Positions 1 to 64,000 of a stretch of 64,000 bases of DNA are shown here, in pieces. The notes under the pieces were generated by a model, which saw only the letters and a program-made list of their open reading frames with translations, was not told the origin of the DNA and made no database searches. A program made the translations under genes and the position numbers. Where the stretch lies: positions 4,121 through 68,120 of the forward strand of contig JANQOE010000040.1 of NCBI GenBank assembly GCA_028279245.1, given 5' to 3'. Each line of letters starts with the position of its first letter. Positions within the stretch are counted from its first letter, which is position 1. Source of the stretch: Alphaproteobacteria bacterium (GTDB lineage: Bacteria > Pseudomonadota > Alphaproteobacteria > UBA6615).

Positions 1-176
1 ATCCAAGCGGTAACAAGCACGTAACTACTAAATCCATCAGCGCCAAGCAGCCGCGCCACAATCACCGAAACCGAAAACGACAAGAGCAGGTTTGCGACCG
101 ATATCAAGAACGACCAAGACACCGTCCGGACAAGCCGGCTCTGCAATAGCTGCCAAAAAGTACTCAATAGACGCAA
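1..176 (-). CDS. Polysaccharide biosynthesis flippase (Wzx-like), N-terminal fragment; gene runs off the left edge. Start uncertain (TTG near 174-176 or GTG a few codons downstream)
   Basis: Minus-strand translation of 1-176 is open and hydrophobic (…LISVANLLLSFSVSVIVARLLGADGFSSYVLVTAW…). It matches the conserved N-terminal motif of Wzx/polysaccharide-biosynthesis proteins (…ARLLGpe.FG.Y…). It is not in the ORF track because the gene is truncated by the window. Confidence 0.4.
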   Translation of the reverse strand, partial: MRLLSTFWQLLQSRLVRTVSWSFLISVANLLLSFSVSVIVARLLGADGFSSYVLVTAW

Positions 177-209
177 TCCCTAGAAGCCCGACCCGTTGCC
201 GTCAAATAA

Positions 210-1469
210 CTACCGGTCTCTAGCATTAGTCGATAGAGAAGGTCGCGAATACACTGTCAATAACAGCGCAAACGCAAAACCCGCTGCAACTCTGCCCTGG
301 CCACCAGGAAAAACCGAGAAAAAGATATCCCAGACGTATTGAATCGATAGGAATGTAGTCAAGGCAAGGTATTTGCCGACCCTACGAAAACCAAAGAGCA
401 AGTAGTGTCCTATTACCACCAAAAAGGTAACCCACAGCAATCCACCGGCGACACCCGCCTCTACCCACGAGCCAAACAAAAACGAGTGCGTTGGAATAAG
501 GTCCGAGTTCTCTTTCTGAGGGCTCTCATCTGCTTTAAGAACTAGAAACTGATTTGAGAATCGAACATCGCGCGGCCACGAACCGCGACCCAACAACGGC
601 GACTCAACAATCGCCGGAACGGATACAAGAGATTCGGTCCTTCCCCCTAGCAAGATGCCTTTTCCCAAGGCTAATTGCTGATAGTACTTCGCAGCCGCTT
701 CCTCTCCCAACCGTCCTGTCTCTACTAAGAAACGATATCCATTCAGCCCAACTATGCTTGTAGAGGCTGCGACAGCGATAAGAAGCAACGCTGGAACAGT
801 CGCGAATTTTGCCCGCCCAACAGTGTATTGAACCACTACAATCGCGCCCGCGCAAAGGCAGATTACCGCCTGCGCACGCGCACCCTGGAACAACAAAAAG
901 AATCCAAGAACGATGAAAAACGCGCTGCAAGAATACGACGTACGCGCCACAGGCCAACGAACCGATAGCATCGCTGTTACACCGACTGCCACTGCAAACC
1001 CCAGGCCAAACTTCCAAGGATTCTCGAGCTGGTGAGTACTCGGGAAGAAGGAAATCTTCAGAATTTGACCAGCTGCAATACCGATCCCAAACAGAATAAC
1101 GCGTTCCCGCCTCTCACTAATCAGAAAATACACTGAGGAGAAACTCACTAGAAAGAACGCAATCTTCGCCCAACCTCTAGAGTAATCAGCAAATGCAGTC
1201 TCTCGAACGATATCGGTAACTATCTGCGCCACGAGCCAAAGCAGGACCAACGCACACACAAACCAGAACAGCGGCGCGCGTGGAACAACACGATAATTTA
1301 TCAGCCATACAAGCAAAAGAAGTGCTAGCAGCAATTCCGTAAGGAGAAGCTCTCCGCCAAACCTAAGCGTTATGAAAGATATCGAAGGAACAAACAGACA
1401 CAGAACAGTTATTAGACGGCCAACATCCCTCCCGTCCCCGCGGGACTCACATCGCGACACCCGCCTCAT
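210..1469 (-). CDS. O-antigen ligase/polymerase-like (Wzy/WaaL family) polytopic membrane protein
   Basis: 419 aa with about 10-12 hydrophobic segments and a periplasmic loop, typical of Wzy_C/O-antigen ligase proteins. Lies in a lower-GC glycan cluster next to glycosyltransferases. Confidence 0.5.
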   Translation of the reverse strand: MRRVSRCESRGDGRDVGRLITVLCLFVPSISFITLRFGGELLLTELLLALLLLVWLINYRVVPRAPLFWFVCALVLLWLVAQIVTDIVRETAFADYSRGWAKIAFFLVSFSSVYFLISERRERVILFGIGIAAGQILKISFFPSTHQLENPWKFGLGFAVAVGVTAMLSVRWPVARTSYSCSAFFIVLGFFLLFQGARAQAVICLCAGAIVVVQYTVGRAKFATVPALLLIAVAASTSIVGLNGYRFLVETGRLGEEAAAKYYQQLALGKGILLGGRTESLVSVPAIVESPLLGRGSWPRDVRFSNQFLVLKADESPQKENSDLIPTHSFLFGSWVEAGVAGGLLWVTFLVVIGHYLLFGFRRVGKYLALTTFLSIQYVWDIFFSVFPGGQGRVAAGFAFALLLTVYSRPSLSTNARDR

Positions 1470-2260
1470 GCCGCTCTAAGCCGTTGCCCCAACTCTGGAG
1501 ATGAAGATAACCAGAATTGACGATCATACTTCGACCAAGCATGACAGCCAAACGGCAGGCGACGCCCGTTGAGTTCGTAACAACGCGCCGGCGCTGTTTC
1601 AAACGCGAAATCAAGGGCTACCCTCGCCGGCGCCACCACAAATGTCGGATCGAAGTACGCGGCATGATAGGACCACCAGTGGTCCTCATTCGCATCGAAC
1701 CGATCCGGATGGATCGTCGTCGGCCGCGCCGCTCGTTTCATCGTTACCTTGAGTGGATCCCGAAACAGAGACGTCCTCAGTTTCGGCACTCGACCACTGG
1801 CGCGTGCAGCAGCAAGCGCGGTCAAGGACGACTGAACATTACGAAGGGAAAACCCACCGTTCCCGCAACGGGCCTCACGCAAATTGGTGTCTGGGTTTAT
1901 CCAAGGAGCTCCTACAAAGTCATAGCCCTTTTTGCACCAGAATAAGAGGCGGTCGGACAGCACTAGACAATCTGTTTGGTATATCAATATATGGGTGTAG
2001 TCTTGGAACCGTTCGTAGAACTCACGCCTAAGCATGAGTTTGTTCATCGCACGTGAACTAGAGAAGAATTCCCGCGGAAGATAGTGGACCCGAAAACCGT
2101 CGAGAGGTCTTGTTCCGTCAGGTAAGACGAGGAACCGGTCAAACTTCCCTAGGTGCCTCTCAAGAAGAGCAATCGAGCACGCGCCATCGCTGTCCAACGC
2201 GGTAGTATGCGTGGGAACGACAACCGCTGCCCTGACGTCGACCCCTACCTTTTGGTTCAT
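1466..2260 (-). CDS. DUF5672-like protein (glycosyltransferase-associated, unknown function)
   Basis: 264 aa. Has the GNGGFSLRN motif recalled for the DUF5672 family, which is commonly encoded in polysaccharide loci. Its stop/start overlaps the upstream gene by 4 bp (1466-1469), suggesting translational coupling. Confidence 0.45.
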   Translation of the reverse strand: MNQKVGVDVRAAVVVPTHTTALDSDGACSIALLERHLGKFDRFLVLPDGTRPLDGFRVHYLPREFFSSSRAMNKLMLRREFYERFQDYTHILIYQTDCLVLSDRLLFWCKKGYDFVGAPWINPDTNLREARCGNGGFSLRNVQSSLTALAAARASGRVPKLRTSLFRDPLKVTMKRAARPTTIHPDRFDANEDHWWSYHAAYFDPTFVVAPARVALDFAFETAPARCYELNGRRLPFGCHAWSKYDRQFWLSSSPELGQRLRAA

Positions 2261-2411
2261 GACGTGTCTTCATACCTGATTAGCCACCATCGTAACCCAC
2301 CGCGAAACTCGTCGTTGTGTCTTCGCCGAGTCACCAATCCGTCTGTGACTTTACGGAGTCGCAAATAATACGGGCCTGTCACCTTCATGCCCCACCACGC
2401 ATAATTGCACC

Positions 2412-3227
2412 ATGAAGGTATCGATCGTAACACTCTCCTACAATCAAGCATCCTTCTTGCGGAGAGCTATGTGCTCCGTCCTCGGACAACAGCATGGCGA
2501 GATCGAGTACATTGTCGTCGACCCTGGATCGACGGACGGAAGTCGGGAGATCCTAAAGGAACACGATGGGGTAGTCTCGAAGCTGATTCTTGAGCGTGAC
2601 GAAGGGCCTGCCGATGGCCTCAACACGGGCCTACGTGAGGCAACCGGTGAAATCTTCGGATACTTAAATGCCGACGACGCATACTTGCCTGACGCAATTG
2701 CCCGTGCAGTCACGGCCTTTCGGAACACAGCGGCGGACGTCGTCTATGGAAACGGCTTTGTCGTTGACGAACATGGACGAGTTCAACGCCGGTTCCTATC
2801 GGCGCCCTTCGACTTGGATCATCACATCTGCGGAACAGCGCCAATCATGCAACAATCTACCTTCTTCCGACGTTCTGCACTATTGGAAGTAGGCGGGTTC
2901 AACACGACAAACTCAACATGCTGGGACTCAGAGATTCTTGTAGACTTGGCTTTGGCCAAGAAGGCCTTCGCACGACGAAGGCAATATTGGTCATTATTCA
3001 CAATCCATCCGAACTCGATCTCTGGAAGCGGCCGCCTTAACACGCTTTACGCAACTGATCGTGCCCGGATTTACAAGAAAGCGACGATGCGAGATCCAGT
3101 CCGGAACACCCAAGCGCGCACCATTCTCCATCGAGCGTCCAAGCATCTTCGCGACCCATACAGCGCGGCACTTCGTATTGCTGATGTCTTTCACTACCGA
3201 CCAACCACGGTGGCACCGTGCGCCTAG
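2412..3227 (+). CDS. Family 2 glycosyltransferase (GT-A fold)
   Basis: N-terminus VSIVTLSYNQASFLRRAMCSVLGQ…IVVDPGSTDGS…YLNADD is the classic GT2 signature including the DxD-type NADD motif. Confidence 0.8.
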   Translation: MKVSIVTLSYNQASFLRRAMCSVLGQQHGEIEYIVVDPGSTDGSREILKEHDGVVSKLILERDEGPADGLNTGLREATGEIFGYLNADDAYLPDAIARAVTAFRNTAADVVYGNGFVVDEHGRVQRRFLSAPFDLDHHICGTAPIMQQSTFFRRSALLEVGGFNTTNSTCWDSEILVDLALAKKAFARRRQYWSLFTIHPNSISGSGRLNTLYATDRARIYKKATMRDPVRNTQARTILHRASKHLRDPYSAALRIADVFHYRPTTVAPCA

Positions 3228-4312
3228 CACTTCTATGGTCACAATTCTCCGGCTACATGAATGCCTCATGCGCCGAATGGGCCAGCATTCCGGGAACGAA
3301 ACTTTTTGTGGCGCATCGAGAAGCAGACAACGCGGTTCCGTTTGATCCAGCATTGTTTAGCTGGATCGACTATCAACTACCATATTCTGATAAGCCAAAC
3401 TATCATCAGCTATGCGCATCTCTAGATCAATTCCAACCCGACGTGTTGCTTGTCTCCTCCTGGCACATCAAAGAGTACCGCCGGATCTTGCGGCGCTTTC
3501 GACAGCGCGCTCTACGAGTGTTGTGTATGGATAACCAATGGCACGGTACCTCCAAGCAATGGCTTGGTGTGGCCTCGGCGCCCGTGTACGTCCAAAGGCT
3601 CTACGATGCGGCTTACGTACCAGGTGATAGGCAAGCTGACTTCGCAAGTAGACTATCTTTCAAGGACACGGCTATCTGGCGCGGATTGCTAACCTGCAAC
3701 CATTCGGATTTTGCAGCCGTTTATCATTCCCGGGAAGGAATCCAGAAGCTGCCACGAGCATTTGTCTTTGTCGGCCGGTTTGCCGGGGAGAAGGGCATAG
3801 AGACACTCTTGTCAGGCTATTCGCTTTACCGAGAGAGTACAGACGCACCATGGCCGCTGTTTCTTGCAGGTAGTGGCCCTCTGGACCACGAAGTACGTCA
3901 AACCAAAGGCTGCACTGTTCTTGGTTTCAAGCAACCACAGGACCTCCCCGAAGTTCTGGGAGCGGCAAGCTGTCTTGTACTTCCTAGCCGAAAGGAGCCT
4001 TGGGCCGTCGCGATACATGAGGCAGTGACGGCCGGGTTGGGTGTAATATGCTCAAGCCGATGCGGAGCCGGAGATCACCTTGTCGAGCATGGCACCAACG
4101 GATTCATCATCGATCCTGAAAACCCAAACGCGCTGGCCCACGCCATGGCAGAGTTCTCGGCCCTCAACGAAGACGACTTAAGGACGATTTCCCGGCACAG
4201 TTTCGCGATGTCCCAACAATTCACGCCTCATCGCTGGGCAAAAACGATCTACGAGAACACGGTCGGGTGGAAAGATAGTAGCCGAATCAGCAACGGATTC
4301 AGCCTCAGATAA
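3218..4312 (+). CDS. Family 4 (GT-B) glycosyltransferase
   Basis: C-terminal half FVFVGRFAGEKGIETLL…LPSRKEPWAVAIHEAVTAGLGVICSSRCGAGDHLVEHGTNGFII matches the Glycos_transf_1 EX7E-region pattern. The 10-bp overlap with the GT2 gene means the start could instead be at an internal Met (e.g. MNASC at 3260). Confidence 0.75.
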   Translation: MRLALLWSQFSGYMNASCAEWASIPGTKLFVAHREADNAVPFDPALFSWIDYQLPYSDKPNYHQLCASLDQFQPDVLLVSSWHIKEYRRILRRFRQRALRVLCMDNQWHGTSKQWLGVASAPVYVQRLYDAAYVPGDRQADFASRLSFKDTAIWRGLLTCNHSDFAAVYHSREGIQKLPRAFVFVGRFAGEKGIETLLSGYSLYRESTDAPWPLFLAGSGPLDHEVRQTKGCTVLGFKQPQDLPEVLGAASCLVLPSRKEPWAVAIHEAVTAGLGVICSSRCGAGDHLVEHGTNGFIIDPENPNALAHAMAEFSALNEDDLRTISRHSFAMSQQFTPHRWAKTIYENTVGWKDSSRISNGFSLR

Positions 4313-4364
4313 GACTAGGTCGCAATCTCTCGCTTACATCCACCTCGATCTTCAGGAGCGCTAG

Positions 4365-5186
4365 ATGCTTGTCCTTTGTAGCGGGATGGCAAGGTCCGGA
4401 TCCACACTCCAGTACAATCTAGCGCGATCCTATCTCGAACAAACGGTTGGCGTTGACGAGCACGGTTTTTTTACTCGTGAAGACATCGAGGGGATGTTCT
4501 CAGAACTAAAGACCTGGGCCAGCAGGTCGGATTGGCACATCTTAAAGTGCCACGACCTACCTTCCATCGAACATTGGGATCGTCTTCAAATGCCCGTCTT
4601 CATCCTTTATGTCCACCGCGATTTGAGAGATGTCGGGCCGTCTTTGCAGAGAGTATTTGGCGGAACTGATGAAGAAGTTCTTCACCTTATTGAAGGCGCG
4701 ATTGAGTTCCATGAGCGGGTAACGAACTTGAGCATGACTAAAGTGCAACGATATGATGACCTTTGCATCAACCCGACCCGTTGCCTAAGAGACATATGCC
4801 AGTTCTTGCGGATACCAATTGATCATCAAGTTATATACCGTGTCGCGAAAATGCACTCGCCAGATCGAATGAGACAGATAAGCTCAAAAGTCAGCAAGAC
4901 GAAACTATACGTCGTGAAGCGACTAGCTTGGAAACTAAAAAACCAGCTGGGTATCGGTAGTCTTCTGCGGCGTTACCTTCCAGCATCTTACGTACGAAAC
5001 ATTCGACGGCTCATAGAGGTCCACGATCCGGAGACAATGCTGCACCCAGATCACATCAGATCTGACGTGCCTACCATCACTCAGCAACACAGTCGCCTAT
5101 GTCGGCAAATAGACATACACTTCGCAAGATGGCTAACAGCGAACGGGTATGGAACTCTGATTCGGGCTAGCGCCGACCGAAGCTAG
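4365..5186 (+). CDS. Sulfotransferase-family protein (Stf0-like, P-loop/PAPS-binding type)
   Basis: N-terminal LVLCSGMARSGSTLQYNL resembles the 5'-phosphosulfate-binding loop of Stf0/carbohydrate sulfotransferases. AGGAG lies 7 nt upstream of the ATG. Embedded in a glycan cluster. Confidence 0.55.
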   Translation: MLVLCSGMARSGSTLQYNLARSYLEQTVGVDEHGFFTREDIEGMFSELKTWASRSDWHILKCHDLPSIEHWDRLQMPVFILYVHRDLRDVGPSLQRVFGGTDEEVLHLIEGAIEFHERVTNLSMTKVQRYDDLCINPTRCLRDICQFLRIPIDHQVIYRVAKMHSPDRMRQISSKVSKTKLYVVKRLAWKLKNQLGIGSLLRRYLPASYVRNIRRLIEVHDPETMLHPDHIRSDVPTITQQHSRLCRQIDIHFARWLTANGYGTLIRASADRS

Positions 5187-5944
5187 ATCTTCTCCGCAAC
5201 CGCTATCATCGACTTAGCCATCACTCTAACGCGCCCAACATACAGGACCCGCCTAACACTAAATCCGGCCTCCCCCAGGAGGCGAGTTAGCGTACTCCTC
5301 GACCAGAATTTGATATGCCCGTGAAGCGACAGCGGATGGACGTGTTGGTCAAACCGCCCAGCTGCCGCAATAGCCAAATTCTTTAGATACCCATGATAGG
5401 GCGTCGAAACGATCACCCGTCCACCCTTCTCCGAAAGACCGTACAACGTCGAAGCAAAGCTTTGAGGGTCGTAAAGATGCTCAACAACTTCCAAGCTGAC
5501 GACCACAGGAAATTGCCCATACTGGCGCCCCAATTCGTCGTAACATGAGCCGTTCGCCAGGCGAAGATGAGGGTATGCCCGATTTGCTTCCCGGATACCG
5601 GACACCGAGGGGTCGACACCCGTTACTGTATGGCCCTTTAGGCTAAGGGCATTGGCGATAGCACCATTTCCGCAACCAAGATCGAATATGCGCGTTGGTC
5701 TCTCTATCAATTTGAAAAGCGCCGGCAGGAGATATTGGTGGCTACGCGCGGGTTGAGCATTCTCGTGAACGAATGTGGAATCGTCTGCAACAACACTTGC
5801 CAGTGCCATGAGCGCGCCCCTGCTGTGGTCGAGTAACTTGACTACACAGAGGTTGTGCAGCGTCATGTCAAACCAGAGTCGACCCACCCCCCCACCCTCC
5901 GCCCCAACCCACCCCGCTGCTAACTTCTGCGCCACACCAATCAC
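5183..5944 (-). CDS. Class I SAM-dependent methyltransferase
   Basis: Motif [15 protein letters not shown] followed by an acidic motif II and [10 protein letters not shown] (motif III). The real start may be the internal Met (MTLHNL…, about 5866), which would leave a divergent promoter gap to gmd. Overlaps the sulfotransferase stop by 4 bp on the opposite strand. Confidence 0.75.
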
Positions 5945-5956
5945 AGCGGGGACAAC

Positions 5957-7030
5957 ATGGGCACGCAGCAGGTCGCGTTAATCTCCGGCATCACCGGGCA
6001 GGACGGGTCGTATCTGGCGCGGCTCTTGCTCGACAAAGGCTACCAGGTGCACGGCATCAAACGCCGCTCCTCCTCGTTCAACACCGGCCGCGTCGACGAC
6101 CTGTATCTCGACCCCCACGCCGGCAACGCCCGCTTCCACCTGCACTATGGCGACATGACCGACGCCACCAACCTCATCCGCCTGGTGCAGGAGGTGCAGC
6201 CGACGGAGATCTACAACCTCGCCGCCCAAAGCCACGTTCAGGTCAGCTTCGAAACAGCCGAATACACCGCCAACGCCGACGGCCTCGGCACCCTGCGCCT
6301 GCTCGAGGCCCTGCGCATCCTCAAGCTGGAAGACAAGACCCGCTTCTATCAGGCCTCCACATCTGAGCTATTCGGCGATTCCCCCCCGCCGCAGAGCGAG
6401 GCCACGCCCTTCCGCCCGCGCAGCCCCTACGCCGCGGCCAAGCTCTACGCCTATTGGATCACCACCAACTACCGCCAGGCCTATGGGATGCACGCCTCCA
6501 ACGGCATCCTGTTCAACCACGAAAGCCCGATGCGCGGCGAAACCTTCGTTACGCGGAAGATTACCCGTGCCGTCGCCGCTATCGAGGCCGGCCTCCAGGA
6601 CAAGCTCTACCTCGGCAACCTCGATGCAAAGCGCGACTGGGGCCACGCCCGTGACTACGTCGAAGGCATGTGGCGCATCCTCCAACAGGACACGCCGGAG
6701 GATTATGTACTCGCCACCGGCCGCGCCTATACTGTGCGGGCATTTGTCGAGCGCGCCTTCGGGCAGGTTGGCATCGACATCGGCTGGGAAGGGAAAGCCA
6801 TGCACGAAAAGGGCATCGACACCCGCACCGACCAGATCCTGGTTGAGGTCGACCCGCGCTACTTCCGCCCGACCGAGGTCGACTACCTGCTCGGCGACCC
6901 AAGCAAGGCTGAGAGCCAGCTCGGTTGGCGCCACGAATCGACCCTGGATGACATGGTGGCGGAGATGGTGGCCTACGACCGCATGCAACTCGTGCCCCAG
7001 CCCAACGCCACCCTGGCCCAGCGCATCTGA
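5957..7030 (+). CDS. gmd: GDP-mannose 4,6-dehydratase
   Basis: [37 protein letters not shown]…, with near-identity to the canonical Gmd N-terminus and SDR catalytic region ([10 protein letters not shown]). Length 357 aa. Confidence 0.93.
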
Positions 7031-7033
7031 GCG

Positions 7034-8005
7034 GTGACGAGCCCCGACACCTTCTGGCAGGGCCGGCGTGTCTGGGTCGCCGGCCACCGGGGCATGGTCG
7101 GCAGCGCCCTCGTCCGCCGGCTCAAGCGCGAGGACGCCGAAATCCTCACCCTCCCCCGCAACCAGGCGGACCTTCGCCGGCAACAGGAAACCGAGGACTG
7201 GATTGCCGAAACCCGCCCCGACACGGTGTTCCTGGCGGCCGCCAAGGTCGGCGGCATCCACGCCAACAACACCTACCCGGCCGACTTCCTCTACGACAAT
7301 CTGCAAATCGAAACGAACATCATCGAGGCCGCCCGCCGCACCGGCGTGCGCAAGCTCGTCTTCCTCGGCTCGTCCTGCATCTACCCGAAACACGCCGACC
7401 AGCCGATCCGCGAGGACGCCCTGCTCACCGGTCCCCTCGAACCGACGAACCAATGGTACGCCATCGCTAAGATAGCCGGCCTCATGCTGTGCCAAGCCTA
7501 CCGCCGTCAGCACGGGTGCGACTTCATCGCCGCCATGCCAACCAACCTCTACGGACCGGGCGACAATTTCGATCTGCAGAACAGCCACGTCATGGCCGCC
7601 CTAATCCGCAAGGTCTATGAAGCCAAGGAAGCCGACCGCAACACTGTCGAAGTCTGGGGCACCGGCAATGTCCGCCGTGAGTTCCTACACGTCGATGACT
7701 GCGCCGACGCCCTCGTCTTCCTCGCCCAACACTACGCCGATGAGCCGCCGGTGAATGTCGGCACCGGCCAGGACATCACCATCAGAGAGCTCGCCGAACT
7801 CATCGCCGATGTCGTCGGCTACACCGGCCACCCAACCTTTGACACGTCGAAACCCGACGGCACGCCGCGCAAACAGCTCGACGTCAGTCGCCTCACAACC
7901 TTAGGCTGGCAGGCAAAGACCACTATCCGCGACGGCATCGCCCAAACGGTCAAATGGTATCAGCAAAATCGCGAAGCCGTGACAGTGGGTCGGGTCGTCG
8001 CGTAA
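7034..8005 (+). CDS. fcl: GDP-L-fucose synthase (GDP-4-keto-6-deoxymannose 3,5-epimerase/4-reductase)
   Basis: RVWVAGHRGMVGSALVRRL…LAAAKVGGIHANNTYPADF…SSCIYPK… is the diagnostic Fcl/WcaG signature. Follows gmd immediately with a 3-bp gap. Confidence 0.9.
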   Translation: MTSPDTFWQGRRVWVAGHRGMVGSALVRRLKREDAEILTLPRNQADLRRQQETEDWIAETRPDTVFLAAAKVGGIHANNTYPADFLYDNLQIETNIIEAARRTGVRKLVFLGSSCIYPKHADQPIREDALLTGPLEPTNQWYAIAKIAGLMLCQAYRRQHGCDFIAAMPTNLYGPGDNFDLQNSHVMAALIRKVYEAKEADRNTVEVWGTGNVRREFLHVDDCADALVFLAQHYADEPPVNVGTGQDITIRELAELIADVVGYTGHPTFDTSKPDGTPRKQLDVSRLTTLGWQAKTTIRDGIAQTVKWYQQNREAVTVGRVVA

Positions 8006-9109
8006 CTAAGCCGCACGCGTCGCGGCAGCCCTGCCCGTGCCGTATTTCTCGTAGTAGTACTGGATCGTTTCCCGCAGGACGTCCTCCAACGGCATCCGCG
8101 GCTCCCAGTCAAGCAGTCGCCGCGCCTTTGCGAGGTTCGGCATTCGCCGATCGCAATCCTCATATCCGGCGCCATAGAACTCCGCACTCGAAACGTCTTC
8201 GATCGGATGTGAGAGATACGAAACGTCCCCGGACACGTCGGCATAAATCCGTCGCATCATTTCTGCCAACCCGCGCATCGTGACTTCGTTGGCTCGGTTG
8301 CCCACGTTGAACACCTGGTTCGCGGCGGCATCGGGACGCTCTAGCATCCGCACGACCGCATCAACCGCATCGCCGATCCCCACAATGGTTCGCCGCGCCA
8401 TACCGCCGTCCACCAACAGCATCGGCTTTCGGTCCAGCAACGCTCCAAGGAAGCAAGCCAGCACCCGCGGCACCCCCTCCCCTTCGCGCCCTGGAATAAA
8501 ATCCATGCGCGGCCCAAAGAAATTAAGAGGCCTGACTATCGTAAAGCGCAGCCCGAATTCGGTATGACAGCCGTAGATGAAACGCTCCATCAACTGCTTG
8601 GCGCAAGCATAACTCCAACGTTGGTTCGCCACCGGCCCCATGACCAGCGGCGTTGAGTCTTCCTCAAGTTCATAAAGCGCCGGGTCCGCATAGCTGTCGT
8701 CGACATAGCTCGACAGCGTCCGTCCGTAGACCTCGCTCGTCGAAAAATGCAGCAGCCAAGTTCCCGCCTCAGCGCACATCTGCACCGTATCGAACGTATC
8801 GACGAAGTTCGCTCGGATCACCTGGTACGGCTGCGTGTTGTATTGAGCGGGATTGCAGATAGCCGCTAGGTTGAGCACCACGTCTGCATCCCGCAGGTCG
8901 ACCAACAACTGGCCCCGAGCGTCCGGGTCGGCGCAGTTCCCTTGGCGAAAGATGAAGTTTGGGTGGTGAACAAGGTGACGGATCTTCCGGTCGTCCAGAT
9001 CCCACCCGACGACTTCGGGCACGGCGCCACCAAGCCCGTGCGACAAACAACGATCCAGCAGGTGGCTCCCGACGAAACCACCGCAACCCAGCATGACAAT
9101 TCGCCTCAT
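8006..9109 (-). CDS. NAD-dependent epimerase/dehydratase, ArnA C-terminal-domain-like (UDP-glucuronate decarboxylase-like)
   Basis: MRRIVMLGCGGFVGSHL Rossmann start, FSTSEVYG and FTIVRPLNFFGPRMD motifs parallel the ArnA decarboxylase domain. I chose the internal ATG at 9109 (GGAG RBS-like 8 nt upstream); the ORF extends to 9205 without a Rossmann-compatible N-terminus. Confidence 0.7.
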   Translation of the reverse strand: MRRIVMLGCGGFVGSHLLDRCLSHGLGGAVPEVVGWDLDDRKIRHLVHHPNFIFRQGNCADPDARGQLLVDLRDADVVLNLAAICNPAQYNTQPYQVIRANFVDTFDTVQMCAEAGTWLLHFSTSEVYGRTLSSYVDDSYADPALYELEEDSTPLVMGPVANQRWSYACAKQLMERFIYGCHTEFGLRFTIVRPLNFFGPRMDFIPGREGEGVPRVLACFLGALLDRKPMLLVDGGMARRTIVGIGDAVDAVVRMLERPDAAANQVFNVGNRANEVTMRGLAEMMRRIYADVSGDVSYLSHPIEDVSSAEFYGAGYEDCDRRMPNLAKARRLLDWEPRMPLEDVLRETIQYYYEKYGTGRAAATRAA

Positions 9110-9272
9110 ACGCGAAACTCCAACATCATCAACACGGAGGTAAGCATGCTGACTCTGCGCGGCCCCGTGACTTTTGTGAGTCGGTTCGGTCCACGGATAA
9201 GGCAATGAAGCGGCACGACGACACGGTCACACCGGGAAACCCGTGCGGGTAAGTCATGATTCCACGGCTTGG

Positions 9273-10553
9273 CTATTCCGCGGCCAAGCACATGCCGCCG
9301 GTGTCAGCCCTAGGCGCCTTGTGGAACACCCCGTCTTTCATGATTCCGATCAGCCTATCCGCGTCCTGCAGTATGGAGATGTCGGCAATCGGATCGCCGC
9401 GAACCAACAGCAGATCCGCCAGCGCACCCTCTCGGATCTGGCCAACGTCCATCACCATCAGCGCGGCGCCACCCGCTGTCCCCGCCTGGATCGCCTCCAT
9501 CGGCGAGTAGCCCAGCAAATTGACGAAATGCGCAAGGTCGCGAGCATTTGTCCCCTGCGGGTTGCAGAACAAGCCATAGTCGCCGCCCGGCAGGACCCGG
9601 ATGCCACGCTCCCGCATCGCCCGCACACCGTTTATGAGTGACGCCAGTTCGGATTCCAGGCTAGCCTGGGTCGCGTCGTCGTGCTCGACCCCAAAGTCTT
9701 GCGCTTCGTGGACCAAGGTATAGGGAAAGCCGACTGTCGGCGCGACGAATACCCGGTCTTTTGCCGCCTCGAGCATGTCCAGCGCTTCCTCATCGCACAG
9801 TGCAGCGTGGTAGATCACATCGACGCCGTGACGAACACACATCTTCACGCTCCCGGCACTCGTCGCATGGGCGGCAACCTTCTTGCCTCGCGCCCGCGCC
9901 ACTTGCACAACCGCGGCAAGCTCTTCATCCGTAATAACGGTTGCGTCCGGCCCGGCGCCCCACTCCTCAAAGCCCCTATCCCCGGACACGTTCACCTTGA
10001 ACGTATCGACGCCGTTTCTGGCGGCCCGCCGGCATGCTTGCCGAAACGCATCCGGTGAATCGCATGTCACGGTGAAACGCACCGCCTCCGGCAGTGTCAT
10101 ATAGTCAGTGTCGAGATCGCCGAGATTTCCGGAGGGAGTCATCTCTTGCGTTGCCGCCCGTAGGCGCGGTCCCGGAATGCGCCCGGCGTTGATGGCGTTC
10201 CGAACCACCACGTCAAGCCGCGGTTTCGCCGCGGCGGCGCTGAAGCAACTGGTGAACCCCTGATCTAGCAGGAGCTTCGCGTTCTCGATCGTCGCCAGCA
10301 GATGCTCCTCGACTGGCAATCGCACGGACTCGAAGAGGTCCTGCATGTTCGTGAAGCTAAGGTGGGCATGCGCTTCCACCAGGCCCGGCATCAACGCGCA
10401 TCCACCACCGCAGACGACCTCAGCGCCTTCGACACTGATCCGATCCGGCGATTTCGCCACACGCTTTATGCGAGCCCCTTCAACAAGAACGTCTCCCGTG
10501 TACGGTGCCCTCGCCACGCCGTCGATGATCTCCGCGTCCGCGAACAGGTACAT
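9273..10553 (-). CDS. Amidohydrolase-family metal-dependent hydrolase
   Basis: VEAHAHLSF metal-binding HxH motif near the N-terminus, then H…H…D pattern of the amidohydrolase superfamily. Start at 10553 is supported by a strong GGAGGAGG RBS 6-13 nt upstream; the ORF extends to 10592. Confidence 0.75.
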   Translation of the reverse strand: MYLFADAEIIDGVARAPYTGDVLVEGARIKRVAKSPDRISVEGAEVVCGGGCALMPGLVEAHAHLSFTNMQDLFESVRLPVEEHLLATIENAKLLLDQGFTSCFSAAAAKPRLDVVVRNAINAGRIPGPRLRAATQEMTPSGNLGDLDTDYMTLPEAVRFTVTCDSPDAFRQACRRAARNGVDTFKVNVSGDRGFEEWGAGPDATVITDEELAAVVQVARARGKKVAAHATSAGSVKMCVRHGVDVIYHAALCDEEALDMLEAAKDRVFVAPTVGFPYTLVHEAQDFGVEHDDATQASLESELASLINGVRAMRERGIRVLPGGDYGLFCNPQGTNARDLAHFVNLLGYSPMEAIQAGTAGGAALMVMDVGQIREGALADLLLVRGDPIADISILQDADRLIGIMKDGVFHKAPRADTGGMCLAAE

Positions 10554-10734
10554 ATTGCGACCTCCTCCGATGCTTCGGGCCACTATACGCACGGCTACAG
10601 TCAGTGTCCCCGCCCCACGCTACGGACCGGTTCGATAACCATGTCCTATCAAACTGGCTACCAAATCCGTATTGCCGGCAGCAGTACAAACCTCACCTCC
10701 CCACATATGGTTAATGCTAGTCGGGAGGCAGCGA

Positions 10735-10890
10735 ATGGCACGGGTTTCAGCCAAACAGCAACCAAACGTCGAATCGCCGACCAACATCGACAAAGAAGCC
10801 ATCAGCGCGTTTCGCGGCCTAACCATTGCGATACCCGCAGGCGGTGTACTGTGGGCAGGAATCATCGGCGCCGCGATCGCGGTTCTGTAA
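10735..10890 (+). CDS. Hypothetical small membrane protein (51 aa, C-terminal TM helix)
   Basis: ATG at 10735 preceded by GGGAGG with 6-nt spacing. Product MARVSAKQQPNVESPTNIDKEAISAFRGLTIAIPAGGVLWAGIIGAAIAVL ends in a hydrophobic helix. Lies in an otherwise empty 1.3-kb gap. Confidence 0.3.
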   Translation: MARVSAKQQPNVESPTNIDKEAISAFRGLTIAIPAGGVLWAGIIGAAIAVL

Positions 10891-11312
10891 TATGCGCACT
10901 CCGTATGTGAGCGCAGTCCGGCAGACGTTGATAAGTTTTGGCGACTACGACACCTGGTCGGTCAACGTCGCACGGACCCCGATAACTCGGGTTCGGTCTG
11001 CGTCGGCGATCTGGCCCAAAGTAGCTGTCGCTGTTTATGAACCGGCGCGGGTTTTCAATGATCGACCTGACCCGCGAACAAAGAGATTTCAGGGATATAG
11101 GGGCTATAACCCGTCCGCCTCAGTAACCGTACCAGCTCCAACCCATTCATCGGCTCCATCTTGAAGTCTGAAATGAGAAGATCAGGCTCATGCTGTTCAA
11201 GAAGACGGAATGTGTTGATCCCGTCCATCGCTTCATAGACCCGTTCTGCCGAGCGCGTAGGTCGGCTAGTCTATACCCCGATTCGCAACCATCCGCTGCT
11301 TGCGCCGGTGAC

Positions 11313-11579
11313 TCAGGCGTAATCGCAGGTGCCGCTGTCGGATGACCCCGTGTCATTCGACGCGCTTCCATCTGTCAAGATGTCGTTGGCCTGAATAGTT
11401 CCCGGCAACCACGCATCACTACCCTGCCAGCAGTCCAGGCTGCGGACAGTGCTCTGCGGCACCAACGCCGAATGCTCTGCCGAAGACGCCCCGACGTTTA
11501 CGGGCAAGCCAGCCACTATCAACACAATGGCTGCGGTTCGAATCACACCCATCTCGCGTCCAACCTCGTCACGGTACAA
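11313..11579 (-). CDS. Hypothetical small secreted protein
   Basis: TTG start; residues 10-36 (MGVIRTAAIVLIVAGLPVNVGASSAEH) form a Sec-type signal peptide; Ser/Asp-rich mature part with two Cys. No homolog recognised. Confidence 0.25.
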   Translation of the reverse strand: MYRDEVGREMGVIRTAAIVLIVAGLPVNVGASSAEHSALVPQSTVRSLDCWQGSDAWLPGTIQANDILTDGSASNDTGSSDSGTCDYA

Positions 11580-11881
11580 GCCTATACATAAAGATCGATC
11601 GTTCGGCCAACCGTCGGATCGGCGGGAACACGTGCCGTCGGATCAACCCTCTCGACCGCGTCTGCGGCCGCCTTATCGCGAGCCCAGGATCTAGGGTAAG
11701 GAGTGGACACCGCGTCCGCGCGAACCCGACCTATAAGGGCGGTAACCGGGGGGATCGCAGTTCCACGCATTCGGGCGTCCACTCCTCTAGGGGCTGAGGT
11801 CCTAGTATCAGGAAGATGGTCTCAACAACCCGAACAAGCCATTTGGTTCTGCCACCCCGGTTGATAGGGATGACCTATCTG

Positions 11882-12799
11882 CTAGGCCTCGACGGAAACG
11901 CATTCGACCTGCCGGAGTGAACGTCGGATGAGTTCGGCCAGCGTCTCGAACTCGTCATGCCGAACCGATTGCTTCCGCCACACCATGCCCACCAGCCGAA
12001 ACGGCGTCCGCCCCTTTATCAGCCGCGCCGCAACCTGCTTGTCCTCCATCACCTCTGACGTCACATACAGCGCCGGCATGAACGAAATGCCCATGCCCAT
12101 CCCGACCATCTGCCGGATGGTGTCCAAGCTGGTTCCTTCGTAGTCGAGCGCCAGGTTGGCGTCATATTGATCGCAAAGATCGCGAACTTGCTCGTACAAC
12201 CGATGCCCTTTTTCCAGGGCCAGGATCGACTCGCCACGAAGGTCCGATCGATCCACCTCCCCCCGTTGCGCAAGGGAATGATCGCTCGGCGCGACGATCC
12301 ATAGCGGTTCCCGAAACAAGCGCACGGTCACCAGATCCGCACCCTTTAGCGGTAGCGGGAACAGCAATAGATCCAGCGAGCCGTCATCGAGCCGGTCCAG
12401 GAGTTCTTGTGGCATGCCCTCGCGAACGTACAGCTTGAGCGCCGGGTAGCTCTCGTGCAGCTCCGGCAATATGTGGGGCAATAGATAAGGGCCCAGCGTC
12501 GGTAACACCCCCAATCGTACAGTGCCACCAAGTAGGCTCTGTCCCTGTTTGGCCAAGCTGACGATGTCGTTCACATCGCGCAGCACCCGCTGGGCGCGCA
12601 CCGTGATCTCTTTGCCGATCGGGGTCAGGACAACCCGGGCGCGGCTCCGCTCGACGAGTTGCACACCTAGCCGCTCCTCCAGTTCTCGCAGTTGGCCGCT
12701 AAGCGTCGGCTGGGTGACATTCGTCTTCTCTGCCGCCCGCCGAAAATGCAGCGTCTCCGCAATAGCCACCAAGTACCGCAGCTGCTGGAGTGAGACCAT
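11882..12799 (-). CDS. LysR-family transcriptional regulator (OxyR-like N-terminus)
   Basis: LQQLRYLVAIAETLHFRRAAEKTNVTQPTLSGQLRELEERLGVQLVER is the LysR HTH and closely parallels OxyR. Only one of the two OxyR redox cysteines is apparent, so I do not call it oxyR. Confidence 0.85.
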   Translation of the reverse strand: MVSLQQLRYLVAIAETLHFRRAAEKTNVTQPTLSGQLRELEERLGVQLVERSRARVVLTPIGKEITVRAQRVLRDVNDIVSLAKQGQSLLGGTVRLGVLPTLGPYLLPHILPELHESYPALKLYVREGMPQELLDRLDDGSLDLLLFPLPLKGADLVTVRLFREPLWIVAPSDHSLAQRGEVDRSDLRGESILALEKGHRLYEQVRDLCDQYDANLALDYEGTSLDTIRQMVGMGMGISFMPALYVTSEVMEDKQVAARLIKGRTPFRLVGMVWRKQSVRHDEFETLAELIRRSLRQVECVSVEA

Positions 12800-13027
12800 C
12801 CCCTATCCCCGGCCAAGAGATTCTAACTATCAAATCGATCATCAAGTTTGATCCCATCAATCGAAAATCAAGCGAAAACCGCCCGACAACGGTGCTGATA
12901 GGCGAGGACTATCACCAGGTTAGCGATCTCCGATTAGCCGCAACCGATTGATTTCCCTACTTGATCGAAAGGAAACCGGCCAAACGGGGCACCGGTTCAG
13001 CAAGCCAAACCAGGGTAGCCAGGGATC

Positions 13028-13981
13028 TTGGGGATCGAAATCGCGCAAGCGGCAGTCGGACTATCGATCGGTCTAGTGCTGCTCTATTTCGGAGGTGAGT
13101 GCATCGTTGGCAGCGGTGTGCGGATCGCTCGGCGGATCCGCATCTCTCCGCTCCTGGTTGGCATTGCGATCGTTGGCTTTGGCACTTCATTGCCCGAAAT
13201 GATCGTTTCCTTGAATGCCCATATGAACGGCTACACCGACGTCGCGGTTGGCAATGTCGTCGGCAGCAACATCACGAATATCCTGCTCGTCCTCGGCGCC
13301 GCCGCTATCATCGCCTCCCTGCCATGCTCTAGGACAGCGCTCCGAACCGACGGCCTCGCACTGGTAGCCGCCACCGCGTTATTCGTCGGACTTGCCCTGT
13401 TCAATCTGCTGACCTTCGTCAGCGGCGCGTTACTCGTCACCATCCTCGCCGCCTTCCTGTTCTTTCGCTACACGTCCGAGCGTCGGCTCCAAACCGAAGC
13501 CGGACCGGATCCCGAACCCAATTCCACGGGCGGCCCCGCCTGGAAAGACTGGCTTTGGATCGGTGCCGCAATGGTAATGCTCTGGGCTGGATCGAAACTG
13601 TTCGTGATCGGCGCGGTCAAAAGCGGCGGTTTGATGGGCCTCAGCGGCGCCGTGATCGGCCTGACCATCGTCGCCCTCGGCACCTCCCTGCCCGAATTGG
13701 CGACAACCGTAGTCGCCGCCTTCCGCAACGAAACCGACCTGCTGCTCGGCAACATATTCGGCAGCAACATGTTCAACATCCTATGCATCGTCGGGATCGC
13801 TGCGCTGGTCGCCCCTATCCCCGTCGCCAGCCGCTTCATCACCGTGGACCTGTGGGTCCTGGCCGCGGTCACCGCGTGCCTGCTCTTCTTCGGCTACACC
13901 GGCCGCCGCCTCGCACGCTGGGAGGGCGCCACGTTGTTCGGCGGATACTTGGTGTACCTGTCGGTGACGCCGATTATATAA
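13028..13981 (+). CDS. Ca2+/cation antiporter (CaCA family, YrbG-like sodium/calcium exchanger)
   Basis: Two alpha-repeat signatures GFGTSLPEMIVSLNA and ALGTSLPELATTVVAA separated by a hydrophilic loop; about 10 TM segments. Confidence 0.85.
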   Translation: MGIEIAQAAVGLSIGLVLLYFGGECIVGSGVRIARRIRISPLLVGIAIVGFGTSLPEMIVSLNAHMNGYTDVAVGNVVGSNITNILLVLGAAAIIASLPCSRTALRTDGLALVAATALFVGLALFNLLTFVSGALLVTILAAFLFFRYTSERRLQTEAGPDPEPNSTGGPAWKDWLWIGAAMVMLWAGSKLFVIGAVKSGGLMGLSGAVIGLTIVALGTSLPELATTVVAAFRNETDLLLGNIFGSNMFNILCIVGIAALVAPIPVASRFITVDLWVLAAVTACLLFFGYTGRRLARWEGATLFGGYLVYLSVTPII

Positions 13982-14035
13982 GCCCGCTCTGACATTCCGA
14001 CAGAACTGCGGTTCCGTCATCCGGTCGCTTCAGAG

Positions 14036-14914
14036 TCATTCGTGAAATATCTGACTCAGCGCCGCCTGCCGTATCAACGGGTGCATAAATCGATAGGTTA
14101 CAGCTGACTCATCTTGCTGCGGCTTACTAGCAAACCTGCCAAGATCGGCACCCAGTCGAAAAACACTACGAAGAAGACGGGACCGAATAATCGGATCGTA
14201 GTATGCGTAGACCGCACGATACAAATCCTGATCCTCCGGGTGTTCGTCATAAGGTATTTTGAATGAGAGCGGCTCGAACTCCTGCGTACATATAACCTCA
14301 CCCTGGTCAATGCCCGGCGCCATATAGATGCAGGTAGCCGCTGGCCTTTTCCGGACCAACATTGACCATAGCAATCCGTCCGCACCCCTGACATCCGGCA
14401 AGACCCCAGGGTGAATGTGCAGATACCGCGCACCTGCGATACTCAGCAGGGATTGCGGCACAATACCTCCACCCGTGTACAAGACCACAGCTGGTGCGGC
14501 TCCTGACACTACATCGATCAGTTTCGAATCCCCCAAACCGCTGACCATGACTCGACGTACGCGTCCGGCATAGTCCTCATACTTCCACCGCTTGTTATAC
14601 ATCTCGTCATGGAAGTCAGAGCAAAAGTCCGCCGCATCACAGCAGTCATGCGTCATCCTTGCCACCAGGCCCGCGAATTCCTTACGCAGTTGCCGCCCCC
14701 AATAGTTCAGCTGAATGTCCTGCATCCTCTCGGCATAAGCCATACGCATCTTCTTGGGCCACCAACGACCAACCTGCTTGTCGTTTGCCGGGGTTGCCTC
14801 GTAGACCATAAGTATGAGAGTGGCCGGTCGCAGTCCCATTCGCCGGAGACAGGTAAGGTAGGCTCGGCCAATCGGGCCTTCATGCTGGAGCACGACAAGT
14901 GGCGCGGTTGTCAT
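14036..14914 (-). CDS. Formyltransferase-family protein (Fmt/PurN/ArnA-N-like fold), possibly non-canonical
   Basis: YLHIHPGVLPDVRGADGLLWSML…MAPGIDQGEV aligns to the formyl_trans_N core (N-x-H-P-S-L-LP-x-x-RG…W). The catalytic Asn two residues before the His appears replaced by His (LHIH). Confidence 0.5.
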   Translation of the reverse strand: MTTAPLVVLQHEGPIGRAYLTCLRRMGLRPATLILMVYEATPANDKQVGRWWPKKMRMAYAERMQDIQLNYWGRQLRKEFAGLVARMTHDCCDAADFCSDFHDEMYNKRWKYEDYAGRVRRVMVSGLGDSKLIDVVSGAAPAVVLYTGGGIVPQSLLSIAGARYLHIHPGVLPDVRGADGLLWSMLVRKRPAATCIYMAPGIDQGEVICTQEFEPLSFKIPYDEHPEDQDLYRAVYAYYDPIIRSRLLRSVFRLGADLGRFASKPQQDESAVTYRFMHPLIRQAALSQIFHE

Positions 14915-15528
14915 GAATCCAGAACCGCTTCAAGCGTTCGCGCACAAAAGACTCGAAGCTCGCTGGATAGATCCTCACCCCCGAGAAGATCATATTTGTC
15001 CAGCGCGTTCATAGCCGAGTTGACGAGCCTGAGGGCCTTTCCTGCAGCCGTGGCGTCCACTATCTTGAGTGCACAGGCCCCGTACAGAAACCCCAAAACA
15101 AGAGCTGGCCAGACCACCGACGGGATCGGTGTTTTGGCAGCCGGCTTGTCCCAGTTCGCATCGTAGGAAAGCCATACTGTTCCAACGATGTCGACTTTGC
15201 GTGACAATCGTTCTAGAGCAAACAGCGTCTCGGCGGTTATTGGTCGACCGGCATTCTGCCCAAGTTGGTATAAGACAGCGGAAGTCACCCTCGCACTACC
15301 CTGGTGATCGTGTGTTGGCAACGTCTTCCTGGCCCGGTCAAGGTTTCCCGCCAATTCGTGAAACAGGTTCAGGAGCGTCGAGCCGACAGACCTTGATGCT
15401 CCAACCATCGAGTATGATTTGTCCGGGTGAGGATCTCTCGATGCGCCGCCGAGTACGTGGCTATTGCCGTCCGGTCGCACCTTGCCAGGGACGAAGGCCA
15501 TGGAAGCCCCCTCGCTACTTGTCTGCAA
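14911..15528 (-). CDS. Hypothetical protein, co-operonic with the formyltransferase-like gene
   Basis: 205-aa ORF whose stop overlaps the downstream start by 4 bp (14911-14914). No recognisable motif. Confidence 0.4.
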   Translation of the reverse strand: MQTSSEGASMAFVPGKVRPDGNSHVLGGASRDPHPDKSYSMVGASRSVGSTLLNLFHELAGNLDRARKTLPTHDHQGSARVTSAVLYQLGQNAGRPITAETLFALERLSRKVDIVGTVWLSYDANWDKPAAKTPIPSVVWPALVLGFLYGACALKIVDATAAGKALRLVNSAMNALDKYDLLGGEDLSSELRVFCARTLEAVLDS

Positions 15529-15727
15529 AATACCGTTACCCAGTGTTGCTATCGTTCTTGAGCAAACTTGTGGGATAACAAACCACTAGGCTAAAGAATC
15601 GCTGGAGAGAAAGCCGAAGACAAGCATTTAAACGTCGCATCCGGGCCAAAAGAGATCGGCGGCTAACTACCCAACTCAAACGTCTAATCTGCGGCCCCTA
15701 AGTTACAAGTTGTCCATCACATCCTAG

Positions 15728-16417
15728 TCAAGCCGCATTTGCCGTTGGATCCTGCTCCGCTGGTGCGGGCTCGCCCATGGCAAGCGGCCCTTCAATCAGC
15801 CATTCCCACAGTCTACTTATCTCAGTGGATGCCTTCGATCCCGGTTCGCACTCACTAACAGCCCAGCCGTCAGCTAGCGCAGATGAAAAGACGGTTCTCT
15901 GACCTATCGAAACCGCAGCAACCTCATGTCCCCAATCCTCAAGTGCATCTCTGGCTTGGCGTGCTACGCCTGACTCACCGCAGAGACCGCGCGGAGGACA
16001 CGCGTTCAGCACAGCTACAGTTTCCGCATTTGCTTCATGCAGAAACTGCATTGTTCCCCCAATCGCGCGCAAATCCATCGCACTAGGCCGAGTCGGAACC
16101 AGGACCACGTCCGCGTCGCGAACCACTGGCAGGAGCCCGGACGAAGCGGCCCTTGGAGCCGTATCAAAGAACAGGTGCGTGACGCCTTGTTGTCGCGCAA
16201 CGCCGGCTACCTGCCTCGCCTGATCCAATCGGCACTCAACGAGAGTCGGCTGTTCTGATTTCCGCAGTCGCCACCAGTCACCCAGGCAGCGTTGCGGATC
16301 CGTGTCCACCACGCAAACCCAATTTCCCCTCCGACGTGCCACTTCGACGGCCAAGTTTAGGGTAAGCGTTGTTTTTCCAACACCACCCTTTTGATTGAAA
16401 ACTGCGACCGTAATCAT
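15728..16417 (-). CDS. ParA/MinD-family P-loop ATPase (BcsQ-like position next to a polysaccharide synthase)
   Basis: [23 protein letters not shown] deviant Walker A. I chose the start at 16417 giving the canonical short N-terminus; the ORF extends to 16471. Divergent from the Alg8-like gene. Confidence 0.8.
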
Positions 16418-16648
16418 CTGGACTGCTTCCGAACATCTAACACCTAGACTTGGTCGCTGAACGCAGCACATGTCGCAGTTCTCTTGAAATGCCCTAAGAC
16501 CGAATTCACTGCTTTGACCCTATCGGCAAAACTCGACCGGAACCTTTGGGCCGTTGCGGTTACATCGTGTTTCTCCGATCCTTCGATACCATTCCAGCAC
16601 CATGTCGGAGGCCAACCGACACCCAGCGGAGGCAATCACCAAAACGCC

Positions 16649-18160
16649 ATGTCATTGGCATTCTACTCACTTGTCTTGACGGCATATGCGGTCACTCTTC
16701 CTGACGAACTGCTTCTTCCGTCATCCCAGAAGTTCATCCTCCTACTCGGTGTCATTGGTATTTGGCGATACGGATGGGGCGGTCTTCACTTCATCCGTTC
16801 GATTGTCTTCCGGAAGCTTGTTTTTCCCGCCCAAAGGCAAAGAGCCATGCAGCTGGGTGCATCCAGCAACCCGCCGCATGTTTATCTGCTCCTAACGACC
16901 TTCCGCGTCGACGCTGAGAGCACACGCCTCACATACCAAGCGGCGTTTGCCGAAGCCGCGCGTGCCTCCTGCCCCGTAACGATCGTCGCATCCATCGTCG
17001 AGATGAGCGATCAAAGGACGATCAAGTCACTGTTTGAGGAAAGCGGCACACCGCAGCATGTTCGGCTAATACTCGTTCGGATTCAGGGAAGCGGAAAACG
17101 CGACGCATTGGCCGCCGGGTTCCGCGCAATCTCCCATACAAGTCCGCCGCCAGGATCTTTGACGGCAGTTCTCGACGGTGACACGATAATCGCGCCAAAG
17201 ACCATTGAACGGTGTGCACCATTTTTTGTCCTCAACCCAAAGCTAGGTGCCCTAACCACCGACGAGGACAACATAAGTGTAACGCGCTCACGTCTATACC
17301 GTGAGTGGTATCATCTACGTTTTGCGCAGCGACATATACTCATGTCATCCATGGCGCTCTCCGGTCGGGTTCTCACGCTTACCGGCCGGCTATCCATGTT
17401 CCGTACCGAACTCGTTACCGCGCCCTCATTCATCGCTCAAGTCGAGAACGACTTCATTGAACATTGGCGCCTTGGCCGGTTCCGTTTCCTCACAGGCGAT
17501 GACAAGTCCACATGGCACTGGCTGCTACAGCGGGGTTGGCAGATGGCCTACATCCCCGATGTTCGAATCCTGACTATTGAACAACCACCCCATCCGAACT
17601 TCTTCATTGGCGCCACGAAGCTGCTGACACGGTGGTCCGGCAACACAATAAGAACAAATGCCCGGGCACGGCGCGTACCTGCCTCCACCATTGGGCCGTT
17701 CGTCTGGTGGGCACTGATAGACCAACGTCTATCAAAGTGGACATCACTATTCGGACTGACGCTGGCGACACTGGGTGCCATAGTTGCCGGCATTCAGATC
17801 CTATACTTCTACATCTTCTGGATTGGCCTCACACGGCTCATGCAGACCTTCATGCTACTCAGCGCAAGATCACACATATCCGCGCTCCATCCATTTCTCA
17901 TCTACTTCAATCAGATATATGGATCCCTGATCAAAGTATACGTGGCGAGCCACATGGACCGCCAGAAATGGACCAGGCAGGACACCGCGCTGCGAGATAT
18001 GAGGGCGGGGCTCGCCCGAACATTTAGACGCATATCATCAGGCTATGTTGTTGCGACCTCCGTGATGACTCTGGTGGTTGGTGCGGGATTCGTCGTCGGC
18101 GCTTTTGGAGACGCCGATCTCCACCGCGTCGTCAGCTATGTAGGCAGGGGAGTACATTGA
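16649..18160 (+). CDS. alg8: Alg8-like processive family-2 glycosyltransferase (mannuronan/hyaluronan/chitin-synthase type polymerase)
   Basis: N-terminal TM helices, cytoplasmic GT-A domain with DGD (DxD), GDDKS(T)W and LTRWSGN (Q/RxxRW-type) motifs as in HAS/NodC/Alg8, then C-terminal TM bundle. ORF is open from 16484; I prefer the Met at 16649 (MSLAFYSLVLT…, GGAGG upstream), where the hydrophobic core begins. Confidence 0.65.
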   Translation: MSLAFYSLVLTAYAVTLPDELLLPSSQKFILLLGVIGIWRYGWGGLHFIRSIVFRKLVFPAQRQRAMQLGASSNPPHVYLLLTTFRVDAESTRLTYQAAFAEAARASCPVTIVASIVEMSDQRTIKSLFEESGTPQHVRLILVRIQGSGKRDALAAGFRAISHTSPPPGSLTAVLDGDTIIAPKTIERCAPFFVLNPKLGALTTDEDNISVTRSRLYREWYHLRFAQRHILMSSMALSGRVLTLTGRLSMFRTELVTAPSFIAQVENDFIEHWRLGRFRFLTGDDKSTWHWLLQRGWQMAYIPDVRILTIEQPPHPNFFIGATKLLTRWSGNTIRTNARARRVPASTIGPFVWWALIDQRLSKWTSLFGLTLATLGAIVAGIQILYFYIFWIGLTRLMQTFMLLSARSHISALHPFLIYFNQIYGSLIKVYVASHMDRQKWTRQDTALRDMRAGLARTFRRISSGYVVATSVMTLVVGAGFVVGAFGDADLHRVVSYVGRGVH

Positions 18161-19323
18161 AGGCATTGCAGTTAACCTACGAAGCGGAGCGTCAACGACA
18201 ACACGCGCGCTACCGCATACCCGCCATCGCCGAAATCAACGGAACGCGCTTCGTCGTAGCCAATTGGTCAGTTGGAGGTTTCTGTGTAGAGAATTTCCAC
18301 TCTTCCGCGGCGCTTCCCGAAACATTCCCGACAACACTAAGGTTCCAGTTTCAGTCCTTTGAATTAGCTCTCGACGTACAGGCTGAACTTCAACGCCGGG
18401 TAACGGATAGCGAAGGCGATACGATCGGATGTCGTTTTACCGGCATCGACCAACACCAACGATCACAGCTCCAATACGTCGCGAACGCATTCTTGTCCGG
18501 TGAGATTGTGTCGACTGGCGACGTCCTTCATGTCGTAAGTCGAGAAGACCTCAACCAGGTCCAGCGTGCCCTCCAGATCACCCAACAGAAGACCTTGGGC
18601 ACCCGGATGAAGCGCTTCGCCGGCCTTGGTCTAACGACCCTTGCCGGCATCGCACTGTTCGGCTTCATTGCCGACACAGTCTTCAATCGTGTCTTTGTTG
18701 TCGACGCTTTGTCTGGGGTTGTAGATGCCCCCATTGTCGTCGTCCGGTCACCACAGCCCGGCTACTTCGAACCATTTGGGGGCGGATCCGGCAACAACGT
18801 AAGCGCCGGAGAACCACTTGCCGCGGTCGAGCTCATTGGTGGCGGCGCGACCACACTCGATAGTCCGTGCAACTGTAACATCATAGAGTACCACGCCCGA
18901 TCTCGAGAGTTCGCCGCCCTGGGCGAACCATTGATCACACTCCTGCCGGAAAAAACGGGCACCGAGATCCTCGCTGAGGTCTTCATCGCCGACTTTCAAC
19001 GCATCGCGATTGGTGACCCGGCGACCATCAGGTTTCCGGATAGGCGCGAGTTGGCAGGCCGCGTGCTACGCGTTCAGCACGTGACCACGCCCGAGCAGGA
19101 TCGCTCAACCCAACTTCAGAGCCCGCCCGCAAACCCCCTTACTTACGGACACGTCGTTGTCGCGCCGAACGAACCTGTTAACGTAAGGTTCCTCGGCACG
19201 CCCGTAAGCGTGCGGATCAACACTTTCCGCGCGCTGGCCGCCTTCAGCGACCGTACCAAAGCATTTCCCACAAACGTTGCCCGCGCGGATTCGGGTCGAC
19301 CACCAATCCCAGAGGAGCGGTAA
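18157..19323 (+). CDS. alg44: Alg44-like c-di-GMP-binding PilZ-domain / membrane-fusion (HlyD-like) co-polymerase
   Basis: N-terminal PilZ motifs RQHAR…(RxxxR) and NWSVGGF (D/NxSxGG), one TM (LGLTTLAGIALFGFIA), then periplasmic MFP-like beta-rich domain. TTG start overlaps the synthase TGA stop (TTGA). Confidence 0.7.
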   Translation: MKALQLTYEAERQRQHARYRIPAIAEINGTRFVVANWSVGGFCVENFHSSAALPETFPTTLRFQFQSFELALDVQAELQRRVTDSEGDTIGCRFTGIDQHQRSQLQYVANAFLSGEIVSTGDVLHVVSREDLNQVQRALQITQQKTLGTRMKRFAGLGLTTLAGIALFGFIADTVFNRVFVVDALSGVVDAPIVVVRSPQPGYFEPFGGGSGNNVSAGEPLAAVELIGGGATTLDSPCNCNIIEYHARSREFAALGEPLITLLPEKTGTEILAEVFIADFQRIAIGDPATIRFPDRRELAGRVLRVQHVTTPEQDRSTQLQSPPANPLTYGHVVVAPNEPVNVRFLGTPVSVRINTFRALAAFSDRTKAFPTNVARADSGRPPIPEER

Positions 19324-19325
19324 AG

Positions 19326-19715
19326 ATGGCTGGACTTAGCGAACAGTTAGCTGACAACGAAGAAGTGAAACGCGATTGGACAGAACGGCCGTGGGGAACC
19401 CACGCCACCATCTACCGGTCCGATGCCGGCGTGATCCACATCATGAGCGTCAAGCCCAAGGCACGTCTCTCACTTCGGCAGAACTTCGACCATACCGAAC
19501 ACTGGACCATTGCTCAGGGCAACGCCGAGGTTCGGCACGGTGAGCAAATCCATAATCTCGGCAAGGGCGGCTCGATTCTCATACCCAACGGGACTGTTCA
19601 CGCGCTTGAGAATGCTGGCGACACGCCGCTGGTACTTGTCCAACTCCAACTGGATAAAGCCACCGAAGGCACAGACGAGGATATCCCGGCCACTCAGACA
19701 TACCCCGCGAGTTAA
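19326..19715 (+). CDS. Cupin-2 protein homologous to the C-terminal mannose-6-phosphate isomerase domain of type-II PMI/GMP (AlgA/ManC)
   Basis: ERPWGTHATIY…HIMSVKPKARLSLRQNFDHTEHWTIAQGNAEV…ILIPNGTVHALENAGDTPLVLVQLQ matches the type-II PMI cupin consensus (RPWG…LSLQ.H.HR.EHW…G.A.V…IP.G..H.L.N.G). Confidence 0.7.
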   Translation: MAGLSEQLADNEEVKRDWTERPWGTHATIYRSDAGVIHIMSVKPKARLSLRQNFDHTEHWTIAQGNAEVRHGEQIHNLGKGGSILIPNGTVHALENAGDTPLVLVQLQLDKATEGTDEDIPATQTYPAS

Positions 19716-21337
19716 TGCGTCGCACAGCAACGAACCAAAGCCGTACCGGGTTCTTGCCGGTTCTATCTGCGTATGGCCGTCCACTCGTGGCCACGCTGTG
19801 CGCTGCTGCCCTCGCAATAAATGTCGGACTCGCCGACGCCCGCGCGGCTGAGAACACTGATCCACCAATCGAAATCACGCCAATTGATGGACCGGTCTAT
19901 CATCCGGCACTCCCCGAACTCCCCGACCTTACACCCTACACCACGGAGGCCGTCCGCAATCTGATACCCCGGACCTTCGACGGCAGGAAAGCCCAGCTCC
20001 GCCCGCTGCAGGACGTCCCCACCGTCTCCTTGGCTCATCTGTTCGAGATGAGTCCCTTCTGGCTAGAGCAAGGCGACCTAGACCCGAAGGGCATCGTCCT
20101 GCAACGCGGCACCTACACCCTGGAAATGCTCGAGCAGCACATCGACGATGCCGCCGTATTCGCCAGAGAAGCGGAAAGTACCTACCTGCTACGACGGCCC
20201 ATAATCGTCCTTCCGAACGCCACCCTGGTCATCCGTGACGGAGAGTGGTTGAAGCTAGATCTGCACGCCGGCGTCTTCATTTCTGTCACCGGCCAGTTCA
20301 TCATGGCGGATTCCAGCCTCACCACCTGGGACAGGCATACCGCCACCATCGGCAAACGTGAGGAAATACCTCCCGAAACACTGCTTCTCTACGGTCTACA
20401 AAAACCCCGACCGTTCTATCTAGCAATGAACGGGTCCAAGACTTACATGGCGAACTCCCATATCGCCGGACTCGGCTACAAAGGCATCAACAGCACGTTC
20501 GGGCTATCGCTATCACCAACACCAAAGAACGAACTCGGATTGGGCAAACACTTGAGGCGATTGCCGGATCCAACGGGCTGGTTCATCGGCAACAGGATCG
20601 AGAGCTTGTTCTTCGGTTTCTACACGCATAAGGCCCGAGATGTTGTCGTTGTCGGGAACGATTTCGTCAGAAACGTCATATATGCGATTGATCCACATGA
20701 CTATTCTGTAAACCTCATCATTGCGCGAAACATCGTCCGCGAAACCAAGAAAGCCCACGGCATCATTTTCTCGCGCGGCGTAGCCGACAGTTGGATATTC
20801 GAGAATGTAGCGTACCGAAATGCTGGAAGTGGCATCATGCTCGATCGCGACAGCACCGACAATGTAATTTACGGGAATACCGTCATCGAAAACCTGGGTG
20901 ACGGCATCGCGATATACGAAAGCAACAATGCACTCGTCTGGGGAAATGATATTCGACTAAATGGTCGGGACGGCATTTATGTTCGCAACAGCTGGGACGC
21001 CGAGATTAGAGAGAATAACATTCAGAGAAATGGCGAGAATGGTATCGAAGTCGCGGTCGTCAACATCGATTTTCTAGAGACGAGAGACTTCGAGCTTGAT
21101 CCATACGACAAGCGGTCGAAGGCTCGAATAGTGGCGAACATCTTCGACGCGAACACAAACAGTGCAGTCGCCACCAAAGACGCCGACATAGTCCATCTAG
21201 CCGAAAACCATTACATGGACTCCGGACCGCTTTTCTTTTCCGGGGACTTAGAGACGATTGGCGGAAGACTAATCCGGGATCTGTTCGTGAAAAACCTCTC
21301 TGTCGATATCGTCAAACGTGGAGTGTTGAATGACTGA
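19715..21337 (+). CDS. algG: Periplasmic right-handed beta-helix protein, AlgG-like mannuronan C5-epimerase
   Basis: Signal peptide, tandem CASH/PbH1 repeats (…RNVIYAIDPHDYSVNLIIARN…NAGSGIMLDRDSTDNVIYGNTV…DGIAIYESNNALVWGNDI…DGIYVRNSWDAEIRENNI…). Contains the DPHD tetrad that is catalytic in Pseudomonas AlgG. Confidence 0.65.
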   Translation: MRRTATNQSRTGFLPVLSAYGRPLVATLCAAALAINVGLADARAAENTDPPIEITPIDGPVYHPALPELPDLTPYTTEAVRNLIPRTFDGRKAQLRPLQDVPTVSLAHLFEMSPFWLEQGDLDPKGIVLQRGTYTLEMLEQHIDDAAVFAREAESTYLLRRPIIVLPNATLVIRDGEWLKLDLHAGVFISVTGQFIMADSSLTTWDRHTATIGKREEIPPETLLLYGLQKPRPFYLAMNGSKTYMANSHIAGLGYKGINSTFGLSLSPTPKNELGLGKHLRRLPDPTGWFIGNRIESLFFGFYTHKARDVVVVGNDFVRNVIYAIDPHDYSVNLIIARNIVRETKKAHGIIFSRGVADSWIFENVAYRNAGSGIMLDRDSTDNVIYGNTVIENLGDGIAIYESNNALVWGNDIRLNGRDGIYVRNSWDAEIRENNIQRNGENGIEVAVVNIDFLETRDFELDPYDKRSKARIVANIFDANTNSAVATKDADIVHLAENHYMDSGPLFFSGDLETIGGRLIRDLFVKNLSVDIVKRGVLND

Positions 21338-24300
21338 ATACCGTCGGAGAACCAAGTCCAGAAAGCAGGAAATGAAGTCATATCCAAGCACTTTCTTGAT
21401 CGCGACCCTGCTTACTCTGGCCGCCTGCGGGGCCGCAAACACCAGTCCCACATCTGATCAGGGAGCCGAACTCACCCAGCCTCGATCAGAGCAATCAGCG
21501 GCAGATCGGGCAGGTTCGGAACGCGCCCGCGAACTCCTGCAACTTGGCGAACGCGCCGAGTTGGGCATTGATCGGCGTCAGGACTACTGGAAAGCGTCAT
21601 GGTGGTATCGGCGTGCCGCTCAACAGGGAAGTGAAGAGGCGCGCGCACGGTTAGGCGCCTTGTACGTAAACGGCCGCGGTGTCTCGAAAAACGTTGAGGA
21701 AGGGCTCCGGCTCCTGCAAATCGCCGCAGACCGCGGCCACGGTCCTGCCTCCGCGCGACTTGGGGAAATCTACGAGAAGGGCAAACATGTCGAGCGGGAT
21801 CTAGCAACCGCGGCACACCACTACGAAAACGCTGCGCAAGCGGGCGACCCCGAGGCAATGGTCAAGCTCGGCGAACTCTACGAAGCAGGCACCGGCCGGA
21901 CACAAAACGAAACGGAGGCTGCAAAGTACTTCCAACGCGCCGCCGATGCCGGTGACACCACAATCCTCCGCAAACTCGCCGGATACTACGACAAAGGCAT
22001 CGGAGTGGAGCAGAGCTACGCCGTCGCGGCCGACCTATACAACCGCGCAGTAGCCGCGGGAGATACCAGAGCACTCCGCTCATTGGCCTCTTACCACGAA
22101 AACGGACTCGGCGTACCGCAGAGCTTCGACCAGGCCGCAGCACTTTATGACGCCGCTGCCGCAACGGGAGATGCTAAAGCGCTGCTGGGCCTCGCCTCGC
22201 TCTATGAGCGCGGCTTGGGTGTCCCACAAGACATTGAACGGGCAATTCAACTACACGAGCAAGCCATTGCCGCCGGCGAGAAGAAGGCCTTGCGACAGCT
22301 CGCTGACCTGTATGTGAGCAACCCGTCCATACTCGAAGGCGAAGCAACAGTTGCACAGGCCGTAACCGATCAACAGCAATGGGCCCAAGCGGAGACTCCA
22401 CGCCGTTCAAGTGCCTTCGAGCAAGCCGCTGAGCTCTATCGCCGCGCGGCGGAGGCAGGTGACGTCACAGCACTGAGACGCCTAGCCGAGCTTTATGAGA
22501 CCGGACGCGGCGTCCAGCGGGATCCTCACCAGGCTGCGGATCTGTACAAGCAAGCAGCGGATGCCGGTGACGTGAAGTCCATAAAGGCCTTGGCCGAAAT
22601 GTATGTGGTCGGCCGCGGTGTCGAACAGGATTACCGTCGCGTTGTAGAGCTGTACGAGCAAGCCATCCGGCATGGCGATACAGACGCGGTAATGGACCTC
22701 GCCGATATCTACAAAGAGGGCAGAGGTGTCCCGCACGACTATGACCGGGCGCTTACACTCTACGAGCAAGCTGCGGCAACGGGCGACACCAAAGCTCTTC
22801 GCCAACTCGCCGAAATGCACAGAGTCGGCCTAGGCGTGGAAATAGACCACATACGCGCCGCGGAATTCACCAAAAACGCGGCTGATGCCGGCGACCTAAG
22901 AGCGATGCGTGATCTGGCCTCGCTGTACGAGAACGGTGAAGGCATCGAGCAAGACTTTAGCCAAGCCGCGGAACTGTACCAAGCAGTGATCGACGCTGGC
23001 GATGCGAAAGGACTACGAAAGCTCGCCGCGCTCTATGAGAAGGGGCGGGGAGTCACCCAGGACTACGACCAGGCGGCAAGCCTGTACGAACAGGCCCTTG
23101 AGGCCGGAGATCTTCAGGCAATTCGCAACCTAGCCAAAATGTATGAGGAAGGCCTGGGCGTTGATCGTGACTTGGTTCGCGCGGCTGAGTTACTTGAACG
23201 CGGTGTCGCGGCCGGCCAAGTAAAAGCCTTACGGGATCTGGGCGCCCTGTACGAAACCGGACAGGGCGTCACTCAAGACTTTGAACGCGCCGCAGAGCTG
23301 TACGGCCAGGCAATCGAAGCAGGTGACAACAAAGCAGCACGCCAACTGGCCGCGCTCTATATGGACGGCAGGGGCGTAGCACAGGACATCCCACGAGGCA
23401 TACAGCTCTACGAACAAGCAATCGAAGCTGGGGATCAGACAGCACTTCGCACCCTGGGAAAGATGTTCGCCGACGGTGACCAAGTCGAACAGGACATCCC
23501 ACGGGCTCTGGAACTCCTGAAGCGCGCAGCAGACGCCGGTGACACGCGCGCAATGCTCGACCTAGCTGAACTCTACATCGAGGGTCACGGCGTGGAGCCC
23601 GATGCCGACCGTGCTATCGAGTACTACGAGAAAGCCAGTGACGCCGGCGACTTGGACGCTCTAAGGAGCCTCGCGCAACGCTATGCGGCAGGCGCGGGAA
23701 TCCAACAGGACCCCGACGAAGCGATCAGGCTACTGACTCGAGCTGGCAACGCAGGAAGCACCCAAGCACTGGTGGATTTGGCTGCGCTTTACATTGATGG
23801 TGAAAACATCCCAAAAGACCCATCTAAAGCGGCTGCCTTGTACGAGCAAGCCGCGACAACCGGTGACGTAGCGGCACAGCGCAAACTAGCGGACCTATTG
23901 CTTTCCGGTGACGGTCTGGCGGTCGACCCAGTGCGAGCAGCAGGCCTCTATCAGCAGGCGGCAAACGCGGGTGATGCCAGCGCTGCCGACAAGCTCGGAA
24001 GGCTATATGAGAGTGGCATCGGCGTGCGCCAGGACCACACGCATGCCGTCCAACTCTATGAGCAAGCAATAGCGGCTGGCGCAGGCGCGGCCGCAAAGCG
24101 GCGGCTTGGAAAACTGCTGGTCGACGGCCAAGGCATCAAACATGACCCGGGCCGCGCGGCACAGCTGTTTCAAGAGGCGATTGACGGAGGCAGCCACGCC
24201 GCAATCCTGAACCTGGCAGAACTGCTTGAGGACGGCCTGGACGATCCACCCGACGACCTTGCGCAAGCCGCTTCCCTATATGAGACCGCAGCGAGCGTAG

Positions 24301-25985
24301 GCGATGCAACTGCGGCACGACGGCTTGCGAACATCTACCGCAACGGACGCGGGGTGACCCGAAACTACGAACGCGCCGCAGAGCTATTCCTAACAGCGGC
24401 GGAAAACGGTCAGGCCAACGCACTGATAGAACTTGGGACCATGCATGAAGAGGGCGAAGGCTTCCCGAAGGACATCGGCCAGGCCGCCGAACTCTACTGG
24501 CGCGCGGCCGATGCCGGCGAACCAAAAGGGCTCAGGAAGTTGGCCGATCTGACGAAAGCAGGGCTTCTCGGCCCGGAAAATGATACCGGCGCCATAGAGC
24601 TATACAAGCAGGCTGCGGATACAGGAGACGCCCACGCGTTGACTCGGATTGCCAGCATGCATGAGGCGGGCGTCAACGGCGGCGACCCAGATTTTGAGAT
24701 GGCAGGCAACTACTATCGCCGCGCCATCGATGCTGGTGACAACTCGGCAAAACGTAAACTGGCAGCCATGTACGCGGACGGTCGCGGTGTTCCGCAAGAC
24801 TTGGCGCGCGCCGCCCGTATCTACGAAGACGCCGTCGAATCGGGCGACTACAAGGCGGCGCCTGCTTTGGCCCGCTTGTATCAGGAAGGGCAAGGCGTTG
24901 CGCAGAGTCCAGCCGACGCGTTTCAACTTTATCAGCTTGCCGTGGACAACGGCGACCAAGCTAGCCTGCGACCACTCGCCATAATGTACGAAGAGGGCCG
25001 CGGGACCACACAGGACTTCGTCCACGCCGCCGAACTCTACGAACGCGCCGCCGCGAACGGCGACGACAAGGCATTAGTCAGGCTCATTCTTTTGCAGGAG
25101 CGGGGAGCCGTCCCATCTACCGACAAAATGAAGCAAGCTCTCCTAGATCAACTGATCGACGCCGGTGAAGCTAAGCAACTCAACCGCCTAGCCGACACTT
25201 ATTTGGCAAGTCTCGATGTTGAGCGGATCGCCACAAGCGCCATCCCGCTCTATGAGCGTGCAGCAGACCTCGAGGACCCCCACGCCCATCTCCAACTGGC
25301 CAGGATCTTTGATGAGGGCTATGGCACATCACAAGACTATGAACGGGCAGCCGAACACTATACGGCGGCGATCGAACTCGGTAACGCGGGCGGACTACCT
25401 GGACTGGCGCGGCTCCACGAACTCGGCCTTGGCATGCCCCAGGACCCTCAACAAGCCGAGGCGCTACATGACAGAGCTCTCAAGGCGGGCACCCCAACCA
25501 TGCCAGAGAGCCTCGTGGAATCAGCACGACTACGGCGTGGAACGGAGTTGCTCCAGTCAGAAAACAGCCAAGATGCTCAAGTCGGAGTCCAACTCATTCA
25601 GGAGGCTGCAGACGGTGGCAGCATACGGGCAATGCGCCAGCTAGGGCAGTTGTACGAAAAGGGTGAGTTGGTGGCTGCCAGCCCAGAACTAGCGGCGGAG
25701 TGGTACGAACGAGGCGCGCGTGACAATGATCTTGCCGCTGTCCACCGGTTGGCCATGCTGTACCTAACCAACCCGACAGCAACCGACACGCAAAGGCAAG
25801 AAGGATTGGTCCTACTGGCCACTGCTGTCCAACAGGAGCATCCGCCAGCCATAGCTGAATTCCAGATGGCCCTGGACACCCTAGGCATTGACGAAGGGCA
25901 ATTCGAGGCGGCTCTCGAAAACGCCGGTACCAGACTTGCGTGTGGTGTGTACATCCTGGACGGTGCGAACTGTGCCACGCCTTGA
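21330..25985 (+). CDS. Giant Sel1-repeat (TPR-like) lipoprotein, AlgK-like scaffold expanded to about 35 repeats
   Basis: Lipoprotein signal and lipobox (LLTLAACGAANT). From about residue 60 on, the Sel1 unit (A…LA.LY..G.GV.QD…A..LY..AA.AGD..A) recurs at least 33 times by my count. 1551 aa. Overlaps the upstream gene by 8 bp. Confidence 0.8.
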   Translation: MTEYRRRTKSRKQEMKSYPSTFLIATLLTLAACGAANTSPTSDQGAELTQPRSEQSAADRAGSERARELLQLGERAELGIDRRQDYWKASWWYRRAAQQGSEEARARLGALYVNGRGVSKNVEEGLRLLQIAADRGHGPASARLGEIYEKGKHVERDLATAAHHYENAAQAGDPEAMVKLGELYEAGTGRTQNETEAAKYFQRAADAGDTTILRKLAGYYDKGIGVEQSYAVAADLYNRAVAAGDTRALRSLASYHENGLGVPQSFDQAAALYDAAAATGDAKALLGLASLYERGLGVPQDIERAIQLHEQAIAAGEKKALRQLADLYVSNPSILEGEATVAQAVTDQQQWAQAETPRRSSAFEQAAELYRRAAEAGDVTALRRLAELYETGRGVQRDPHQAADLYKQAADAGDVKSIKALAEMYVVGRGVEQDYRRVVELYEQAIRHGDTDAVMDLADIYKEGRGVPHDYDRALTLYEQAAATGDTKALRQLAEMHRVGLGVEIDHIRAAEFTKNAADAGDLRAMRDLASLYENGEGIEQDFSQAAELYQAVIDAGDAKGLRKLAALYEKGRGVTQDYDQAASLYEQALEAGDLQAIRNLAKMYEEGLGVDRDLVRAAELLERGVAAGQVKALRDLGALYETGQGVTQDFERAAELYGQAIEAGDNKAARQLAALYMDGRGVAQDIPRGIQLYEQAIEAGDQTALRTLGKMFADGDQVEQDIPRALELLKRAADAGDTRAMLDLAELYIEGHGVEPDADRAIEYYEKASDAGDLDALRSLAQRYAAGAGIQQDPDEAIRLLTRAGNAGSTQALVDLAALYIDGENIPKDPSKAAALYEQAATTGDVAAQRKLADLLLSGDGLAVDPVRAAGLYQQAANAGDASAADKLGRLYESGIGVRQDHTHAVQLYEQAIAAGAGAAAKRRLGKLLVDGQGIKHDPGRAAQLFQEAIDGGSHAAILNLAELLEDGLDDPPDDLAQAASLYETAASVGDATAARRLANIYRNGRGVTRNYERAAELFLTAAENGQANALIELGTMHEEGEGFPKDIGQAAELYWRAADAGEPKGLRKLADLTKAGLLGPENDTGAIELYKQAADTGDAHALTRIASMHEAGVNGGDPDFEMAGNYYRRAIDAGDNSAKRKLAAMYADGRGVPQDLARAARIYEDAVESGDYKAAPALARLYQEGQGVAQSPADAFQLYQLAVDNGDQASLRPLAIMYEEGRGTTQDFVHAAELYERAAANGDDKALVRLILLQERGAVPSTDKMKQALLDQLIDAGEAKQLNRLADTYLASLDVERIATSAIPLYERAADLEDPHAHLQLARIFDEGYGTSQDYERAAEHYTAAIELGNAGGLPGLARLHELGLGMPQDPQQAEALHDRALKAGTPTMPESLVESARLRRGTELLQSENSQDAQVGVQLIQEAADGGSIRAMRQLGQLYEKGELVAASPELAAEWYERGARDNDLAAVHRLAMLYLTNPTATDTQRQEGLVLLATAVQQEHPPAIAEFQMALDTLGIDEGQFEAALENAGTRLACGVYILDGANCATP

Positions 25986-26541
25986 TCCGCCGCCCGCTCG
26001 CATCTCCAAGCGGGGCACACACACCATCGTCAGATCCATAAGCAGCGCCATAGTATTTTTTGCCGCTGCGGTGGCCACGACGACGGCCGCGGCTGCGGAC
26101 ACTCCCGTCGTTGACCCCAAGCGTTTCGAGGCCGTGCAAGCGCTGAACCTTCAGCTAGAGGCTACGACCCTGGCGACCTCGGAACGCAGTCCAAATGATT
26201 CACAACGCGTCAACGGCAATCAAAGCCGCAAAACCTTGGCAGAAATACTTAACAGCGGCCCAGCCGAACGTTTCCAGCGAAAGATGGCCGCCAGCAACCA
26301 TCTTCATCAGCTAAGAAACGAACGGGTTGCACGCGAGCGCGCCGAGCAAGAGGAAGCCACCGGAGAAGATCGAGCCCGCATCGATCGCGCGACAAGTCGA
26401 CGCCGCGCGAGCGAAGTTATCGCCCGGCACATACCGAAAAGAGAGGTCGATGAACTCCAAGCCGCTCTCACCGAAGCGATGGACCTCGTTAACCTGCACC
26501 GCGAGGCGGAGAACCTGATCCAGCTCGAGTTCGACCGCTAA
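25888..26541 (+). CDS. Hypothetical secreted, highly charged/coiled-coil protein
   Basis: ORF opens at TTG 25888 inside the 3' end of the Sel1 gene. A GTG at 25972 would give a clean Sec signal (…RISKRGTHTIVRSISSAIVFFAAAVATTTAAAA/DTP) with only a 14-bp overlap. The rest is R/E-rich helical. Confidence 0.45.
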   Translation: MTKGNSRRLSKTPVPDLRVVCTSWTVRTVPRLDPPPARISKRGTHTIVRSISSAIVFFAAAVATTTAAAADTPVVDPKRFEAVQALNLQLEATTLATSERSPNDSQRVNGNQSRKTLAEILNSGPAERFQRKMAASNHLHQLRNERVARERAEQEEATGEDRARIDRATSRRRASEVIARHIPKREVDELQAALTEAMDLVNLHREAENLIQLEFDR

Positions 26542-27740
26542 ACCGTTTGCTGCCGCCTCAAATCATCAACAGCCACGGCCTCATTCTGCTGGTCCCGGCG
26601 AGAAGACAAGAGTTCCATAAGCCGAGCCGCCCCGACCGAGCCGCTCCGACCGACATTAAACACAAGCCGATCCCGTGCAGTTCGAATACGTGCAACCGCA
26701 ACCTCATTTGCATCCGTCGCTAGTCGTCGGATCACCGCTCCAATCTCGCCGAGCTGATCCGGTGACACCACGGCGCCAAGTTCCGCCCGAACGCTGACCT
26801 CCACTGGCTCCAGACCCAAGCGATGGTAATCCGGGTTACGTACCTTCCGCGGGACGTCCACAAACACCACCGGTCGCTCTTGGCTAAACGCAAAGTCCAG
26901 CGCCGCCCCAGACCAATCGCTCACCATGATATCCGCGCCAAGCAATGACTCGGCCGACGAGATGTTATCGTCGTAGACGAACCGTTCATGAGATCCGAAC
27001 CGGCTCCGTATCTCCTTTAGTGTGTTCGCGGACCGCCGCTTCGTCTCTGGATGGGGCCGAACCGTGACCGCCAACCCGGCATCGATCAACGCACCAACGA
27101 CTTCGTCCCCCAACGTTTCCAAAAGACCATCTGGCCCCCATGACGGGGCGACAAGAACCGATATCGGGTCATCAGGTCCTCTTGTCCGCTGGAGTCCTTG
27201 TGCTCGTCCAGCAATTATCCGATCAAGGCGACCATAACCATGTTCGAACAGCCGTTTTTCCGGCAACCCATGAAGTGCCTCCGCCGCACGTATCTCCTCA
27301 ACATGATGCGGTCCGGCACAGAATATCTCATCGAAATGGTCGAACGCTTCTTGTCGATAGACCATGTGCGAGCTGACGATCGAGTGATGGATATACACAT
27401 ATGAAACAGGGTAGACGGAGCGCTTTAGCTGGAGGGTCTGCAGATCGGGCGTGGTCATGACGAGAACCTCCGCCTGCAGGGTCCGGAAAAGCATGGTTCT
27501 GGTAACTTGGTCGCCAACAAAGAACCCGGAAACCCGACCATCGTCTAGCTTGAGGCCAGGGTCATTGCGGTCCGACGCCAAGTAGCAGATGGATTGGCCG
27601 TGATCCTTCAGAAGGCTCAAAATCACCGGCTCCAGATGCGGCCAGCTAAAGCTCCCCTCCGAATAGAAGACAATCCCACGCGCCTCGGCGGGCAGTGACT
27701 GAAAGCGGCGCGAACCACGCCAAGCATCCATCAAGCGCAT
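26538..27740 (-). CDS. CDP-alcohol (CDP-glycerol-type) phosphotransferase, TagB/TagF family
   Basis: C-terminal MVSDWSGAALDFAFSQERPVVF parallels the TagF active-site region (…TDYSS..FD……P…F). 400 aa, soluble. 4-bp overlap with the convergent upstream ORF end. Confidence 0.6.
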   Translation of the reverse strand: MRLMDAWRGSRRFQSLPAEARGIVFYSEGSFSWPHLEPVILSLLKDHGQSICYLASDRNDPGLKLDDGRVSGFFVGDQVTRTMLFRTLQAEVLVMTTPDLQTLQLKRSVYPVSYVYIHHSIVSSHMVYRQEAFDHFDEIFCAGPHHVEEIRAAEALHGLPEKRLFEHGYGRLDRIIAGRAQGLQRTRGPDDPISVLVAPSWGPDGLLETLGDEVVGALIDAGLAVTVRPHPETKRRSANTLKEIRSRFGSHERFVYDDNISSAESLLGADIMVSDWSGAALDFAFSQERPVVFVDVPRKVRNPDYHRLGLEPVEVSVRAELGAVVSPDQLGEIGAVIRRLATDANEVAVARIRTARDRLVFNVGRSGSVGAARLMELLSSRRDQQNEAVAVDDLRRQQTV

Positions 27741-28534
27741 AACAACTCGCCTGGCTCGGCCAACTGACAGAATCGGGCCAAGTCCCCCCTACTCTTCCTA
27801 TCTTCGATGAAGTTGACATCTGCAACCGAGTCCACCTCAAGCCAACCACCGCTAATACACGCCGCATGTACAGGCTCACCGCGATCAACCATGATCTGCA
27901 GGAAGTCTGTCATGTACAGGTCGCGTTTCTTCCGCCCTCGGATGCCAAAGTCGTTGTCCAGATTTCGGTAAAGATCTACCAGATGGCGGCCCGACCCAGC
28001 AGCTATTTTCAGTAATCCGACGTAACGAGCATCGATGTCGTCGGAGCTTGTTGGTACATCCCCGATCTCCGTAATAAGGTTTGACGGACCCATCTTAAGG
28101 GTTTCCGAGTCCTCTAGAAGATCGTTGTACCGAGCCCGCCAATAAGCCCGCCAGGACGTGTCCACCGTCACGGCAACGCTTCCGTCCTCCTGCAGCAGGC
28201 TTCTTAGTACCCGCGCCTCAAAAACGATATCGCCGTACGAAATGATGGCGTCTTCACCAGAACCAAGCACCTCCTCTGCACACATCAGCGACTCAACCAT
28301 GTTTGAGGTGGCGTAGGCTGGGTTACGAATTGTGCGGCAACCGGAAGGCCGAATCTGATCGCCTTCGAAGCCGGTCACGATGGTTATGTCGGTGATACCG
28401 CACTCACGGAGAACCGCCAGCTGACGGTGCAGAATGGGCACCTCACCGATCTCCACTAAGCACTTCGGTCGATTGGTCGTTAAGGGACGGAGTCGCGTCC
28501 CCTGGCCGGCCGCAAGAATGATCGCCTGAGTCAT
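27731..28534 (-). CDS. Sugar/alcohol-phosphate nucleotidyltransferase (LicC/NTP_transferase family; likely cytidylyltransferase)
   Basis: AIILAAGQGTRLRPLTTNRPKCLVEIG…ITDITIVTGFEGDQI aligns with LicC (AIILAAGLGTRLRPMTENTPKALV…INDIIIIVGY). 10-bp overlap with the downstream gene. Confidence 0.75.
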   Translation of the reverse strand: MTQAIILAAGQGTRLRPLTTNRPKCLVEIGEVPILHRQLAVLRECGITDITIVTGFEGDQIRPSGCRTIRNPAYATSNMVESLMCAEEVLGSGEDAIISYGDIVFEARVLRSLLQEDGSVAVTVDTSWRAYWRARYNDLLEDSETLKMGPSNLITEIGDVPTSSDDIDARYVGLLKIAAGSGRHLVDLYRNLDNDFGIRGRKKRDLYMTDFLQIMVDRGEPVHAACISGGWLEVDSVADVNFIEDRKSRGDLARFCQLAEPGELLCA

Positions 28535-29229
28535 TTCGTTCCTTCAAACAGCCGCTTTATCCGGCCAATGTCCGATTCTCGAGAAGGTCCCGGGCGCTCC
28601 GGGTGCCACATGAACCCCTCGCAACAACGCCATGTCTTGTGTCGAAAACCTTCGATCGACCCGTCGTCGGCGACTACAGTCGGGTCCAAGTTGTCGGCAA
28701 CGCCACTAGGCAACACGGCATAGTCATGAAAGCTGTTGACGCTGAATGAGCGCGATCCGTCTGTCGGGTCCAAAGCAAAGACCGTGTGCTCTGTTCCCGC
28801 GTGTCCCTCTATGTGATCGAGACTGCCGCCAAAGTGTACGTTGAGTACCTGCATGCCACGGCATATCCCCAGTATGGGAAGCGCGCGCGCGTGGCATTCA
28901 CGCACCAGCCGAAACTCGAACTCATCCCGTTCGGCGGCCGCCGTGCGCGCATCATCAAGATGCGCCAGGTCGTTCCCACCTGTGAGGATGACGCCACAAA
29001 GGTCTAACGCATCCAAGTAGGTCGAGGTCTCATCAGTTACCGAGTTGCTCAGCGGTATGGGCAGGAACCCAATCGTCCATAGGAGCCGGGCCCAAGCCTG
29101 ATCAAGACAGTCGCGCCGCTCTTGTCCCGAATAGAAGACCTCGACACGTTGGGTGAGCCCGATGCGTCTCACCGGACCGAAGTCACGTGCATGGCTGCCT
29201 CGGCTCGACGGTGTCACCAAACGTTCCAA
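28531..29229 (-). CDS. Class-I glutamine amidotransferase-like hydrolase (peptidase C26 / PuuD-like gamma-glutamyl hydrolase)
   Basis: ILGICRGMQ nucleophile-elbow Cys, downstream His/Glu (FMWHPERPG). The start is probably internal (GTG near VRRIGLTQRV), which would relieve the 47-bp overlap with the next gene. Confidence 0.7.
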   Translation of the reverse strand: MERLVTPSSRGSHARDFGPVRRIGLTQRVEVFYSGQERRDCLDQAWARLLWTIGFLPIPLSNSVTDETSTYLDALDLCGVILTGGNDLAHLDDARTAAAERDEFEFRLVRECHARALPILGICRGMQVLNVHFGGSLDHIEGHAGTEHTVFALDPTDGSRSFSVNSFHDYAVLPSGVADNLDPTVVADDGSIEGFRHKTWRCCEGFMWHPERPGPSRESDIGRIKRLFEGTK

Positions 29230-30994
29230 CCGAAACGCCGCCCGGATTGAACCGAACTACGTTGCCACAAATCCGACCCTGTGGCCCACGCTGCAGCTTC
29301 ACCGCACCAGCTTCATTGTCGACGAACTGGTTGCCGTAGATATCGTTGCCAACGCCGTCCGTCTCCTCGGCGCCGCCAACGCGTATCCCCGCACCTACGT
29401 TGCCCCAGACCGTATTGTACCGGAAGATGTTGCCACTGCCCCGTGAACCCAACCCGCCGGAATTGGGGTCTAACTGCCCTGTGCAGAAATTGTGCTCAAC
29501 GATGTTCCCAAAAGAGCCTTCTTTTACTTCGACGCACTCATTTCCTTGCGTGTCGAAAGTGTTGTGATGCACCCAATTGTTCTGGGATATATCGACGCCA
29601 TCCGTCGGGCTTTTCCCGTCACCATATTGTTTCGGTGACGTGCCGATGTAGACGCCCTCGCCACTCTTGCCGCCTTGGTCGAACTTGAAGTCCCTGACAC
29701 CACAGTTGCGGAAAGTCGAGTAGGCGATCTCATTGTCGCTCGCATAGTACCGGAGTCTAACGCAACGGCCGCGCGCGTTCTGAAACGCCACACTCAGAAT
29801 GCGCATCCCTTCAACACCATCGAACGGCTCAGTGCCTTGAGCCCAAAGCAGTGTCCCCCGATAGCTGTCAAGATCATCGTCTTCATCGAACTTGCCGTCG
29901 ATCTCTAGGTCAGAGATGGTAATGAAGTCATGGTTGATCTCGACAATCCGGTCATCCCCGCCACCTTTGATCACCGCGCCAGGCGTGCCGGTAATGAATA
30001 TCGGCTGTTCGGCTGTTCCATGCCGGACGGAGCGAACGTCCTGCATATAGACACCCGGGCCCAAGCGCACGACGTCGCCCGGCATCGCCCGCCTCAGCCC
30101 CTCTTGAATACTTTGCAGTGCCGCGGCCGCCGAACGCCCGTCCGCGTCGTCATCGCCATCGGGACTAACATGGTAGACTTGCCCTGCCCCAAACCCGCTT
30201 GAACCACTCCTGATCGGACGGTCAGTTGTAATAGGGTCCGGTATTGAACGGTCACGCGTCTCATTGGATTCCGAACCGCCGCGACTAACCGCAGCAACCT
30301 CAAGCGACTCCACAGATGACTCAACCGCCCCAGTGTCCGGCGCCGCGAACGTTATCTCAAGGCGAGGTCGATCCTTACGATCGTCATCGTCGCTTGAGCT
30401 AAACTTGAGTCCGTCGTCGGCTTCCGTATTGAGTATGACAAAGCCCCTATTCGGCTCACTACCGTTCACCCACGACTCAACAACCGCAAGTCCCGCATCG
30501 TTGAGCGTTGCACTACCGGCCCGGCTATCGACAACACCGAGAACTTCATCACCCCACCCTTTCCGGTAGGTTTCCCAGGTCGTTTCGCGGTCGTCCCAGT
30601 CGACGAGCGATTCATAGACTTGATACTGTTGCTCACTTTTCTGCGTAACGTTGATGGCGATACTCGCCCCAACGACCTTCGATCCCTCGGGTATTCTGGA
30701 GATGTCCCACGCCATCAAAGCAACATAGTCACGGCCTGAGCCATTCGGCCGGTCGCCGTCAACAACAAGCTCCTCGTCTCGGCCGAACTCTTCGTCCGGC
30801 TTAGACGCTGCCACATAAGTGTCCCGCGCACCGTCATAGTCACGACTCGGTGCGACGCCGCCCTGAAACGCCTCTGTGACCGTGCGCGCCTCGGCAGCAG
30901 CGGGATCGCCGCCAACCACGGCCCCCAACAGTGCCAACACAGCAATTCTGGAAACCGAGGACCGCCTCAGCGGGCCCCAACCGGCAACTACCAT
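29183..30994 (-). CDS. Secreted polysaccharide-active protein: N-terminal DNRLRE-like domain plus C-terminal right-handed beta-helix (lyase/epimerase-like)
   Basis: Signal peptide (AVLALLGAVVGGDPAAAEA). N-terminal half carries a …DDRKDRPRLEITF… motif resembling the DNRLRE domain. C-terminal PbH1 repeats (NNWVHHNTFDTQGNECVEV…NIVEHNFC…NIFRYNTVWGNVGAGIRV…NDIYGNQFVDNEAGAVKL). Confidence 0.55.
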   Translation of the reverse strand: MVVAGWGPLRRSSVSRIAVLALLGAVVGGDPAAAEARTVTEAFQGGVAPSRDYDGARDTYVAASKPDEEFGRDEELVVDGDRPNGSGRDYVALMAWDISRIPEGSKVVGASIAINVTQKSEQQYQVYESLVDWDDRETTWETYRKGWGDEVLGVVDSRAGSATLNDAGLAVVESWVNGSEPNRGFVILNTEADDGLKFSSSDDDDRKDRPRLEITFAAPDTGAVESSVESLEVAAVSRGGSESNETRDRSIPDPITTDRPIRSGSSGFGAGQVYHVSPDGDDDADGRSAAAALQSIQEGLRRAMPGDVVRLGPGVYMQDVRSVRHGTAEQPIFITGTPGAVIKGGGDDRIVEINHDFITISDLEIDGKFDEDDDLDSYRGTLLWAQGTEPFDGVEGMRILSVAFQNARGRCVRLRYYASDNEIAYSTFRNCGVRDFKFDQGGKSGEGVYIGTSPKQYGDGKSPTDGVDISQNNWVHHNTFDTQGNECVEVKEGSFGNIVEHNFCTGQLDPNSGGLGSRGSGNIFRYNTVWGNVGAGIRVGGAEETDGVGNDIYGNQFVDNEAGAVKLQRGPQGRICGNVVRFNPGGVSVGTFGDTVEPRQPCT

Positions 30995-32799
30995 TTGAAT
31001 GGGACGTCCTCGTGCACCGTCCAGTTATCATCCTTATCAACGGAATAGTGGTTGATATGCCCAGCCTTGAGGTCACGGCCAACAGCCAACTTGTCTCCGT
31101 TCTTATCAAGCTGGGTTGTTAAGCCATGGTAGATGTCCACACGATCCCGCTCCAGGATCGTTTCTACCGACTCACCAGCATGCTCATCTGACATACCGGT
31201 CAACGCGTACACGACCTTCGGAATGTCCAGTAACTGGACCAGCTTGTCAGAGACTTCGACCGGTTCGCTAGGAGCGAATGGCGGCTTGATCAGCAACAGC
31301 GCATTACTACGTGCGTCAATCCCAACACCGTTCTCTCGGCGGACATCCGCCTTCTCTATGGCATCCGCGTCCTCGTCCGAGATCGTTATGAAATCCAACT
31401 CCGGTCGCTCTTTCCGAGCCTTTCCACCTGCAAGCCAGCTCCCATGGTCCGACTGAAATATGATCAACGAGGATTCAAAGCGGCCGAGCTGCTTCAACTG
31501 ACGAACATATGCTGCCAGCAGGTCCGTCACGTGGTAGCTTTGCTCAAAGAAATCGGCATTGTCCGGATCAAACCGCCCATCGCGCATGACGTGGTATGGC
31601 CGATGCGGTGGATTCAAATGCGCGAATACATACTCGCCGGCATCACCCCGCCGGAACTCGTTGTCCATTATCTGCTGGAACTGATTCAGCGACGCTACGG
31701 TTCGCAGGTCCGACACCGCCCCAACGCCGTTTCCGGCCGCACGCGTTATCGGCCCCCTTCCATCATGAAACACCTCTTGCCGCAGGAACGTCGGTGCTAT
31801 CCGCATCAACCACAGGTCGGCCGCCAACTCCAACGACACCGGGTTCCCCACATATTGGCGATTGGCATACGGGTTGGCCGTCGAGTTCTTGAACGTATAG
31901 CCGGTCGTATTGAACCCCGCTGTCTTCAGTCTGAACAGCACCGACTCGTCGAAGGTTTCATCAAGCCAACGCTCAACACTCGTCTCTCCGGGATACACTT
32001 GCCCACTTATGAAAGACGGAACCGACGCTTTCGTGGCCATGTAGTTACTTCTCGCGCGCGGGAAGTGCTGGAAGCCATCGAAATCACTCTCGACTCCCAT
32101 CTCCGCCACAGCGTCCTGAAACCAAGGACCGTGATACCCGTCCACGACGATATGATAGACGTTGCCCGAGAAGGAGGCCGCACTCGGTGCATCCGCACGT
32201 GCTTCCGTTGTCACACCCCGACCACCCAGAAACCCGGTTCCTGCCACACCAAGCTCAACCACCACCAAAACGATCGCAATAGGCCAACCAAGCCGGTAAA
32301 CGACCGCCTTTGGCACAAACACAAAAGCAGCGGCTACCAACACGAACAGTCCCGCCTCCAAAAGAATCGACAGGAATGGTTCGTCGGGTGTTTCGGTACC
32401 TGACTCGAACTGGTCAATTGTCAGCGGCGCAACAACATCAGCCAGCAATACAAAAACACCCAGAAAGAACAACCCGCTGACAATCCAGCCCAGGGTCTTC
32501 TCTCCCGTGACTTTGGCCAGCACGAGAGCCAACAACAGATACCCGACAAGCGCCAGAACCGCATACAACGCAAGCACCTCGGGCTGACCCAGCTCCTCAA
32601 GGTTCGTTGATATGATCCGCATCGGAAAAGCGAATAACACCACAACCCCGAAAACGGCAGCAGCACCAATCGCCCGCATTCTCATTCCAGCGCTCATACT
32701 TCCAACATCCAATTGTTCGCTATATCGACGTCTAGTCTTCGCCTCGCGCAAACTACTACAGAGCCAAAACGGACGCAGGGTCCTTTGGGATCGTTGCAA
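30988..32799 (-). CDS. Membrane-anchored sulfatase/alkaline-phosphatase-superfamily transferase (LtaS/MdoB/EptA-like phospho-group transferase)
   Basis: About 5 N-terminal TM helices, then periplasmic sulfatase-fold domain with FQSDHGSWL and metal-ligand context (…AHLNPPHRPY…). Confidence 0.65.
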   Translation of the reverse strand: MQRSQRTLRPFWLCSSLREAKTRRRYSEQLDVGSMSAGMRMRAIGAAAVFGVVVLFAFPMRIISTNLEELGQPEVLALYAVLALVGYLLLALVLAKVTGEKTLGWIVSGLFFLGVFVLLADVVAPLTIDQFESGTETPDEPFLSILLEAGLFVLVAAAFVFVPKAVVYRLGWPIAIVLVVVELGVAGTGFLGGRGVTTEARADAPSAASFSGNVYHIVVDGYHGPWFQDAVAEMGVESDFDGFQHFPRARSNYMATKASVPSFISGQVYPGETSVERWLDETFDESVLFRLKTAGFNTTGYTFKNSTANPYANRQYVGNPVSLELAADLWLMRIAPTFLRQEVFHDGRGPITRAAGNGVGAVSDLRTVASLNQFQQIMDNEFRRGDAGEYVFAHLNPPHRPYHVMRDGRFDPDNADFFEQSYHVTDLLAAYVRQLKQLGRFESSLIIFQSDHGSWLAGGKARKERPELDFITISDEDADAIEKADVRRENGVGIDARSNALLLIKPPFAPSEPVEVSDKLVQLLDIPKVVYALTGMSDEHAGESVETILERDRVDIYHGLTTQLDKNGDKLAVGRDLKAGHINHYSVDKDDNWTVHEDVPFKW

Positions 32800-33053
32800 T
32801 CACTTTCTAAACGGGATTCTTCGGTACTTTCGCGCGCGCTAGTGAGTGCCCCAAACAGCCACGCGCTCCGAGTTTCAATCGAATTAAAACTTCGTAACAG
32901 AAATGTTACAACCAGAACTATCGGCCAGCACGCAACCGAACTTCTGCCAAGTTGCACGCCTTCTTCGCCTGATTAATCCTCGTCAACGATTCACAACCGC
33001 TCAATTTGATCCAGTGTCGTTGAGCACGGGGACGATCCGGCTTAGGGGGTTTA

Positions 33054-34364
33054 ATGAGGATCAGTGTGTTCGGTATCGGCTACGTCGGCTCTGTGTCCGC
33101 TGCTTGCAGCGCCCAACAGGGCCATTCCGTCGTCGCCGTCGACTCAGACGAAAGCAAGGTCACGGCCATCAACGCGGGCGTCGCACCGATTGTCGAGGCC
33201 GGTTTGTCAGCCTTGATCGCGGAGCAAGTCAGCGAAAATCGACTGACTGCAACCGTCAAGGCGAGAAACGCAATACTTGAAACGGACGTCAGCTACATAT
33301 GCGTCGGTACACCAAGTCTCGAGACCGACGACATCAGCCTCAAACAGATCACCCATGTCTGCACGGAAATCGGTGAGGCTCTGCGCAGCAAGAACGAGCA
33401 CCACACTATAATCACGCGAAGCACAATGCTGCCCGGCTCGATGGAAAATGTGGTCATCCGGCTAATTGAGAAACACTCCGGACTGACGGCGGGAACAGAC
33501 TTCGGGGTCGGGATTTATCCGGAATTCTTACGCGAAGGCCAGGCGATATTCGACTTTACGCACCCGTCCACGATTGTCGCTGGGTGTCTCGACGACCAGA
33601 CAAAGGAGATTCTCCGCTCTCTAACAAGCCAATATGATTGCGAGAAGCACTACATCGACATACGCACCGCCGAGATGGTGAAATACTGTGCCAATGCGTG
33701 GCATGCTTCAAAAATCAGCTTCGCCAATGAAATCGGCTGGCTCTGCAAGAAACTTGAAATAGACGGTCACAAAGTTTTGGACGTCATGTGCTCCGAAACG
33801 CGTCTAAACATGTCTCGACACTATATGCGCCCGGGCTTTGCGTTTGGCGGGTCATGTCTCCCGAAAGACCTCCGCGCTCTCCGCCACAAGGCCAGGCATC
33901 AGGACATTAGTACACCGGTCCTTGATGCGATCATGTTGGCAAATGAACGCCAGATTGATCGTGCAATAAAACTGATTACGGGTAGTGGCAATCGTCGTGT
34001 TGGCTTGCTCGGCCTAGCTTTCAAGGCCGGCACCGATGACTTGAGAGAGAGTCCGTTGGTCGCGCTGGCGGAGCGTCTGATCGGCAAGGGCTACGAGGTC
34101 ATCATATACGACCGCGCGGTATCCGCCTCACCGAGCAAAGGAAACAGCCGCGCGGTAGATCGGGTTCTGCCGCACCTTGCCTCGATCCTTGTCGATGAAC
34201 TGGACCACGTCATCGATTGTTCCGACACGCTTGTCGTCGGTACGGAGGATGAAGACTTCAAGAACCTGAACGGACAGATCCGCCCCGAGCATACGGTGGT
34301 GGATCTGGTACGAGCCGACCCCGGATTGAGCGAAAGGTGCAACTACCAGGGCATCTGCTGGTGA
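33054..34364 (+). CDS. algD: GDP-mannose 6-dehydrogenase
   Basis: MRISVFGIGYVGSV…PIVEAGLSALI…ICVGTPS…HHTIITRSTMLPGS, near-colinear with P. aeruginosa AlgD (MRISIFGLGYVGAV…PIVEPGLEALL…ICVGTPS…RHTVVVRSTVLPGT). 436 aa. Confidence 0.9.
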   Translation: MRISVFGIGYVGSVSAACSAQQGHSVVAVDSDESKVTAINAGVAPIVEAGLSALIAEQVSENRLTATVKARNAILETDVSYICVGTPSLETDDISLKQITHVCTEIGEALRSKNEHHTIITRSTMLPGSMENVVIRLIEKHSGLTAGTDFGVGIYPEFLREGQAIFDFTHPSTIVAGCLDDQTKEILRSLTSQYDCEKHYIDIRTAEMVKYCANAWHASKISFANEIGWLCKKLEIDGHKVLDVMCSETRLNMSRHYMRPGFAFGGSCLPKDLRALRHKARHQDISTPVLDAIMLANERQIDRAIKLITGSGNRRVGLLGLAFKAGTDDLRESPLVALAERLIGKGYEVIIYDRAVSASPSKGNSRAVDRVLPHLASILVDELDHVIDCSDTLVVGTEDEDFKNLNGQIRPEHTVVDLVRADPGLSERCNYQGICW

Positions 34365-34412
34365 GGCGCATCGAATAGACCAAATCTCTTGTGAAAGGAT
34401 GGATCGGACGAA

Positions 34413-34622
34413 ATGACTTTGCAAACGCGGATTAAGTTCGGAGCTAGCGTACTATTCGTCGCATTGACCGCAAGTGCACCAGCCTACGCGTACCTGGATC
34501 CCGGTACAGTCACCATGGCCTTCAGTGCTATCGCGGCTGGCCTTGCCGCCGGGCTCTTGTACCTCAGGGTTGGTTGGTCAAAAGCGGTCGGTTTCTTCAC
34601 AAAACGAAAGAAAGTGGACTAG
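34413..34622 (+). CDS. Hypothetical small exported/membrane protein
   Basis: 69 aa; signal-like N-terminus (ASVLFVALTASAPAYA) and a second hydrophobic segment. Ends one base before the large fusion gene. Confidence 0.3.
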   Translation: MTLQTRIKFGASVLFVALTASAPAYAYLDPGTVTMAFSAIAAGLAAGLLYLRVGWSKAVGFFTKRKKVD

Positions 34623-37600
34623 TTGCACATGGCGTCGGTCGCGGCGGGAACCTTCCTCGAAACGGATCAAACCATACCGCAGAGTGCCAAGTTCTGTTCC
34701 GATGGCGAGGTTGAAGAACCACTTGGCCTCCACGCCGCCAACTCCTACCTGGCGGTTATCCTTGGTGCGGGGCGGCCATTCCGTGGAATGGAGCCCTCCG
34801 CCCTGGCCAGTACGCCCGACCATCGGCGCGTACTGGATTGGTTGTTAGAGGCCTTCGCCACGGTCCCCGCTGATATCCACTATGTCGGCGGATATCAGCT
34901 TGAGGATGTTGCCCGCCATGTCTCGAACTTCACCTTCTCTGTAAATCCGGAATGGCAATCAACCGGGAGCGTCGGCACGCTATTCGTCGCACCCCTCAGT
35001 GCGCAGCAATCCTGCATCGCCTGCTATAGCGATGTTGTTTTTACGAAGATGGCAGTGGACGGCGTTTGCGAAGCCGCTGGCGATGTCGTCCTAGCGGTAG
35101 ATCGGACTTGGCGTCAGCGCTACTCAGGCCGTACGAGAGCCGACTTGGATGCCGCTGAAAAGGTGCGTCTGAACCGGGGTTCACTGGTGGCCATCGGGAC
35201 CGACATTTCCCCGGCTGACGCCGACGCCGAGTTCATTGGCCTCGCAAAGTTCTCACCGCAGGCCGTGAAAACCATACTCGCACTACGGGCCTCGGCCGGT
35301 GACGTGTTACGCAAAACCAACCTGCCCGTTCTCGTCGACCAGCTGTTGGCGAGCGGTCTGCGTTGTAACGTGGTGGATGTCGGTGGCAACTGGGCCGAGC
35401 TCAACGCGCCACAGGACCTGGCCCGGTTCGTGCTCGGAACAAAAGCTGAAACGCTGGACGCCCTTCGGCCGGTGGTTCGTGAGTGTGTGGTCTGTGACCA
35501 GGTTCGGTTTACAACGGGGGAATGGGCCAAAGATAGGGCCCGCTGCCTTGACAACGTGGTATCCGCGTTCGGCCCAATCCCGGTGGTGGTCCGGAGCAGC
35601 ACACTCACCGAGGACAGTTGGTTATCCACTTGTGCCGGCGCCTTTCTCAGCGTCCTCGATGTGCCCTGTGGCGATCGCGAACAACTGACGGACGCTATTG
35701 AGCGAGTCATTGCCTCCTATGGCGATGACAACGCCGACCATCAGGTGCTTGTCCAAGAGATGGTCGAAAACGTTCAGATGAGCGGCGTTGCGTTCACACG
35801 CTCACTGAACTTTGGTGCGCCCTACTATACCATCAACTACGACAACACGACCTCCAGTACCGAAACTGTGACCAGCGGCGTTGGCACGGACCTAAAGACT
35901 CTGGTACTGCACCGTTCGGTACAGGAGTTATCGCCCGACACACCACCAGCCCTGCGCGCGTTGTTGCCAGCGCTCCGCGAAGTCGAGTCACTGATTGGGC
36001 ACGATTCACTAGACATCGAGTTCGCCATCAACCGCGACGGCACTGTCTTCTTGCTACAGGTACGACCTATCGCCGTTGATCACAGTGCCTGGCGTGGCTC
36101 CGACGAAGCAGTCGAGTCCTCGCTCGAAGCCGCGGAGAAGGTCTATCGGCTGAAACAAACCCCGCCACCCTTCACCCACGGCGAACGGACAGTTTTCGGC
36201 GTAATGCCGGACTGGAACCCGGCTGAGATCATTGGCACCAGTCCGCGCAGGCTAGCCCTCAGCCTATACCGGTATCTCTTTACCGACGAGGTATGGGCGG
36301 CCCAGCGAGCCGCGTATGGCTATCGCGATGTCCGGCCCCAGCCACTAATGATAACTCTCGCCGGCCATCCCTATATTGATGTGCGGGCAAGTTTCAATTC
36401 GTTCATTCCGGCCGATTTACCCGATGAACTCGGTCTGCGGCTCGTCAACCACTATCTAGAGCACCTGAGGACCAAACCCGAGCTTCACGACAAGATCGAG
36501 TTCGATATCGCGTTCACTTGCCTGACCCTCGATTTCGATCAACAAGCAACGCGCCTTCATGACGCCGGCTTTAGCCCCGACGAGATTGACCAACTACGAC
36601 AATCGCTGCGCGGCGTCACCAAGTCTGGCTTGACACGTTCAGACGATGACATGCGTCAGATCGCAAAGCTCGAGACGCGGTTCGATCGCGTGATGCGATC
36701 GTCCCTGCCTCCGTTGGAACGGGCTTGCGTTCTGCTGGAAGACTGCCGCCGATACGGCGCTCTCCCGTTCTCGCATCTGGCCAGAAGTGGGTTCGTCGCG
36801 GTCGCATTGCTACGTTCGGCCGTCGCGCGCGGAATCATGAGCTCCGACCAGGTGTCGGTCTTCCTGAACTCCCTGAACACTGTCGCCAAACAACTCACCC
36901 ATGATGCCAAGGCGGTCGTCGACGCCACGATGACCTCGGAGGCCTTTTGCGCTGCGTACGGACATCTTCGTCCCGGCACATACGACATTACGACGCCAAG
37001 CTATGCCGACGACGCCCAACGATACCTCCTGCCGATTATTGAGAAGACCCGAGAACATGGTCCGGAGACGACCGTCAAGTTTGAGTGGGATGAGCAGCTC
37101 CGGAGCGGCCTATCGACTGCCCTACGAGAAGCGGGTCTCCCCGAAGACATAGATCTGTTGGATCGCTTCTTTAGACAGGCAATCGAAGGCCGCGAGCGGG
37201 CGAAATTCGCCTTTACCCGAAACCTAAGCGCCGCCCTAGACTCGATTGCTGAGTTTGGAAATCAGCTCGGGATCTCAAGACACGAGTTGGCAAACATATC
37301 CTTGGAAGACTTCCAGACCGTCCGTAGCGGCAACGAACCGCCTGACCTACAGGCCTGGCTGCTTCAGCGCGCGGAGGAAGGTCAATCCTCGCACAACCTC
37401 TCAGAAGGGATCGAACTGCCTCCACTCATCACCGCTGAACAGCAGATACGGACCTTCCACTACTCCGACACCCAGCCAAACTTCATCACAAGTGGGAAAG
37501 TGGTGTCTGAAATCGTATCGGTCTCGGAAAGCTGTGCCGGAGATGAAATCGCCGGCAAGATCGTTGTAATTCCTCAGGCTGACCCCGGTTATGATTGGCT

Positions 37601-37787
37601 GTTCGGTTACGAAATCGCGGGGTTGATCACGACCTACGGCGGCGCCAACTCGCATATGGCAATTCGGGCCGCCGAGTTTCAGCTTCCGGCCGCAATCGGG
37701 GTCGGCGAAGTCCGATACGGCCAACTGACGCGCGGTACGCTCGTTTCCCTTGATTGCCAGAATCGACGCATCGACGTGATTCGATAG
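34623..37787 (+). CDS. Multidomain PEP-synthase/rifampin-phosphotransferase-like kinase: N-terminal nucleotidyltransferase-like domain + PPDK_N ATP-grasp + C-terminal PEP-utilizer phosphohistidine swivel domain
   Basis: N-terminus AVILGAGRPFRG… has NTP_transferase-like glycine-rich loop. Middle VVVRSSTLTEDSWLSTCAGAFLSVLDV equals the PPDK_N (pyruvate,phosphate dikinase N-terminal) signature. C-terminus GGANSHMAIRAAEFQLPAAIGVG equals the PEP-utilizers mobile-domain His motif. 1054 aa. Confidence 0.75.
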   Translation: MHMASVAAGTFLETDQTIPQSAKFCSDGEVEEPLGLHAANSYLAVILGAGRPFRGMEPSALASTPDHRRVLDWLLEAFATVPADIHYVGGYQLEDVARHVSNFTFSVNPEWQSTGSVGTLFVAPLSAQQSCIACYSDVVFTKMAVDGVCEAAGDVVLAVDRTWRQRYSGRTRADLDAAEKVRLNRGSLVAIGTDISPADADAEFIGLAKFSPQAVKTILALRASAGDVLRKTNLPVLVDQLLASGLRCNVVDVGGNWAELNAPQDLARFVLGTKAETLDALRPVVRECVVCDQVRFTTGEWAKDRARCLDNVVSAFGPIPVVVRSSTLTEDSWLSTCAGAFLSVLDVPCGDREQLTDAIERVIASYGDDNADHQVLVQEMVENVQMSGVAFTRSLNFGAPYYTINYDNTTSSTETVTSGVGTDLKTLVLHRSVQELSPDTPPALRALLPALREVESLIGHDSLDIEFAINRDGTVFLLQVRPIAVDHSAWRGSDEAVESSLEAAEKVYRLKQTPPPFTHGERTVFGVMPDWNPAEIIGTSPRRLALSLYRYLFTDEVWAAQRAAYGYRDVRPQPLMITLAGHPYIDVRASFNSFIPADLPDELGLRLVNHYLEHLRTKPELHDKIEFDIAFTCLTLDFDQQATRLHDAGFSPDEIDQLRQSLRGVTKSGLTRSDDDMRQIAKLETRFDRVMRSSLPPLERACVLLEDCRRYGALPFSHLARSGFVAVALLRSAVARGIMSSDQVSVFLNSLNTVAKQLTHDAKAVVDATMTSEAFCAAYGHLRPGTYDITTPSYADDAQRYLLPIIEKTREHGPETTVKFEWDEQLRSGLSTALREAGLPEDIDLLDRFFRQAIEGRERAKFAFTRNLSAALDSIAEFGNQLGISRHELANISLEDFQTVRSGNEPPDLQAWLLQRAEEGQSSHNLSEGIELPPLITAEQQIRTFHYSDTQPNFITSGKVVSEIVSVSESCAGDEIAGKIVVIPQADPGYDWLFGYEIAGLITTYGGANSHMAIRAAEFQLPAAIGVGEVRYGQLTRGTLVSLDCQNRRIDVIR

Positions 37788-38072
37788 CAGCGATTGAACA
37801 AATGGAATAGCTGCACCGCACACCCGCTCGCTTATCCACCGGACCGGCTAACAGCAACATCCAAAACGCCGATGACTGGCTCGTTGTTCAGTTAACCGGG
37901 TGCGGAAAACCAAAAGAACCGGTTCTCCACTATCGCACGAGATGCCAACGCCGATATCCCGCAGATGACTTGGTTATCTCCGGACACTCGGACAGACAAC
38001 GCCTACTGCGAAAAGGATTATGGCTTCCTTGCCTCGGAGGCCCTACGAACTATGACGGAATTATGACACGTA

Positions 38073-38837
38073 GTGACTGGAGAGCCAGCTATGGGGGTGG
38101 CGAGCACTTCTCTCGTGGAGGCACGAACCGAATCATCCGATGATACACACTCCCATCGGATCGCAACGATCGTCATTGGCCGAGACCGTGTTCTTTGGGA
38201 AGGTCTACGCAGTCTCCTGCCGGCATCCGAATTTGACGTCATCTGCGCCGTGGAAGATGTAGCGCGATTCTCCACGACAAAAGTCACGACCGCCCCGGCT
38301 GACCTAATCCTACGAGACCTTTCCACGGGTGCGACAGATCTGAAATCAGAACTCCAACACCTGCGGTCGATCATGCCGGATGTGCATGTCGTCGCGATTA
38401 CTGAGCGGTTCGACCCAACACTTCTATCAGAGTGCGTTGCTGCAGGTGTTCAAGGCCTCCTAAAAAAAGACATCACAGCAGACGTACTTGCTCGTTCGCT
38501 ACGCATGGTAATGCTCGGCGAGAAGGTCTTTCCGACGCGTCTGACCGGACTGCTCGTCAGCGGAAAGGTCGAAGCACGGTCGCCGGTCAGCATGCCGGAC
38601 GCCAATCCTCGCAAGCTTTCGAAACGGGAAATGCAAATCGCCCACCTCGTAGCGCGCGGTGAATCGAACAAAATGATTGCGAGTCGGCTGGTTATCTCTG
38701 AATCCACGGTTAAGGGTCACATGAACAATCTACTGCGCAAGACCAACGCCTCAAATCGAACCCAAGCGGCCATTTGGGCGATCCGGGAGAGTGGCGTTGA
38801 ACCAACGCCTCAAATCCCGCATAGCCGGCGTCGATGA
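38073..38837 (+). CDS. LuxR/FixJ-type response regulator with atypical receiver domain
   Basis: C-terminal KLSKREMQIAHLVARGESNKMIASRLVISESTVKGHMNNLLRK is the GerE/LuxR HTH. Receiver keeps the phospho-Asp (LILRDLS), Thr and Lys, but the N-terminal acidic pair is RD (IGRDRV) rather than DD. Confidence 0.75.
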   Translation: MTGEPAMGVASTSLVEARTESSDDTHSHRIATIVIGRDRVLWEGLRSLLPASEFDVICAVEDVARFSTTKVTTAPADLILRDLSTGATDLKSELQHLRSIMPDVHVVAITERFDPTLLSECVAAGVQGLLKKDITADVLARSLRMVMLGEKVFPTRLTGLLVSGKVEARSPVSMPDANPRKLSKREMQIAHLVARGESNKMIASRLVISESTVKGHMNNLLRKTNASNRTQAAIWAIRESGVEPTPQIPHSRRR

Positions 38838-40221
38838 CACGCCAGTGGGCACCGTCAAAGGCAACAAGAAACGCAAGCGTCGTCTACTCGTCGTTGGCCT
38901 AGCAGCCTTCGGCCTAGCTGTAGCCGCGACCGCACTACCAGCCTACAATCTCGCGCGCGATACCTATGATCGAATCACTGTTGAGTCCGAACTCGGCACT
39001 TGGCGCCCCCTAGCCGACCAGGGCGACGCGCGGGCACAAAAGAACCTCGGACTAATCTACGCCCGCAAGAGCCCACTCCAGGACGAGGTCGAAGCAGCGA
39101 GTTGGTTTCGCCGGGCGGCGGAACAAGGAGACCCAACAGCACAAAAGAACCTGGCAAGCATGTACAGGGATGGGCGCGGTGTCGGCCAATCGGACGAACT
39201 TGCGGCACAATGGTACCTCAGCGCCGCAGAACAGGGTGACCGCACAGCACAGAAGAACATCGGCCGGATGTATGCCGACGGCGTTGGTATTGAGGCAAAC
39301 GACACCGAAGCCGCACGATGGCTGACCATGGCAGCCGAACAGGGAGATCTCGGCGCGCGGAACATGCTGGCCGGCCTCTATAGCAACGGCAGTGCAAATG
39401 CTGACAAGCTGATCGAAGCGGCCGCGCTCTACACATCAGCAGCAGAAGCGGGCGACCCCGAAGCCCAACACAACCTCGGGAGCATGTACCGCGACGGCCG
39501 AGGCGTCGCGCAGGACTACGCAAAAGCCCTCAGCTTGTACCAGTCAGCGGCGGAGCAAGGCCACCTCGGTGCAAAAGCAAACCTAGGCGGGATGTATCGC
39601 GATGGAAAAGGCATCGCGCCGGACGATGCAGCCGCCATCAAATGGTTCCGAGACGCCGCAGAACAGGGCCACGCAAACGCCCAGAGCAACTTGGCAACAA
39701 TGATTCGGGTCGGTCGAGGCACAGACATCGACTACAACGCGGCTATCGAGTGGTACACCCTGGCGTCAGCACAGGATCACGCCGGTGCCATGAACAGCCT
39801 CGGCAACATGCACAGGGACGGAACCGGCGTCACCCAAGATTACGAGAAAGCCATCGAATGGTATAGCCGAGCGGCGGCTCTCGGTCACACCGGCGCACAA
39901 AACAACCTAGGCAGTATGTATCGCGAAGGTGACGGCGTGACGCGCGATCTGGCCACGGCCGCAAACTGGTACGAACAGGCTGCGCGGCTTGGCAACGCAA
40001 AAGCCCAAAGCAACCTCGGCGATATGTACCGCGATGGCTTAGGTGTCAGGCAGAATTTCATTGAAGCCTACGTATGGCTGGGTCTGGCTGCGGAACAGGG
40101 ACTGGAGGAGGCGATCGTCGATTTAGAGCGCATCACAACCCTGATCGGACCAGTTCAGTTGGCTCGGGCCAAAGACCGTCTGCGTGAAGCCAAGACGACG
40201 CCTCCCGTTACTGCAGACTAG
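38791..40221 (+). CDS. Sel1-repeat protein with N-terminal membrane anchor (AlgK-sized, about 10 repeats)
   Basis: KKRKRRLLVVGLAAFGLAVAATALPA signal-anchor, then repeated …AQKNLG.MYRDGRGV.QD…AA.WY..AAEQGD… units. 476 aa. Start may be internal, as it overlaps the regulator by 47 bp. Confidence 0.75.
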   Translation: MALNQRLKSRIAGVDDTPVGTVKGNKKRKRRLLVVGLAAFGLAVAATALPAYNLARDTYDRITVESELGTWRPLADQGDARAQKNLGLIYARKSPLQDEVEAASWFRRAAEQGDPTAQKNLASMYRDGRGVGQSDELAAQWYLSAAEQGDRTAQKNIGRMYADGVGIEANDTEAARWLTMAAEQGDLGARNMLAGLYSNGSANADKLIEAAALYTSAAEAGDPEAQHNLGSMYRDGRGVAQDYAKALSLYQSAAEQGHLGAKANLGGMYRDGKGIAPDDAAAIKWFRDAAEQGHANAQSNLATMIRVGRGTDIDYNAAIEWYTLASAQDHAGAMNSLGNMHRDGTGVTQDYEKAIEWYSRAAALGHTGAQNNLGSMYREGDGVTRDLATAANWYEQAARLGNAKAQSNLGDMYRDGLGVRQNFIEAYVWLGLAAEQGLEEAIVDLERITTLIGPVQLARAKDRLREAKTTPPVTAD

Positions 40222-40514
40222 ATCGGTTCGCCACACCTCAAAGGAAACGCAACCACCGCGCCAGACGGTCAGCGCCATTTCAACGACCGCACCGTCCCGG
40301 TCAGCGTTCGTACCGATGGTTCCGAGAACGGTTGGTTGGACGGCATGCTCAACAGCAGCATCTCACCTGTCCGTCCCACGCCGCTACGACGAAGGCCGAA
40401 AGTCACCAATCGCGCCACGGAGAACGGTGACAGCCGCCGCGATTATCGAAGAGGTTGGTGCCGGGCACTACGTCGCGGCCTGATGCCGGTCAGGTGGTGC
40501 GTCGCCGGTCCACG

Positions 40515-42164
40515 TCAAATAAGGGGCTCCATCTTTCCAAGCAGCGTTTTGATGAGATTGACCTCGATCTGACGGGTCGACTCATTCACCTCTGGAAACG
40601 GACCCACCGAGTGGTAGTGCATATAGAAATCCTCATGAAGAAAGGAAATCGGCTCCTTTCCGTGCCCAAGATCAAAACAATCGGTCAGGCGGAACAGCCT
40701 AAACTCATTTAACAATCCGCGAGGAAGAACATAGGAGAGCGTCGCCCTGATGCCTCCCAGAAACGGAGGGTGCTGCTTCTTTCCAACCGTCCAACTGTTG
40801 CGGGGATGCATGTCCCTTTCGATGTCCTGTTCGACAGCTCCTGCCACGGCCTCATCGCGGATGATGAGGGCCGTCTCGGTGTTCAGGTTAAAGGAACGCG
40901 GGTCCAGGTTGAACGACCCAATCCAAACCGAATGGTGATCCGCAACGAACGTTTTCGCGTGCACGCACGCCTGGAGGGTCGGCGTTTCGACCAAGCCCGG
41001 CGCTCCCTCCTCGCGATCTTCGGAAAGCCGCGCGCCAAATCGTGGCATGATTTGCATGATATCGCCGGGCTGGGGTTTGAGCTCAAATATCCTGATGCGC
41101 CATTTGTGAACATACCGCCGCTTCTTTCCGCATGCGAACGCGTACGCCAAGACGTTGTCGGTGCTCGCCAAGCTGTTTGTTGAAACGGAGATGTCGAGTG
41201 GCGGGTTACGGCGCCGCAACTTCCTGATCACCGAGTCAGGACGCTTGCCCAGGACGAAGTAAGGCGTTTGCAGCAGAATGGACTCGTGTGCTTGGGACAG
41301 AAACTCAATCAGTTTCTTTGACGTAACACTCCCGCGTCCAAAGCCGGATAGCTTGTTCTTTCCGGGAGGGTCAGCAACGAATTCAACATCCGGCACATCG
41401 AATATATGATCCGTGAGACGGCGTCGCACCAACTCAACGTCCGCGAGTTCGGAATCCAGATCGTCGAAGGAACCTTCGATATCGAAGCTCTCTCGCGTCT
41501 CGAAGCGAGGGTAACTGCTGCGTTCGACATAGGGCCGCACATCGACGAGGTCTTCAGCTGGAACAGAGAATGAGGAGGTCCAATAGTCGTCGAACGATTG
41601 ACTCATCTCTGAGACAGCTGGCCCCAGCACGAGGACATCCCGATCCTTGAAGTTCCGAACCGTCCCACGGTCGTAATAGTCGTTCTGGTAGTTCCGGCCT
41701 CCGGTAATGCCGACGCACCCGTCCATGAGGAACAACTTGTTGTGCATCCGCTGATTCACTTGCTTGAAGTTGCCCAGCATGGCTCGGGCGAGACCCCAAG
41801 TGGACGGACGGAGGTAATTCGCGCTTGCATTATAGAACTTAACTTCCAGGTTGGGGTGAGCGATCGCATCGAATGCGACCAGCCTCGGCTCGGCATCGAA
41901 CGGCCACGCATCGATCAGAACTTTGACCTCGACGCCGCGTTTCGCTGCTTGATGAAGCTCGTAGGCCAGGTACCGGCCCGTCTCATCGTCCTTCCAGATA
42001 AACGTCTGAATGAAAATGGAGGCCCGCGCCGCTCGGATGAGATGAGCCCTGACGAACAGAGCATCCTCGCCGAGGTTCAGCAAACGAATAAAATGCGTGC
42101 TCCGAGAAAGGGCTTGACCGGCCAGCGAGTGGATTGGCGAGGGTGTCGTTCCAGAGAACGTCAT
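40515..42164 (-). CDS. Phospholipase D / cardiolipin-synthase-family protein (two HKD motifs)
   Basis: First HKD RMHNKLFLMDGCVGITGGRN and second VHAKTFVADHHSVWIGSFNLDPRS (H-x-K-x4-D…GS-N). 549 aa. Confidence 0.8.
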   Translation of the reverse strand: MTFSGTTPSPIHSLAGQALSRSTHFIRLLNLGEDALFVRAHLIRAARASIFIQTFIWKDDETGRYLAYELHQAAKRGVEVKVLIDAWPFDAEPRLVAFDAIAHPNLEVKFYNASANYLRPSTWGLARAMLGNFKQVNQRMHNKLFLMDGCVGITGGRNYQNDYYDRGTVRNFKDRDVLVLGPAVSEMSQSFDDYWTSSFSVPAEDLVDVRPYVERSSYPRFETRESFDIEGSFDDLDSELADVELVRRRLTDHIFDVPDVEFVADPPGKNKLSGFGRGSVTSKKLIEFLSQAHESILLQTPYFVLGKRPDSVIRKLRRRNPPLDISVSTNSLASTDNVLAYAFACGKKRRYVHKWRIRIFELKPQPGDIMQIMPRFGARLSEDREEGAPGLVETPTLQACVHAKTFVADHHSVWIGSFNLDPRSFNLNTETALIIRDEAVAGAVEQDIERDMHPRNSWTVGKKQHPPFLGGIRATLSYVLPRGLLNEFRLFRLTDCFDLGHGKEPISFLHEDFYMHYHSVGPFPEVNESTRQIEVNLIKTLLGKMEPLI

Positions 42165-42241
42165 CGTTTCAGCATGGCCGGCACAGATCGATCATGTTGA
42201 CACGAAAAAGGGCCCTGAGAGAGGCCAAGTCATTGAAAGAC

Positions 42242-42318
<77 letters not shown>

Positions 42319-42330
42319 CCCGAATATCTG

Positions 42331-42636
42331 CTAGTGGCTCCACGGCACACGCCGGCTGTAGGCGAAGTTATCGGCGTAGGCCTTCGGTCTCATCGTCCGC
42401 TCTTGCGGCTGCTTCACCGAATAATCGAGTTCGTGGCGTTTGGCGAAGGTGATCGCCTCGGCCTCCGTCCCGAACTTCAGCCGCACCTGTCCCTGCGTAT
42501 CCCCATGCCCAGCCCAGCCCATCACCGGGTCGAGCCGCATCCGCGCCGTCGGCTCGAACTCCAACACCCATTCCCGGGTCTTGGCCCGCCCCGATTGCAT
42601 GGCCGTTTTGGCCGGCTGATAGATCCGCGCCCGCAT
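42331..42636 (-). CDS. ETC complex I subunit conserved-region protein (NDUFS4-like)
   Basis: MRARIYQPAKTAMQSGRAKTREWVLEFEP… matches the alphaproteobacterial NADH-ubiquinone-oxidoreductase-related (NDUFS4/18-kDa-subunit homolog) family. I chose the internal Met at 42636; the ORF extends to 42696. Confidence 0.7.
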   Translation of the reverse strand: MRARIYQPAKTAMQSGRAKTREWVLEFEPTARMRLDPVMGWAGHGDTQGQVRLKFGTEAEAITFAKRHELDYSVKQPQERTMRPKAYADNFAYSRRVPWSH

Positions 42637-42715
42637 ACCAGTCTCCTCGCGAGGGTTGCGACCCCTATAGAACCAGATGCCGCGCCGCGCAAGCACTGCC
42701 CCAGCCCGCCGGCTT

Positions 42716-43126
42716 CTAGCTCTCTCGCCGTCCCATCCGCTCGATCTGCTTCAGCCGGCTCTCCACAGTGGCCAACAACAGCTCGTAGTCGATCGGCTTG
42801 GTAATATAGTCGTCCGCCCCGAGCTGCCGCCCGGCGATCACGTCCCGGCGGTCCGCCAGTGCGGACAGGAAGATGATCGGCACATCGGCCAGTTCCGGGT
42901 GTTTGTCATGCACCTCGGCGATGAATTCGAAGCCGTTCATCTCCGGCATCGTAATGTCGCACAACACCAGGTCCGGCCGGCTGTCGAGCAATACCTTCAG
43001 CCCCTCGCGCCCGTTCTCCGCCTCCAATGTCTGGTGCCCCGCATCTTGCAGGGTTTCGACCACATCCTCGCGGATGGCCACCTCATCCTCGATACAGAGT
43101 ATCCAAGCCACACTGCCCCCTTGCAC
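42716..43126 (-). CDS. Single-domain response regulator (CheY-like receiver)
   Basis: ILCIEDE…LVLCDITMPEMNG…IIFLSA…ADDYITKP has all receiver hallmarks. Sits directly downstream of a histidine kinase gene. Confidence 0.85.
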   Translation of the reverse strand: MQGGSVAWILCIEDEVAIREDVVETLQDAGHQTLEAENGREGLKVLLDSRPDLVLCDITMPEMNGFEFIAEVHDKHPELADVPIIFLSALADRRDVIAGRQLGADDYITKPIDYELLLATVESRLKQIERMGRRES

Positions 43127-43218
43127 CTACCTCTTCGCCCTCAACAGGACGGCCCCCAACATCCGGCGCCCGGACCCCTTCGCGCCCCGATCCCAGAGCG
43201 TTTGACGAAGTGCCGCCT

Positions 43219-45021
43219 CTACCGGTCCTGCTCACCGGCGACTTTGCCGCCTGCCTCCCCCATGTACTCGAGTGGCAGCCGCACCAGAAAGGTCGATCCC
43301 TCGCCCTCGATACTGCTGGCCGTGATCGAACCGCCGTGCAGTTCGACCAGCGACTTCGACACATGCAGGCCGATCCCCGTCCCAGCGGTGCCGGTCGATG
43401 TCGTCGCTCGAAAAAACTTCTCGAACACCCGCGGCAGTTCCACCGTCGGTATGCCCACGCCAGAGTCGCGCACCGCGACAACCGCCTCATCGTCCTCCAC
43501 CCAAAGCCGCACCTGCACGGGGCTGCCCTTGGCGGAGTATTTGACGGCGTTCGACAGTAGGTTCGTAAAGACCTGATCCAGCATGTTTTGATCGGCGGCG
43601 ATATCCAGCTCTTCATCGCCGACATGCACTTCGATGCTGTGCTCCGGCGCGATGTCTTGCTGCCGGCCGCACACATCAACGATCAGGTCGGAGAAACAGA
43701 ATGTCCGCGGTGTCACGCTGATACGTCCCCGCTCGAGCCTGGAGGAACTGAGCGTGCTCTCGATCAGCCCGGTCATCCGCGCCACGGCATCCCGGATCTT
43801 GCTGAGCCGCTTCTGCAGATAGTCCGGCGTCATCTTGTCCATGCGCGCCGCAATGCGCTGCGCCGAACTGTCGATGATCGTCAGCGGCGTGCGGAACTCA
43901 TGCGACGCCATCGTCACGAAGTCGCGGTGCAGCGCGCTGTATTCCTTCTCCTTGACCAGCGCCTGCTCCAGTTCCTGCGTCCGCTCCTTGACCGTGTCTT
44001 CGAGCTGGTCACGGTGCGCCGCCAACTCGCGGCTCTTTTCGGTGAGGTCGGCATTCGCCTGTTTCAGCGCCTTGCCGCGGGCCTCCGCTTCCTCCTTGGC
44101 GGCGAGCAACTGGCGCTCCGCCAGTTTGCGGGCCGTGATGTCCTCATAGGTCGCGACCGATCCGCCGTCTTCCATCGGCTCGTGCATCACCCCAATGACC
44201 CGGCCGTCGCTCAGACTCTGCTCAAGTACGGACCGCTGCCGCATCGCCGCATGGCTGGGCCGGGCGGCAATCGCCCGCTCCGCTTCCGCCTCGCTATAGT
44301 TTCCGAGCGAGACGCTGTACTTCATGATCTCGCGCAGCGTGATCCCGGGTTTCACAACATCGGCGGAAAACCCATACATCTCCAGATAGCGCCCGTTGCA
44401 CACGATCAGCCGCTGCTCGGAATCAAACATGCAAAGACCCTGGACCATGTTGTTAAGCGCCGTGTCGAACTGCACGTTGCGCCGTCGCAGTTGTTGCGAC
44501 ATCTCCAGAATGTGCGTCTCACGCGCCTTCAGTTCCGTGATGTCGGACCGTATGCCGACGATCCCGCCATCCTCGGTCCGCTGTTCATGGACCCGCATCC
44601 AGCGGCCGTTCGAGAGCTGAACGTCATACGGCGCGTCGGGATGCCGGTGCTGCCGCACCCGCCATTCAAAGAACTCATCCGCCGACCGGGACCCCATCTC
44701 GAAACCGCCCCTGGCGATCCCAATGCGGAGCATTTCCGCAAACGAAGCACCCGGCGTTATCAGGTCGGCAATGTGAGGGTTATATTCGACATACTTGGTG
44801 TTGTAGATAACCAAACGGTCGTCGGCATCGTACAAACAAAACGCATCGGCCATGGCACCAAGCGCCTGGCCCAACTGCTGTTGCGCCCGCTTTGTCTGGA
44901 TCACGCTCTCCGCCGTAGAAGCGCCGCCGAAATCGTTCACCGCAACCCCGTCCGGGAGGCCCATCGCCTCCGCAATCGTGGAAATGCCCAACCCGCAGGT
45001 AGGAATGCTGGAGAAACGCAC
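43219..45021 (-). CDS. PAS-domain sensor histidine kinase
   Basis: At least two PAS-like segments, HisKA H-box (MASHEFRTPL), N-box (LLSNAVKY), G-boxes (DSGVGIP, GTGIGL). Confidence 0.85.
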   Translation of the reverse strand: MRFSSIPTCGLGISTIAEAMGLPDGVAVNDFGGASTAESVIQTKRAQQQLGQALGAMADAFCLYDADDRLVIYNTKYVEYNPHIADLITPGASFAEMLRIGIARGGFEMGSRSADEFFEWRVRQHRHPDAPYDVQLSNGRWMRVHEQRTEDGGIVGIRSDITELKARETHILEMSQQLRRRNVQFDTALNNMVQGLCMFDSEQRLIVCNGRYLEMYGFSADVVKPGITLREIMKYSVSLGNYSEAEAERAIAARPSHAAMRQRSVLEQSLSDGRVIGVMHEPMEDGGSVATYEDITARKLAERQLLAAKEEAEARGKALKQANADLTEKSRELAAHRDQLEDTVKERTQELEQALVKEKEYSALHRDFVTMASHEFRTPLTIIDSSAQRIAARMDKMTPDYLQKRLSKIRDAVARMTGLIESTLSSSRLERGRISVTPRTFCFSDLIVDVCGRQQDIAPEHSIEVHVGDEELDIAADQNMLDQVFTNLLSNAVKYSAKGSPVQVRLWVEDDEAVVAVRDSGVGIPTVELPRVFEKFFRATTSTGTAGTGIGLHVSKSLVELHGGSITASSIEGEGSTFLVRLPLEYMGEAGGKVAGEQDR

Positions 45022-45317
45022 GACCCTATCTGCAGTAGCCGATACGTCATACTATCCTAGCGTGACGCAGTAAAACGAATGGCGCTTATTCTGGAACGAA
45101 TTGATTAGGTCGAGACTAACCGTACGCTGCGCAGAACAACCCGCCAGCGCCAATTCCAGCCAGCATGCAGGATTCCACTCCGTCGGCTCGTTCAACCTAA
45201 CCCTTTTGCGCGGACCGACAGGCAATGGCAAGACTTTTGACCCAGGATCTGTGACCCCAAAGTAGGGTCAACCCGTGGGCAACGCCCGCGCAGATCAAGA
45301 GTGGGCGAAGGGCGGCC

Positions 45318-47102
45318 TTACGCCCCCGAAAAGCCGCCGCGCTCCCTGTAGAAACCCTGCAGCACAGCAAACGCGGCCTTACGCGTGGCCTTGTCCGCGC
45401 CGATCAAGCCCTTCCGGTTCCATCCCTGTTGGAAGGCATTTTGCCGCCGCTCGGTCCGAAAGTCGTATAGCAGCCAGGGCGACAATCCACATAGCGCCGC
45501 GCAGCCCCGCAACAACTCGATCTGCCCGCGATAGACCGCGGCTTGGTATGCCTCGGAGAACAACTCGGTTTCCGACCCGTCCCACCCGGTCAAAGCACCG
45601 GCGCCCACTTCGGAAATGAACAGCGGCTTGTCCAAGTCATAGGCGGTGAGCGTTTGAGCCAGCCCATCCATATCCGGCTCGTACCAGCCGTAATACTCGT
45701 TGATGGCAACGATATCGATGACCGCCGCCAACCGGTCTTCCAGCCGGTAGTTCCCTTTGTTGATCAGGCAGGCGGCCGAGATCAGCCGGGTCGGATCATG
45801 CGCCCGCGCCGTCTCCGCCAGCTTCGTCTTGAACGCCAGCCGCGCATCCGTGTCGGCATTCTCGTTGCCGATCGACCAGACAACGACACTAGCCCGGTTC
45901 CGGTCCCGCTTGATCAGTTCGAGGAGTTGGTTTTCGGCGTCGGCCAGGGTCGCCGGATTGTCGAACGCCACCGCCCAATAGACCGGCAGTTCCTCCCACA
46001 ACAGGATCCCGGCTTCGTCCGCCAGCTGTGCCACCATTTCATGATGCGGGTAGTGGGTCAGCCGCAGGAAGTTGCACCCCAATTCCTTCGCCGTCGCCAG
46101 CATCCGCCGCGCATCCTCCTCGGTACGTACCCGGCCCAGCGCTTCATCATCTTCATGCACACAAATGCCGCACAGAAACACCGGCTCGCCGTTGAGTAGC
46201 ACCTGGGTTCCGTCGACCGTCACCTGCCGGAATCCGATCCGGTCCCGCACCTCGTCCGCACCGCACCGCGCCACGACATCGTACAGCTTGGGTGAATCCG
46301 GCGACCACAAGTCAGGCTGCGCCGGTATGCGCGCCGTGCCGGCACCGCCCCGCAAGGCAATGGTCGCCGAAACGGCCAGTTCGGGGATCTCGAACACCAA
46401 GATTTCCGCTGACCGGTCCGACAGCGTCACATCGACCTCGATCACCCCGGCATCATCGGGGGCCAACCGAACAAACAAGTCGCGGATGAAGACCGGCGGC
46501 AGCCGCAGCAGCGCGACGTCCCGGTGCACGCCACCATAGTTGAACCAATCGAAGTGCCGCATCGGCACCCGATCCAGCGTCCGCGTATTGTTCACACACA
46601 GTTGCAGCCGGTTCCGCGCCGCCAGCCCATCCGTCAGCTCGACGAAAATCGGCGTCGAACCGCCGAGATGATTGCCGAGGAACCGCCCGTTCAGGAACAC
46701 CTTGGTGTCGTAGTTCGCCGCGCCGATACGCAGCACCACCCGTTCCCCATCCACGCTTGGCGCATAGTCGAACCAGCGCGTGTACCAGACCGTGCCTTCA
46801 TAGTGCCGGAGTTCCGGCTCCTGCAGGTTCCAGCAGGCCGGCAGCTCCACCGGCGCCCCATGGTCCGGCTGGAAGTCCCACGGCATCCCGCGCTCGGCCG
46901 CCGGCACCGCCTCGTCCCGATACCAGTGTTGCCGCAGCCCGGTATCGAACGGATCGATGACGAACCGCCAGCCATCGTTCAGGCTTTCCGTCAGCCGCCC
47001 GCCCATGAACACCATCGACTGATGATCCAACGTCCGCGTGTCGAAGGGCGCGCCATAGTCTTCGTCATGCAGGAATCTGACGGTGTTGCTGGCTTCGGTC
47101 AT
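45318..47102 (-). CDS. Glycoside hydrolase family 2 (beta-glucuronidase/beta-galactosidase-like)
   Basis: LNDGWRF sugar-binding domain start, NYDTKVFLNGRFLGNH…GGSTPF, catalytic region VVVWSIGNENAD. I chose the Met at 47102, which forms an ATGA overlap with the upstream gene; the ORF extends to 47162. Confidence 0.8.
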   Translation of the reverse strand: MTEASNTVRFLHDEDYGAPFDTRTLDHQSMVFMGGRLTESLNDGWRFVIDPFDTGLRQHWYRDEAVPAAERGMPWDFQPDHGAPVELPACWNLQEPELRHYEGTVWYTRWFDYAPSVDGERVVLRIGAANYDTKVFLNGRFLGNHLGGSTPIFVELTDGLAARNRLQLCVNNTRTLDRVPMRHFDWFNYGGVHRDVALLRLPPVFIRDLFVRLAPDDAGVIEVDVTLSDRSAEILVFEIPELAVSATIALRGGAGTARIPAQPDLWSPDSPKLYDVVARCGADEVRDRIGFRQVTVDGTQVLLNGEPVFLCGICVHEDDEALGRVRTEEDARRMLATAKELGCNFLRLTHYPHHEMVAQLADEAGILLWEELPVYWAVAFDNPATLADAENQLLELIKRDRNRASVVVWSIGNENADTDARLAFKTKLAETARAHDPTRLISAACLINKGNYRLEDRLAAVIDIVAINEYYGWYEPDMDGLAQTLTAYDLDKPLFISEVGAGALTGWDGSETELFSEAYQAAVYRGQIELLRGCAALCGLSPWLLYDFRTERRQNAFQQGWNRKGLIGADKATRKAAFAVLQGFYRERGGFSGA

Positions 47103-48238
47103 TCCGGCGCGTACCCAATGCCGACCATCCGCCGGAATCCCCAGCGGCGCCAGTCGGGCCACAGCAACCGCGCAATGTGGGCGATGGTCAGCACCCGGAA
47201 CCAGGTCGCGAAGGTATTGCTGATCCCCTGTGGCTCTGCATAACCCCGCACCCAGCCGTCAAGCCGCAACGTGCCGTCCGTCGCGTCCCCAAAACCGCCA
47301 TCCTCATTCTGCCGCGCCAGGACCGCCTCCAACTTCCGCGCCAGCCACCCCTCGATATCCGCGCGGCGGTAATCGTCGAACCGGGTGAGCGCCGCCAGTA
47401 TGTCCACCGGATCCACATCCAGGCACGCCGTCGAAGCGGCGGGGTCGAGCGACAGGCAATAGTCGGTCATCACCCGCGCCCGCGGCACCGGTCGGCCAAG
47501 CCGGTAGTAGAGGTGCAGATTGTGCGTCGCGCCGGCCATGGCGTGCAGCCGCGCCTCATCGGTTGATGCCCCATCGACCCAGAACCCCGTCGCCGGGTCC
47601 TGCGTCGCATCATGCCAGTCGAGCATCCGTTCCAGCGCCGCGCCCGCCGCACCGGCCTCCGCCGCCGCGCCATGATCCCGCAGCAACAGCAGAAAGCTCG
47701 CCAAGTTGACGACACTGTTCCCTTCCTGCCAGGGCTCGCCCATGTCGCGGCTAGCCAGCCAACCGTCGAGTGTCTCGCTATCCAAATACGGCCGCACGAA
47801 GTCCAGCCGCAAAGGATCAAGCGCGTCGATCGCCTCCAACGCCCCCAACGTGTAGTTCGTCACGTGGAAATCGATGTACCGCCAAGTCTCGGCCTGGTCG
47901 CCATTCTTGTGGACGTCCTCGTCGTGCATCCCGGTGATCCGAAACACACCGTCGTCGCGCTGAAACCCGCGCAGAAACACGCCAAGCAACCGCCGCGCAT
48001 CGGCGTCGAGCCCATCCACCCCACCGGTCAGCGCCAAACAACACAGCGCGTTGTAGGTTCCCGGCAACAGCACCCCGGGCCACGCCATCGGGTCGTGCTG
48101 CGCGCTGAACCGGAAGATCCCCTTGGTGCGCCCCGGGGCCTGCATCGACCAGATCCAACGTTCCGCCCGGCCGACGGCACCCTCCACCGCGGCGGGCGAA
48201 ACGGCGCCACGCGCCAGAGGTTCGGCAGTCACTGTCAT
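47099..48238 (-). CDS. Hypothetical protein with prenyltransferase/terpene-cyclase-like alpha/alpha-toroid repeat (possible uncharacterised glycoside-acting enzyme)
   Basis: QNEDGGFGD and related Q-x-x-DG-x-W/F repeats typical of alpha/alpha-toroid folds. Co-operonic with GH2 and a sugar ABC transporter. Confidence 0.45.
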   Translation of the reverse strand: MTVTAEPLARGAVSPAAVEGAVGRAERWIWSMQAPGRTKGIFRFSAQHDPMAWPGVLLPGTYNALCCLALTGGVDGLDADARRLLGVFLRGFQRDDGVFRITGMHDEDVHKNGDQAETWRYIDFHVTNYTLGALEAIDALDPLRLDFVRPYLDSETLDGWLASRDMGEPWQEGNSVVNLASFLLLLRDHGAAAEAGAAGAALERMLDWHDATQDPATGFWVDGASTDEARLHAMAGATHNLHLYYRLGRPVPRARVMTDYCLSLDPAASTACLDVDPVDILAALTRFDDYRRADIEGWLARKLEAVLARQNEDGGFGDATDGTLRLDGWVRGYAEPQGISNTFATWFRVLTIAHIARLLWPDWRRWGFRRMVGIGYAPE

Positions 48239-48242
48239 CCCG

Positions 48243-49100
48243 CTAGCCCTTGATTGCCCCGGCGGCGATGCCCTGCATCACCCGCCGCTGGGTCAACACA
48301 AACACGATGACCACGGGCACGGTTGTCAGTGTGGCCAATGCCATGATCCCCTGGAAGTTGGTGCCCAGCTCGCTGTTCATGCTCAGCAGCGCCGCCGGCA
48401 GCGTGTAGGTGTCCGGCGTCCGCGAAATCACCAGGACCGGGAACCACTGCGACCAATTCAGCAGGAAAGTCACCAGCGTCACGGTTCCCACCACCGGCCG
48501 CGCCACCGGTAATACCACCCGGAACAACACCCCCAGCTCCGACGCCCCATCCATCAGCGCCGCGTCGATCAGCTCCTTCGGAAACGACCGGAAGAACTGC
48601 TCGAACAGAAAGAATTGGATCGGCCCCAGGCTGAGGAACAGGATGATGCCGCTGTAGCTCCCCAACAGGCCCAGGTGAAACATCACGATGAACACCGGGA
48701 TAACCAGCAGCATGAAGGGGTACATGATCGTCAGCAAGAAGCCGTAGCGGATCAGGTTGAAGCCCAGCATCTTGGGCCGCCGCGTCAGCGCGTAGGCGCC
48801 CAGGGCCGTCACCACCACGGCAATCGCCGTCGACGCCGTGGTGATCCAAAAACTGTTGACCGTCAGCCGCAACAGCGACGCTCCGCCGATCGAAGTGATC
48901 TCGCCATAGGCCGACAGGTTGAACACCTCCGGCAGCAGGCGCAGCGGCGCCGTCAGGATCTCTTCGGTCGTCCGGAACGAGCCGACGAACATCCAGTAGT
49001 ACGGATAGACAAACAGGATCGACAGCGAGATCGCACACGCATAGGCCAGGACGTAAGGGATCCGCGCGGTCATCGCCAATCCGTCCGTTCCAGCGCCCAA
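48243..49100 (-). CDS. Carbohydrate ABC transporter permease (MalG/UgpE-like)
   Basis: 6 TM segments and EAA-like loop …ELIDAALMDGASELGVLFRVVLPVARP…. Confidence 0.85.
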   Translation of the reverse strand: MGAGTDGLAMTARIPYVLAYACAISLSILFVYPYYWMFVGSFRTTEEILTAPLRLLPEVFNLSAYGEITSIGGASLLRLTVNSFWITTASTAIAVVVTALGAYALTRRPKMLGFNLIRYGFLLTIMYPFMLLVIPVFIVMFHLGLLGSYSGIILFLSLGPIQFFLFEQFFRSFPKELIDAALMDGASELGVLFRVVLPVARPVVGTVTLVTFLLNWSQWFPVLVISRTPDTYTLPAALLSMNSELGTNFQGIMALATLTTVPVVIVFVLTQRRVMQGIAAGAIKG

Positions 49101-50002
49101 TAGAGCGCATAGGTCAACACCAGCACCAATCCGAACAGTGTCGAAGCCATCGCCATCGCCTCACCGTAGGACGCCTGCTCAAACTTCTGGAAGGCGTAGT
49201 AGGAGATGAAGTTGGTCGAGAAGTTCGGCCCGCCCTTCGTCATCACCACAACGACTGTGAACGTCTTCAGGAATTGGATCAGCGCGAACACGACATTGAT
49301 GGTGATCGCCGGCCGCAACTGCGGCAGCGTGACGTACCAGAAGCGCTGCCACGCCGTTGCCCCCTCCAACTCCGCCGCCTCGTCCAGCGCGGGGTCGAGC
49401 AACTGCATATTGGTCAGGAAGATGATCGTGTAGAAGCCAACATGCTTCCACAGCTCCGCGACGACCAGCGCCGACAAAACCGTATCGGAATCAGCGATCC
49501 CGCCGAACAGCGGTAGCCCCAGGCTGCCCAGCGCCGCATTCACCGCCCCGAAATTCTGGTTGTACATCCACTTCCAGACGATGAAGCCGGCCACATCCGG
49601 CGTGATCACCGGCAGGAACACCGCCAGCCGAAAGAACGTATTGCCCCGTTTCAGATACCGGCTGCTCAGCAACACCGCGTAGCCCAGCGCGAAGGCCACG
49701 TTCAGCACGACGGAAATAGCGGTGTAGAACAGCGTCACGTTTAGGGACGCGATGAACCGCCGGTCGGAGAAGATAGTCTCGAAATTCTCCAGGCCGACAT
49801 AGTCGGGGTTCAGCCGGAAGGCGGTCGCCGAACTGGCGAACGACAGCACCAGACTTTGCGCGATCGGCCACAGCCCAAACACCACGACCAGCGCCGCGAA
49901 CGGCAGCACGAACAGGTACAGCACCCGGTAGCGCCACATCTCCCGCGCCCATGCGGGCAGGGCTGTCGGTTGCGTCATCGGTATGGAGGCCGTTACCGCC
50001 AT
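49070..50002 (-). CDS. Carbohydrate ABC transporter permease (MalF/UgpA-like)
   Basis: EAA-loop LDEAAELEGATAWQRFWYVTLPQLRP; 6 TM segments. Confidence 0.85.
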   Translation of the reverse strand: MAVTASIPMTQPTALPAWAREMWRYRVLYLFVLPFAALVVVFGLWPIAQSLVLSFASSATAFRLNPDYVGLENFETIFSDRRFIASLNVTLFYTAISVVLNVAFALGYAVLLSSRYLKRGNTFFRLAVFLPVITPDVAGFIVWKWMYNQNFGAVNAALGSLGLPLFGGIADSDTVLSALVVAELWKHVGFYTIIFLTNMQLLDPALDEAAELEGATAWQRFWYVTLPQLRPAITINVVFALIQFLKTFTVVVVMTKGGPNFSTNFISYYAFQKFEQASYGEAMAMASTLFGLVLVLTYALYWALERTDWR

Positions 50003-50073
50003 CTAACTCACCGGTAAGGGTAAGAAATGGTGGCCGGTCCTGTCACCCAACCGGCCACCCAGCTAGGGAGGAG

Positions 50074-51354
50074 CTAGCTTTTCTTTTCGTCCGCCAGTGC
50101 CTGCAAATCGGCAGCCAGCGATTCGACATACGCCGACCAATCATCTGGCGGGTTATCGATCGCGTCCAGCAGACGGGCGTGATACTCAGCCTCGATCTCC
50201 GGGTAGGCCGGGTTGATCGACTCCGGGAAATCATAGGCATTCAGGTTGTGCTCCGGTTTCGCGAAGAACAGCCGGTTCGGGCTCAACCCTTCCATCTCAA
50301 AATCGCCGCGGACCGCCGCGCCGACATTGTTCAGCGAAGCAGCTTGCGCTTCCTTGGTCAGCATGAACTTGGCGAAGGCCAGCGAAGCATCCTTGTTCGG
50401 TGCATTCTCCGGCACCGCCACGCCGCGCATGCCGCCGATGACCACGGCGTTGGTATCGCCCTCGGCGAACTTCGGCCACGACCCGATCGTGAAGTCGCCG
50501 GTGATCGCTTCCGCGTCCCACTTCTTCACGTTCCAATCGCCGACCCGGAACATCCCGGCCCGGCCGCCTTCGATCACCTGATACATCTCGGCAAAGCTGT
50601 GGTTCACCGAATCCGGCGCCACATATTTGTAGTCGGTGAACAGCTTCATCACCTCGATCAGCACTTCCTTGTGCCGCGGCTGGTTGATGACGACCTGACC
50701 GTCCGGGTCGAGCAGCGTGTGACGCAGGCCCGTGCCGAACGTGTAGAGGTCGAGCATATGGATCAGGTCGCGCGGATTGGCGGCCTCGATCGCAATGCCG
50801 AACGTGTCGGCCTGCCCGTTCCCGTCGGGATCCTCTTCCTGGAACTTCTGCGACACCCGCAGCACATCTTCCCAGGTCTCCGGAAACGGTTCGCCAACCG
50901 CCTCCAGCCAGCTTGTCCGGGCGCCAAAGCCCATCTGCACGCGCTGGATCGGCAGGATGATCATCCGGTCTTCATAGGTGGCGACGCCGATGTCCGCATC
51001 GCTCAGGAAGGCCTTGTCCTCGATCGACGCGAACGCGTCGCTCAGATCCATCACCTTGTCGGTCTGGTTCTGAATACGGATGACCCGCTCATAGTTGTTG
51101 TAGATCAGGTCCGGTGCGGAATCCGTGTTGATCGCCGCGATCACTTTGCCGAACCACTGATCGGTCGGAAAGGACACGGACTCGATGGTGATGTCCGGGT
51201 TTTCCTTCTGATAGAGCTCGTTGAGTTCATTGAACCAGTTGACGCCGTTGTCACCCAGGTCGTGCCACACGACCAAGGTTTCCGCGTAAGCCGCACTTGC
51301 GGTTGACACGAGAAAGGCTGCACCGGCCGCTGGAAGCCACTTCTTCAGCTGCAT
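50074..51354 (-). CDS. Extracellular solute-binding protein, family 1 (sugar ABC transporter substrate-binding)
   Basis: Signal peptide (AAGAAFLVSTASAAYA). Size and composition typical of MalE-like SBPs. First gene of a three-gene transporter operon. Confidence 0.8.
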   Translation of the reverse strand: MQLKKWLPAAGAAFLVSTASAAYAETLVVWHDLGDNGVNWFNELNELYQKENPDITIESVSFPTDQWFGKVIAAINTDSAPDLIYNNYERVIRIQNQTDKVMDLSDAFASIEDKAFLSDADIGVATYEDRMIILPIQRVQMGFGARTSWLEAVGEPFPETWEDVLRVSQKFQEEDPDGNGQADTFGIAIEAANPRDLIHMLDLYTFGTGLRHTLLDPDGQVVINQPRHKEVLIEVMKLFTDYKYVAPDSVNHSFAEMYQVIEGGRAGMFRVGDWNVKKWDAEAITGDFTIGSWPKFAEGDTNAVVIGGMRGVAVPENAPNKDASLAFAKFMLTKEAQAASLNNVGAAVRGDFEMEGLSPNRLFFAKPEHNLNAYDFPESINPAYPEIEAEYHARLLDAIDNPPDDWSAYVESLAADLQALADEKKS

Positions 51355-51470
51355 TGACGTCCTCCCGAAATGAACCCCGTCTATCGGGGTTGCGTTAGGT
51401 AAACGTTTTCCCTATACCATGGCCTGACGCCGGATGCAACGCGCATTCGCGCGAACCGGAGTGTCTGGCT

Positions 51471-52505
51471 GTGCGCCGCAACGCAACACGACAAAAAAAC
51501 GGCGGCAAACCGCCATCCATCGAGACCGTTGCCCGTGAAGCCGGCGTGTCGATTGCCACCGTGTCCCGCGTCGTTAACGGCATCAGCAACAAGGCGTCGG
51601 CCGACACCATCGACCGCGTGCAGCGCGTCATCGAAGAACTAGGCTACCGCCCGTCCCGCGCCGGCAGCGCCCTGCGCAGCCGTCAAAGCCGTATCGTCGC
51701 CCTGCTCGTCCCCGGCGCCGCCAGTGCCTACATGGCCGCCGTCGCCGCATCCGTTGAAGCGGCCCTGCGCGACCGCCAGAAGGTGATGATTCTGTGCGAC
51801 ACGGCGGAAGACGCCGGCGTGCAAGACGAACACCTGCGTGAGATGCGCGCCCAGATGGTCCGCGGCATCGTCATGCTGGGTGCGGTCGACAGCCCGGTGC
51901 TCGAACAGTTCCTCGACGAAGGCGAACCCCTCGTTTTCGTCAACCGCAAATCCCCGGGCGCGCCGGGCGGCGGTTTTGTCGGCATCGACAATGAACAAGC
52001 TGGCAGCGACATCGCCGCCTATCTCATCGAAGGCGACCGGGCGCCCTGCGCAGTGATCCACGCCGACCCGTCATCCTCCGCGACTGCGGAACGGCTCGTC
52101 GGCTTCCGCCAGGAACTGAAACGCCGCCGTGTGCCCCTCCCCCGAACCCGCATCCGCACGCACGCCAGCGTCGACCATCTGGAGATCGGCTACCGCTGCG
52201 CTAGTAAGCTATTGGACAGCGAAACCCGCCCCCGCAGCATCTTCTGCGCCAGTGACCTCATCGCCTACGGCGCCCATCGCCGCTGCCGTGAACTTGGGCT
52301 ACGGGTACCGGAGGACGTTCTGTTGTTCGGCTTCGACGACAACCCGCTCAACGACTGGGTCGCACCCTGGCTCAACACCGTCCACGTCCCCTACGAAGCC
52401 TTCGGCACCGCTGTCGTCGACTTGCTCGACACCATCTGGAACGGCACCCAAATCCAGCCCCCCCCGGAGATCTTGCTCCCCCACAAGATGGTCTTGCGCG
52501 TCTAG
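51471..52505 (+). CDS. LacI-family transcriptional regulator
   Basis: N-terminal HTH IETVAREAGVSIATVSRVVNG and periplasmic-binding-protein-like sugar-binding core. Confidence 0.9.
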   Translation: MRRNATRQKNGGKPPSIETVAREAGVSIATVSRVVNGISNKASADTIDRVQRVIEELGYRPSRAGSALRSRQSRIVALLVPGAASAYMAAVAASVEAALRDRQKVMILCDTAEDAGVQDEHLREMRAQMVRGIVMLGAVDSPVLEQFLDEGEPLVFVNRKSPGAPGGGFVGIDNEQAGSDIAAYLIEGDRAPCAVIHADPSSSATAERLVGFRQELKRRRVPLPRTRIRTHASVDHLEIGYRCASKLLDSETRPRSIFCASDLIAYGAHRRCRELGLRVPEDVLLFGFDDNPLNDWVAPWLNTVHVPYEAFGTAVVDLLDTIWNGTQIQPPPEILLPHKMVLRV

Positions 52506-52506
52506 C

Positions 52507-53175
52507 TCAATAGGTCCGCCGCAGTTCCGACAGCGCCATGCGTTTATAGGCTTCCACCAACGCGTCGCCCTCCGCACGTTCGACGGAAATTGCCAGGCGC
52601 ATGATGTCCTCGCCCAGATGCATGATGGTGAAAGCCGACATGGCAAGCGCCTGCGGATCCGCCTTCAACCCGACCCGCTGCATCGCCTGAGCCAGCAGGG
52701 TGCCGTTGCGCCGGCTGCCCTCGACCTCCAAGTCACGCAGTGTCTTGTCGGCAAGCATCGCCGTGCGAACGTCGCGAATCACCGGCTCACTCAGAAACAA
52801 ACCGTAATAGATGTCGATCAGCTTGCCGAACGCCTCGCATAGCTCATCGAGAGTCTTTACCCCAGCCAAACCCTCCTCAATACAAGCCCGCCCCTCGGCG
52901 TCGTAGCGTTCCGCCAGCGTGCGGATGATCGCACTCTTGTCGGGGAAGTATTGGTAGAGCGAGCCGATCGACACCCCGGCCAACCGCGCCACCTCGCTCA
53001 TCCGCATCGCGTCGCTGCCATCGGCGGTGATCAGCTCGGACGCGCAACGCAGCATCCGCTCCACCCGCTCGCGGCTTCGTTGCTGGGTGGGCATCCGCCG
53101 CAACGCCCCCGCGTCCGCATCGCCCTCCACTCGCTCAGGCATCCCCGCCATCTCCGCTCTCCTTAGATCCGCCAC
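52507..53175 (-). CDS. TetR/AcrR-family transcriptional regulator
   Basis: HTH MSEVARLAGVSIGSLYQYFPDKSAI. Confidence 0.85.
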   Translation of the reverse strand: MADLRRAEMAGMPERVEGDADAGALRRMPTQQRSRERVERMLRCASELITADGSDAMRMSEVARLAGVSIGSLYQYFPDKSAIIRTLAERYDAEGRACIEEGLAGVKTLDELCEAFGKLIDIYYGLFLSEPVIRDVRTAMLADKTLRDLEVEGSRRNGTLLAQAMQRVGLKADPQALAMSAFTIMHLGEDIMRLAISVERAEGDALVEAYKRMALSELRRTY

Positions 53176-53189
53176 CAGGATATCTGTTG

Positions 53190-53240
53190 ACTCTCATAAT
53201 ACGAGAGTTTATCACATTTATAAAAGTGAGAGTTCCTCAC
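53190..53240. promoter_or_regulatory. Two short palindromes in the TetR/NmrA divergent intergenic region (candidate TetR operators)
   Basis: ACTCTCATAATACGAGAGT (53190-53208; ACTCTC/GAGAGT arms) and GTGAGAGTTCCTCAC (53226-53240; GTGAG/CTCAC arms), just upstream of AGGAGG-ATG of the NmrA-like gene. Confidence 0.4.
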
Positions 53241-53256
53241 ATTTCAGGAGGCAAGA

Positions 53257-54108
53257 ATGCACCCAGAAAACCCCCGCCCCACCTTGGTTCTCGGCGCCAC
53301 CGGCAAGACCGGCCGGCGCGTCGCCCGACGCCTGGAAGACCTCGGTCTGGAGGTTCGCCGCGGCTCCCGCACCGGCAACCCGCGCTTTGACTGGCTGGAC
53401 CGCACCACCTGGACTCCTGCTCTCAATGGGGTCGGTGCCGTCTACATCACCTATCAGCCTGACCTCTCGGTGCCCGGCGCGGTTGACGCGATCCGCGACT
53501 TTGCCGCCGCCGCCCTCGCCGCCGGTCCCAAACGCCTTGTCCTGCTGTCCGGCCGTGGCGAGCCCGAAGCCGAACAGGCCGAACAAGCCCTACAAGACAG
53601 CGGCGCCGACTGGACCATCGTCCGCGCCAGCTGGTTCGCGCAAAACTTCAGCGAGGACTTTCTCCTGGACGCGGTGCGCAGTGGCGAGGTCACGTTGCCG
53701 ATCCGCGACGTTGGCGAACCATTCATCGACATCGGTGACATCGCCGAGGTCGTTGTCGCCGCCCTCACCGACCGCAAACACATTGGTCAGCTCTACGAGG
53801 TCACCGGCCCTCGCCTCATGACCATCGCCGACACGGTGGCCGAAATCGCCGCGGCGGCGGACCGGAACATTCGCTTCACCCGGATTCCGCTCGACGACTA
53901 TGCCGCCATGCTGAAGAACCTTGGCGTCCCTTCCGACCATGTGTCGCTGGTGACGTACCTGTTCGGCACGATCATGGACGGCCGCAACGAGTTCCTGACC
54001 GATGGTGTGCAGCGCGCCCTCGGCCGGCCACCGCGTGACTTCTCGGACTATGCCCGTGCGACCGCGGCGACGGGTATCTGGAACAACACGGATCAGGCCA
54101 CTGCCTGA
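53257..54108 (+). CDS. NmrA-family / atypical SDR NAD(P)H-binding protein
   Basis: LVLGATGKTGRRVARRL Rossmann start and overall NmrA-like length. Divergent from the TetR gene. Confidence 0.75.
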   Translation: MHPENPRPTLVLGATGKTGRRVARRLEDLGLEVRRGSRTGNPRFDWLDRTTWTPALNGVGAVYITYQPDLSVPGAVDAIRDFAAAALAAGPKRLVLLSGRGEPEAEQAEQALQDSGADWTIVRASWFAQNFSEDFLLDAVRSGEVTLPIRDVGEPFIDIGDIAEVVVAALTDRKHIGQLYEVTGPRLMTIADTVAEIAAAADRNIRFTRIPLDDYAAMLKNLGVPSDHVSLVTYLFGTIMDGRNEFLTDGVQRALGRPPRDFSDYARATAATGIWNNTDQATA

Positions 54109-54150
54109 ATCTCAACCCACGGCCGGCCTAGCGTCCGCGCTGGCCGGCCC

Positions 54151-55047
54151 CTAGTGCATCCCCGTGTAGCCGGCCGCGTTGAGCGTTTCCCGTGGAATCA
54201 CCAACCGCGCCGCCATGATCGGACGCGGCGATGTGCCAACCCGCAACTCGCCAACGATGCCAAGCAGCATGTAGGCCTCGTCACGCGCCAGATCGGTATG
54301 CGCACTCACGAAGTTGACCGCCGCGTTGGAAGCATCCTCCGTCGCCGCTTCCACCGTCGGACCGGTGCCGAGGATCTGGATCGAATCCTCACGTTCGATA
54401 ATCGGCCGCTCGACGTCACGGCCCTTTTGCACATCCACCCGCGCGCGCACCGTCGCGCTGCACTCGACCCCAAGGCCGCTGATGATCCCATCGCTGATAA
54501 CGGCATGCGGATCGGCAAACAATAACAACGCGCCCGGATGAAAGACCGGCAGATGCACCCGGCTCCCCACGCCCGCATCACGCTGATCGAAGTCGCCGCC
54601 ATAGCGTCCTGCATAGGACGGCTCGTAACCCTCCGGCGGCATCGTCGACAGGGTCCCCAGGTTCGGATAAAGCGGAATGGGAATCCGGCCGCCGAACCAA
54701 GCCTGCCCATCCCGGACTGGACAGGCGAGTGACCGCGGCTCCGAAAACTCCTTCGCCAGCACCCCGAAGTTTTTCAGAATGCCCGTTACGCCATCAGAAT
54801 GCAGTGTGATCTCTAACAGGTCGACAATCAGCGCATCGCCAGGTCCCGCGCCCTCCACGAAAATGGGGCCAGCCACCGGTGACAGCGGATGTCCTTCGCA
54901 CGCCGGGGTGAACGGCGTCGGCACATTGCGCACATCTTCGACCTCCGCCAGCGAACCCAGGACGTCGATGCTGATTTCCCCACCCGCGGCAATCCGCGCG
55001 GTCGGCGGTGTGTCCGGCTTGACGCTAAAGAGATAGGATTCGGCCAT
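54151..55047 (-). CDS. Acetamidase/formamidase (FmdA_AmdA) family protein
   Basis: Family-typical composition. The start at 55047 (MAESYLF…) has GGGAGG 9 nt upstream; the ORF extends to 55104. Confidence 0.6.
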   Translation of the reverse strand: MAESYLFSVKPDTPPTARIAAGGEISIDVLGSLAEVEDVRNVPTPFTPACEGHPLSPVAGPIFVEGAGPGDALIVDLLEITLHSDGVTGILKNFGVLAKEFSEPRSLACPVRDGQAWFGGRIPIPLYPNLGTLSTMPPEGYEPSYAGRYGGDFDQRDAGVGSRVHLPVFHPGALLLFADPHAVISDGIISGLGVECSATVRARVDVQKGRDVERPIIEREDSIQILGTGPTVEAATEDASNAAVNFVSAHTDLARDEAYMLLGIVGELRVGTSPRPIMAARLVIPRETLNAAGYTGMH

Positions 55048-55278
55048 CGGACATGTTCCTCCCTCAGCTTGTCGCCACAACAGACAGCCTAACCTTTCTT
55101 TCAAACCACTGTAACCAGTCAGTTTTCTGACGGCCGCATCGATACAAGTAAAACATTTGGAGAATTCTTTTAAAACAACACTGCAAATTGCGGATAAAAC
55201 AACTTGTTGAATAGCAGATCGGTCATTTATTTTAGATGTGTTACATCACGCTCCGTCCTCTGCACTGGGAAACAAACA

Positions 55279-55716
55279 ATGAGAATATTTGGCGGCAAAC
55301 GCCGGTGCAAAGCATCGTCGGCTCAAACGAACGATAACAACAAGACGGTGCTTGTTGTGGAGGACAACCGCGCGAACATGGAGCTGTTCCACGCGATGCT
55401 GCACAACGGTGGCCATACCGTGGTGGAGGCAAAGAACGGCTTCCAGGCAATGGAGCTCGCAGCGGAGCACCGGCCGGATCTGATCGTCATGGATATCCAG
55501 TTGCCCTGGGTGTCCGGCCGCTGCCTCTCCGGTCTCGATGTCACCCGCTGGCTGAAGCGGAACGAAGAGCTCCGCGAGATACCGGTCGTCATCGTCACAG
55601 CATTCGCCGTCAAGGAAGAAGAGGACAAGATCCTCGCGGCCGGTTGCGACGACTATCTGTTCAAGCCGGTGGACGTATCTCTCTTCCAGGAAACCGTCCG
55701 GCCTTACCTCAACTAG
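55279..55716 (+). CDS. Single-domain response regulator (CheY-like)
   Basis: VLVVEDNRANMELF…LIVMDIQLPWVSG…VVIVTAFA…DDYLFKP. ATG at 55279; the ORF is open from 55204. Confidence 0.8.
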   Translation: MRIFGGKRRCKASSAQTNDNNKTVLVVEDNRANMELFHAMLHNGGHTVVEAKNGFQAMELAAEHRPDLIVMDIQLPWVSGRCLSGLDVTRWLKRNEELREIPVVIVTAFAVKEEEDKILAAGCDDYLFKPVDVSLFQETVRPYLN

Positions 55717-55731
55717 CGTCCGGCGCGGCGG

Positions 55732-56082
55732 TCAAAGCACCGCTGCCGTCACCACGATTTCCACCAAATCGTTCCCGGCCAGGTCGGTACCGACACACGC
55801 ACGCTGCGGCCAGTTGTCCTTCTCGCCAACCCAATCGCACCACACGGCGTCCATCTCGGCCTTGGTCGCCATGTCACGCAGATAGACTGTCGCCTGCAAC
55901 AGGCCGCTCTTGCCACTGCCGGCTTCGCTCAAGATCTGTTCGATCGTCGCTAACGCGCCCGCGGTCTGCGTGGCTACAGTCGTCGCCCCGCCAGTATCCG
56001 TCGCCACCGCATAAACCAATCCAGAATGAACCACACCCCGGCACCGCCCGCGGCTCTTCCCGTGCAATCTCGTAATGCTCAT
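55732..56082 (-). CDS. RidA/YjgF-family reactive-intermediate deaminase-like protein
   Basis: 116 aa; …LLQATVYLRDMATKAEMDAVW…RACVGTDLAGNDLVEIVVTAA matches the YjgF/chorismate-mutase-like fold signature. Confidence 0.7.
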   Translation of the reverse strand: MSITRLHGKSRGRCRGVVHSGLVYAVATDTGGATTVATQTAGALATIEQILSEAGSGKSGLLQATVYLRDMATKAEMDAVWCDWVGEKDNWPQRACVGTDLAGNDLVEIVVTAAVL

Positions 56083-56139
56083 CTCTTCCCCGGTTGTTAT
56101 CCGCTTGCCAAGCCATCGGCCAAGCGGCAGCCGTCATTA

Positions 56140-56868
56140 TCACGCGGCCGGCTTTGTGTGGCGAGCCAACTGACACTCGTAAATGAGGCCGTACTCCTGG
56201 CCTTCAAACGCGAGCATGGTGTTGGTCTCCGGAGCATACGTGCTACGGATGTGAGACGCGACTGACCCATCGATCGTCAGCTGCTGCAACATCTCCACAA
56301 CCTGCACCTTACCTTCGCCGGGCACGTGCCTTGGACCGTGCGTCAGGATGCGGACATGCTCCTCAAAGTCCAGGATTGATCCGTTGTTGCCGCGGACACT
56401 GTAGACAACTCTGAACTCAGAGCCCGGCACGTAGTCATATACCCCATCAAGTGATCCCTCGACGTGATCGAACTCGAGCAGCAGACCGGTGTCCGGATAG
56501 GAGTACGCGATAATGCCGCCGACAAGCGTCCGGTCGCCCCGCAATCGGCTAGTCCAGCGATAACCATCCCGATCACTGGCGGCTTCTATAATTCCATCCT
56601 CAACGGATAGGACCTTCATGTGAATCGCGCGCGCGTCGCCATCACACGAATAGAACCACTCCTCCCCCACTTCCGGCAGGGGCGGTGGCGACCCCGCCAC
56701 AGCCGGCCCGCTGGCCATCATCAACGCCAGAGCAAATATCCCACACCGAGTTTGTCCATCGTAAGAACTGAGCATCATCCACCCCATGCATCCACTACTT
56801 TTGGGAGCATATTTGCCCAGTACTAAACGCCCACTAACGGTGAATGCCCATCCAAAAACCGTTGACAA
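56140..56868 (-). CDS. Hypothetical secreted protein
   Basis: Internal Met followed by a signal peptide (GIFALALMMASGPAVAGS). No known motif. Confidence 0.4.
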   Translation of the reverse strand: MSTVFGWAFTVSGRLVLGKYAPKSSGCMGWMMLSSYDGQTRCGIFALALMMASGPAVAGSPPPLPEVGEEWFYSCDGDARAIHMKVLSVEDGIIEAASDRDGYRWTSRLRGDRTLVGGIIAYSYPDTGLLLEFDHVEGSLDGVYDYVPGSEFRVVYSVRGNNGSILDFEEHVRILTHGPRHVPGEGKVQVVEMLQQLTIDGSVASHIRSTYAPETNTMLAFEGQEYGLIYECQLARHTKPAA

Positions 56869-56950
56869 AAAGGAGAATAAAAGGCATAATAATCAACGCT
56901 AACGAGACGGTCTGAAATATCTGAACACATTGATTATAAAGAGAAAACAT

Positions 56951-59104
56951 TCATATTTTTCCAAACGAACCCATTTTCGATTGCCGATCCGCCCGCCACG
57001 TCCATCCGAATATGAAAACAAACGCCGCCGCCCCGGCAAGATGCAACCAAAGCGGGCCCGGCCAGAGCAATGCCAGACCCGCCGCCGCGGCGACACCTCG
57101 CAACGGCCAGCTCAACGGAGCCTCCAGATAACCCTGCACCGACGCCGAAAACGCATAGAGCCCCAACAGCGCGAATACAAACAGCGGCAGCACTTCTTCC
57201 AACGGCCCGCCGATGAAGTTGGTGTAGGCAAACAACAGTGGCACGATGTATAGCCCCTTGGCGATCTTCCACGCCGCCAGCCCGGTCGCCATCGGCGGCG
57301 TGCGTGCAATCGCCGCCGCGGCGAACGCCGTCAGACACACCGGCGGGGTCACATTGCTGTCCTGGCTCAGCCAGAAAATGATCAGGTGTGCCGACAACAA
57401 CCCGGCGGTCAGCATCGCCGGATCTACCAACGCATCGCGAAGCGCCAGGTAAAGGTCAGGCAGTTCCGTCGTCAGCCGCGCGACCACTGCCTCGGCATCG
57501 GCCGAAGCCATGGGTTGGCCCAACTGCCCCGCCAGGTCCGGCGGCGCCAGCAACAGCATCGTCCGCGCCGTCTCGGTCAATTCGCCACCGGCCACGGCTG
57601 CCACAACCTGACTGGTCGAGATCAGGTCGAACAACGCCGGCGCCGACACCGTTGCCAGAATGACATACGCCGCCGTCACCGGCAGCCCCATGCCCAACAC
57701 GAGGGACGCCAACGCCACCAGCACCAGCGCGATGAACAGGCTGTTACCGGCCCAGGTCTTGATCATCAGCGACAGCGTATTCCCCACGCCGGTCGTCGCC
57801 AGCACATTAACGATCAGGCCGATCGACACTAGCAACACGGCGGTGGCGATCATGTTGCGCGCCCCCAATGCCATCGCCTCGATAATCGCCCGCGGCCCCA
57901 TCTTGTTCGGTGTCAGCCACGACGCGGCAATCACTGAAAGAATGGCAAAGCCCGCGGCATAGGTCGGCGTGAAGCCCTCGATCAGCAACCAGATCAGCAA
58001 AACAATGGGAATGAGGAACGCGACGCCACCACCCCGCAACACCGCGCCGAGTTTCGGCACATCAGCGCTCGCCGTCAGTCCCTGCCGCTTCGCCTCGATC
58101 CGCACAAAGAACCCGACCGACATGAAGTAGAGGATCGCCGGCAGCGCACTCACCGCAATGATTGTCGTATAGGGAATGGCGGTCAGGTTCGCCATGACGA
58201 ACGCCCCCGCCCCCATGATCGGCGGCATCAACTGCCCGCCCGTCGATGCCGAGGCTTCGACCCCAGCGGCGAACCTCGCCGGAAAGCCGGCCCGCTTCAT
58301 CAGCGGAATAGTCACCGACCCCGTCGAGGCCGTATTCGCCACCGCCGAGCCGGAGATCGTGCCGGTCAAGCCGGACGCAAACACCGCGACCAGCCCGGGC
58401 CCGCCGGTGAACCGCCCCACCGCGACCCGTGCCAGATCGATAATCACTTGGCTCGCCCCCGACCGCACCAGGAAAGCCGCGAACAGAATGAACATGAAGA
58501 CGACAGTGGCGGAGATTCGCGAGATGCCGCCGAACATCCCTTCGTCGCCGTAGATGCTCCGGAACAGAATCGTCTCGGCGGACAGCCCGGCGAACCGGAA
58601 CACCCCGGGGATAATCGCCCCCCACCACGACACGTAGGTGAGCGCCAAGACAATCAACACCGGTATGATCCAACCCGTGGTCCGCCGCGCCAGCTCGATC
58701 GCCGACAAGATGACGAACACCCCGGCGATCCATTCGAGCGTCGACAACCGCACGCCACGCTCGTAGATCGCGTTCTCCTGGCTGATCAGGAAGATCGCGC
58801 AGACCGCCGCCAACACGCCGATCGAAGCATCCACCACGAACAGCACCCGCCGTTGTCTGGCTTGCCGCAGCGGCACCATCGGGAACAGCAGCGCGCACAT
58901 GAGCGCGAAGCCGGCATAGTGCCAGGCCGTCAGCCACAGCGTCGAAATAGTCGCGATGGTATTGAAGTAGATGTGCGCGATCGCCAGGACGACGCCGAGG
59001 GCCGTCAGCAACGCCGCCAGCGGACCCTCCGTGCTGCGCGTCCGCGACGCTACCTCACCGAGTTCGACGTCGCTGTCGTCAGCCTGGCTCGTCTTGTCGG
59101 TCAT
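56951..59104 (-). CDS. TRAP transporter fused permease (4TM/12TM, TAXI-associated)
   Basis: 717-aa polytopic membrane protein with DctM-like regions. Adjacent to a TAXI solute receptor. Confidence 0.8.
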   Translation of the reverse strand: MTDKTSQADDSDVELGEVASRTRSTEGPLAALLTALGVVLAIAHIYFNTIATISTLWLTAWHYAGFALMCALLFPMVPLRQARQRRVLFVVDASIGVLAAVCAIFLISQENAIYERGVRLSTLEWIAGVFVILSAIELARRTTGWIIPVLIVLALTYVSWWGAIIPGVFRFAGLSAETILFRSIYGDEGMFGGISRISATVVFMFILFAAFLVRSGASQVIIDLARVAVGRFTGGPGLVAVFASGLTGTISGSAVANTASTGSVTIPLMKRAGFPARFAAGVEASASTGGQLMPPIMGAGAFVMANLTAIPYTTIIAVSALPAILYFMSVGFFVRIEAKRQGLTASADVPKLGAVLRGGGVAFLIPIVLLIWLLIEGFTPTYAAGFAILSVIAASWLTPNKMGPRAIIEAMALGARNMIATAVLLVSIGLIVNVLATTGVGNTLSLMIKTWAGNSLFIALVLVALASLVLGMGLPVTAAYVILATVSAPALFDLISTSQVVAAVAGGELTETARTMLLLAPPDLAGQLGQPMASADAEAVVARLTTELPDLYLALRDALVDPAMLTAGLLSAHLIIFWLSQDSNVTPPVCLTAFAAAAIARTPPMATGLAAWKIAKGLYIVPLLFAYTNFIGGPLEEVLPLFVFALLGLYAFSASVQGYLEAPLSWPLRGVAAAAGLALLWPGPLWLHLAGAAAFVFIFGWTWRADRQSKMGSFGKI

Positions 59105-59153
59105 CTCCGGTGGCGGAAGCGGCGGCCCTAACCTCAGGGCCGCCGCGTCACCA

Positions 59154-60200
59154 TCAGTTGGCCATCAAGTTCGCTGGAACCTCGATGCCCTGTTCCTTAT
59201 AGTACTTGAGCGCGCCCGGATGCAGCGGCATCGGCAGCCCGGCGATCGCCCGGTCCAGCGACATATTCTTGGTCGCCGCGTGGATCCCCTGCAGGAACGG
59301 CAGGTTTTCGTAGACGGTCTTGGTAATCAGGTAGACGACGTCTTCCGGCAAGTCTTCACGGACAGCCAGGAAGTTCGGCTGCGCAATCGTCGTCACGTCA
59401 TTTTCCTGTCCCGGATAGGTACCGGCCGGAATCTCGAACGGCGTCCACAAACCCAGACCGCCGTCGGCCTTGGCAATCTGCTCTTCGGTAAAGCTCAGCA
59501 GAGTGATGTCATCACCCATCGCGGCGAAGGCCTGGGTCACCGCGCCGACCGGCGCACCGGCCGGTGTCGACATGCCTTCGATATTGCCGTTTTGCAGCGC
59601 CTCGGCACTCGGCCCATAACCCATGAAGGCCAGGTCGAAGGTCGCTTCCATGTCGATCCCCATGTTCGCAAGGATCGTCCGGTTCGATCCGATCGTGCCG
59701 GAGTTCTGCCGGCCCATCGACACGGTCTCACCCGAAAGCGACATGAAATCGTCGACCGTCCCGGTCTCGGCGTATTCCGATTTCACGATGAAATGCTCGA
59801 CGTTCGGCCACAGCATGCTGATCGACCGCAGCCCGGTTTGCGGGCCGTCTGCTTCGATCGGCCCTGTCCCGTTCCAGGCGTAGGATCCGAACAGCCCCTG
59901 CAGGATGGCGAACTGCGCCTCGTTTTCGCGCAGCAGCTTCACATTCTCACCGGACCCGGCGGAGTTGATCGCCGAGACGTTGATCTTCTCTTTCGGCTGC
60001 AGCTTCACCTTAATCAGCGTCGAAAGCGCGACGCCAACCGGATAATAGGTGCCGCCGGTGCTGGCCGTCGCCAGGAGGTAGTTCTTCTCGTCCTGGGCCA
60101 GCGCTGACGTCGATAGGCTTACAGCCAGAACCGCCGCAGCCGTCGCCGCAAGCAACCGGCGTTCCTTCATAAAGCTCATTCTGTTCTCCCTGTTGTCCAA
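59154..60200 (-). CDS. TAXI-family TRAP transporter solute-binding subunit
   Basis: Signal peptide, GGTYYPVGVALSTLI TAXI hallmark. Confidence 0.8.
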   Translation of the reverse strand: MDNRENRMSFMKERRLLAATAAAVLAVSLSTSALAQDEKNYLLATASTGGTYYPVGVALSTLIKVKLQPKEKINVSAINSAGSGENVKLLRENEAQFAILQGLFGSYAWNGTGPIEADGPQTGLRSISMLWPNVEHFIVKSEYAETGTVDDFMSLSGETVSMGRQNSGTIGSNRTILANMGIDMEATFDLAFMGYGPSAEALQNGNIEGMSTPAGAPVGAVTQAFAAMGDDITLLSFTEEQIAKADGGLGLWTPFEIPAGTYPGQENDVTTIAQPNFLAVREDLPEDVVYLITKTVYENLPFLQGIHAATKNMSLDRAIAGLPMPLHPGALKYYKEQGIEVPANLMAN

Positions 60201-60369
60201 ATCGGCGCTTAATCCAATTGGACACCCTAACTATCACGGCAGCCGCCGCAAAGGGTCCACCCCGCTCAGGTTGACTTGCTTGTGACCAGGGTCACATCAT
60301 CGGCATGAACGCGGTCTATAACCGCGTCAGCCTAAGGCGTCGAAAAACCCTCAATCGAAAGCCCGCCCC

Positions 60370-60999
60370 GTGAGCAGCTCCGTCTCTCGCCTATTTGTTG
60401 CTGTTATCATCTCCATGGCAGCGGTTGTATCTACCGGTGCCCGCGCCACCGAGATGATGCAGATCGGCATTATCGTCGCCCAGCGCGGCACTGCCACCGC
60501 CATCCGCGACGACCGGCCCACTGAGCTATGGGTCGGCGCCCCGGTCTATGAGACCGACCGGCTGTCCACCGGTCCCGAGGCGCGCCTCGAGGTCGAACTC
60601 GCCGACGGCTCGGTCCTTACTATTGGCGATGAGACCGAGGTCCATATCACCGAATACCGGCTCTCGAACGACAACTCGCGCCTGGGCGCCCTGGTCAATC
60701 TGGTATCGGGAATCGTCCGGGCCACGGTCGCCCGAGCCGGCGAGACGGCCCGCTTCGACATCGCGACCTCGACCTCAATCGCCTCCGCCCGCTCAACAAG
60801 TTGGCTCGTCCATGCGGACGCCGACGCATCCGCCGTGTTCGTCACCGAGGGCACAGTCGCCGTCACCGGACCAAAAGCCGGAAACGAGATCCTGCTTACC
60901 TCCGGCTTCGGCACAGACATCGACAAACAGGGCCTCCAGCCGGGCAAGCGTTGGGGCATCAAGCGCATCAACGCCGCCATGGACCGTCTGCGGCCATAG
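60370..60999 (+). CDS. FecR-domain protein (periplasmic sensor partner)
   Basis: Signal peptide plus FecR-like beta-sandwich composition. Immediately upstream of a CHASE2 cyclase, the usual FecR-CHASE2 pairing. Confidence 0.6.
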   Translation: MSSSVSRLFVAVIISMAAVVSTGARATEMMQIGIIVAQRGTATAIRDDRPTELWVGAPVYETDRLSTGPEARLEVELADGSVLTIGDETEVHITEYRLSNDNSRLGALVNLVSGIVRATVARAGETARFDIATSTSIASARSTSWLVHADADASAVFVTEGTVAVTGPKAGNEILLTSGFGTDIDKQGLQPGKRWGIKRINAAMDRLRP

Positions 61000-61005
61000 G
61001 ATTCG

Positions 61006-63018
61006 GTGGCCCGGGCCCCACTCCTCCGCCGGCTGAAACGCTGCGCGGTTGTTTCGCTGCTGGTCAGCACCGCCGCGGTCGGTACACAGGCCATCTGGGG
61101 CAACGCCGCCCTGCTGACGCGGGTGGAGGGCGCCACGCTCGACTGGCGCTTCCAGTTGCGCGGGCCTCGGGAACCGTCCGGCGACACCAAAATCGTCATG
61201 ATCGACGACCGGACCATCGCCGGCCTCGGTTGGCCGGTCGCCCGGGATCACCTGGCGGCCGCGGTCGATGTACTGTCAGATGCCGGCGCCCGGGTGATTG
61301 CCTTTGATTTGCTGTTTGTCGAAACAGCAGAACCTCAAGAGCCGCGGCCGATGCCACAGCAGGCACAGCCGATCGCCGAGGCGGCATTAGCCGAAAAAGC
61401 GGACTGGCAACTCGCCCGCGCCCTGGGTGCATTTGGTGCCGCAGTGGTCCCCTACGCCTTCGCCTTCCAGCCGGATGAAGTCAGCGCCATCGGCATGCCC
61501 GACGCCGTCCGGCGTTCCGCGTTCCGGATCGCCCACCTGCCCGCCCTGCCCGGTCCAACCTCCATCCACCCCGCGGGTTTGGTTGCACCCGCGACCTTGC
61601 TGGCAGACGCCGCCGAAACCGCCCACATCAACGTTGTCCTCGACGCCGACGGCGCCCTCCGCCATGACCGTCCCGCCCTTCGCTACGGCGAGTCCTTCTA
61701 TCCGTCTCTGGCAGTGGAGACAGCGCGCCTCTATGCCGGCCTCGGCAAGCAGGAGGTATCCGTCTGGGCCGGTCAAGCCATCCGCTTCGGCGACACCCGC
61801 ATTCCGACCGACGCCCAAATGCGTCTACCGGTCAATCACTATGGGCCGCCGGGCACCTTCGAGACCCACAGCTTCCGTGACGTCCTGAACGGCGCATTCC
61901 CGCCCGATACCTTCGCCGGCAAGGTCGTGTTGATCGGCTACAACGCCATCGGTGTCGGGGACACCTTCCTCACGCCCTATTCCCGATCCTTCCCCGGGGT
62001 CGAGCATTTCGCCACTGTCACCGACAATATCCTGACCGGCCGCTTTCTCTCGCGCCCGGCCTGGGCCGGCTGGTCCGAAACCGGCGCCGCCTTGATCGGC
62101 GGCATCCTCGCCGCCACCGCCCTCGCACTCCTACCGTTAACTCTCGCTATCGTCGCTGTGGCCGTATTGGCGGGCAGTTGGGCCGTCGCGACCCATCTGG
62201 CATTCGCCGGCGCCGACATGTGGCTGAACGTGACGCTGCCGACAGCCGCCATCTTACTCAACGGAATGGTCTTCGGTCTCTGGCGAAGCTTTACCGAAGC
62301 CCGCTCCCGGCATCGCGCCGAACGCGGCTTGTCCAATCTCTCACGCTACGTCGCCCCCCAACTCGCCGGCCCGCTGGCGCAAGTCGAATCCCCCGGATTT
62401 CTCGATAAGACCCAGTATGTCGCAATACTCTTCATCGATCTGATCGGCTTCACCGAACGCAGCGAGTCACTGCCATCAGCCCAGGTGCTGAAACTATTGC
62501 GCCGCTTCCACCGTATTGTCGAAGCGACGGTGAGCGCCCACGGCGGCGCCATAGACAAATACGAAGGCGACGGCGCTATGGCCTGCTTCGGCCTTTATCG
62601 GCCGAGCGTGACCGACGCGCACCACGCCCTGTCCTGTGCACTCGATCTCATCCACACGCTTTCCGACTGGCAGCGCGACGAACAGAAAGAAGGAGGCAGC
62701 CCGCTACAGTTCGGTATCGGATTGCATTACGGACCAGTGACGTTGGGTGTTGTCGGCGGTGACCGCCAACTGCAATTCACCGCCACCGGCGACACGGTGA
62801 ATGTGGCCAGCCGGCTTGAAGGCCTGACCCGTACGCTCGACGCCACAATCGTCGCGTCGGAAGCACTGGTCGAGGCAGTCCGCGCCGACGGCGGCAGTGC
62901 CCGACTAACAGGCTTTGAGCCGAAGCCGGCCCAGTACGTGAAGGGCCGCGCCCAACCGGTGAACGTCTGGACTCTCGGCCGCGGCGCCAAACCGGCGCTC
63001 GCGGCCCCGCAAGCCTAA
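61006..63018 (+). CDS. CHASE2-domain class III adenylate/guanylate cyclase
   Basis: Periplasmic CHASE2 region, 3-4 TM helices, catalytic domain with FIDLIGFTE…KYEGDGAMACFG…GDTVNVASRLE. Confidence 0.85.
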   Translation: MARAPLLRRLKRCAVVSLLVSTAAVGTQAIWGNAALLTRVEGATLDWRFQLRGPREPSGDTKIVMIDDRTIAGLGWPVARDHLAAAVDVLSDAGARVIAFDLLFVETAEPQEPRPMPQQAQPIAEAALAEKADWQLARALGAFGAAVVPYAFAFQPDEVSAIGMPDAVRRSAFRIAHLPALPGPTSIHPAGLVAPATLLADAAETAHINVVLDADGALRHDRPALRYGESFYPSLAVETARLYAGLGKQEVSVWAGQAIRFGDTRIPTDAQMRLPVNHYGPPGTFETHSFRDVLNGAFPPDTFAGKVVLIGYNAIGVGDTFLTPYSRSFPGVEHFATVTDNILTGRFLSRPAWAGWSETGAALIGGILAATALALLPLTLAIVAVAVLAGSWAVATHLAFAGADMWLNVTLPTAAILLNGMVFGLWRSFTEARSRHRAERGLSNLSRYVAPQLAGPLAQVESPGFLDKTQYVAILFIDLIGFTERSESLPSAQVLKLLRRFHRIVEATVSAHGGAIDKYEGDGAMACFGLYRPSVTDAHHALSCALDLIHTLSDWQRDEQKEGGSPLQFGIGLHYGPVTLGVVGGDRQLQFTATGDTVNVASRLEGLTRTLDATIVASEALVEAVRADGGSARLTGFEPKPAQYVKGRAQPVNVWTLGRGAKPALAAPQA

Positions 63019-63212
63019 ATCAGCCAGAACGCGCCGGCGACAATGCCGGCCCATAGCAGCAAGCTCAGCGGTATGGCCACCCGGAGCCCGCGAAACAGGC
63101 CGAGCCCATCTGCGTCATCCTGATAGGCGGCCCTCGCCCGGGGTCTCGTGCCCGCCCGGGATCTGGTATCCGAAAAGCGGCCAAAGTCGAAGTCGATCGT
63201 TTGCAGCGTCAT
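63015..63212 (-). CDS. Hypothetical small protein with C-terminal TM helix
   Basis: ATG at 63212 with GAGG 5 nt upstream; 65 aa ending in hydrophobic VAIPLSLLLWAGIVAGAFWLI. The upstream part of the longer ORF (to 63443) has no RBS. Confidence 0.3.
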   Translation of the reverse strand: MTLQTIDFDFGRFSDTRSRAGTRPRARAAYQDDADGLGLFRGLRVAIPLSLLLWAGIVAGAFWLI

Positions 63213-63467
63213 GGAAACCTCTTTGTTCCATTGCTGCCCCCTTCCGGAACAGATGTGTGCCCGGCACCGCCCAAACAAGTGACCCGGATCACACCTAACG
63301 CTCCCGTGACCGGCCATCACACAGACCGCCGGCAGTCGCGGTCTCGGCGACGCCATGGGCCTGATGCTGGGCAGTGTCTCCCACAAGGTGATGCACCTGG
63401 CCCCATGCACCTGTGTCGCCGTGAAGTAAAAGCAACCCCACAAAGTCAGACCAACATCCGGCTCACT

Positions 63468-64000
63468 CTAGCCTGTGGGCTTTAGGCCACCTGCCGTTTC
63501 GATGAAGCCGATGATGTCGGCCAGCCCGTCGCCCTTCTTCAAGTTGCTGAAGATGAACGGCCGGTCACCACGCATCTTGCGGGCATCGCGATCCATCACG
63601 TCGAGACTGGCACCGACCATTGGCGCCAGGTCCGTCTTGTTGATCACCAGCAGATCCGACCGCGTGATCCCGGGGCCACCCTTGCGCGGGATCTTGTCGC
63701 CGGCCGACACGTCGATCACGTAGATCGTGATATCCGCCAGTTCCGGCGAGAAGGTCGCCGCGAGATTGTCGCCGCCGGACTCAATGAAGATGATCTCCAG
63801 GCCCAGATGCATCTCCTGCATGTCGGCGACCGCGGCGAGGTTGATCGAGGCGTCTTCACGAATGGCCGTGTGCGGACAGCCCCCGGTTTCGACACCCATG
63901 ATGCGGTTCTCTTCCAACGCGCCGGAGCGGATCAGGAACTGCGCATCCTCCTCGGTATAGATGTCGTTGGTGATGGCCGCGACGTTGTAGGTCTCGCGCA
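63468..64000 (-). CDS. ureG: Urease accessory GTPase UreG (5'-truncated by window end)
   Basis: …[44 protein letters not shown]…ESGGDNL…[33 protein letters not shown] is canonical UreG. The reading frame continues past 64000. Confidence 0.9.

Follow-up and report, generated by a model that had tools for sequence, protein, structure and literature searches.

A putative 'type B' phosphoramidate-donor cassette with a TagF-like transferase, interleaved with a synthase-dependent alginate-like exopolysaccharide locus

The locus considered here raises the question of why genes for a nucleotidyltransferase (NTase), a glutamine-amidotransferase-fold (GATase) hydrolase, a PEP-synthase-like kinase and a TagF-like transferase lie among the genes of an alginate-like exopolysaccharide (EPS) system, and which group they could place on which acceptor. 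Coordinates refer to the window, the whole stretch of 64,000 nucleotides that was analysed, and all the open reading frames of the original prediction have been recovered at the same coordinates. We favour, with moderate confidence, the reading that a complete 'type B' phosphoramidate-donor cassette is woven into a synthase-dependent alginate-like EPS locus, with transfer by the TagF-like enzyme and the polymer as the likeliest target. The enzyme families have been assigned in the current analysis, and the chemistry of the steps is carried over from the enzymes of Campylobacter jejuni; likeness to Cj1416-1418 has been gauged through NCBIfam models.

In the capsule O-methyl phosphoramidate (MeOPN) pathway of C. 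jejuni, Cj1418 is the L-glutamine kinase, Cj1416 the CTP:phosphoglutamine cytidylyltransferase, Cj1417 the gamma-glutamyl-CDP-amidate hydrolase, Cj1415 the CDP-amidate 3'-kinase and Cj1421/1422 the transferases (PMC11800397, PMC3907429). The three core enzyme families are common to this pathway and the window, where their catalytic residues are intact; the order kinase, hydrolase, NTase recurs in homologous loci and the setting is again that of a surface polysaccharide. The triad that had been predicted has thus been borne out, and none of the identities named beforehand as speaking against it (sugar-1-phosphate NTase, PuuD-type GATase, genuine PEP synthase/PPDK) has emerged.

The kinase forms part of a fusion protein of 1054 residues with PPDK_N and swivel architecture, encoded on the plus strand (34623-37787). 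Residues ~273-1054 (nt 35439-37787) comprise a Cj1418-type kinase with ATP-grasp, central and phospho-His-swivel regions, a putative L-glutamine kinase. In the NCBIfam profile search, residues 265-1053 match NF004508 with 920.7 bits (cutoff 501), a model which we take to be the Cj1418 family from the JGI naming and from the matching length. All further families score at most 53 bits and the PEP-synthase models at most 47 bits, on which an identification as PEP synthase or PPDK has been rejected. On NF004508 the unfused kinase of a Campylobacter-type locus reaches 931.8 bits, on par with the window kinase, and homologues of 50% identity carry the JGI name 'glutamine kinase'. H1011 is invariant within GGANSHMAIRAAE, and the nearest solved fold identified by Foldseek is that of rifampin phosphotransferase (5HV3, E 2e-16).

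The N-terminal region of this protein (residues ~42-272, nt 34746-35438) is an addition to the earlier annotation and is a degenerate NTase-like domain. It is related to the stand-alone NTase with an hhalign probability of 99.9% (E 6e-37), and Foldseek relates it to CTP:inositol-1-P cytidylyltransferase and LicC (target TM ~0.7). Compared with the stand-alone NTase it has lost the Arg of the Gly loop, the Lys and the second Asp. Without the catalytic Arg and Lys, this paralog more probably binds a ligand or serves in docking than acts as another transferase. The substrate of the fused-type kinases could be other than that of Cj1418.

The hydrolase (28531-29229, minus strand) has the class-I glutamine-amidotransferase fold of peptidase C26 (PF07722, 92.8 bits). 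Its best NCBIfam family is the Cj1417 model NF045546, with 134.2 bits over model positions 3-183 of 198, a score that in distinction to C. jejuni falls under the equivalog cutoff of 250 bits; GATases of both cassette types described below score 107-122 bits. The runner-up family scores 42 bits and PuuD 32 bits, and a PuuD-type peptidase has been rejected on this comparison. The triad C123/H209/E211, together with R101, H143, H168 and R212, is invariant across 73 cassette GATases. The protein is Cj1417-like and a putative gamma-glutamyl-CDP-amidate hydrolase; hydrolases of the Cj1417 type strip glutamate from CDP-glutamine.

The stand-alone NTase (27731-28534, minus strand; PF12804 and PF00483) is a cytidylyltransferase of the COG1213/LicC type, Cj1416-equivalent by synteny and a putative CTP:phosphoglutamine cytidylyltransferase. 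LicC is the closest solved relative (1JYK, 60.7 bits), and a sugar-1-phosphate NTase has been rejected on this relationship and on synteny. Residues G10, G12, R14, K24, D102, E233 and D235 are invariant across 68 cassette NTases, and R14, K24 and D102 correspond, by motif position only, to the family catalytic residues R16/K26/D112 (PMC12275187).

Relatives of the kinase are encoded in at least 577 species-representative genomes, so the combination is widespread and not special to this window. Among the best 80 loci, which come from many phyla and in which synteny was counted, a GATase gene lies directly 3' of the kinase gene in 74 and an NTase gene at most 4 kb downstream in 72, in fused and unfused types alike, the counts being taken irrespective of phylogeny. 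With this recurrent order, the grouping of kinase, GATase and NTase is far beyond chance.

Two types of cassette can be distinguished. Loci with a fused kinase (n=63) contain a TagF-like gene in 37 cases, a formyltransferase-like gene in 31, an APS-kinase-like gene in three and a methyltransferase in none; the corresponding numbers for the unfused type (n=15) are 1, 1, 13 and 10. The Campylobacter set of Cj1415-1418 plus methyltransferases (PMC11800397) is confined to the unfused type, an Azospirillum plasmid being one example. In the window type the kinase bears the degenerate NTase paralog at its N-terminus and is accompanied by a TagF-like and a formyltransferase-like protein and by a small membrane peptide. 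No Cj1415-like APS-kinase-family enzyme was found in the 64-kb window by tblastn, nor any cassette-associated SAM methyltransferase in the window. Of the Campylobacter pathway as predicted, then, the three core enzymes stand, and in place of the 3'-kinase and methyltransferase are the fused NTase and the formyltransferase-like protein. The window differs from C. jejuni also in its TagF-like transferase, in the added small membrane peptide and in a polymer system that is synthase-dependent and not ABC-transporter-dependent. A literature search found no paper on the fused type, which is apparently a widespread form of the Campylobacter capsule pathway that has so far gone undescribed.

The TagF-like protein (26538-27740, minus strand, 400 aa; PF04464 31.5 bits, gathering score 22.1) is a predicted CDP-donor phosphotransferase and a putative phosphoramidate transferase. 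Its AF2 model (pLDDT 91.6) has TagF with CDP-glycerol as the top PDB fold (3L7K, E 9e-11), and its profile also matches TarL (8VA1). Homologues of 40-50% identity lie directly 3' of the NTase gene in 27 of the 80 loci and also in the loci L007, L089 and L091, which supports the TagF-like gene as a fourth gene that the cassette repeatedly includes. The GT-B fold, PF04464 and the closest solved structure are shared with the TagD/TagF (TarL) system of wall teichoic acid, but the window protein has only 400 residues, is ~14% identical in the structural alignment and is associated with no TagD/TarD-type glycerol-3-phosphate cytidylyltransferase. It more probably decorates its acceptor by single transfers than polymerises.

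The synthase pair of the EPS locus is encoded on the plus strand and comprises, by Pfam, a GT2 protein (Glyco_tranf_2_3; 16484-18160) and a PilZ plus HlyD protein of Alg44-like architecture (18157-19323). They are followed by an AlgG-like beta-helix protein (19715-21337; NF038177 AlgG 269.8 bits against a cutoff of 700) and an AlgK-like protein of 1551 residues with 21 Sel1 (PF08238) stretches or repeats (21330-25985). Cassette genes flank the synthase genes on both sides. The gene predicted as algD, which precedes the small ORF and the kinase, encodes an NDP-sugar 6-dehydrogenase of AlgD/Ugd type (33054-34364, plus strand; TIGR03026 388.6 bits), whose substrate may be either GDP-mannose or UDP-glucose. 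The series dehydrogenase, small ORF and kinase recurs in locus L092, where the dehydrogenase is 65% identical and a 46%-identical GT2 with an Alg44-like fragment lies divergently beside this series, rearranged with respect to the window.

The minus-strand operon begins with a membrane protein (30988-32799), followed by a secreted protein with CBM96 (DNRLRE) and right-handed beta-helix domains (29183-30994; PF24517 42.6 bits, PF13229 27.6 bits, NF033679 81 bits), which is a predicted polysaccharide-active enzyme. These two genes overlap by 7 nt (30988-30994), the beta-helix and GATase genes by 35-47 nt depending on the GATase start chosen, the GATase and NTase genes by 4 nt (28531-28534) and the NTase and TagF-like genes by 10 nt (27731-27740), the last two overlaps having already been predicted. 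The five genes therefore look translationally coupled.

The membrane protein has ~5 TM segments, with TM-like windows within residues 37-194, and an alkaline-phosphatase/sulfatase-superfamily domain whose NPPH and SDHG motifs align with sulfatases. A word-indexed protein search, limited to relatives with shared short exact words, yielded two other homologues only; more remote homologues occur in the vicinity of the cassette in L043, L040, L006, L047, L057 and L021, and in L091 a PF00884 protein adjoins the TagF-like gene. The periplasmic phospho-group transferases of the alkaline-phosphatase superfamily include LtaS, EptA, OpgB and BcsG, of which BcsG is a precedent for periplasmic phospho-decoration of a synthase-made polymer; we know of no tie between them and a CDP-derived donor. 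The window protein resembles them in its N-terminal ~5-TM bundle and extracytoplasmic alkaline-phosphatase-like domain, but it is below threshold for Pfam Sulfatase (PF00884, 19.0 bits; gathering score 25) and has almost no detectable homologues. The predicted sulfatase-family, LtaS-like partner fits by its architecture but not by its Pfam score, and the assignment is weak.

In the proposed pathway, the stand-alone NTase would convert phosphoglutamine and CTP to CDP-L-glutamine, and the Cys-His-Glu hydrolase would release glutamate and leave cytidine diphosphoramidate. By analogy with C. jejuni the product is probably this CDP-activated phosphoramidate with its P–N bond. The donors phosphoglycerol and phosphocholine, also entertained in the original prediction, are disfavoured by the strict conservation of the Cj1417-type hydrolase. 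The TagF-like GT-B enzyme would transfer the phosphoramidate to a hydroxyl group on an acceptor, either a glycan or a lipid-linked molecule, with release of CMP; as the variant is without a Cj1415-type 3'-kinase, direct use of the CDP-amidate is proposed. A proposed precedent for a COG1213 NTase that supplies a TagF-like phospho-X transferase is the pair CD0242 and CD0244 of Clostridioides difficile (PMC10714395). The formyltransferase-like protein may afterwards tailor the phosphoramidate group or the acceptor.

The likeliest final target would be the alginate-like polymer of the adjacent GT2/PilZ-HlyD synthase. TagF-type enzymes are active at the cytoplasmic face, and the modification of synthase-dependent polymers is normally periplasmic. 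Since such a polymer is exported during its synthesis, a route through a membrane intermediate is possible, which the co-operonic alkaline-phosphatase-family membrane protein might pass on; we infer this role, the weakest part of the proposal, from the operon position and the few distant co-occurrences.

It is possible, though unlikely, that the same donor serves another acceptor, such as LPS/O-antigen or some other lipid-linked glycan, or else a glycolipid or a glycoprotein that is assembled in the cytoplasm, the synthase being adjacent as part of a general cell-surface gene island. The cytoplasmic-face activity of the TagF family would suit such acceptors, and a separate O-antigen-like cluster is present in the window (210-9205). 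The 80 other loci are of Wzy or ABC-transporter type and none has a GT2/Alg44-like pair beside the cassette, so the acceptor may differ from the alginate-like polymer. Non-methylated phosphoramide groups are known from Xanthomonas and Shewanella, where the LPS core carries them (PMC3907429, PMC3210612). The synthase polymer is favoured over these acceptors by the interleaving of cassette and synthase genes on both sides, the shared operon with secreted and membrane enzymes, the dehydrogenase, small ORF and kinase in series and the return of the synthase/cassette adjacency, in rearranged order, in L092.

A different CDP-activated donor appears improbable. The kinase would then act on a different compound with an amide, amine or hydroxyl group, or the group transferred would be N-formylated, phosphoglutamine or another phospho-amino acid and not simple phosphoramidate. 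COG1213 NTases use many phospho-substrates, and the fused type has unexplained extras in the pseudo-NTase domain, the formyltransferase-like protein and the small peptide. In L008 a TagF-like protein of the subfamily found here, with 50% identity, adjoins a PepM phosphonate cluster (PepM-NTase fusion, phosphonopyruvate decarboxylase and NTase), from which the transferase appears donor-flexible. The tailoring of glycans with phosphonates (PntC-type cytidylyltransferases, PepM-NTase fusions, PDB 6PD1) shares cytidylyl activation followed by transfer, but its donor is C-P and not N-P, and it is without a glutamine-kinase-type protein or GATase. Cj1416 is cited in PMC12275187 as promiscuous toward substrates in vitro. 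In the model proposed for the flagellin type A glycan of Clostridioides difficile (CD0241-CD0244; PMC10714395), a COG1213-type NTase makes CDP-threonine and the TagF-like CD0244 transfers the phospho-group to a sugar with release of CMP. That system differs from the window in its phosphothreonine donor, its first enzyme and its protein-linked GlcNAc acceptor, and it has neither a glutamine-kinase-type protein nor a GATase hydrolase. Cytidine diphosphoramidate is favoured over other donors by the retention of the Cj1417-type hydrolase in 74 of the 80 loci, with the triad and other invariant residues common to both types, by kinase-domain NF004508 scores that are equal in both, and by a cassette with no conserved alternative substrate-supplying genes.

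A chance neighbourhood of generic enzymes would have the NTase act on sugar-1-phosphates, the GATase be a PuuD-type peptidase, the kinase a PEP synthase and the TagF-like protein a polymerase of the teichoic-acid type, none of them joined in one pathway. This reading, for which the generic PGAP-style names on plasmid homologues might speak ('PEP-utilizing enzyme', 'gamma-glutamyl-GABA hydrolase family', 'phosphocholine cytidylyltransferase family', 'CDP-glycerol glycerophosphotransferase family'), is contradicted by the conserved gene order across phyla, by family scores strongly in favour of the Cj1417 and NF004508 models over those of PuuD and PEP synthase and by the overlapping start and stop codons, and is extremely improbable.

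Accessory genes accompany the cassette. The formyltransferase-superfamily protein (14036-14914, minus strand) belongs to the cassette but is encoded apart from it, at the far edge of the EPS locus and beyond the coordinates of the original prediction, with homologues in 33 other loci, mostly directly 3' of the TagF-like gene. Its profile matches the PseJ formyltransferase (6CI2, E 5e-10) and sugar N-formyltransferases, and H166, H168 and D203 are invariant in the motif IHIHPG...GIDTG. The start of this gene is overlapped by an ORF of 205 residues (14911-15528, minus strand) that has no Pfam or NCBIfam match; in L092 a homologue (37% identity, E 9e-18) comes after the kinase gene, and in L023 one lies 5' of the formyltransferase-like gene. 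The small membrane protein of 69 residues (34413-34622, plus strand), encoded between the dehydrogenase and the kinase, has a signal peptide, an AYLDPG motif, a TM helix and a basic tail. Its homologues lie directly 5' of the kinase gene or 3' of the TagF-like gene, and a strict motif scan detected them in 16 of 89 loci, with no match in the reversed-sequence controls; the L092 counterpart is 64% identical.

The coordinates of all the ORFs in the original prediction, which had placed a triad of enzymes resembling those for O-methyl-phosphoramidate (MeOPN) of the Campylobacter jejuni capsule within an alginate-like locus, have been confirmed in the window. Five genes on the minus strand are arranged head to tail with abutting or overlapping codons and encode a membrane protein (30988-32799), a secreted protein with CBM96 and beta-helix regions (29183-30994), a class-I GATase of the peptidase C26 fold matched by both PF07722 and PF00117 (28531-29229), an NTase (27731-28534) and a TagF-like protein (26538-27740). 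At a distance of about 350 bp from this operon a divergent group of three plus-strand genes encodes an NDP-sugar dehydrogenase (33054-34364), a small membrane protein of 69 residues directly upstream of the kinase (34413-34622) and a kinase fusion of 1054 residues (34623-37787) that carries a PPDK_N domain and a PEP-utiliser swivel domain. The GATase gene overlaps the NTase gene, and the kinase gene is 5.4 kb from the GATase gene.

The kinase part of the fusion (residues 265-1053) matches positions 5-788 of the 789 in the NCBIfam profile NF004508 (PRK05849) with 920.7 bits, the cutoff being 501. The runner-up NCBIfam families score 53 bits at most and the PEP-synthase models 47 at most; a genuine PEP synthase or PPDK is dismissed on these scores and the MeOPN-type kinase proposed originally stands. 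NF004508 is taken here to be the family of Cj1418, from the label 'glutamine kinase' carried in JGI by homologues 50% identical to the 1054-residue protein, from the model length, which is near the approximately 779 residues of Cj1418, and from the gene content of the loci with unfused, Campylobacter-type kinases. The likeness to Cj1416-1418 has been judged through NCBIfam models, synteny and gene content. In the AF2 model of the protein (pLDDT 79) the kinase part is nearest to rifampin phosphotransferase, and the top Foldseek matches, 5HV3 and 5FBS, indicate a three-domain build. The histidine of the swivel domain, H1011, is invariant in 22 sequences. The protein is a putative ATP-dependent L-glutamine kinase, which would phosphorylate the amide nitrogen.

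The first approximately 270 residues of the model are nearest in fold to CTP:inositol-1-phosphate cytidylyltransferases, PntC and LicC. This N-terminal domain has been identified solely by BLASTP against the cassette NTases, hhalign and the fold search, the single-sequence Pfam and PDB searches with the domain alone giving no match, and is, over its full length, a paralog of the NTase of the cassette (probability of 99.9% and E 6e-37 in hhalign). Its Gly-rich loop is 5 residues shorter and has lost the Arg, the Lys is replaced by Ser, Thr or Ala, and the second Asp is mostly Asn. The catalytic residues of this NTase family are R16, K26 and D112, of which R16 and K26 correspond to those lost (PMC12275187). 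Because the catalytic Arg and Lys are missing, the fused domain is interpreted as a module for ligand binding or docking, and the Cj1416 equivalent is taken to be the stand-alone NTase. The opposite assignment is dismissed, as it is the stand-alone NTase that the unfused loci share.

The stand-alone NTase is of the COG1213/LicC type, and among solved structures its best relative is LicC, a CTP:phosphocholine cytidylyltransferase (60.7 bits), which agrees with the LicC-like enzyme originally proposed, and the clustering with sugar-1-phosphate transferases that would have opposed this proposal was not observed. R14, K24 and D102 are invariant among the cassette NTases and correspond by motif position to R16, K26 and D112 (PMC12275187). 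With 33-40% identity to the sole NTase of the unfused loci, the protein is a putative Cj1416 equivalent by synteny, phosphoglutamine being the putative substrate.

The GATase has as its best NCBIfam family NF045546, the gamma-glutamyl-CDP-amidate hydrolases typified by Cj1417, with 134.2 bits over almost the whole model. This score is below the equivalog cutoff of 250 bits and leads by more than 90 bits over the next family (42 bits); the other non-Campylobacter cassette GATases tested score 107-122 bits. The triad C123, H209 and E211 of the class-I fold is invariant in 73 sequences. A PuuD-type peptidase is dismissed at 32 bits, and the Cj1417-like assignment is retained. The invariance of catalytic and non-catalytic residues across the cassette GATases and NTases argues for one conserved chemistry.

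The transferase position, occupied in C. jejuni by Cj1421 and Cj1422, is taken in the window by the TagF-like enzyme. It matches PF04464 with 31.5 bits (gathering score 22.1), and its AF2 model (pLDDT 91.6) has as the top Foldseek match 3L7K, a TagF with CDP-glycerol (E 9e-11, query TM 0.58). TarL (8VA1) is matched by the profile of the protein. As candidate counterparts of the catalytic histidines H444 and H584 of TagF, the 22 homologues compared all keep H119, H125, H145, H146 and H230, the last of which aligns with an 'HP' motif of TarL. Genes of the TagD, TarD or TarI-J type for supply of CDP-glycerol or CDP-ribitol are absent among the ORFs scanned. CDP-glycerol or CDP-choline as the donor is dismissed, since the strictly conserved Cj1417-type hydrolase would then stay unexplained. 

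A phosphonate cluster in another locus (L008, 10001-17235) is headed by a TagF-like protein 50% identical to that of the window and includes a PepM-NTase fusion, a TPP-dependent decarboxylase, an NTase, a cupin and an Fe-ADH. The occurrence of the homologue beside such a cluster suggests that the subfamily accepts different cytidylyl-activated phosphorus groups; a published analogue is the pair CD0242 and CD0244 proposed for C. difficile (PMC10714395).

Further members of the cassette are found at the far edge of the EPS locus. A gene of the formyltransferase superfamily on the minus strand (14036-14914) is a 45%-identical homologue of a cassette gene that in other loci usually follows the TagF-like gene directly. 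Its profile matches PseJ and sugar N-formyltransferases; His and Asp of the catalytic motif are kept and Asn is replaced by His. It is overlapped by a 205-residue ORF on the same strand (14911-15528), a cassette member by synteny elsewhere, and the two lie 11.6 kb from the TagF-like gene, beyond the EPS synthase genes. The 69-residue protein has a conserved organisation of signal peptide, AY(L/I)DPGSGS motif (AYLDPG in the window), transmembrane helix and basic tail. Scanning with a strict motif has identified homologues in 16 of 89 loci and none in reversed-sequence controls; their genes either precede that of the kinase or follow that of the TagF-like enzyme.

The cassette has a wide representation. 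Pseudomonas, Halomonas, Marinobacter, Natronospira and Nitrospinota are among the groups in which homologues of the 1054-residue protein (about 50% identical, about 1020 residues) are common. With one genome scanned per species, two family-specific motifs have revealed at least 577 confirmed loci among the matches listed, and an exhaustive HMMER search gives 1590 clusters at 50% identity (E<=1e-30). The window is therefore not unique, being one member of a large family. The best 80 of these loci span many bacterial phyla and one haloarchaeon; the GATase gene is directly downstream of the kinase in 74 of the 80, an NTase gene lies within 4 kb downstream in 72, and a TagF-like homologue (40-50% identical) comes directly after the NTase in 27. 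Compared with this order, the window keeps the succession of GATase, NTase and TagF-like genes and only the kinase has switched strand.

Two types of cassette can be distinguished. The loci with fused kinases, the type of the window (n=63), include TagF-like genes in 37, formyltransferase-like genes in 31, APS-kinase-like genes in 3 and methyltransferase genes in none, whereas for the unfused type (n=15) the corresponding numbers are 1, 1, 13 and 10. In Fisher tests, made with no phylogenetic correction, the two types differ in APS-kinase-like (p=2e-10) and TagF-like genes (p=3e-4). An unfused kinase of 784 residues (NF004508, 932 bits) is encoded on the plasmid AZO_p6 of Azospirillum lipoferum 4B (L090, 5641-12803), preceded by an APS_kinase-domain protein and a SAM methyltransferase and followed by GATase and NTase. 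This gene content is that of Cj1415-Cj1418 plus methyltransferases in C. jejuni (PMC11800397), here outside Campylobacter. The APS_kinase domain is C-terminal in an 846-residue protein of this locus, of which the 650-residue N-terminal part may be a transferase, and sulfotransferase genes are nearby.

Kinase-GATase-NTase modules with an APS-kinase-like gene are also encoded in the haloarchaeon Haloferax elongans (L072) and in Candidatus Nomurabacteria of the CPR (L075). On plasmid plas1 of Vibrio alfacsensis (L089, 6103-16385) a fused cassette with a TagF-like gene has as neighbours the sulfate adenylyltransferase genes cysD/cysN and a gene for a PEP-CTERM protein; being plasmid-borne there, the cassette can be mobile. 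The RefSeq/PGAP names of the cassette genes are generic, and the family itself appears to be unrecognised so far.

The window differs from the complete MeOPN system of C. jejuni in being without both the Cj1415-type kinase and the methyltransferases. A 3'-kinase of the Cj1415 type (APS-kinase family) is absent from the window at E<=1e-6 in tblastn with the APS_kinase domain of a Campylobacter-type locus, a query that finds matches in 16 other loci. No homologue of the cassette methyltransferase is present in the window; the sole methyltransferase seen (5183-5944) belongs to a separate cluster about 20 kb away.

The glutamine kinase has been called 'C. jejuni-specific' in a 2022 review (PMC9561416), and orthologues of the pathway have been surveyed only within the genus Campylobacter (PMC3907429). 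Beyond Campylobacter, phosphoramide groups are cited only for the LPS of Xanthomonas and Shewanella, where the phosphoramide is unmethylated (PMC3907429, PMC3210612), and an MeOPN-like cluster has been inferred by structure in a Borg preprint (10.1101/2024.11.05.622173). Neither a description of the fused variant with TagF-like and formyltransferase-like genes nor a report of such a pathway in an alginate-type locus was found in the searchable literature, which excludes much of the subscription literature.

The EPS locus itself includes a GT2 synthase (16484-18160, plus strand; PF13641) and a PilZ-HlyD co-polymerase-like protein (18157-19323, plus strand; PF07238 and PF13437), both with no NCBIfam match. 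Together with the genes of the AlgG-like protein and a 1551-residue Sel1 protein, these genes lie upstream. The AlgG-like beta-helix protein scores 269.8 bits with NF038177 and a 476-residue Sel1 protein 99 bits with the AlgK model, the cutoffs being 700 in both cases. The term 'alginate-like' of the original prediction therefore describes the architecture of the locus and not its membership of the alginate family.

The link between cassette and polymer is favoured by the gene order. Cassette genes occur on both flanks of the synthase genes, the genes of the secreted beta-helix and membrane proteins are coupled with those of the GATase, the NTase and the TagF-like enzyme, and dehydrogenase, small ORF and kinase stand in series. 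In the locus with the 65%-identical kinase (L092) a GT2 gene (46%) and an Alg44-like fragment, both divergent, are beside the genes of the dehydrogenase (65%), of the small protein (64%) and of the kinase, followed by a homologue of ORF 14911-15528. Against the link, none of the 80 more distant best loci has a GT2/Alg44-like synthase, and there the cassette is in a Wzy- or ABC-type context. Moreover, TagF-type enzymes act in the cytoplasm, and the normal site of modification for synthase-made polymers is the periplasm.

The membrane protein had been described as an LtaS-like transferase. Its residues 37-194 include five hydrophobic windows, and the approximately 400 residues that follow carry sulfatase-like NPPH and SDHG motifs, in agreement with an architecture of several N-terminal TM segments and a C-terminal extracytoplasmic domain. 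Its PF00884 (Sulfatase) score of 19.0 bits is below the gathering score of 25, and the LtaS-like label is weak. Solved structures match only at E>=0.24 and the homologue search returned only two relatives. A PF00884 protein is beside the cassette in the 58%-identical relative L091, and distant homologues of the membrane protein are present in six other loci. We conjecture that this alkaline-phosphatase-family membrane protein could bridge the cytoplasmic donor and the periplasmic polymer.

The core module of three enzymes, with at least 577 species-representative genomes and 1590 clusters, has in most of them the fused architecture with different downstream enzymes. A joint reading, which we regard as unlikely in its entirety, is that the fused type is a distinct phylum-spanning system installing a non-MeOPN P-N group on surface glycans, and in the window on the alginate-like polymer of the synthase, by way of a membrane-bound intermediate on which the alkaline-phosphatase-family protein would act. 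Such a system would comprise the small membrane peptide, the pseudo-NTase::glutamine-kinase fusion, the hydrolase, the NTase, the TagF-like transferase and the formyltransferase-like enzyme. The group would be, for example, a free or N-formylated phosphoramidate, and the system would be present, among others, in Pseudomonas, Marinobacter, Halomonas, SAR86, Pelagibacteraceae, Actinomycetota and Planctomycetota.

P-N bonds are considered a rarity among biological glycans. If the distinct system exists, phosphoramidate glycans would be common in nature and no speciality of Campylobacter, and synthase-made alginate-like polymers would have a new route of decoration. In Campylobacter such groups are important for phage receptors, for resistance to serum and for recognition by the immune system. 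If the chemistry holds, a large unannotated class of surface-glycan modifications would be predictable from sequence, and the question would arise by what route an alginate-type polymer could be decorated from a CDP-donor pathway located in the cytoplasm. The culturable carriers (Pseudomonas, Marinobacter, Halomonas and a Vibrio plasmid) make the family experimentally tractable.

A separate O-antigen-like cluster (210-9205) encodes Wzy_C, DUF5672, GT2 and GT4 proteins, a weak sulfotransferase-like match, a methyltransferase, a GDP-mannose 4,6-dehydratase and two epimerase/reductases. The GC content is 0.52-0.53 over 1-6 kb of the window and about 0.6 elsewhere. The cluster is possibly an alternative pathway for the acceptor, or else a block gained by horizontal transfer.

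Two Sel1-repeat proteins on the plus strand, an unusually large one of 1551 residues with 21 repeats (21330-25985) and a second one (38791-40221), stand at the AlgK position of an alginate locus, and the second of them is separated from the kinase by a LuxR-type response regulator (38073-38837). At the edge of the locus a 549-residue protein with two HKD motifs (40515-42164, minus strand), similar to phospholipase D and cardiolipin synthase, could serve to synthesise or alter the head group of a phospholipid; no counterpart was found beside the cassette in other loci. A ParA/MinD-type ATPase (15728-16471, minus strand) with a weak match to BcsQ of cellulose synthesis is divergent from the GT2 gene and may point to polar or localised synthesis of the polymer, by analogy with cellulose systems.

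Follow-up and report, generated by a model that had tools for sequence, protein, structure and literature searches.

What does a protein do that joins a nucleotidyltransferase (NTase)-like domain to a PEP-utilising kinase, and do both parts act as enzymes? The question is raised by a gene surrounded by an alginate-like exopolysaccharide cluster in a 64-kb window, that is, the whole stretch of alphaproteobacterial DNA analysed here. A preliminary description had proposed that the two parts phosphorylate and then nucleotidylate a substrate within one polypeptide. We consider it fairly likely that the protein instead opens a cytidine-diphosphoramidate pathway, as an L-glutamine kinase of the Cj1418 family that carries an NTase-like module which is probably non-catalytic. 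The gene, its domains and its upstream neighbours are as follows.

33054-34364: algD, upstream of the fused kinase gene and of a 69-aa ORF
34413..34622, + strand: 69-aa small membrane protein (signal-like N-terminus, AYLDPGT motif, TM helix, basic tail)
34629..37787, + strand: whole gene, NTase-like domain plus glutamine-kinase-type enzyme (1052 aa, single gene call)
34629..34739, + strand: leader, aa 1-37, non-conserved and predicted to be disordered (gapped in homologues; pLDDT <50 over aa 1-36)
34740..35414, + strand: cytidylyltransferase-like domain, aa 38-262 (AF2, Foldseek, hhalign)
34761..34805, + strand: degenerate glycine-rich loop LGAGRPFRGMEPSAL, aa 45-59 (column frequencies, loop census)
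35415..36098, + strand: ATP-grasp (PPDK_N-type) nucleotide-binding domain, aa 263-490 (PF01326; NF004508 starts at aa 263)
36099..37442, + strand: central, mostly helical domain, aa 491-938, boundaries approximate (NF004508 coverage, AF2 helices, alignment to rifampin phosphotransferase)
37443..37784, + strand: C-terminal phosphohistidine swivel domain, aa 939-1052 (PF00391, E 8e-14)

Both the gene caller and a database protein (P0001, 100% identical) place the start at the ATG at 34629. There is an alternative TTG start at 34623, and the frame 34623-37787 runs without interruption to the stop codon at 37785-37787. The glycine-rich, PPDK_N and swivel motifs quoted previously are all present in the translation; in the 1052-aa numbering they are AVILGAGRPFRG (aa 42-53), VVVRSSTLTEDSWLSTCAGAF (aa 319-339) and GGANSHMAIRAA (aa 1004-1015). 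There are more than 1800 homologues; each of the top 120 has a length of about 1000-1060 aa and a coverage of 93-100%. Because a single ORF is conserved across 70 loci, a frameshift artefact is excluded and the protein is the product of one gene. The fusion had been called unusual, yet it is the commonest kinase form among the sampled genomes: it is found in 70 of 84 loci, sampled from at least 577 species genomes in which a genome scan detected a matching kinase.

Directly upstream are algD and the 69-aa ORF, as described before, with a gap of 0 nt and not 1 nt: the TAG of the ORF abuts the TTG of the kinase gene, and the ATG follows 6 nt further on. The two genes are apparently translationally coupled. 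The family of the 69-aa protein is present in 16 loci, and in 10 of them its gene precedes the fused kinase on the same strand by at most 140 nt.

The larger part of the protein, aa 263-1052, is a three-domain kinase of the rifampin-phosphotransferase type, as first proposed. This is seen with Pfam (PPDK_N PF01326, E 2.5e-13, in addition to PEP-utilizers PF00391), with NCBIfam and with Foldseek, where the top matches are rifampin phosphotransferases (E 1e-21). The NCBIfam model NF004508 aligns its positions 5-788 (of 789) to aa 263-1051 with 920.7 bits (cutoff 501), while the same model scores 943 bits on unfused kinases of about 780 aa. The ATP-grasp domain opens with a conserved GTKA motif and contains RSSTLTED (aa 322-329). 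In the homologue alignments, including one of 83 kinases, R322, S323, S324, E328 and D329 are invariant, and so is His1009 of the swivel domain (codon 37653-37655). Judged by its alignment with His825 of the Listeria rifampin phosphotransferase (PDB 5fbs), His1009 is the catalytic phospho-carrier histidine.

The resemblance to rifampin phosphotransferases is on the level of the fold only, with 23.6 bits for the family model NF041857 against a cutoff of 999, and an identity as PEP synthase is rejected as well (at most 47 bits against cutoffs of 598-1063). RefSeq labels the fused proteins only as 'PEP-utilizing enzyme', JGI uses the name 'glutamine kinase' for homologues with 48-51% identity (coverage 96%), and there are no named Campylobacter entries among the matches listed in the homology searches. 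The assignment to the Cj1418 family rests on NF004508 (whose NCBI name is still 'hypothetical protein'), the JGI names and the gene context. Kinases of the Cj1418 type catalyse the reaction ATP + L-Gln + H2O -> AMP + Pi + N5-phospho-L-glutamine. The acceptor, L-glutamine, presumably binds to the central domain, where at least 93% of the 83 kinases agree at each of 59 positions; in all architecture classes the conservation of this domain matches that of the catalytic domains.

The gene context includes three genes on the opposite strand.

28531..29229, - strand: C26 amidohydrolase, a class-I glutamine-amidotransferase (GATase), Cj1417-like (gamma-glutamyl-CDP-amidate hydrolase family)
27731..28534, - strand: stand-alone LicC/COG1213-type cytidylyltransferase, Cj1416-like, with a canonical loop, GQGTRLRPLTTNRPKCL
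26538..27740, - strand: TagF-like CDP-glycerol glycerophosphotransferase family protein (PF04464, E 1.2e-7)

The amidohydrolase (Pfam Peptidase_C26/GATase; start at 29217 according to the gene caller) has NF045546 as its best and only strong match, with E 6e-39 and 134 bits end to end, which is below the cutoff of 250; this model is likewise the best and only strong match for seven further GATases, taken from other loci that cover all three types. The stand-alone NTase (Pfam NTP_transferase) matches LicC (PDB 1jyk, E 1e-15), in agreement with the separate LicC-like enzyme noted earlier, and its loop consensus across loci is ILAAGxGxRLRPxTxxxPKC. It is read as Cj1416-like from model libraries without a dedicated Cj1416 model, and since it is common also to kinases without the N-terminal domain, it can be regarded as the Cj1416 counterpart. 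The TagF-like protein (31.5 bits for PF04464, cutoff 22.1) is a candidate phosphoramidate transferase. A tblastn search over the 64-kb window finds no homologue of the Cj1415-like APS kinase (best E 0.2), and no methyltransferase is called within 10 kb of the fused kinase gene. As the APS kinase and the methyltransferase family are missing, the end product may differ from the 3'-phospho-CDP-amidate and the MeOPN of Campylobacter.

These partners are not particular to this genome. Of the 84 loci, 80 contain the GATase and 78 the stand-alone NTase; in the four loci without GATase, and in several without NTase, the contig stops at or shortly past the kinase. The trio of kinase, GATase and NTase is found in all of the 80 best-matching genome loci where the contig permits a check. 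Its genes lie next to one another in Pseudomonas, Natronospira, Acidovorax, Nitrospinota and on a Vibrio plasmid, where a TagF-like gene is annotated directly downstream of the trio.

Could the acceptor be something other than L-glutamine, and the product of the cluster a different CDP-activated head group without any phosphoramidate? The window has neither APS kinase nor type-I methyltransferase, the GATase falls under the Cj1417 equivalog cutoff, the TagF-like family normally transfers glycerol-phosphate, Cj1416 has been described as promiscuous (PMC12275187), and the relatives RPH, PigC and RedH differ widely in their acceptors. However, the match to NF004508 is on the equivalog level, with 920 bits compared with 943 for kinases of full Campylobacter-like loci, and with its 59 near-invariant positions the central substrate domain is conserved to the same degree in every class. 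Further, a hydrolase of the glutamine-amidotransferase type is an obligate partner in about 95% of the loci, which is sensible only with an intermediate of the gamma-glutamyl type. A different chemistry is therefore unlikely.

Under the preferred reading, with glutamine as the acceptor, the fused kinase would make phosphoglutamine, which the stand-alone cytidylyltransferase (27731-28534) would join to CTP, giving CDP-glutamine. Glutamate would then be freed by the C26 amidohydrolase (28531-29229), so that cytidine diphosphoramidate remains, and the TagF-like transferase would most likely put the phosphoramidate on the alginate-like exopolysaccharide of the surrounding cluster. For comparison, Cj1415-Cj1418 turn Gln, ATP and CTP into CDP-phosphoramidate 3'-phosphate (PMC11800397). 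Since the Cj1418 step is followed by the Cj1416 step in that pathway (PMC11800397), the idea of phosphorylation followed by nucleotidylation was right as pathway logic. Nucleotidylation by the fused domain itself is not supported: its lysine is lost, and the separate NTase is canonical and retained.

The NTase fold of the N-terminal region is well supported. The AF2 model of the domain has a pLDDT of 92.4 and a pTM of 0.91, and with Foldseek it matches the CTP:inositol-1-phosphate cytidylyltransferases 2xme and 4jd0 (E 1e-13, TM 0.7-0.77). Profile comparison agrees: hhalign aligns the domain with the stand-alone NTase of the locus over 217 columns (probability 99.2%, E 2.3e-19), and the two are also detected by tblastn inside the window (E 1.5e-10). 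The motifs D..W..R...E, E..G and W.E are common to the domain and the COG1213 family, and as a single sequence the domain has no match in Pfam (searched with the whole protein or aa 1-274) or NCBIfam. It is a duplicated paralogue of the stand-alone cytidylyltransferase of the locus.

In the IMPCT cytidylyltransferase family the critical residues are R16, K26 and D112 (PMC12275187). When catalytic residues are checked, the two parts of the fused protein differ: the swivel histidine is invariant, while the NTase lysine is lost and the GxGxR segment appears to be deleted. The position of the lysine (K26) is occupied by Ser57, and in all 120 close homologues it is S, A, V, T or P. A loop census of 70 fused and 85 stand-alone NTase copies gives the same picture: 93% of the stand-alone copies have K at the P-K motif, compared with S, A, P or T in the fused ones, where the lysine is replaced in nearly all sampled loci and PKCL is kept only in the deep-branching L068 and L073. 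The loop is 5 aa shorter, hhalign deleting GTRLR. For the catalytic arginine (R16) the methods differ, as HMMER pairs Arg52 with the IPCT arginine while hhalign deletes the segment; 63 of 120 homologues have Arg at position 52, and 102 of 120 have Arg or Lys at position 49. In contrast, the Mg-binding Asp135 (Y-x-D, D112 in IMPCT) is kept in 96% of the fused and 98% of the stand-alone copies, and the domain also keeps the G-rich start, Asn106, the W-x-E motif and many pocket residues. Compared with the stand-alone enzyme, about 20 further conserved positions are lost, while nine family-specific conserved positions are gained. In the full-length model the loop has low pLDDT over aa 50-66.

Several of these features could also be expected from a bifunctional enzyme, where the domain is an active, non-canonical NTase working on the product of the kinase and the stand-alone NTase does another job. 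The fold is a true NTase fold with the G-rich start, Asp135, Asn106 and W-x-E retained, Arg or Lys is frequent at position 49, Arg52 is alignable with the catalytic arginine of IPCT, PKCL or GRGIRR motifs occur in deep-branching fused forms, and two homologues pass the Pfam threshold for NTP_transf_3. This is difficult to combine with the replacement of the lysine in every close homologue and nearly every sampled fused domain, with the apparent deletion of GxGxR, with the changes at some 20 positions that are conserved in the active enzyme, and with a loop modelled at low confidence. In addition, the stand-alone NTase is kept in essentially every locus, with no loss where the contig permits a check. 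We find a second active site rather improbable.

Given the loss of the lysine and the apparent loss of GxGxR, together with the gain of conserved residues of its own, we propose that the domain is a non-catalytic ligand-binding module; from its sequence it is probably a neofunctionalised NTase-like module. It does not replace the transferase, because the GATase and the stand-alone NTase accompany the kinase in about 95% of the loci. By analogy it might be a sensor of a product or intermediate that regulates the ATP-consuming kinase, or it might offer a docking surface for the active cytidylyltransferase and thereby ease the transfer of labile phosphoglutamine. What the sequences show is the identity of the domains, the paralogy, the degenerate loop and the co-occurrence of genes, while substrate, chemistry and the function of the domain are inferred.

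The presence of the domain divides the loci. Of the 12 loci without the domain 11 have an APS kinase, as do 6 of the 70 with it; for the Methyltransf_11 family the counts are 10 of 12 and 0 of 70. TagF-like homologues, on the other hand, are found in about 45 loci of the fused type and in none of the 12 without the domain. It should be kept in mind that the Fisher p-value of 1e-8 for the N-terminal domain versus the APS kinase is inflated, since according to the kinase tree the association goes back to a few ancient events.

One way to read this division is that the domain stands in for the missing Cj1415 step, for instance by holding CDP-amidate and presenting it to the transferase, so that 3'-phosphorylation is not needed. 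The near-complementary counts of APS kinase would fit, four loci (L074, L079, L080, L082) have an APS kinase fused to the N-terminus of the kinase exactly where the NTase-like domain otherwise sits, and a cytidine nucleotide would be the ligand of both modules. However, the few ancient events weaken the association, at least five loci (L050, L055, L069, L070, L072) carry both the domain and an operonic APS kinase, and a move to TagF-like transferases, whose donors are plain CDP-linked compounds, could alone account for the loss of the APS kinase. We regard such a replacement as quite unlikely.

As the fused loci mostly are without the APS kinase and the Methyltransf_11-type methyltransferase and often have a TagF-like transferase, a second type of pathway is suggested. 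Tentatively, and with more doubt than confidence, the fused protein may mark a second widespread type of phosphoramidate-donor pathway, with no APS kinase, a TagF-like transferase, often a linked small YxDPGSGS membrane peptide, and a pseudo-cytidylyltransferase that senses or hands over the cytidine-linked intermediate. If so, P-N glycan decorations would occur in more than 15 phyla including archaea, in this case on an alginate-like exopolysaccharide. The searchable literature treats phosphoramidate (P-N) sugar decorations as essentially specific to Campylobacter; the genomic data point the opposite way, and most of the sampled loci have a form with no known biochemical characterisation. Annotation would gain from recognition of the family, which would also direct attention to new P-N glycans in host-associated and environmental bacteria. 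Further, the conserved, catalytically degenerate domain offers a tractable case of a candidate bacterial pseudoenzyme regulator, and the two types of pathway would serve as a natural experiment to learn whether the donor has to be 3'-phosphorylated.

Among known systems, Cj1418, the L-glutamine kinase of Campylobacter jejuni (EC 2.7.3.13, about 779 aa) that performs the first step towards O-methyl phosphoramidate, has the same layout of ATP-grasp, helical and swivel-His domains as aa 263-1052, and the partners linked to the fused gene are a Cj1416-like cytidylyltransferase and a Cj1417-like hydrolase. The 225-aa NTase-like domain is extra here, and the sampled unfused kinases are without it. 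Campylobacter-like loci have a Cj1415-like kinase and the methyltransferase family, while this locus has neither but a TagF-like transferase. The domain itself shares its fold and Mg-binding Asp with Cj1416 (CTP:phosphoglutamine cytidylyltransferase) and COG1213 (LicC, inositol-1-phosphate cytidylyltransferase), and differs from them in the replaced lysine, the apparently deleted GxGxR, the roughly 20 changed positions and its own conserved residues. Rifampin phosphotransferases (5hv1, 5fbs) are the best structural match of the kinase body, over 800-950 columns, yet with only 14-15% identity and another gene context, and they have no N-terminal NTase-like domain. In the APS-kinase-glutamine-kinase fusions of Acidobacteriota-type loci the kinase body, the fusion point and the GATase and NTase partners are the same; however, a Cj1415-like P-loop kinase (Pfam APS_kinase, E 1e-34) occupies the N-terminus in place of the NTase-like domain. 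Finally, GMPPA, with the structures 7d72 and 7d74 among the fold matches, binds the product of its pathway and regulates the active enzyme GMPPB (PMC11228364). Both GMPPA and the domain are NTase folds derived from an enzyme of their own pathway, catalytically impaired and retained under selection, but GMPPA is a eukaryotic subunit separate from the paralogue it regulates, while the domain described here is fused to the upstream kinase and has a putative ligand role.

The gene studied here is a single uninterrupted ORF that runs from a TTG at 34623 to the stop codon at 37785-37787. Translation probably starts at the ATG at 34629 and yields a protein of 1052 residues; database entry P0001 and the gene called on the source contig are identical to it. 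The three motifs reported in a preliminary description are all found in it: AVILGAGRPFRG (aa 42-53), VVVRSSTLTEDSWLSTCAGAF (aa 319-339) and GGANSHMAIRAA (aa 1004-1015). The surrounding genes belong to an alginate-like, synthase-dependent exopolysaccharide cluster, in which the genes for a putative phosphoramidate donor are embedded.

Features of the cluster around the fused kinase gene (window positions, strand, product)
16484-18160, +, Alg8-like GT2
18157-19323, +, Alg44-like PilZ/HlyD protein
19326-19715, +, cupin
19715-21337, +, AlgG-like beta-helix protein
21330-25985, +, 1551-aa AlgK-like Sel1 protein
26538-27740, -, TagF-like Glyphos_transf protein
27731-28534, -, LicC-like stand-alone nucleotidyltransferase (NTase)
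28531-29229, -, GATase, a C26 / class-I glutamine amidotransferase-type hydrolase (NF045546)
29183-30994, -, CBM96/beta-helix protein
30988-32799, -, sulfatase-superfamily membrane protein
33054-34364, +, AlgD, an algD-like GDP-mannose/UDP-glucose dehydrogenase upstream of the fused kinase
34413-34622, +, 69-aa ORF between the algD-like gene and the fused kinase

The TAG of the 69-aa ORF abuts the TTG of the kinase ORF, and the kinase ATG lies 6 nt further on.

The larger part of the protein (aa 263-1052) is a kinase body, in which Pfam identifies PPDK_N and a PEP-utilizers swivel domain. Among NCBIfam models, NF004508 (PRK05849), whose name is still "hypothetical protein", aligns with aa 263-1051 over model positions 5-788 of 789 at 920.7 bits (cutoff 501); the models for PEP synthase, PPDK, rifampin phosphotransferase and PigC/RedH score far under their cutoffs. 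Pfam matches to PF13373 Dsc3_C and DCP1 are also well under cutoff, and we regard them as noise. Unfused Firmicutes kinases of about 780 residues match NF004508 too (943 bits), and a homology search with an unfused kinase as query returned gut-Firmicutes proteins only, none of them named. Several homologues, 48-51% identical over 96% of the length, carry the JGI name "glutamine kinase", and in RefSeq these fused kinases are called "PEP-utilizing enzyme".

An AlphaFold model of the full-length protein (pLDDT 85, pTM 0.77) has the Listeria rifampin phosphotransferases as its best structural relatives (E ~1e-21, 800-950 columns). His1009 is invariant among the kinases compared and is aligned with residue 825 of 5fbs, which we take to be the phospho-carrier histidine of rifampin phosphotransferase. 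The ATP-grasp motif R322-S-S...E328-D329 is likewise invariant. Between kinases of different architecture classes the identity of the central substrate domain is 41.9%, compared with 40.8% and 47.5% for the catalytic domains, and 59 of its positions are near-invariant. The central domain is thus as conserved between classes as the catalytic domains, which argues for one shared acceptor.

The N-terminal region is harder to assign. Residues 1-274 alone match nothing in single-sequence Pfam or NCBIfam scans, and a profile of 30 N-domain sequences searched against PDB sequences gives only marginal hits, the best being to CTP:inositol-1-phosphate cytidylyltransferase (IPCT) at E 0.24. Detection of the fold took profile-profile and structure comparison. 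With hhalign, the N-domain profile aligns to the stand-alone NTase, whose gene is 6 kb distant, over 217 columns (probability 99.2%, E 2.3e-19), and a plain tblastn within the window joins the two at E 1.5e-10; they are paralogues. Modelled alone, the N-domain reaches pLDDT 92.4 and pTM 0.91, and Foldseek groups it with the IPCTs (E 1e-13, TM 0.7-0.77), followed by GlmU, PntC and RmlA. The claim that this region has an NTase fold, for which the opposite outcome was also considered, is therefore upheld by three approaches: hhalign, AlphaFold and Foldseek.

The fusion had been described as unusual, but it is a recurrent architecture and not a one-off. A scan with one genome per species identified relatives of the kinase in at least 577 genomes. 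The best 80 of these span Acidobacteriota, Pseudomonadota, Planctomycetota, Cyanobacteria, Actinomycetota, Chlamydiales, Bacteroidota, Verrucomicrobiota, Spirochaetes, Bdellovibrionota, CPR bacteria, Firmicutes, Helicobacteraceae and the archaeon Haloferax. Together with four others they form a sample of 84 loci.

Kinase architecture in the 84 sampled loci
NTase-like N-domain fused (NT loci): 70
No N-domain (non-NT loci): 12
Frameshifted kinase: 1
Kinase cut by contig end: 1

The ratio of 70:12 is not a population estimate, as the sample is biased to relatives of the query.

It had also been considered that two genes might appear as one by an unrecognised frameshift. This is ruled out: the ORF is continuous, the domain junction (G.WAELNAPQDLA.FVLGTKA.TL) ranks with the best-conserved parts of the family in an alignment of homologues, and 70 independent loci carry the gene as one ORF. 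At two loci neighbouring ORFs encode the N-domain and the kinase separately (L059 4533-7159; L046 9488-13001). These are probably MAG frameshifts or assembly errors rather than true unfused degenerate domains.

The N-domain has lost catalytic residues. In this cytidylyltransferase family R16, K26 and D112 (IMPCT numbering) are critical (PMC12275187). The position of the catalytic Lys is Ser57 in the fused kinase, and all 120 close homologues have S, A, V, T or P there. In the hhalign alignment with the stand-alone paralogue, the GxGxR segment is missing from the N-domain. A profile search can align Arg52 to the IPCT Arg, a position where only about half of the family has Arg. The metal-binding Asp is retained as Asp135. 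Across the 84 loci the stand-alone NTase has the loop ILAAGxGxRLRPxTxxxPKC[LM]V in nearly every copy, and the fused domain has LGAG[RK]PxxGxxP[SA]AL or similar.

We compared 70 fused N-domains with 82 stand-alone NTases column by column. Conserved in both are 18 positions, including G88-Y89, N106, D135, D158, W161, R168, E177, G204 and W255-x-E257. About 25 are conserved in the active stand-alone enzyme only, and nine in the fused domain only, including G53, D70-W71, W109, R164 and the pair Y98-P99, which is missing here (V98-S99). This pattern is the mark of neofunctionalisation under selection rather than of decay. Fused forms that branch deeply have more canonical loops (PKCL in L068 and L073; GRGIRR in L069, L070 and L072), which suggests a progressive degeneration from a once-active fused NTase. 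Two of them, from the archaeon Haloferax elongans (L069, 9968-15129) and the CPR bacterium Candidatus Nomurabacteria (L072), combine the fused kinase with a GATase, an NTase and an operonic APS kinase; with their GRGIRR loops they may be intermediates in this degeneration.

The fused kinase has obligate gene partners. A GATase is found in 80 of the 84 loci and a stand-alone NTase in 78; in the four loci lacking a GATase, and in several of those lacking an NTase, the contig ends at or just past the kinase. The NTase is retained wherever the contig allows a check, so the fused domain never replaces it. The genes for kinase, GATase and NTase sit side by side as an operon in Pseudomonas, Natronospira, Acidovorax, a Nitrospinota MAG and a Vibrio plasmid. 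The top NCBIfam match of the window GATase is NF045546, the gamma-glutamyl-CDP-amidate hydrolase family of Cj1417, ahead of any other by 28 orders of magnitude (E 6e-39, end to end); its 134 bits do not reach the narrow cutoff of that model (250). Seven GATases from other loci, covering every architecture class, match NF045546 only (104-122 bits), which indicates one coherent family. In this trio the kinase would be the counterpart of Cj1418, the cytidylyltransferase that of Cj1416 and the hydrolase that of Cj1417.

From the Campylobacter pathway and from rifampin phosphotransferase-type kinases, we infer that ATP would phosphorylate His1009, from which the phosphoryl group would pass to the amide nitrogen of L-Gln. 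By the same pathway, the stand-alone NTase would make CDP-Gln and the C26 hydrolase would leave cytidine diphosphoramidate. The TagF-like enzyme would then transfer the phosphoramidate, releasing CMP, without 3'-phosphorylation.

There appear to be two pathway types: NT loci often with a TagF-like transferase and mostly without APS kinase, and non-NT loci with APS kinase and a Methyltransf_11 protein. Counted by homology searches rather than by Walker motif, an APS-kinase-family gene is present in 11 of 12 non-NT loci (NF004041, the family of Cj1415; 153-183 bits, cutoff 127) but in only 6 of 70 NT loci, and tblastn finds none in the 64-kb window. The Methyltransf_11 protein occurs in 10 of 12 non-NT against none of 70 NT loci, and TagF-like homologues in about 45 NT against none of 12 non-NT loci. 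RefSeq annotation independently gives the same dichotomy, with a Vibrio plasmid of the fused type and an Azospirillum plasmid of the APS-kinase type. In a neighbour-joining tree of kinase domains the non-NT kinases are essentially one clade; the association thus goes back to a small number of ancient events, and for APS kinase it is weaker than the Fisher p of 1e-8 suggests. Nor do the N-domain and the APS kinase strictly exclude each other, since an operonic APS kinase accompanies the N-domain in at least five loci.

In four loci the APS kinase precedes the glutamine kinase as an N-terminal fusion (L074 3696-6620, L079 9371-12331, L080 970-3951, L082 2995-5940). These are single ORFs of 974-993 aa, which place the presumed last and first enzymes of the pathway in one polypeptide; Pfam confirms APS_kinase, PPDK_N and PEP-utilizers in L074 and L080.

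On the Azospirillum lipoferum 4B plasmid AZO_p6 (L087) an 846-aa protein (3641-6181) has the APS-kinase domain as its C-terminal portion, and two sulfotransferase-domain proteins follow the trio (12013-13107, 15598-16245). This hints that a PAPS-like 3'-phospho-CDP-amidate might be used there by sulfotransferase-fold enzymes. As general companions of the APS-kinase type such enzymes can be rejected, as the pair has no homologues in the other 84 loci. On the Vibrio alfacsensis plasmid (L086), cysD and cysN (sulfate adenylyltransferase, 4103-6508) lie divergently beside the fused-type operon, and no cysC or APS kinase is annotated in the stretch examined; this may be coincidence.

The position of the donor module inside an alginate-like cluster makes a phosphoramidate-decorated polyuronate a reasonable prediction for the product. 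The membrane protein at 30988-32799 (-), of a type of about 570-600 aa that recurs beside the trio (for example L005 1774-3489) and has homologues in 12 loci, shows weak similarity to the sulfatase / alkaline-phosphatase superfamily and a likeness to LtaS, EptA and OpgB, which transfer phospho-groups. It might act in remodelling, or as a second transferase, located in the periplasm.

The 69-aa ORF is a member of a conserved family of small membrane proteins with a signal-like N-terminus, the motif AY[IL]DPG[ST]GS, one TM helix and a basic tail, for which there is no Pfam or NCBIfam model. It is found in 16 of 85 loci, and in 10 of them it precedes the gene of the fused kinase by at most 140 nt; members are at L037 609-818, L044 9764-9973, L043 3114-3353, L054 9681-9956, L039 334-576, L041 9721-9951, L014 9637-9783 and L024 1099-1308. 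The family may tether the pathway to the membrane. Directly downstream of the fused kinase (38073-40221, +) are a LuxR-type response regulator and a 476-aa Sel1-repeat protein overlapping its end, followed by a PLD-family, cardiolipin-synthase-like protein (40515-42164, -). A regulatory role of these three in the exopolysaccharide cluster is possible.

The kinase family, the pathway logic and the NTase fold are already known. According to reviews, the kinase is "C. jejuni-specific" (PMC9561416) and the modification is confined to Campylobacter (PMC6429109), and the sole broader mention in the literature searched is a Borg preprint that notes Cj1416-1418-like genes (10.1101/2024.11.05.622173). 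The same literature holds no description of the fused, catalytically degenerate NTase-like domain or its dominance among sampled genomes, nor of the APS-kinase-fused glutamine kinase or the apparent second pathway type. The fusion recurs as an uncharacterised architecture, and the experiments that it calls for are clear.

As to the role of the N-domain, the weakest part of our account, we favour a non-catalytic ligand-binding module that would serve as a sensor or in docking. The analogue we propose is GMPPA, which is itself non-catalytic, binds GDP-mannose and regulates its paralogue GMPPB (PMC11228364).
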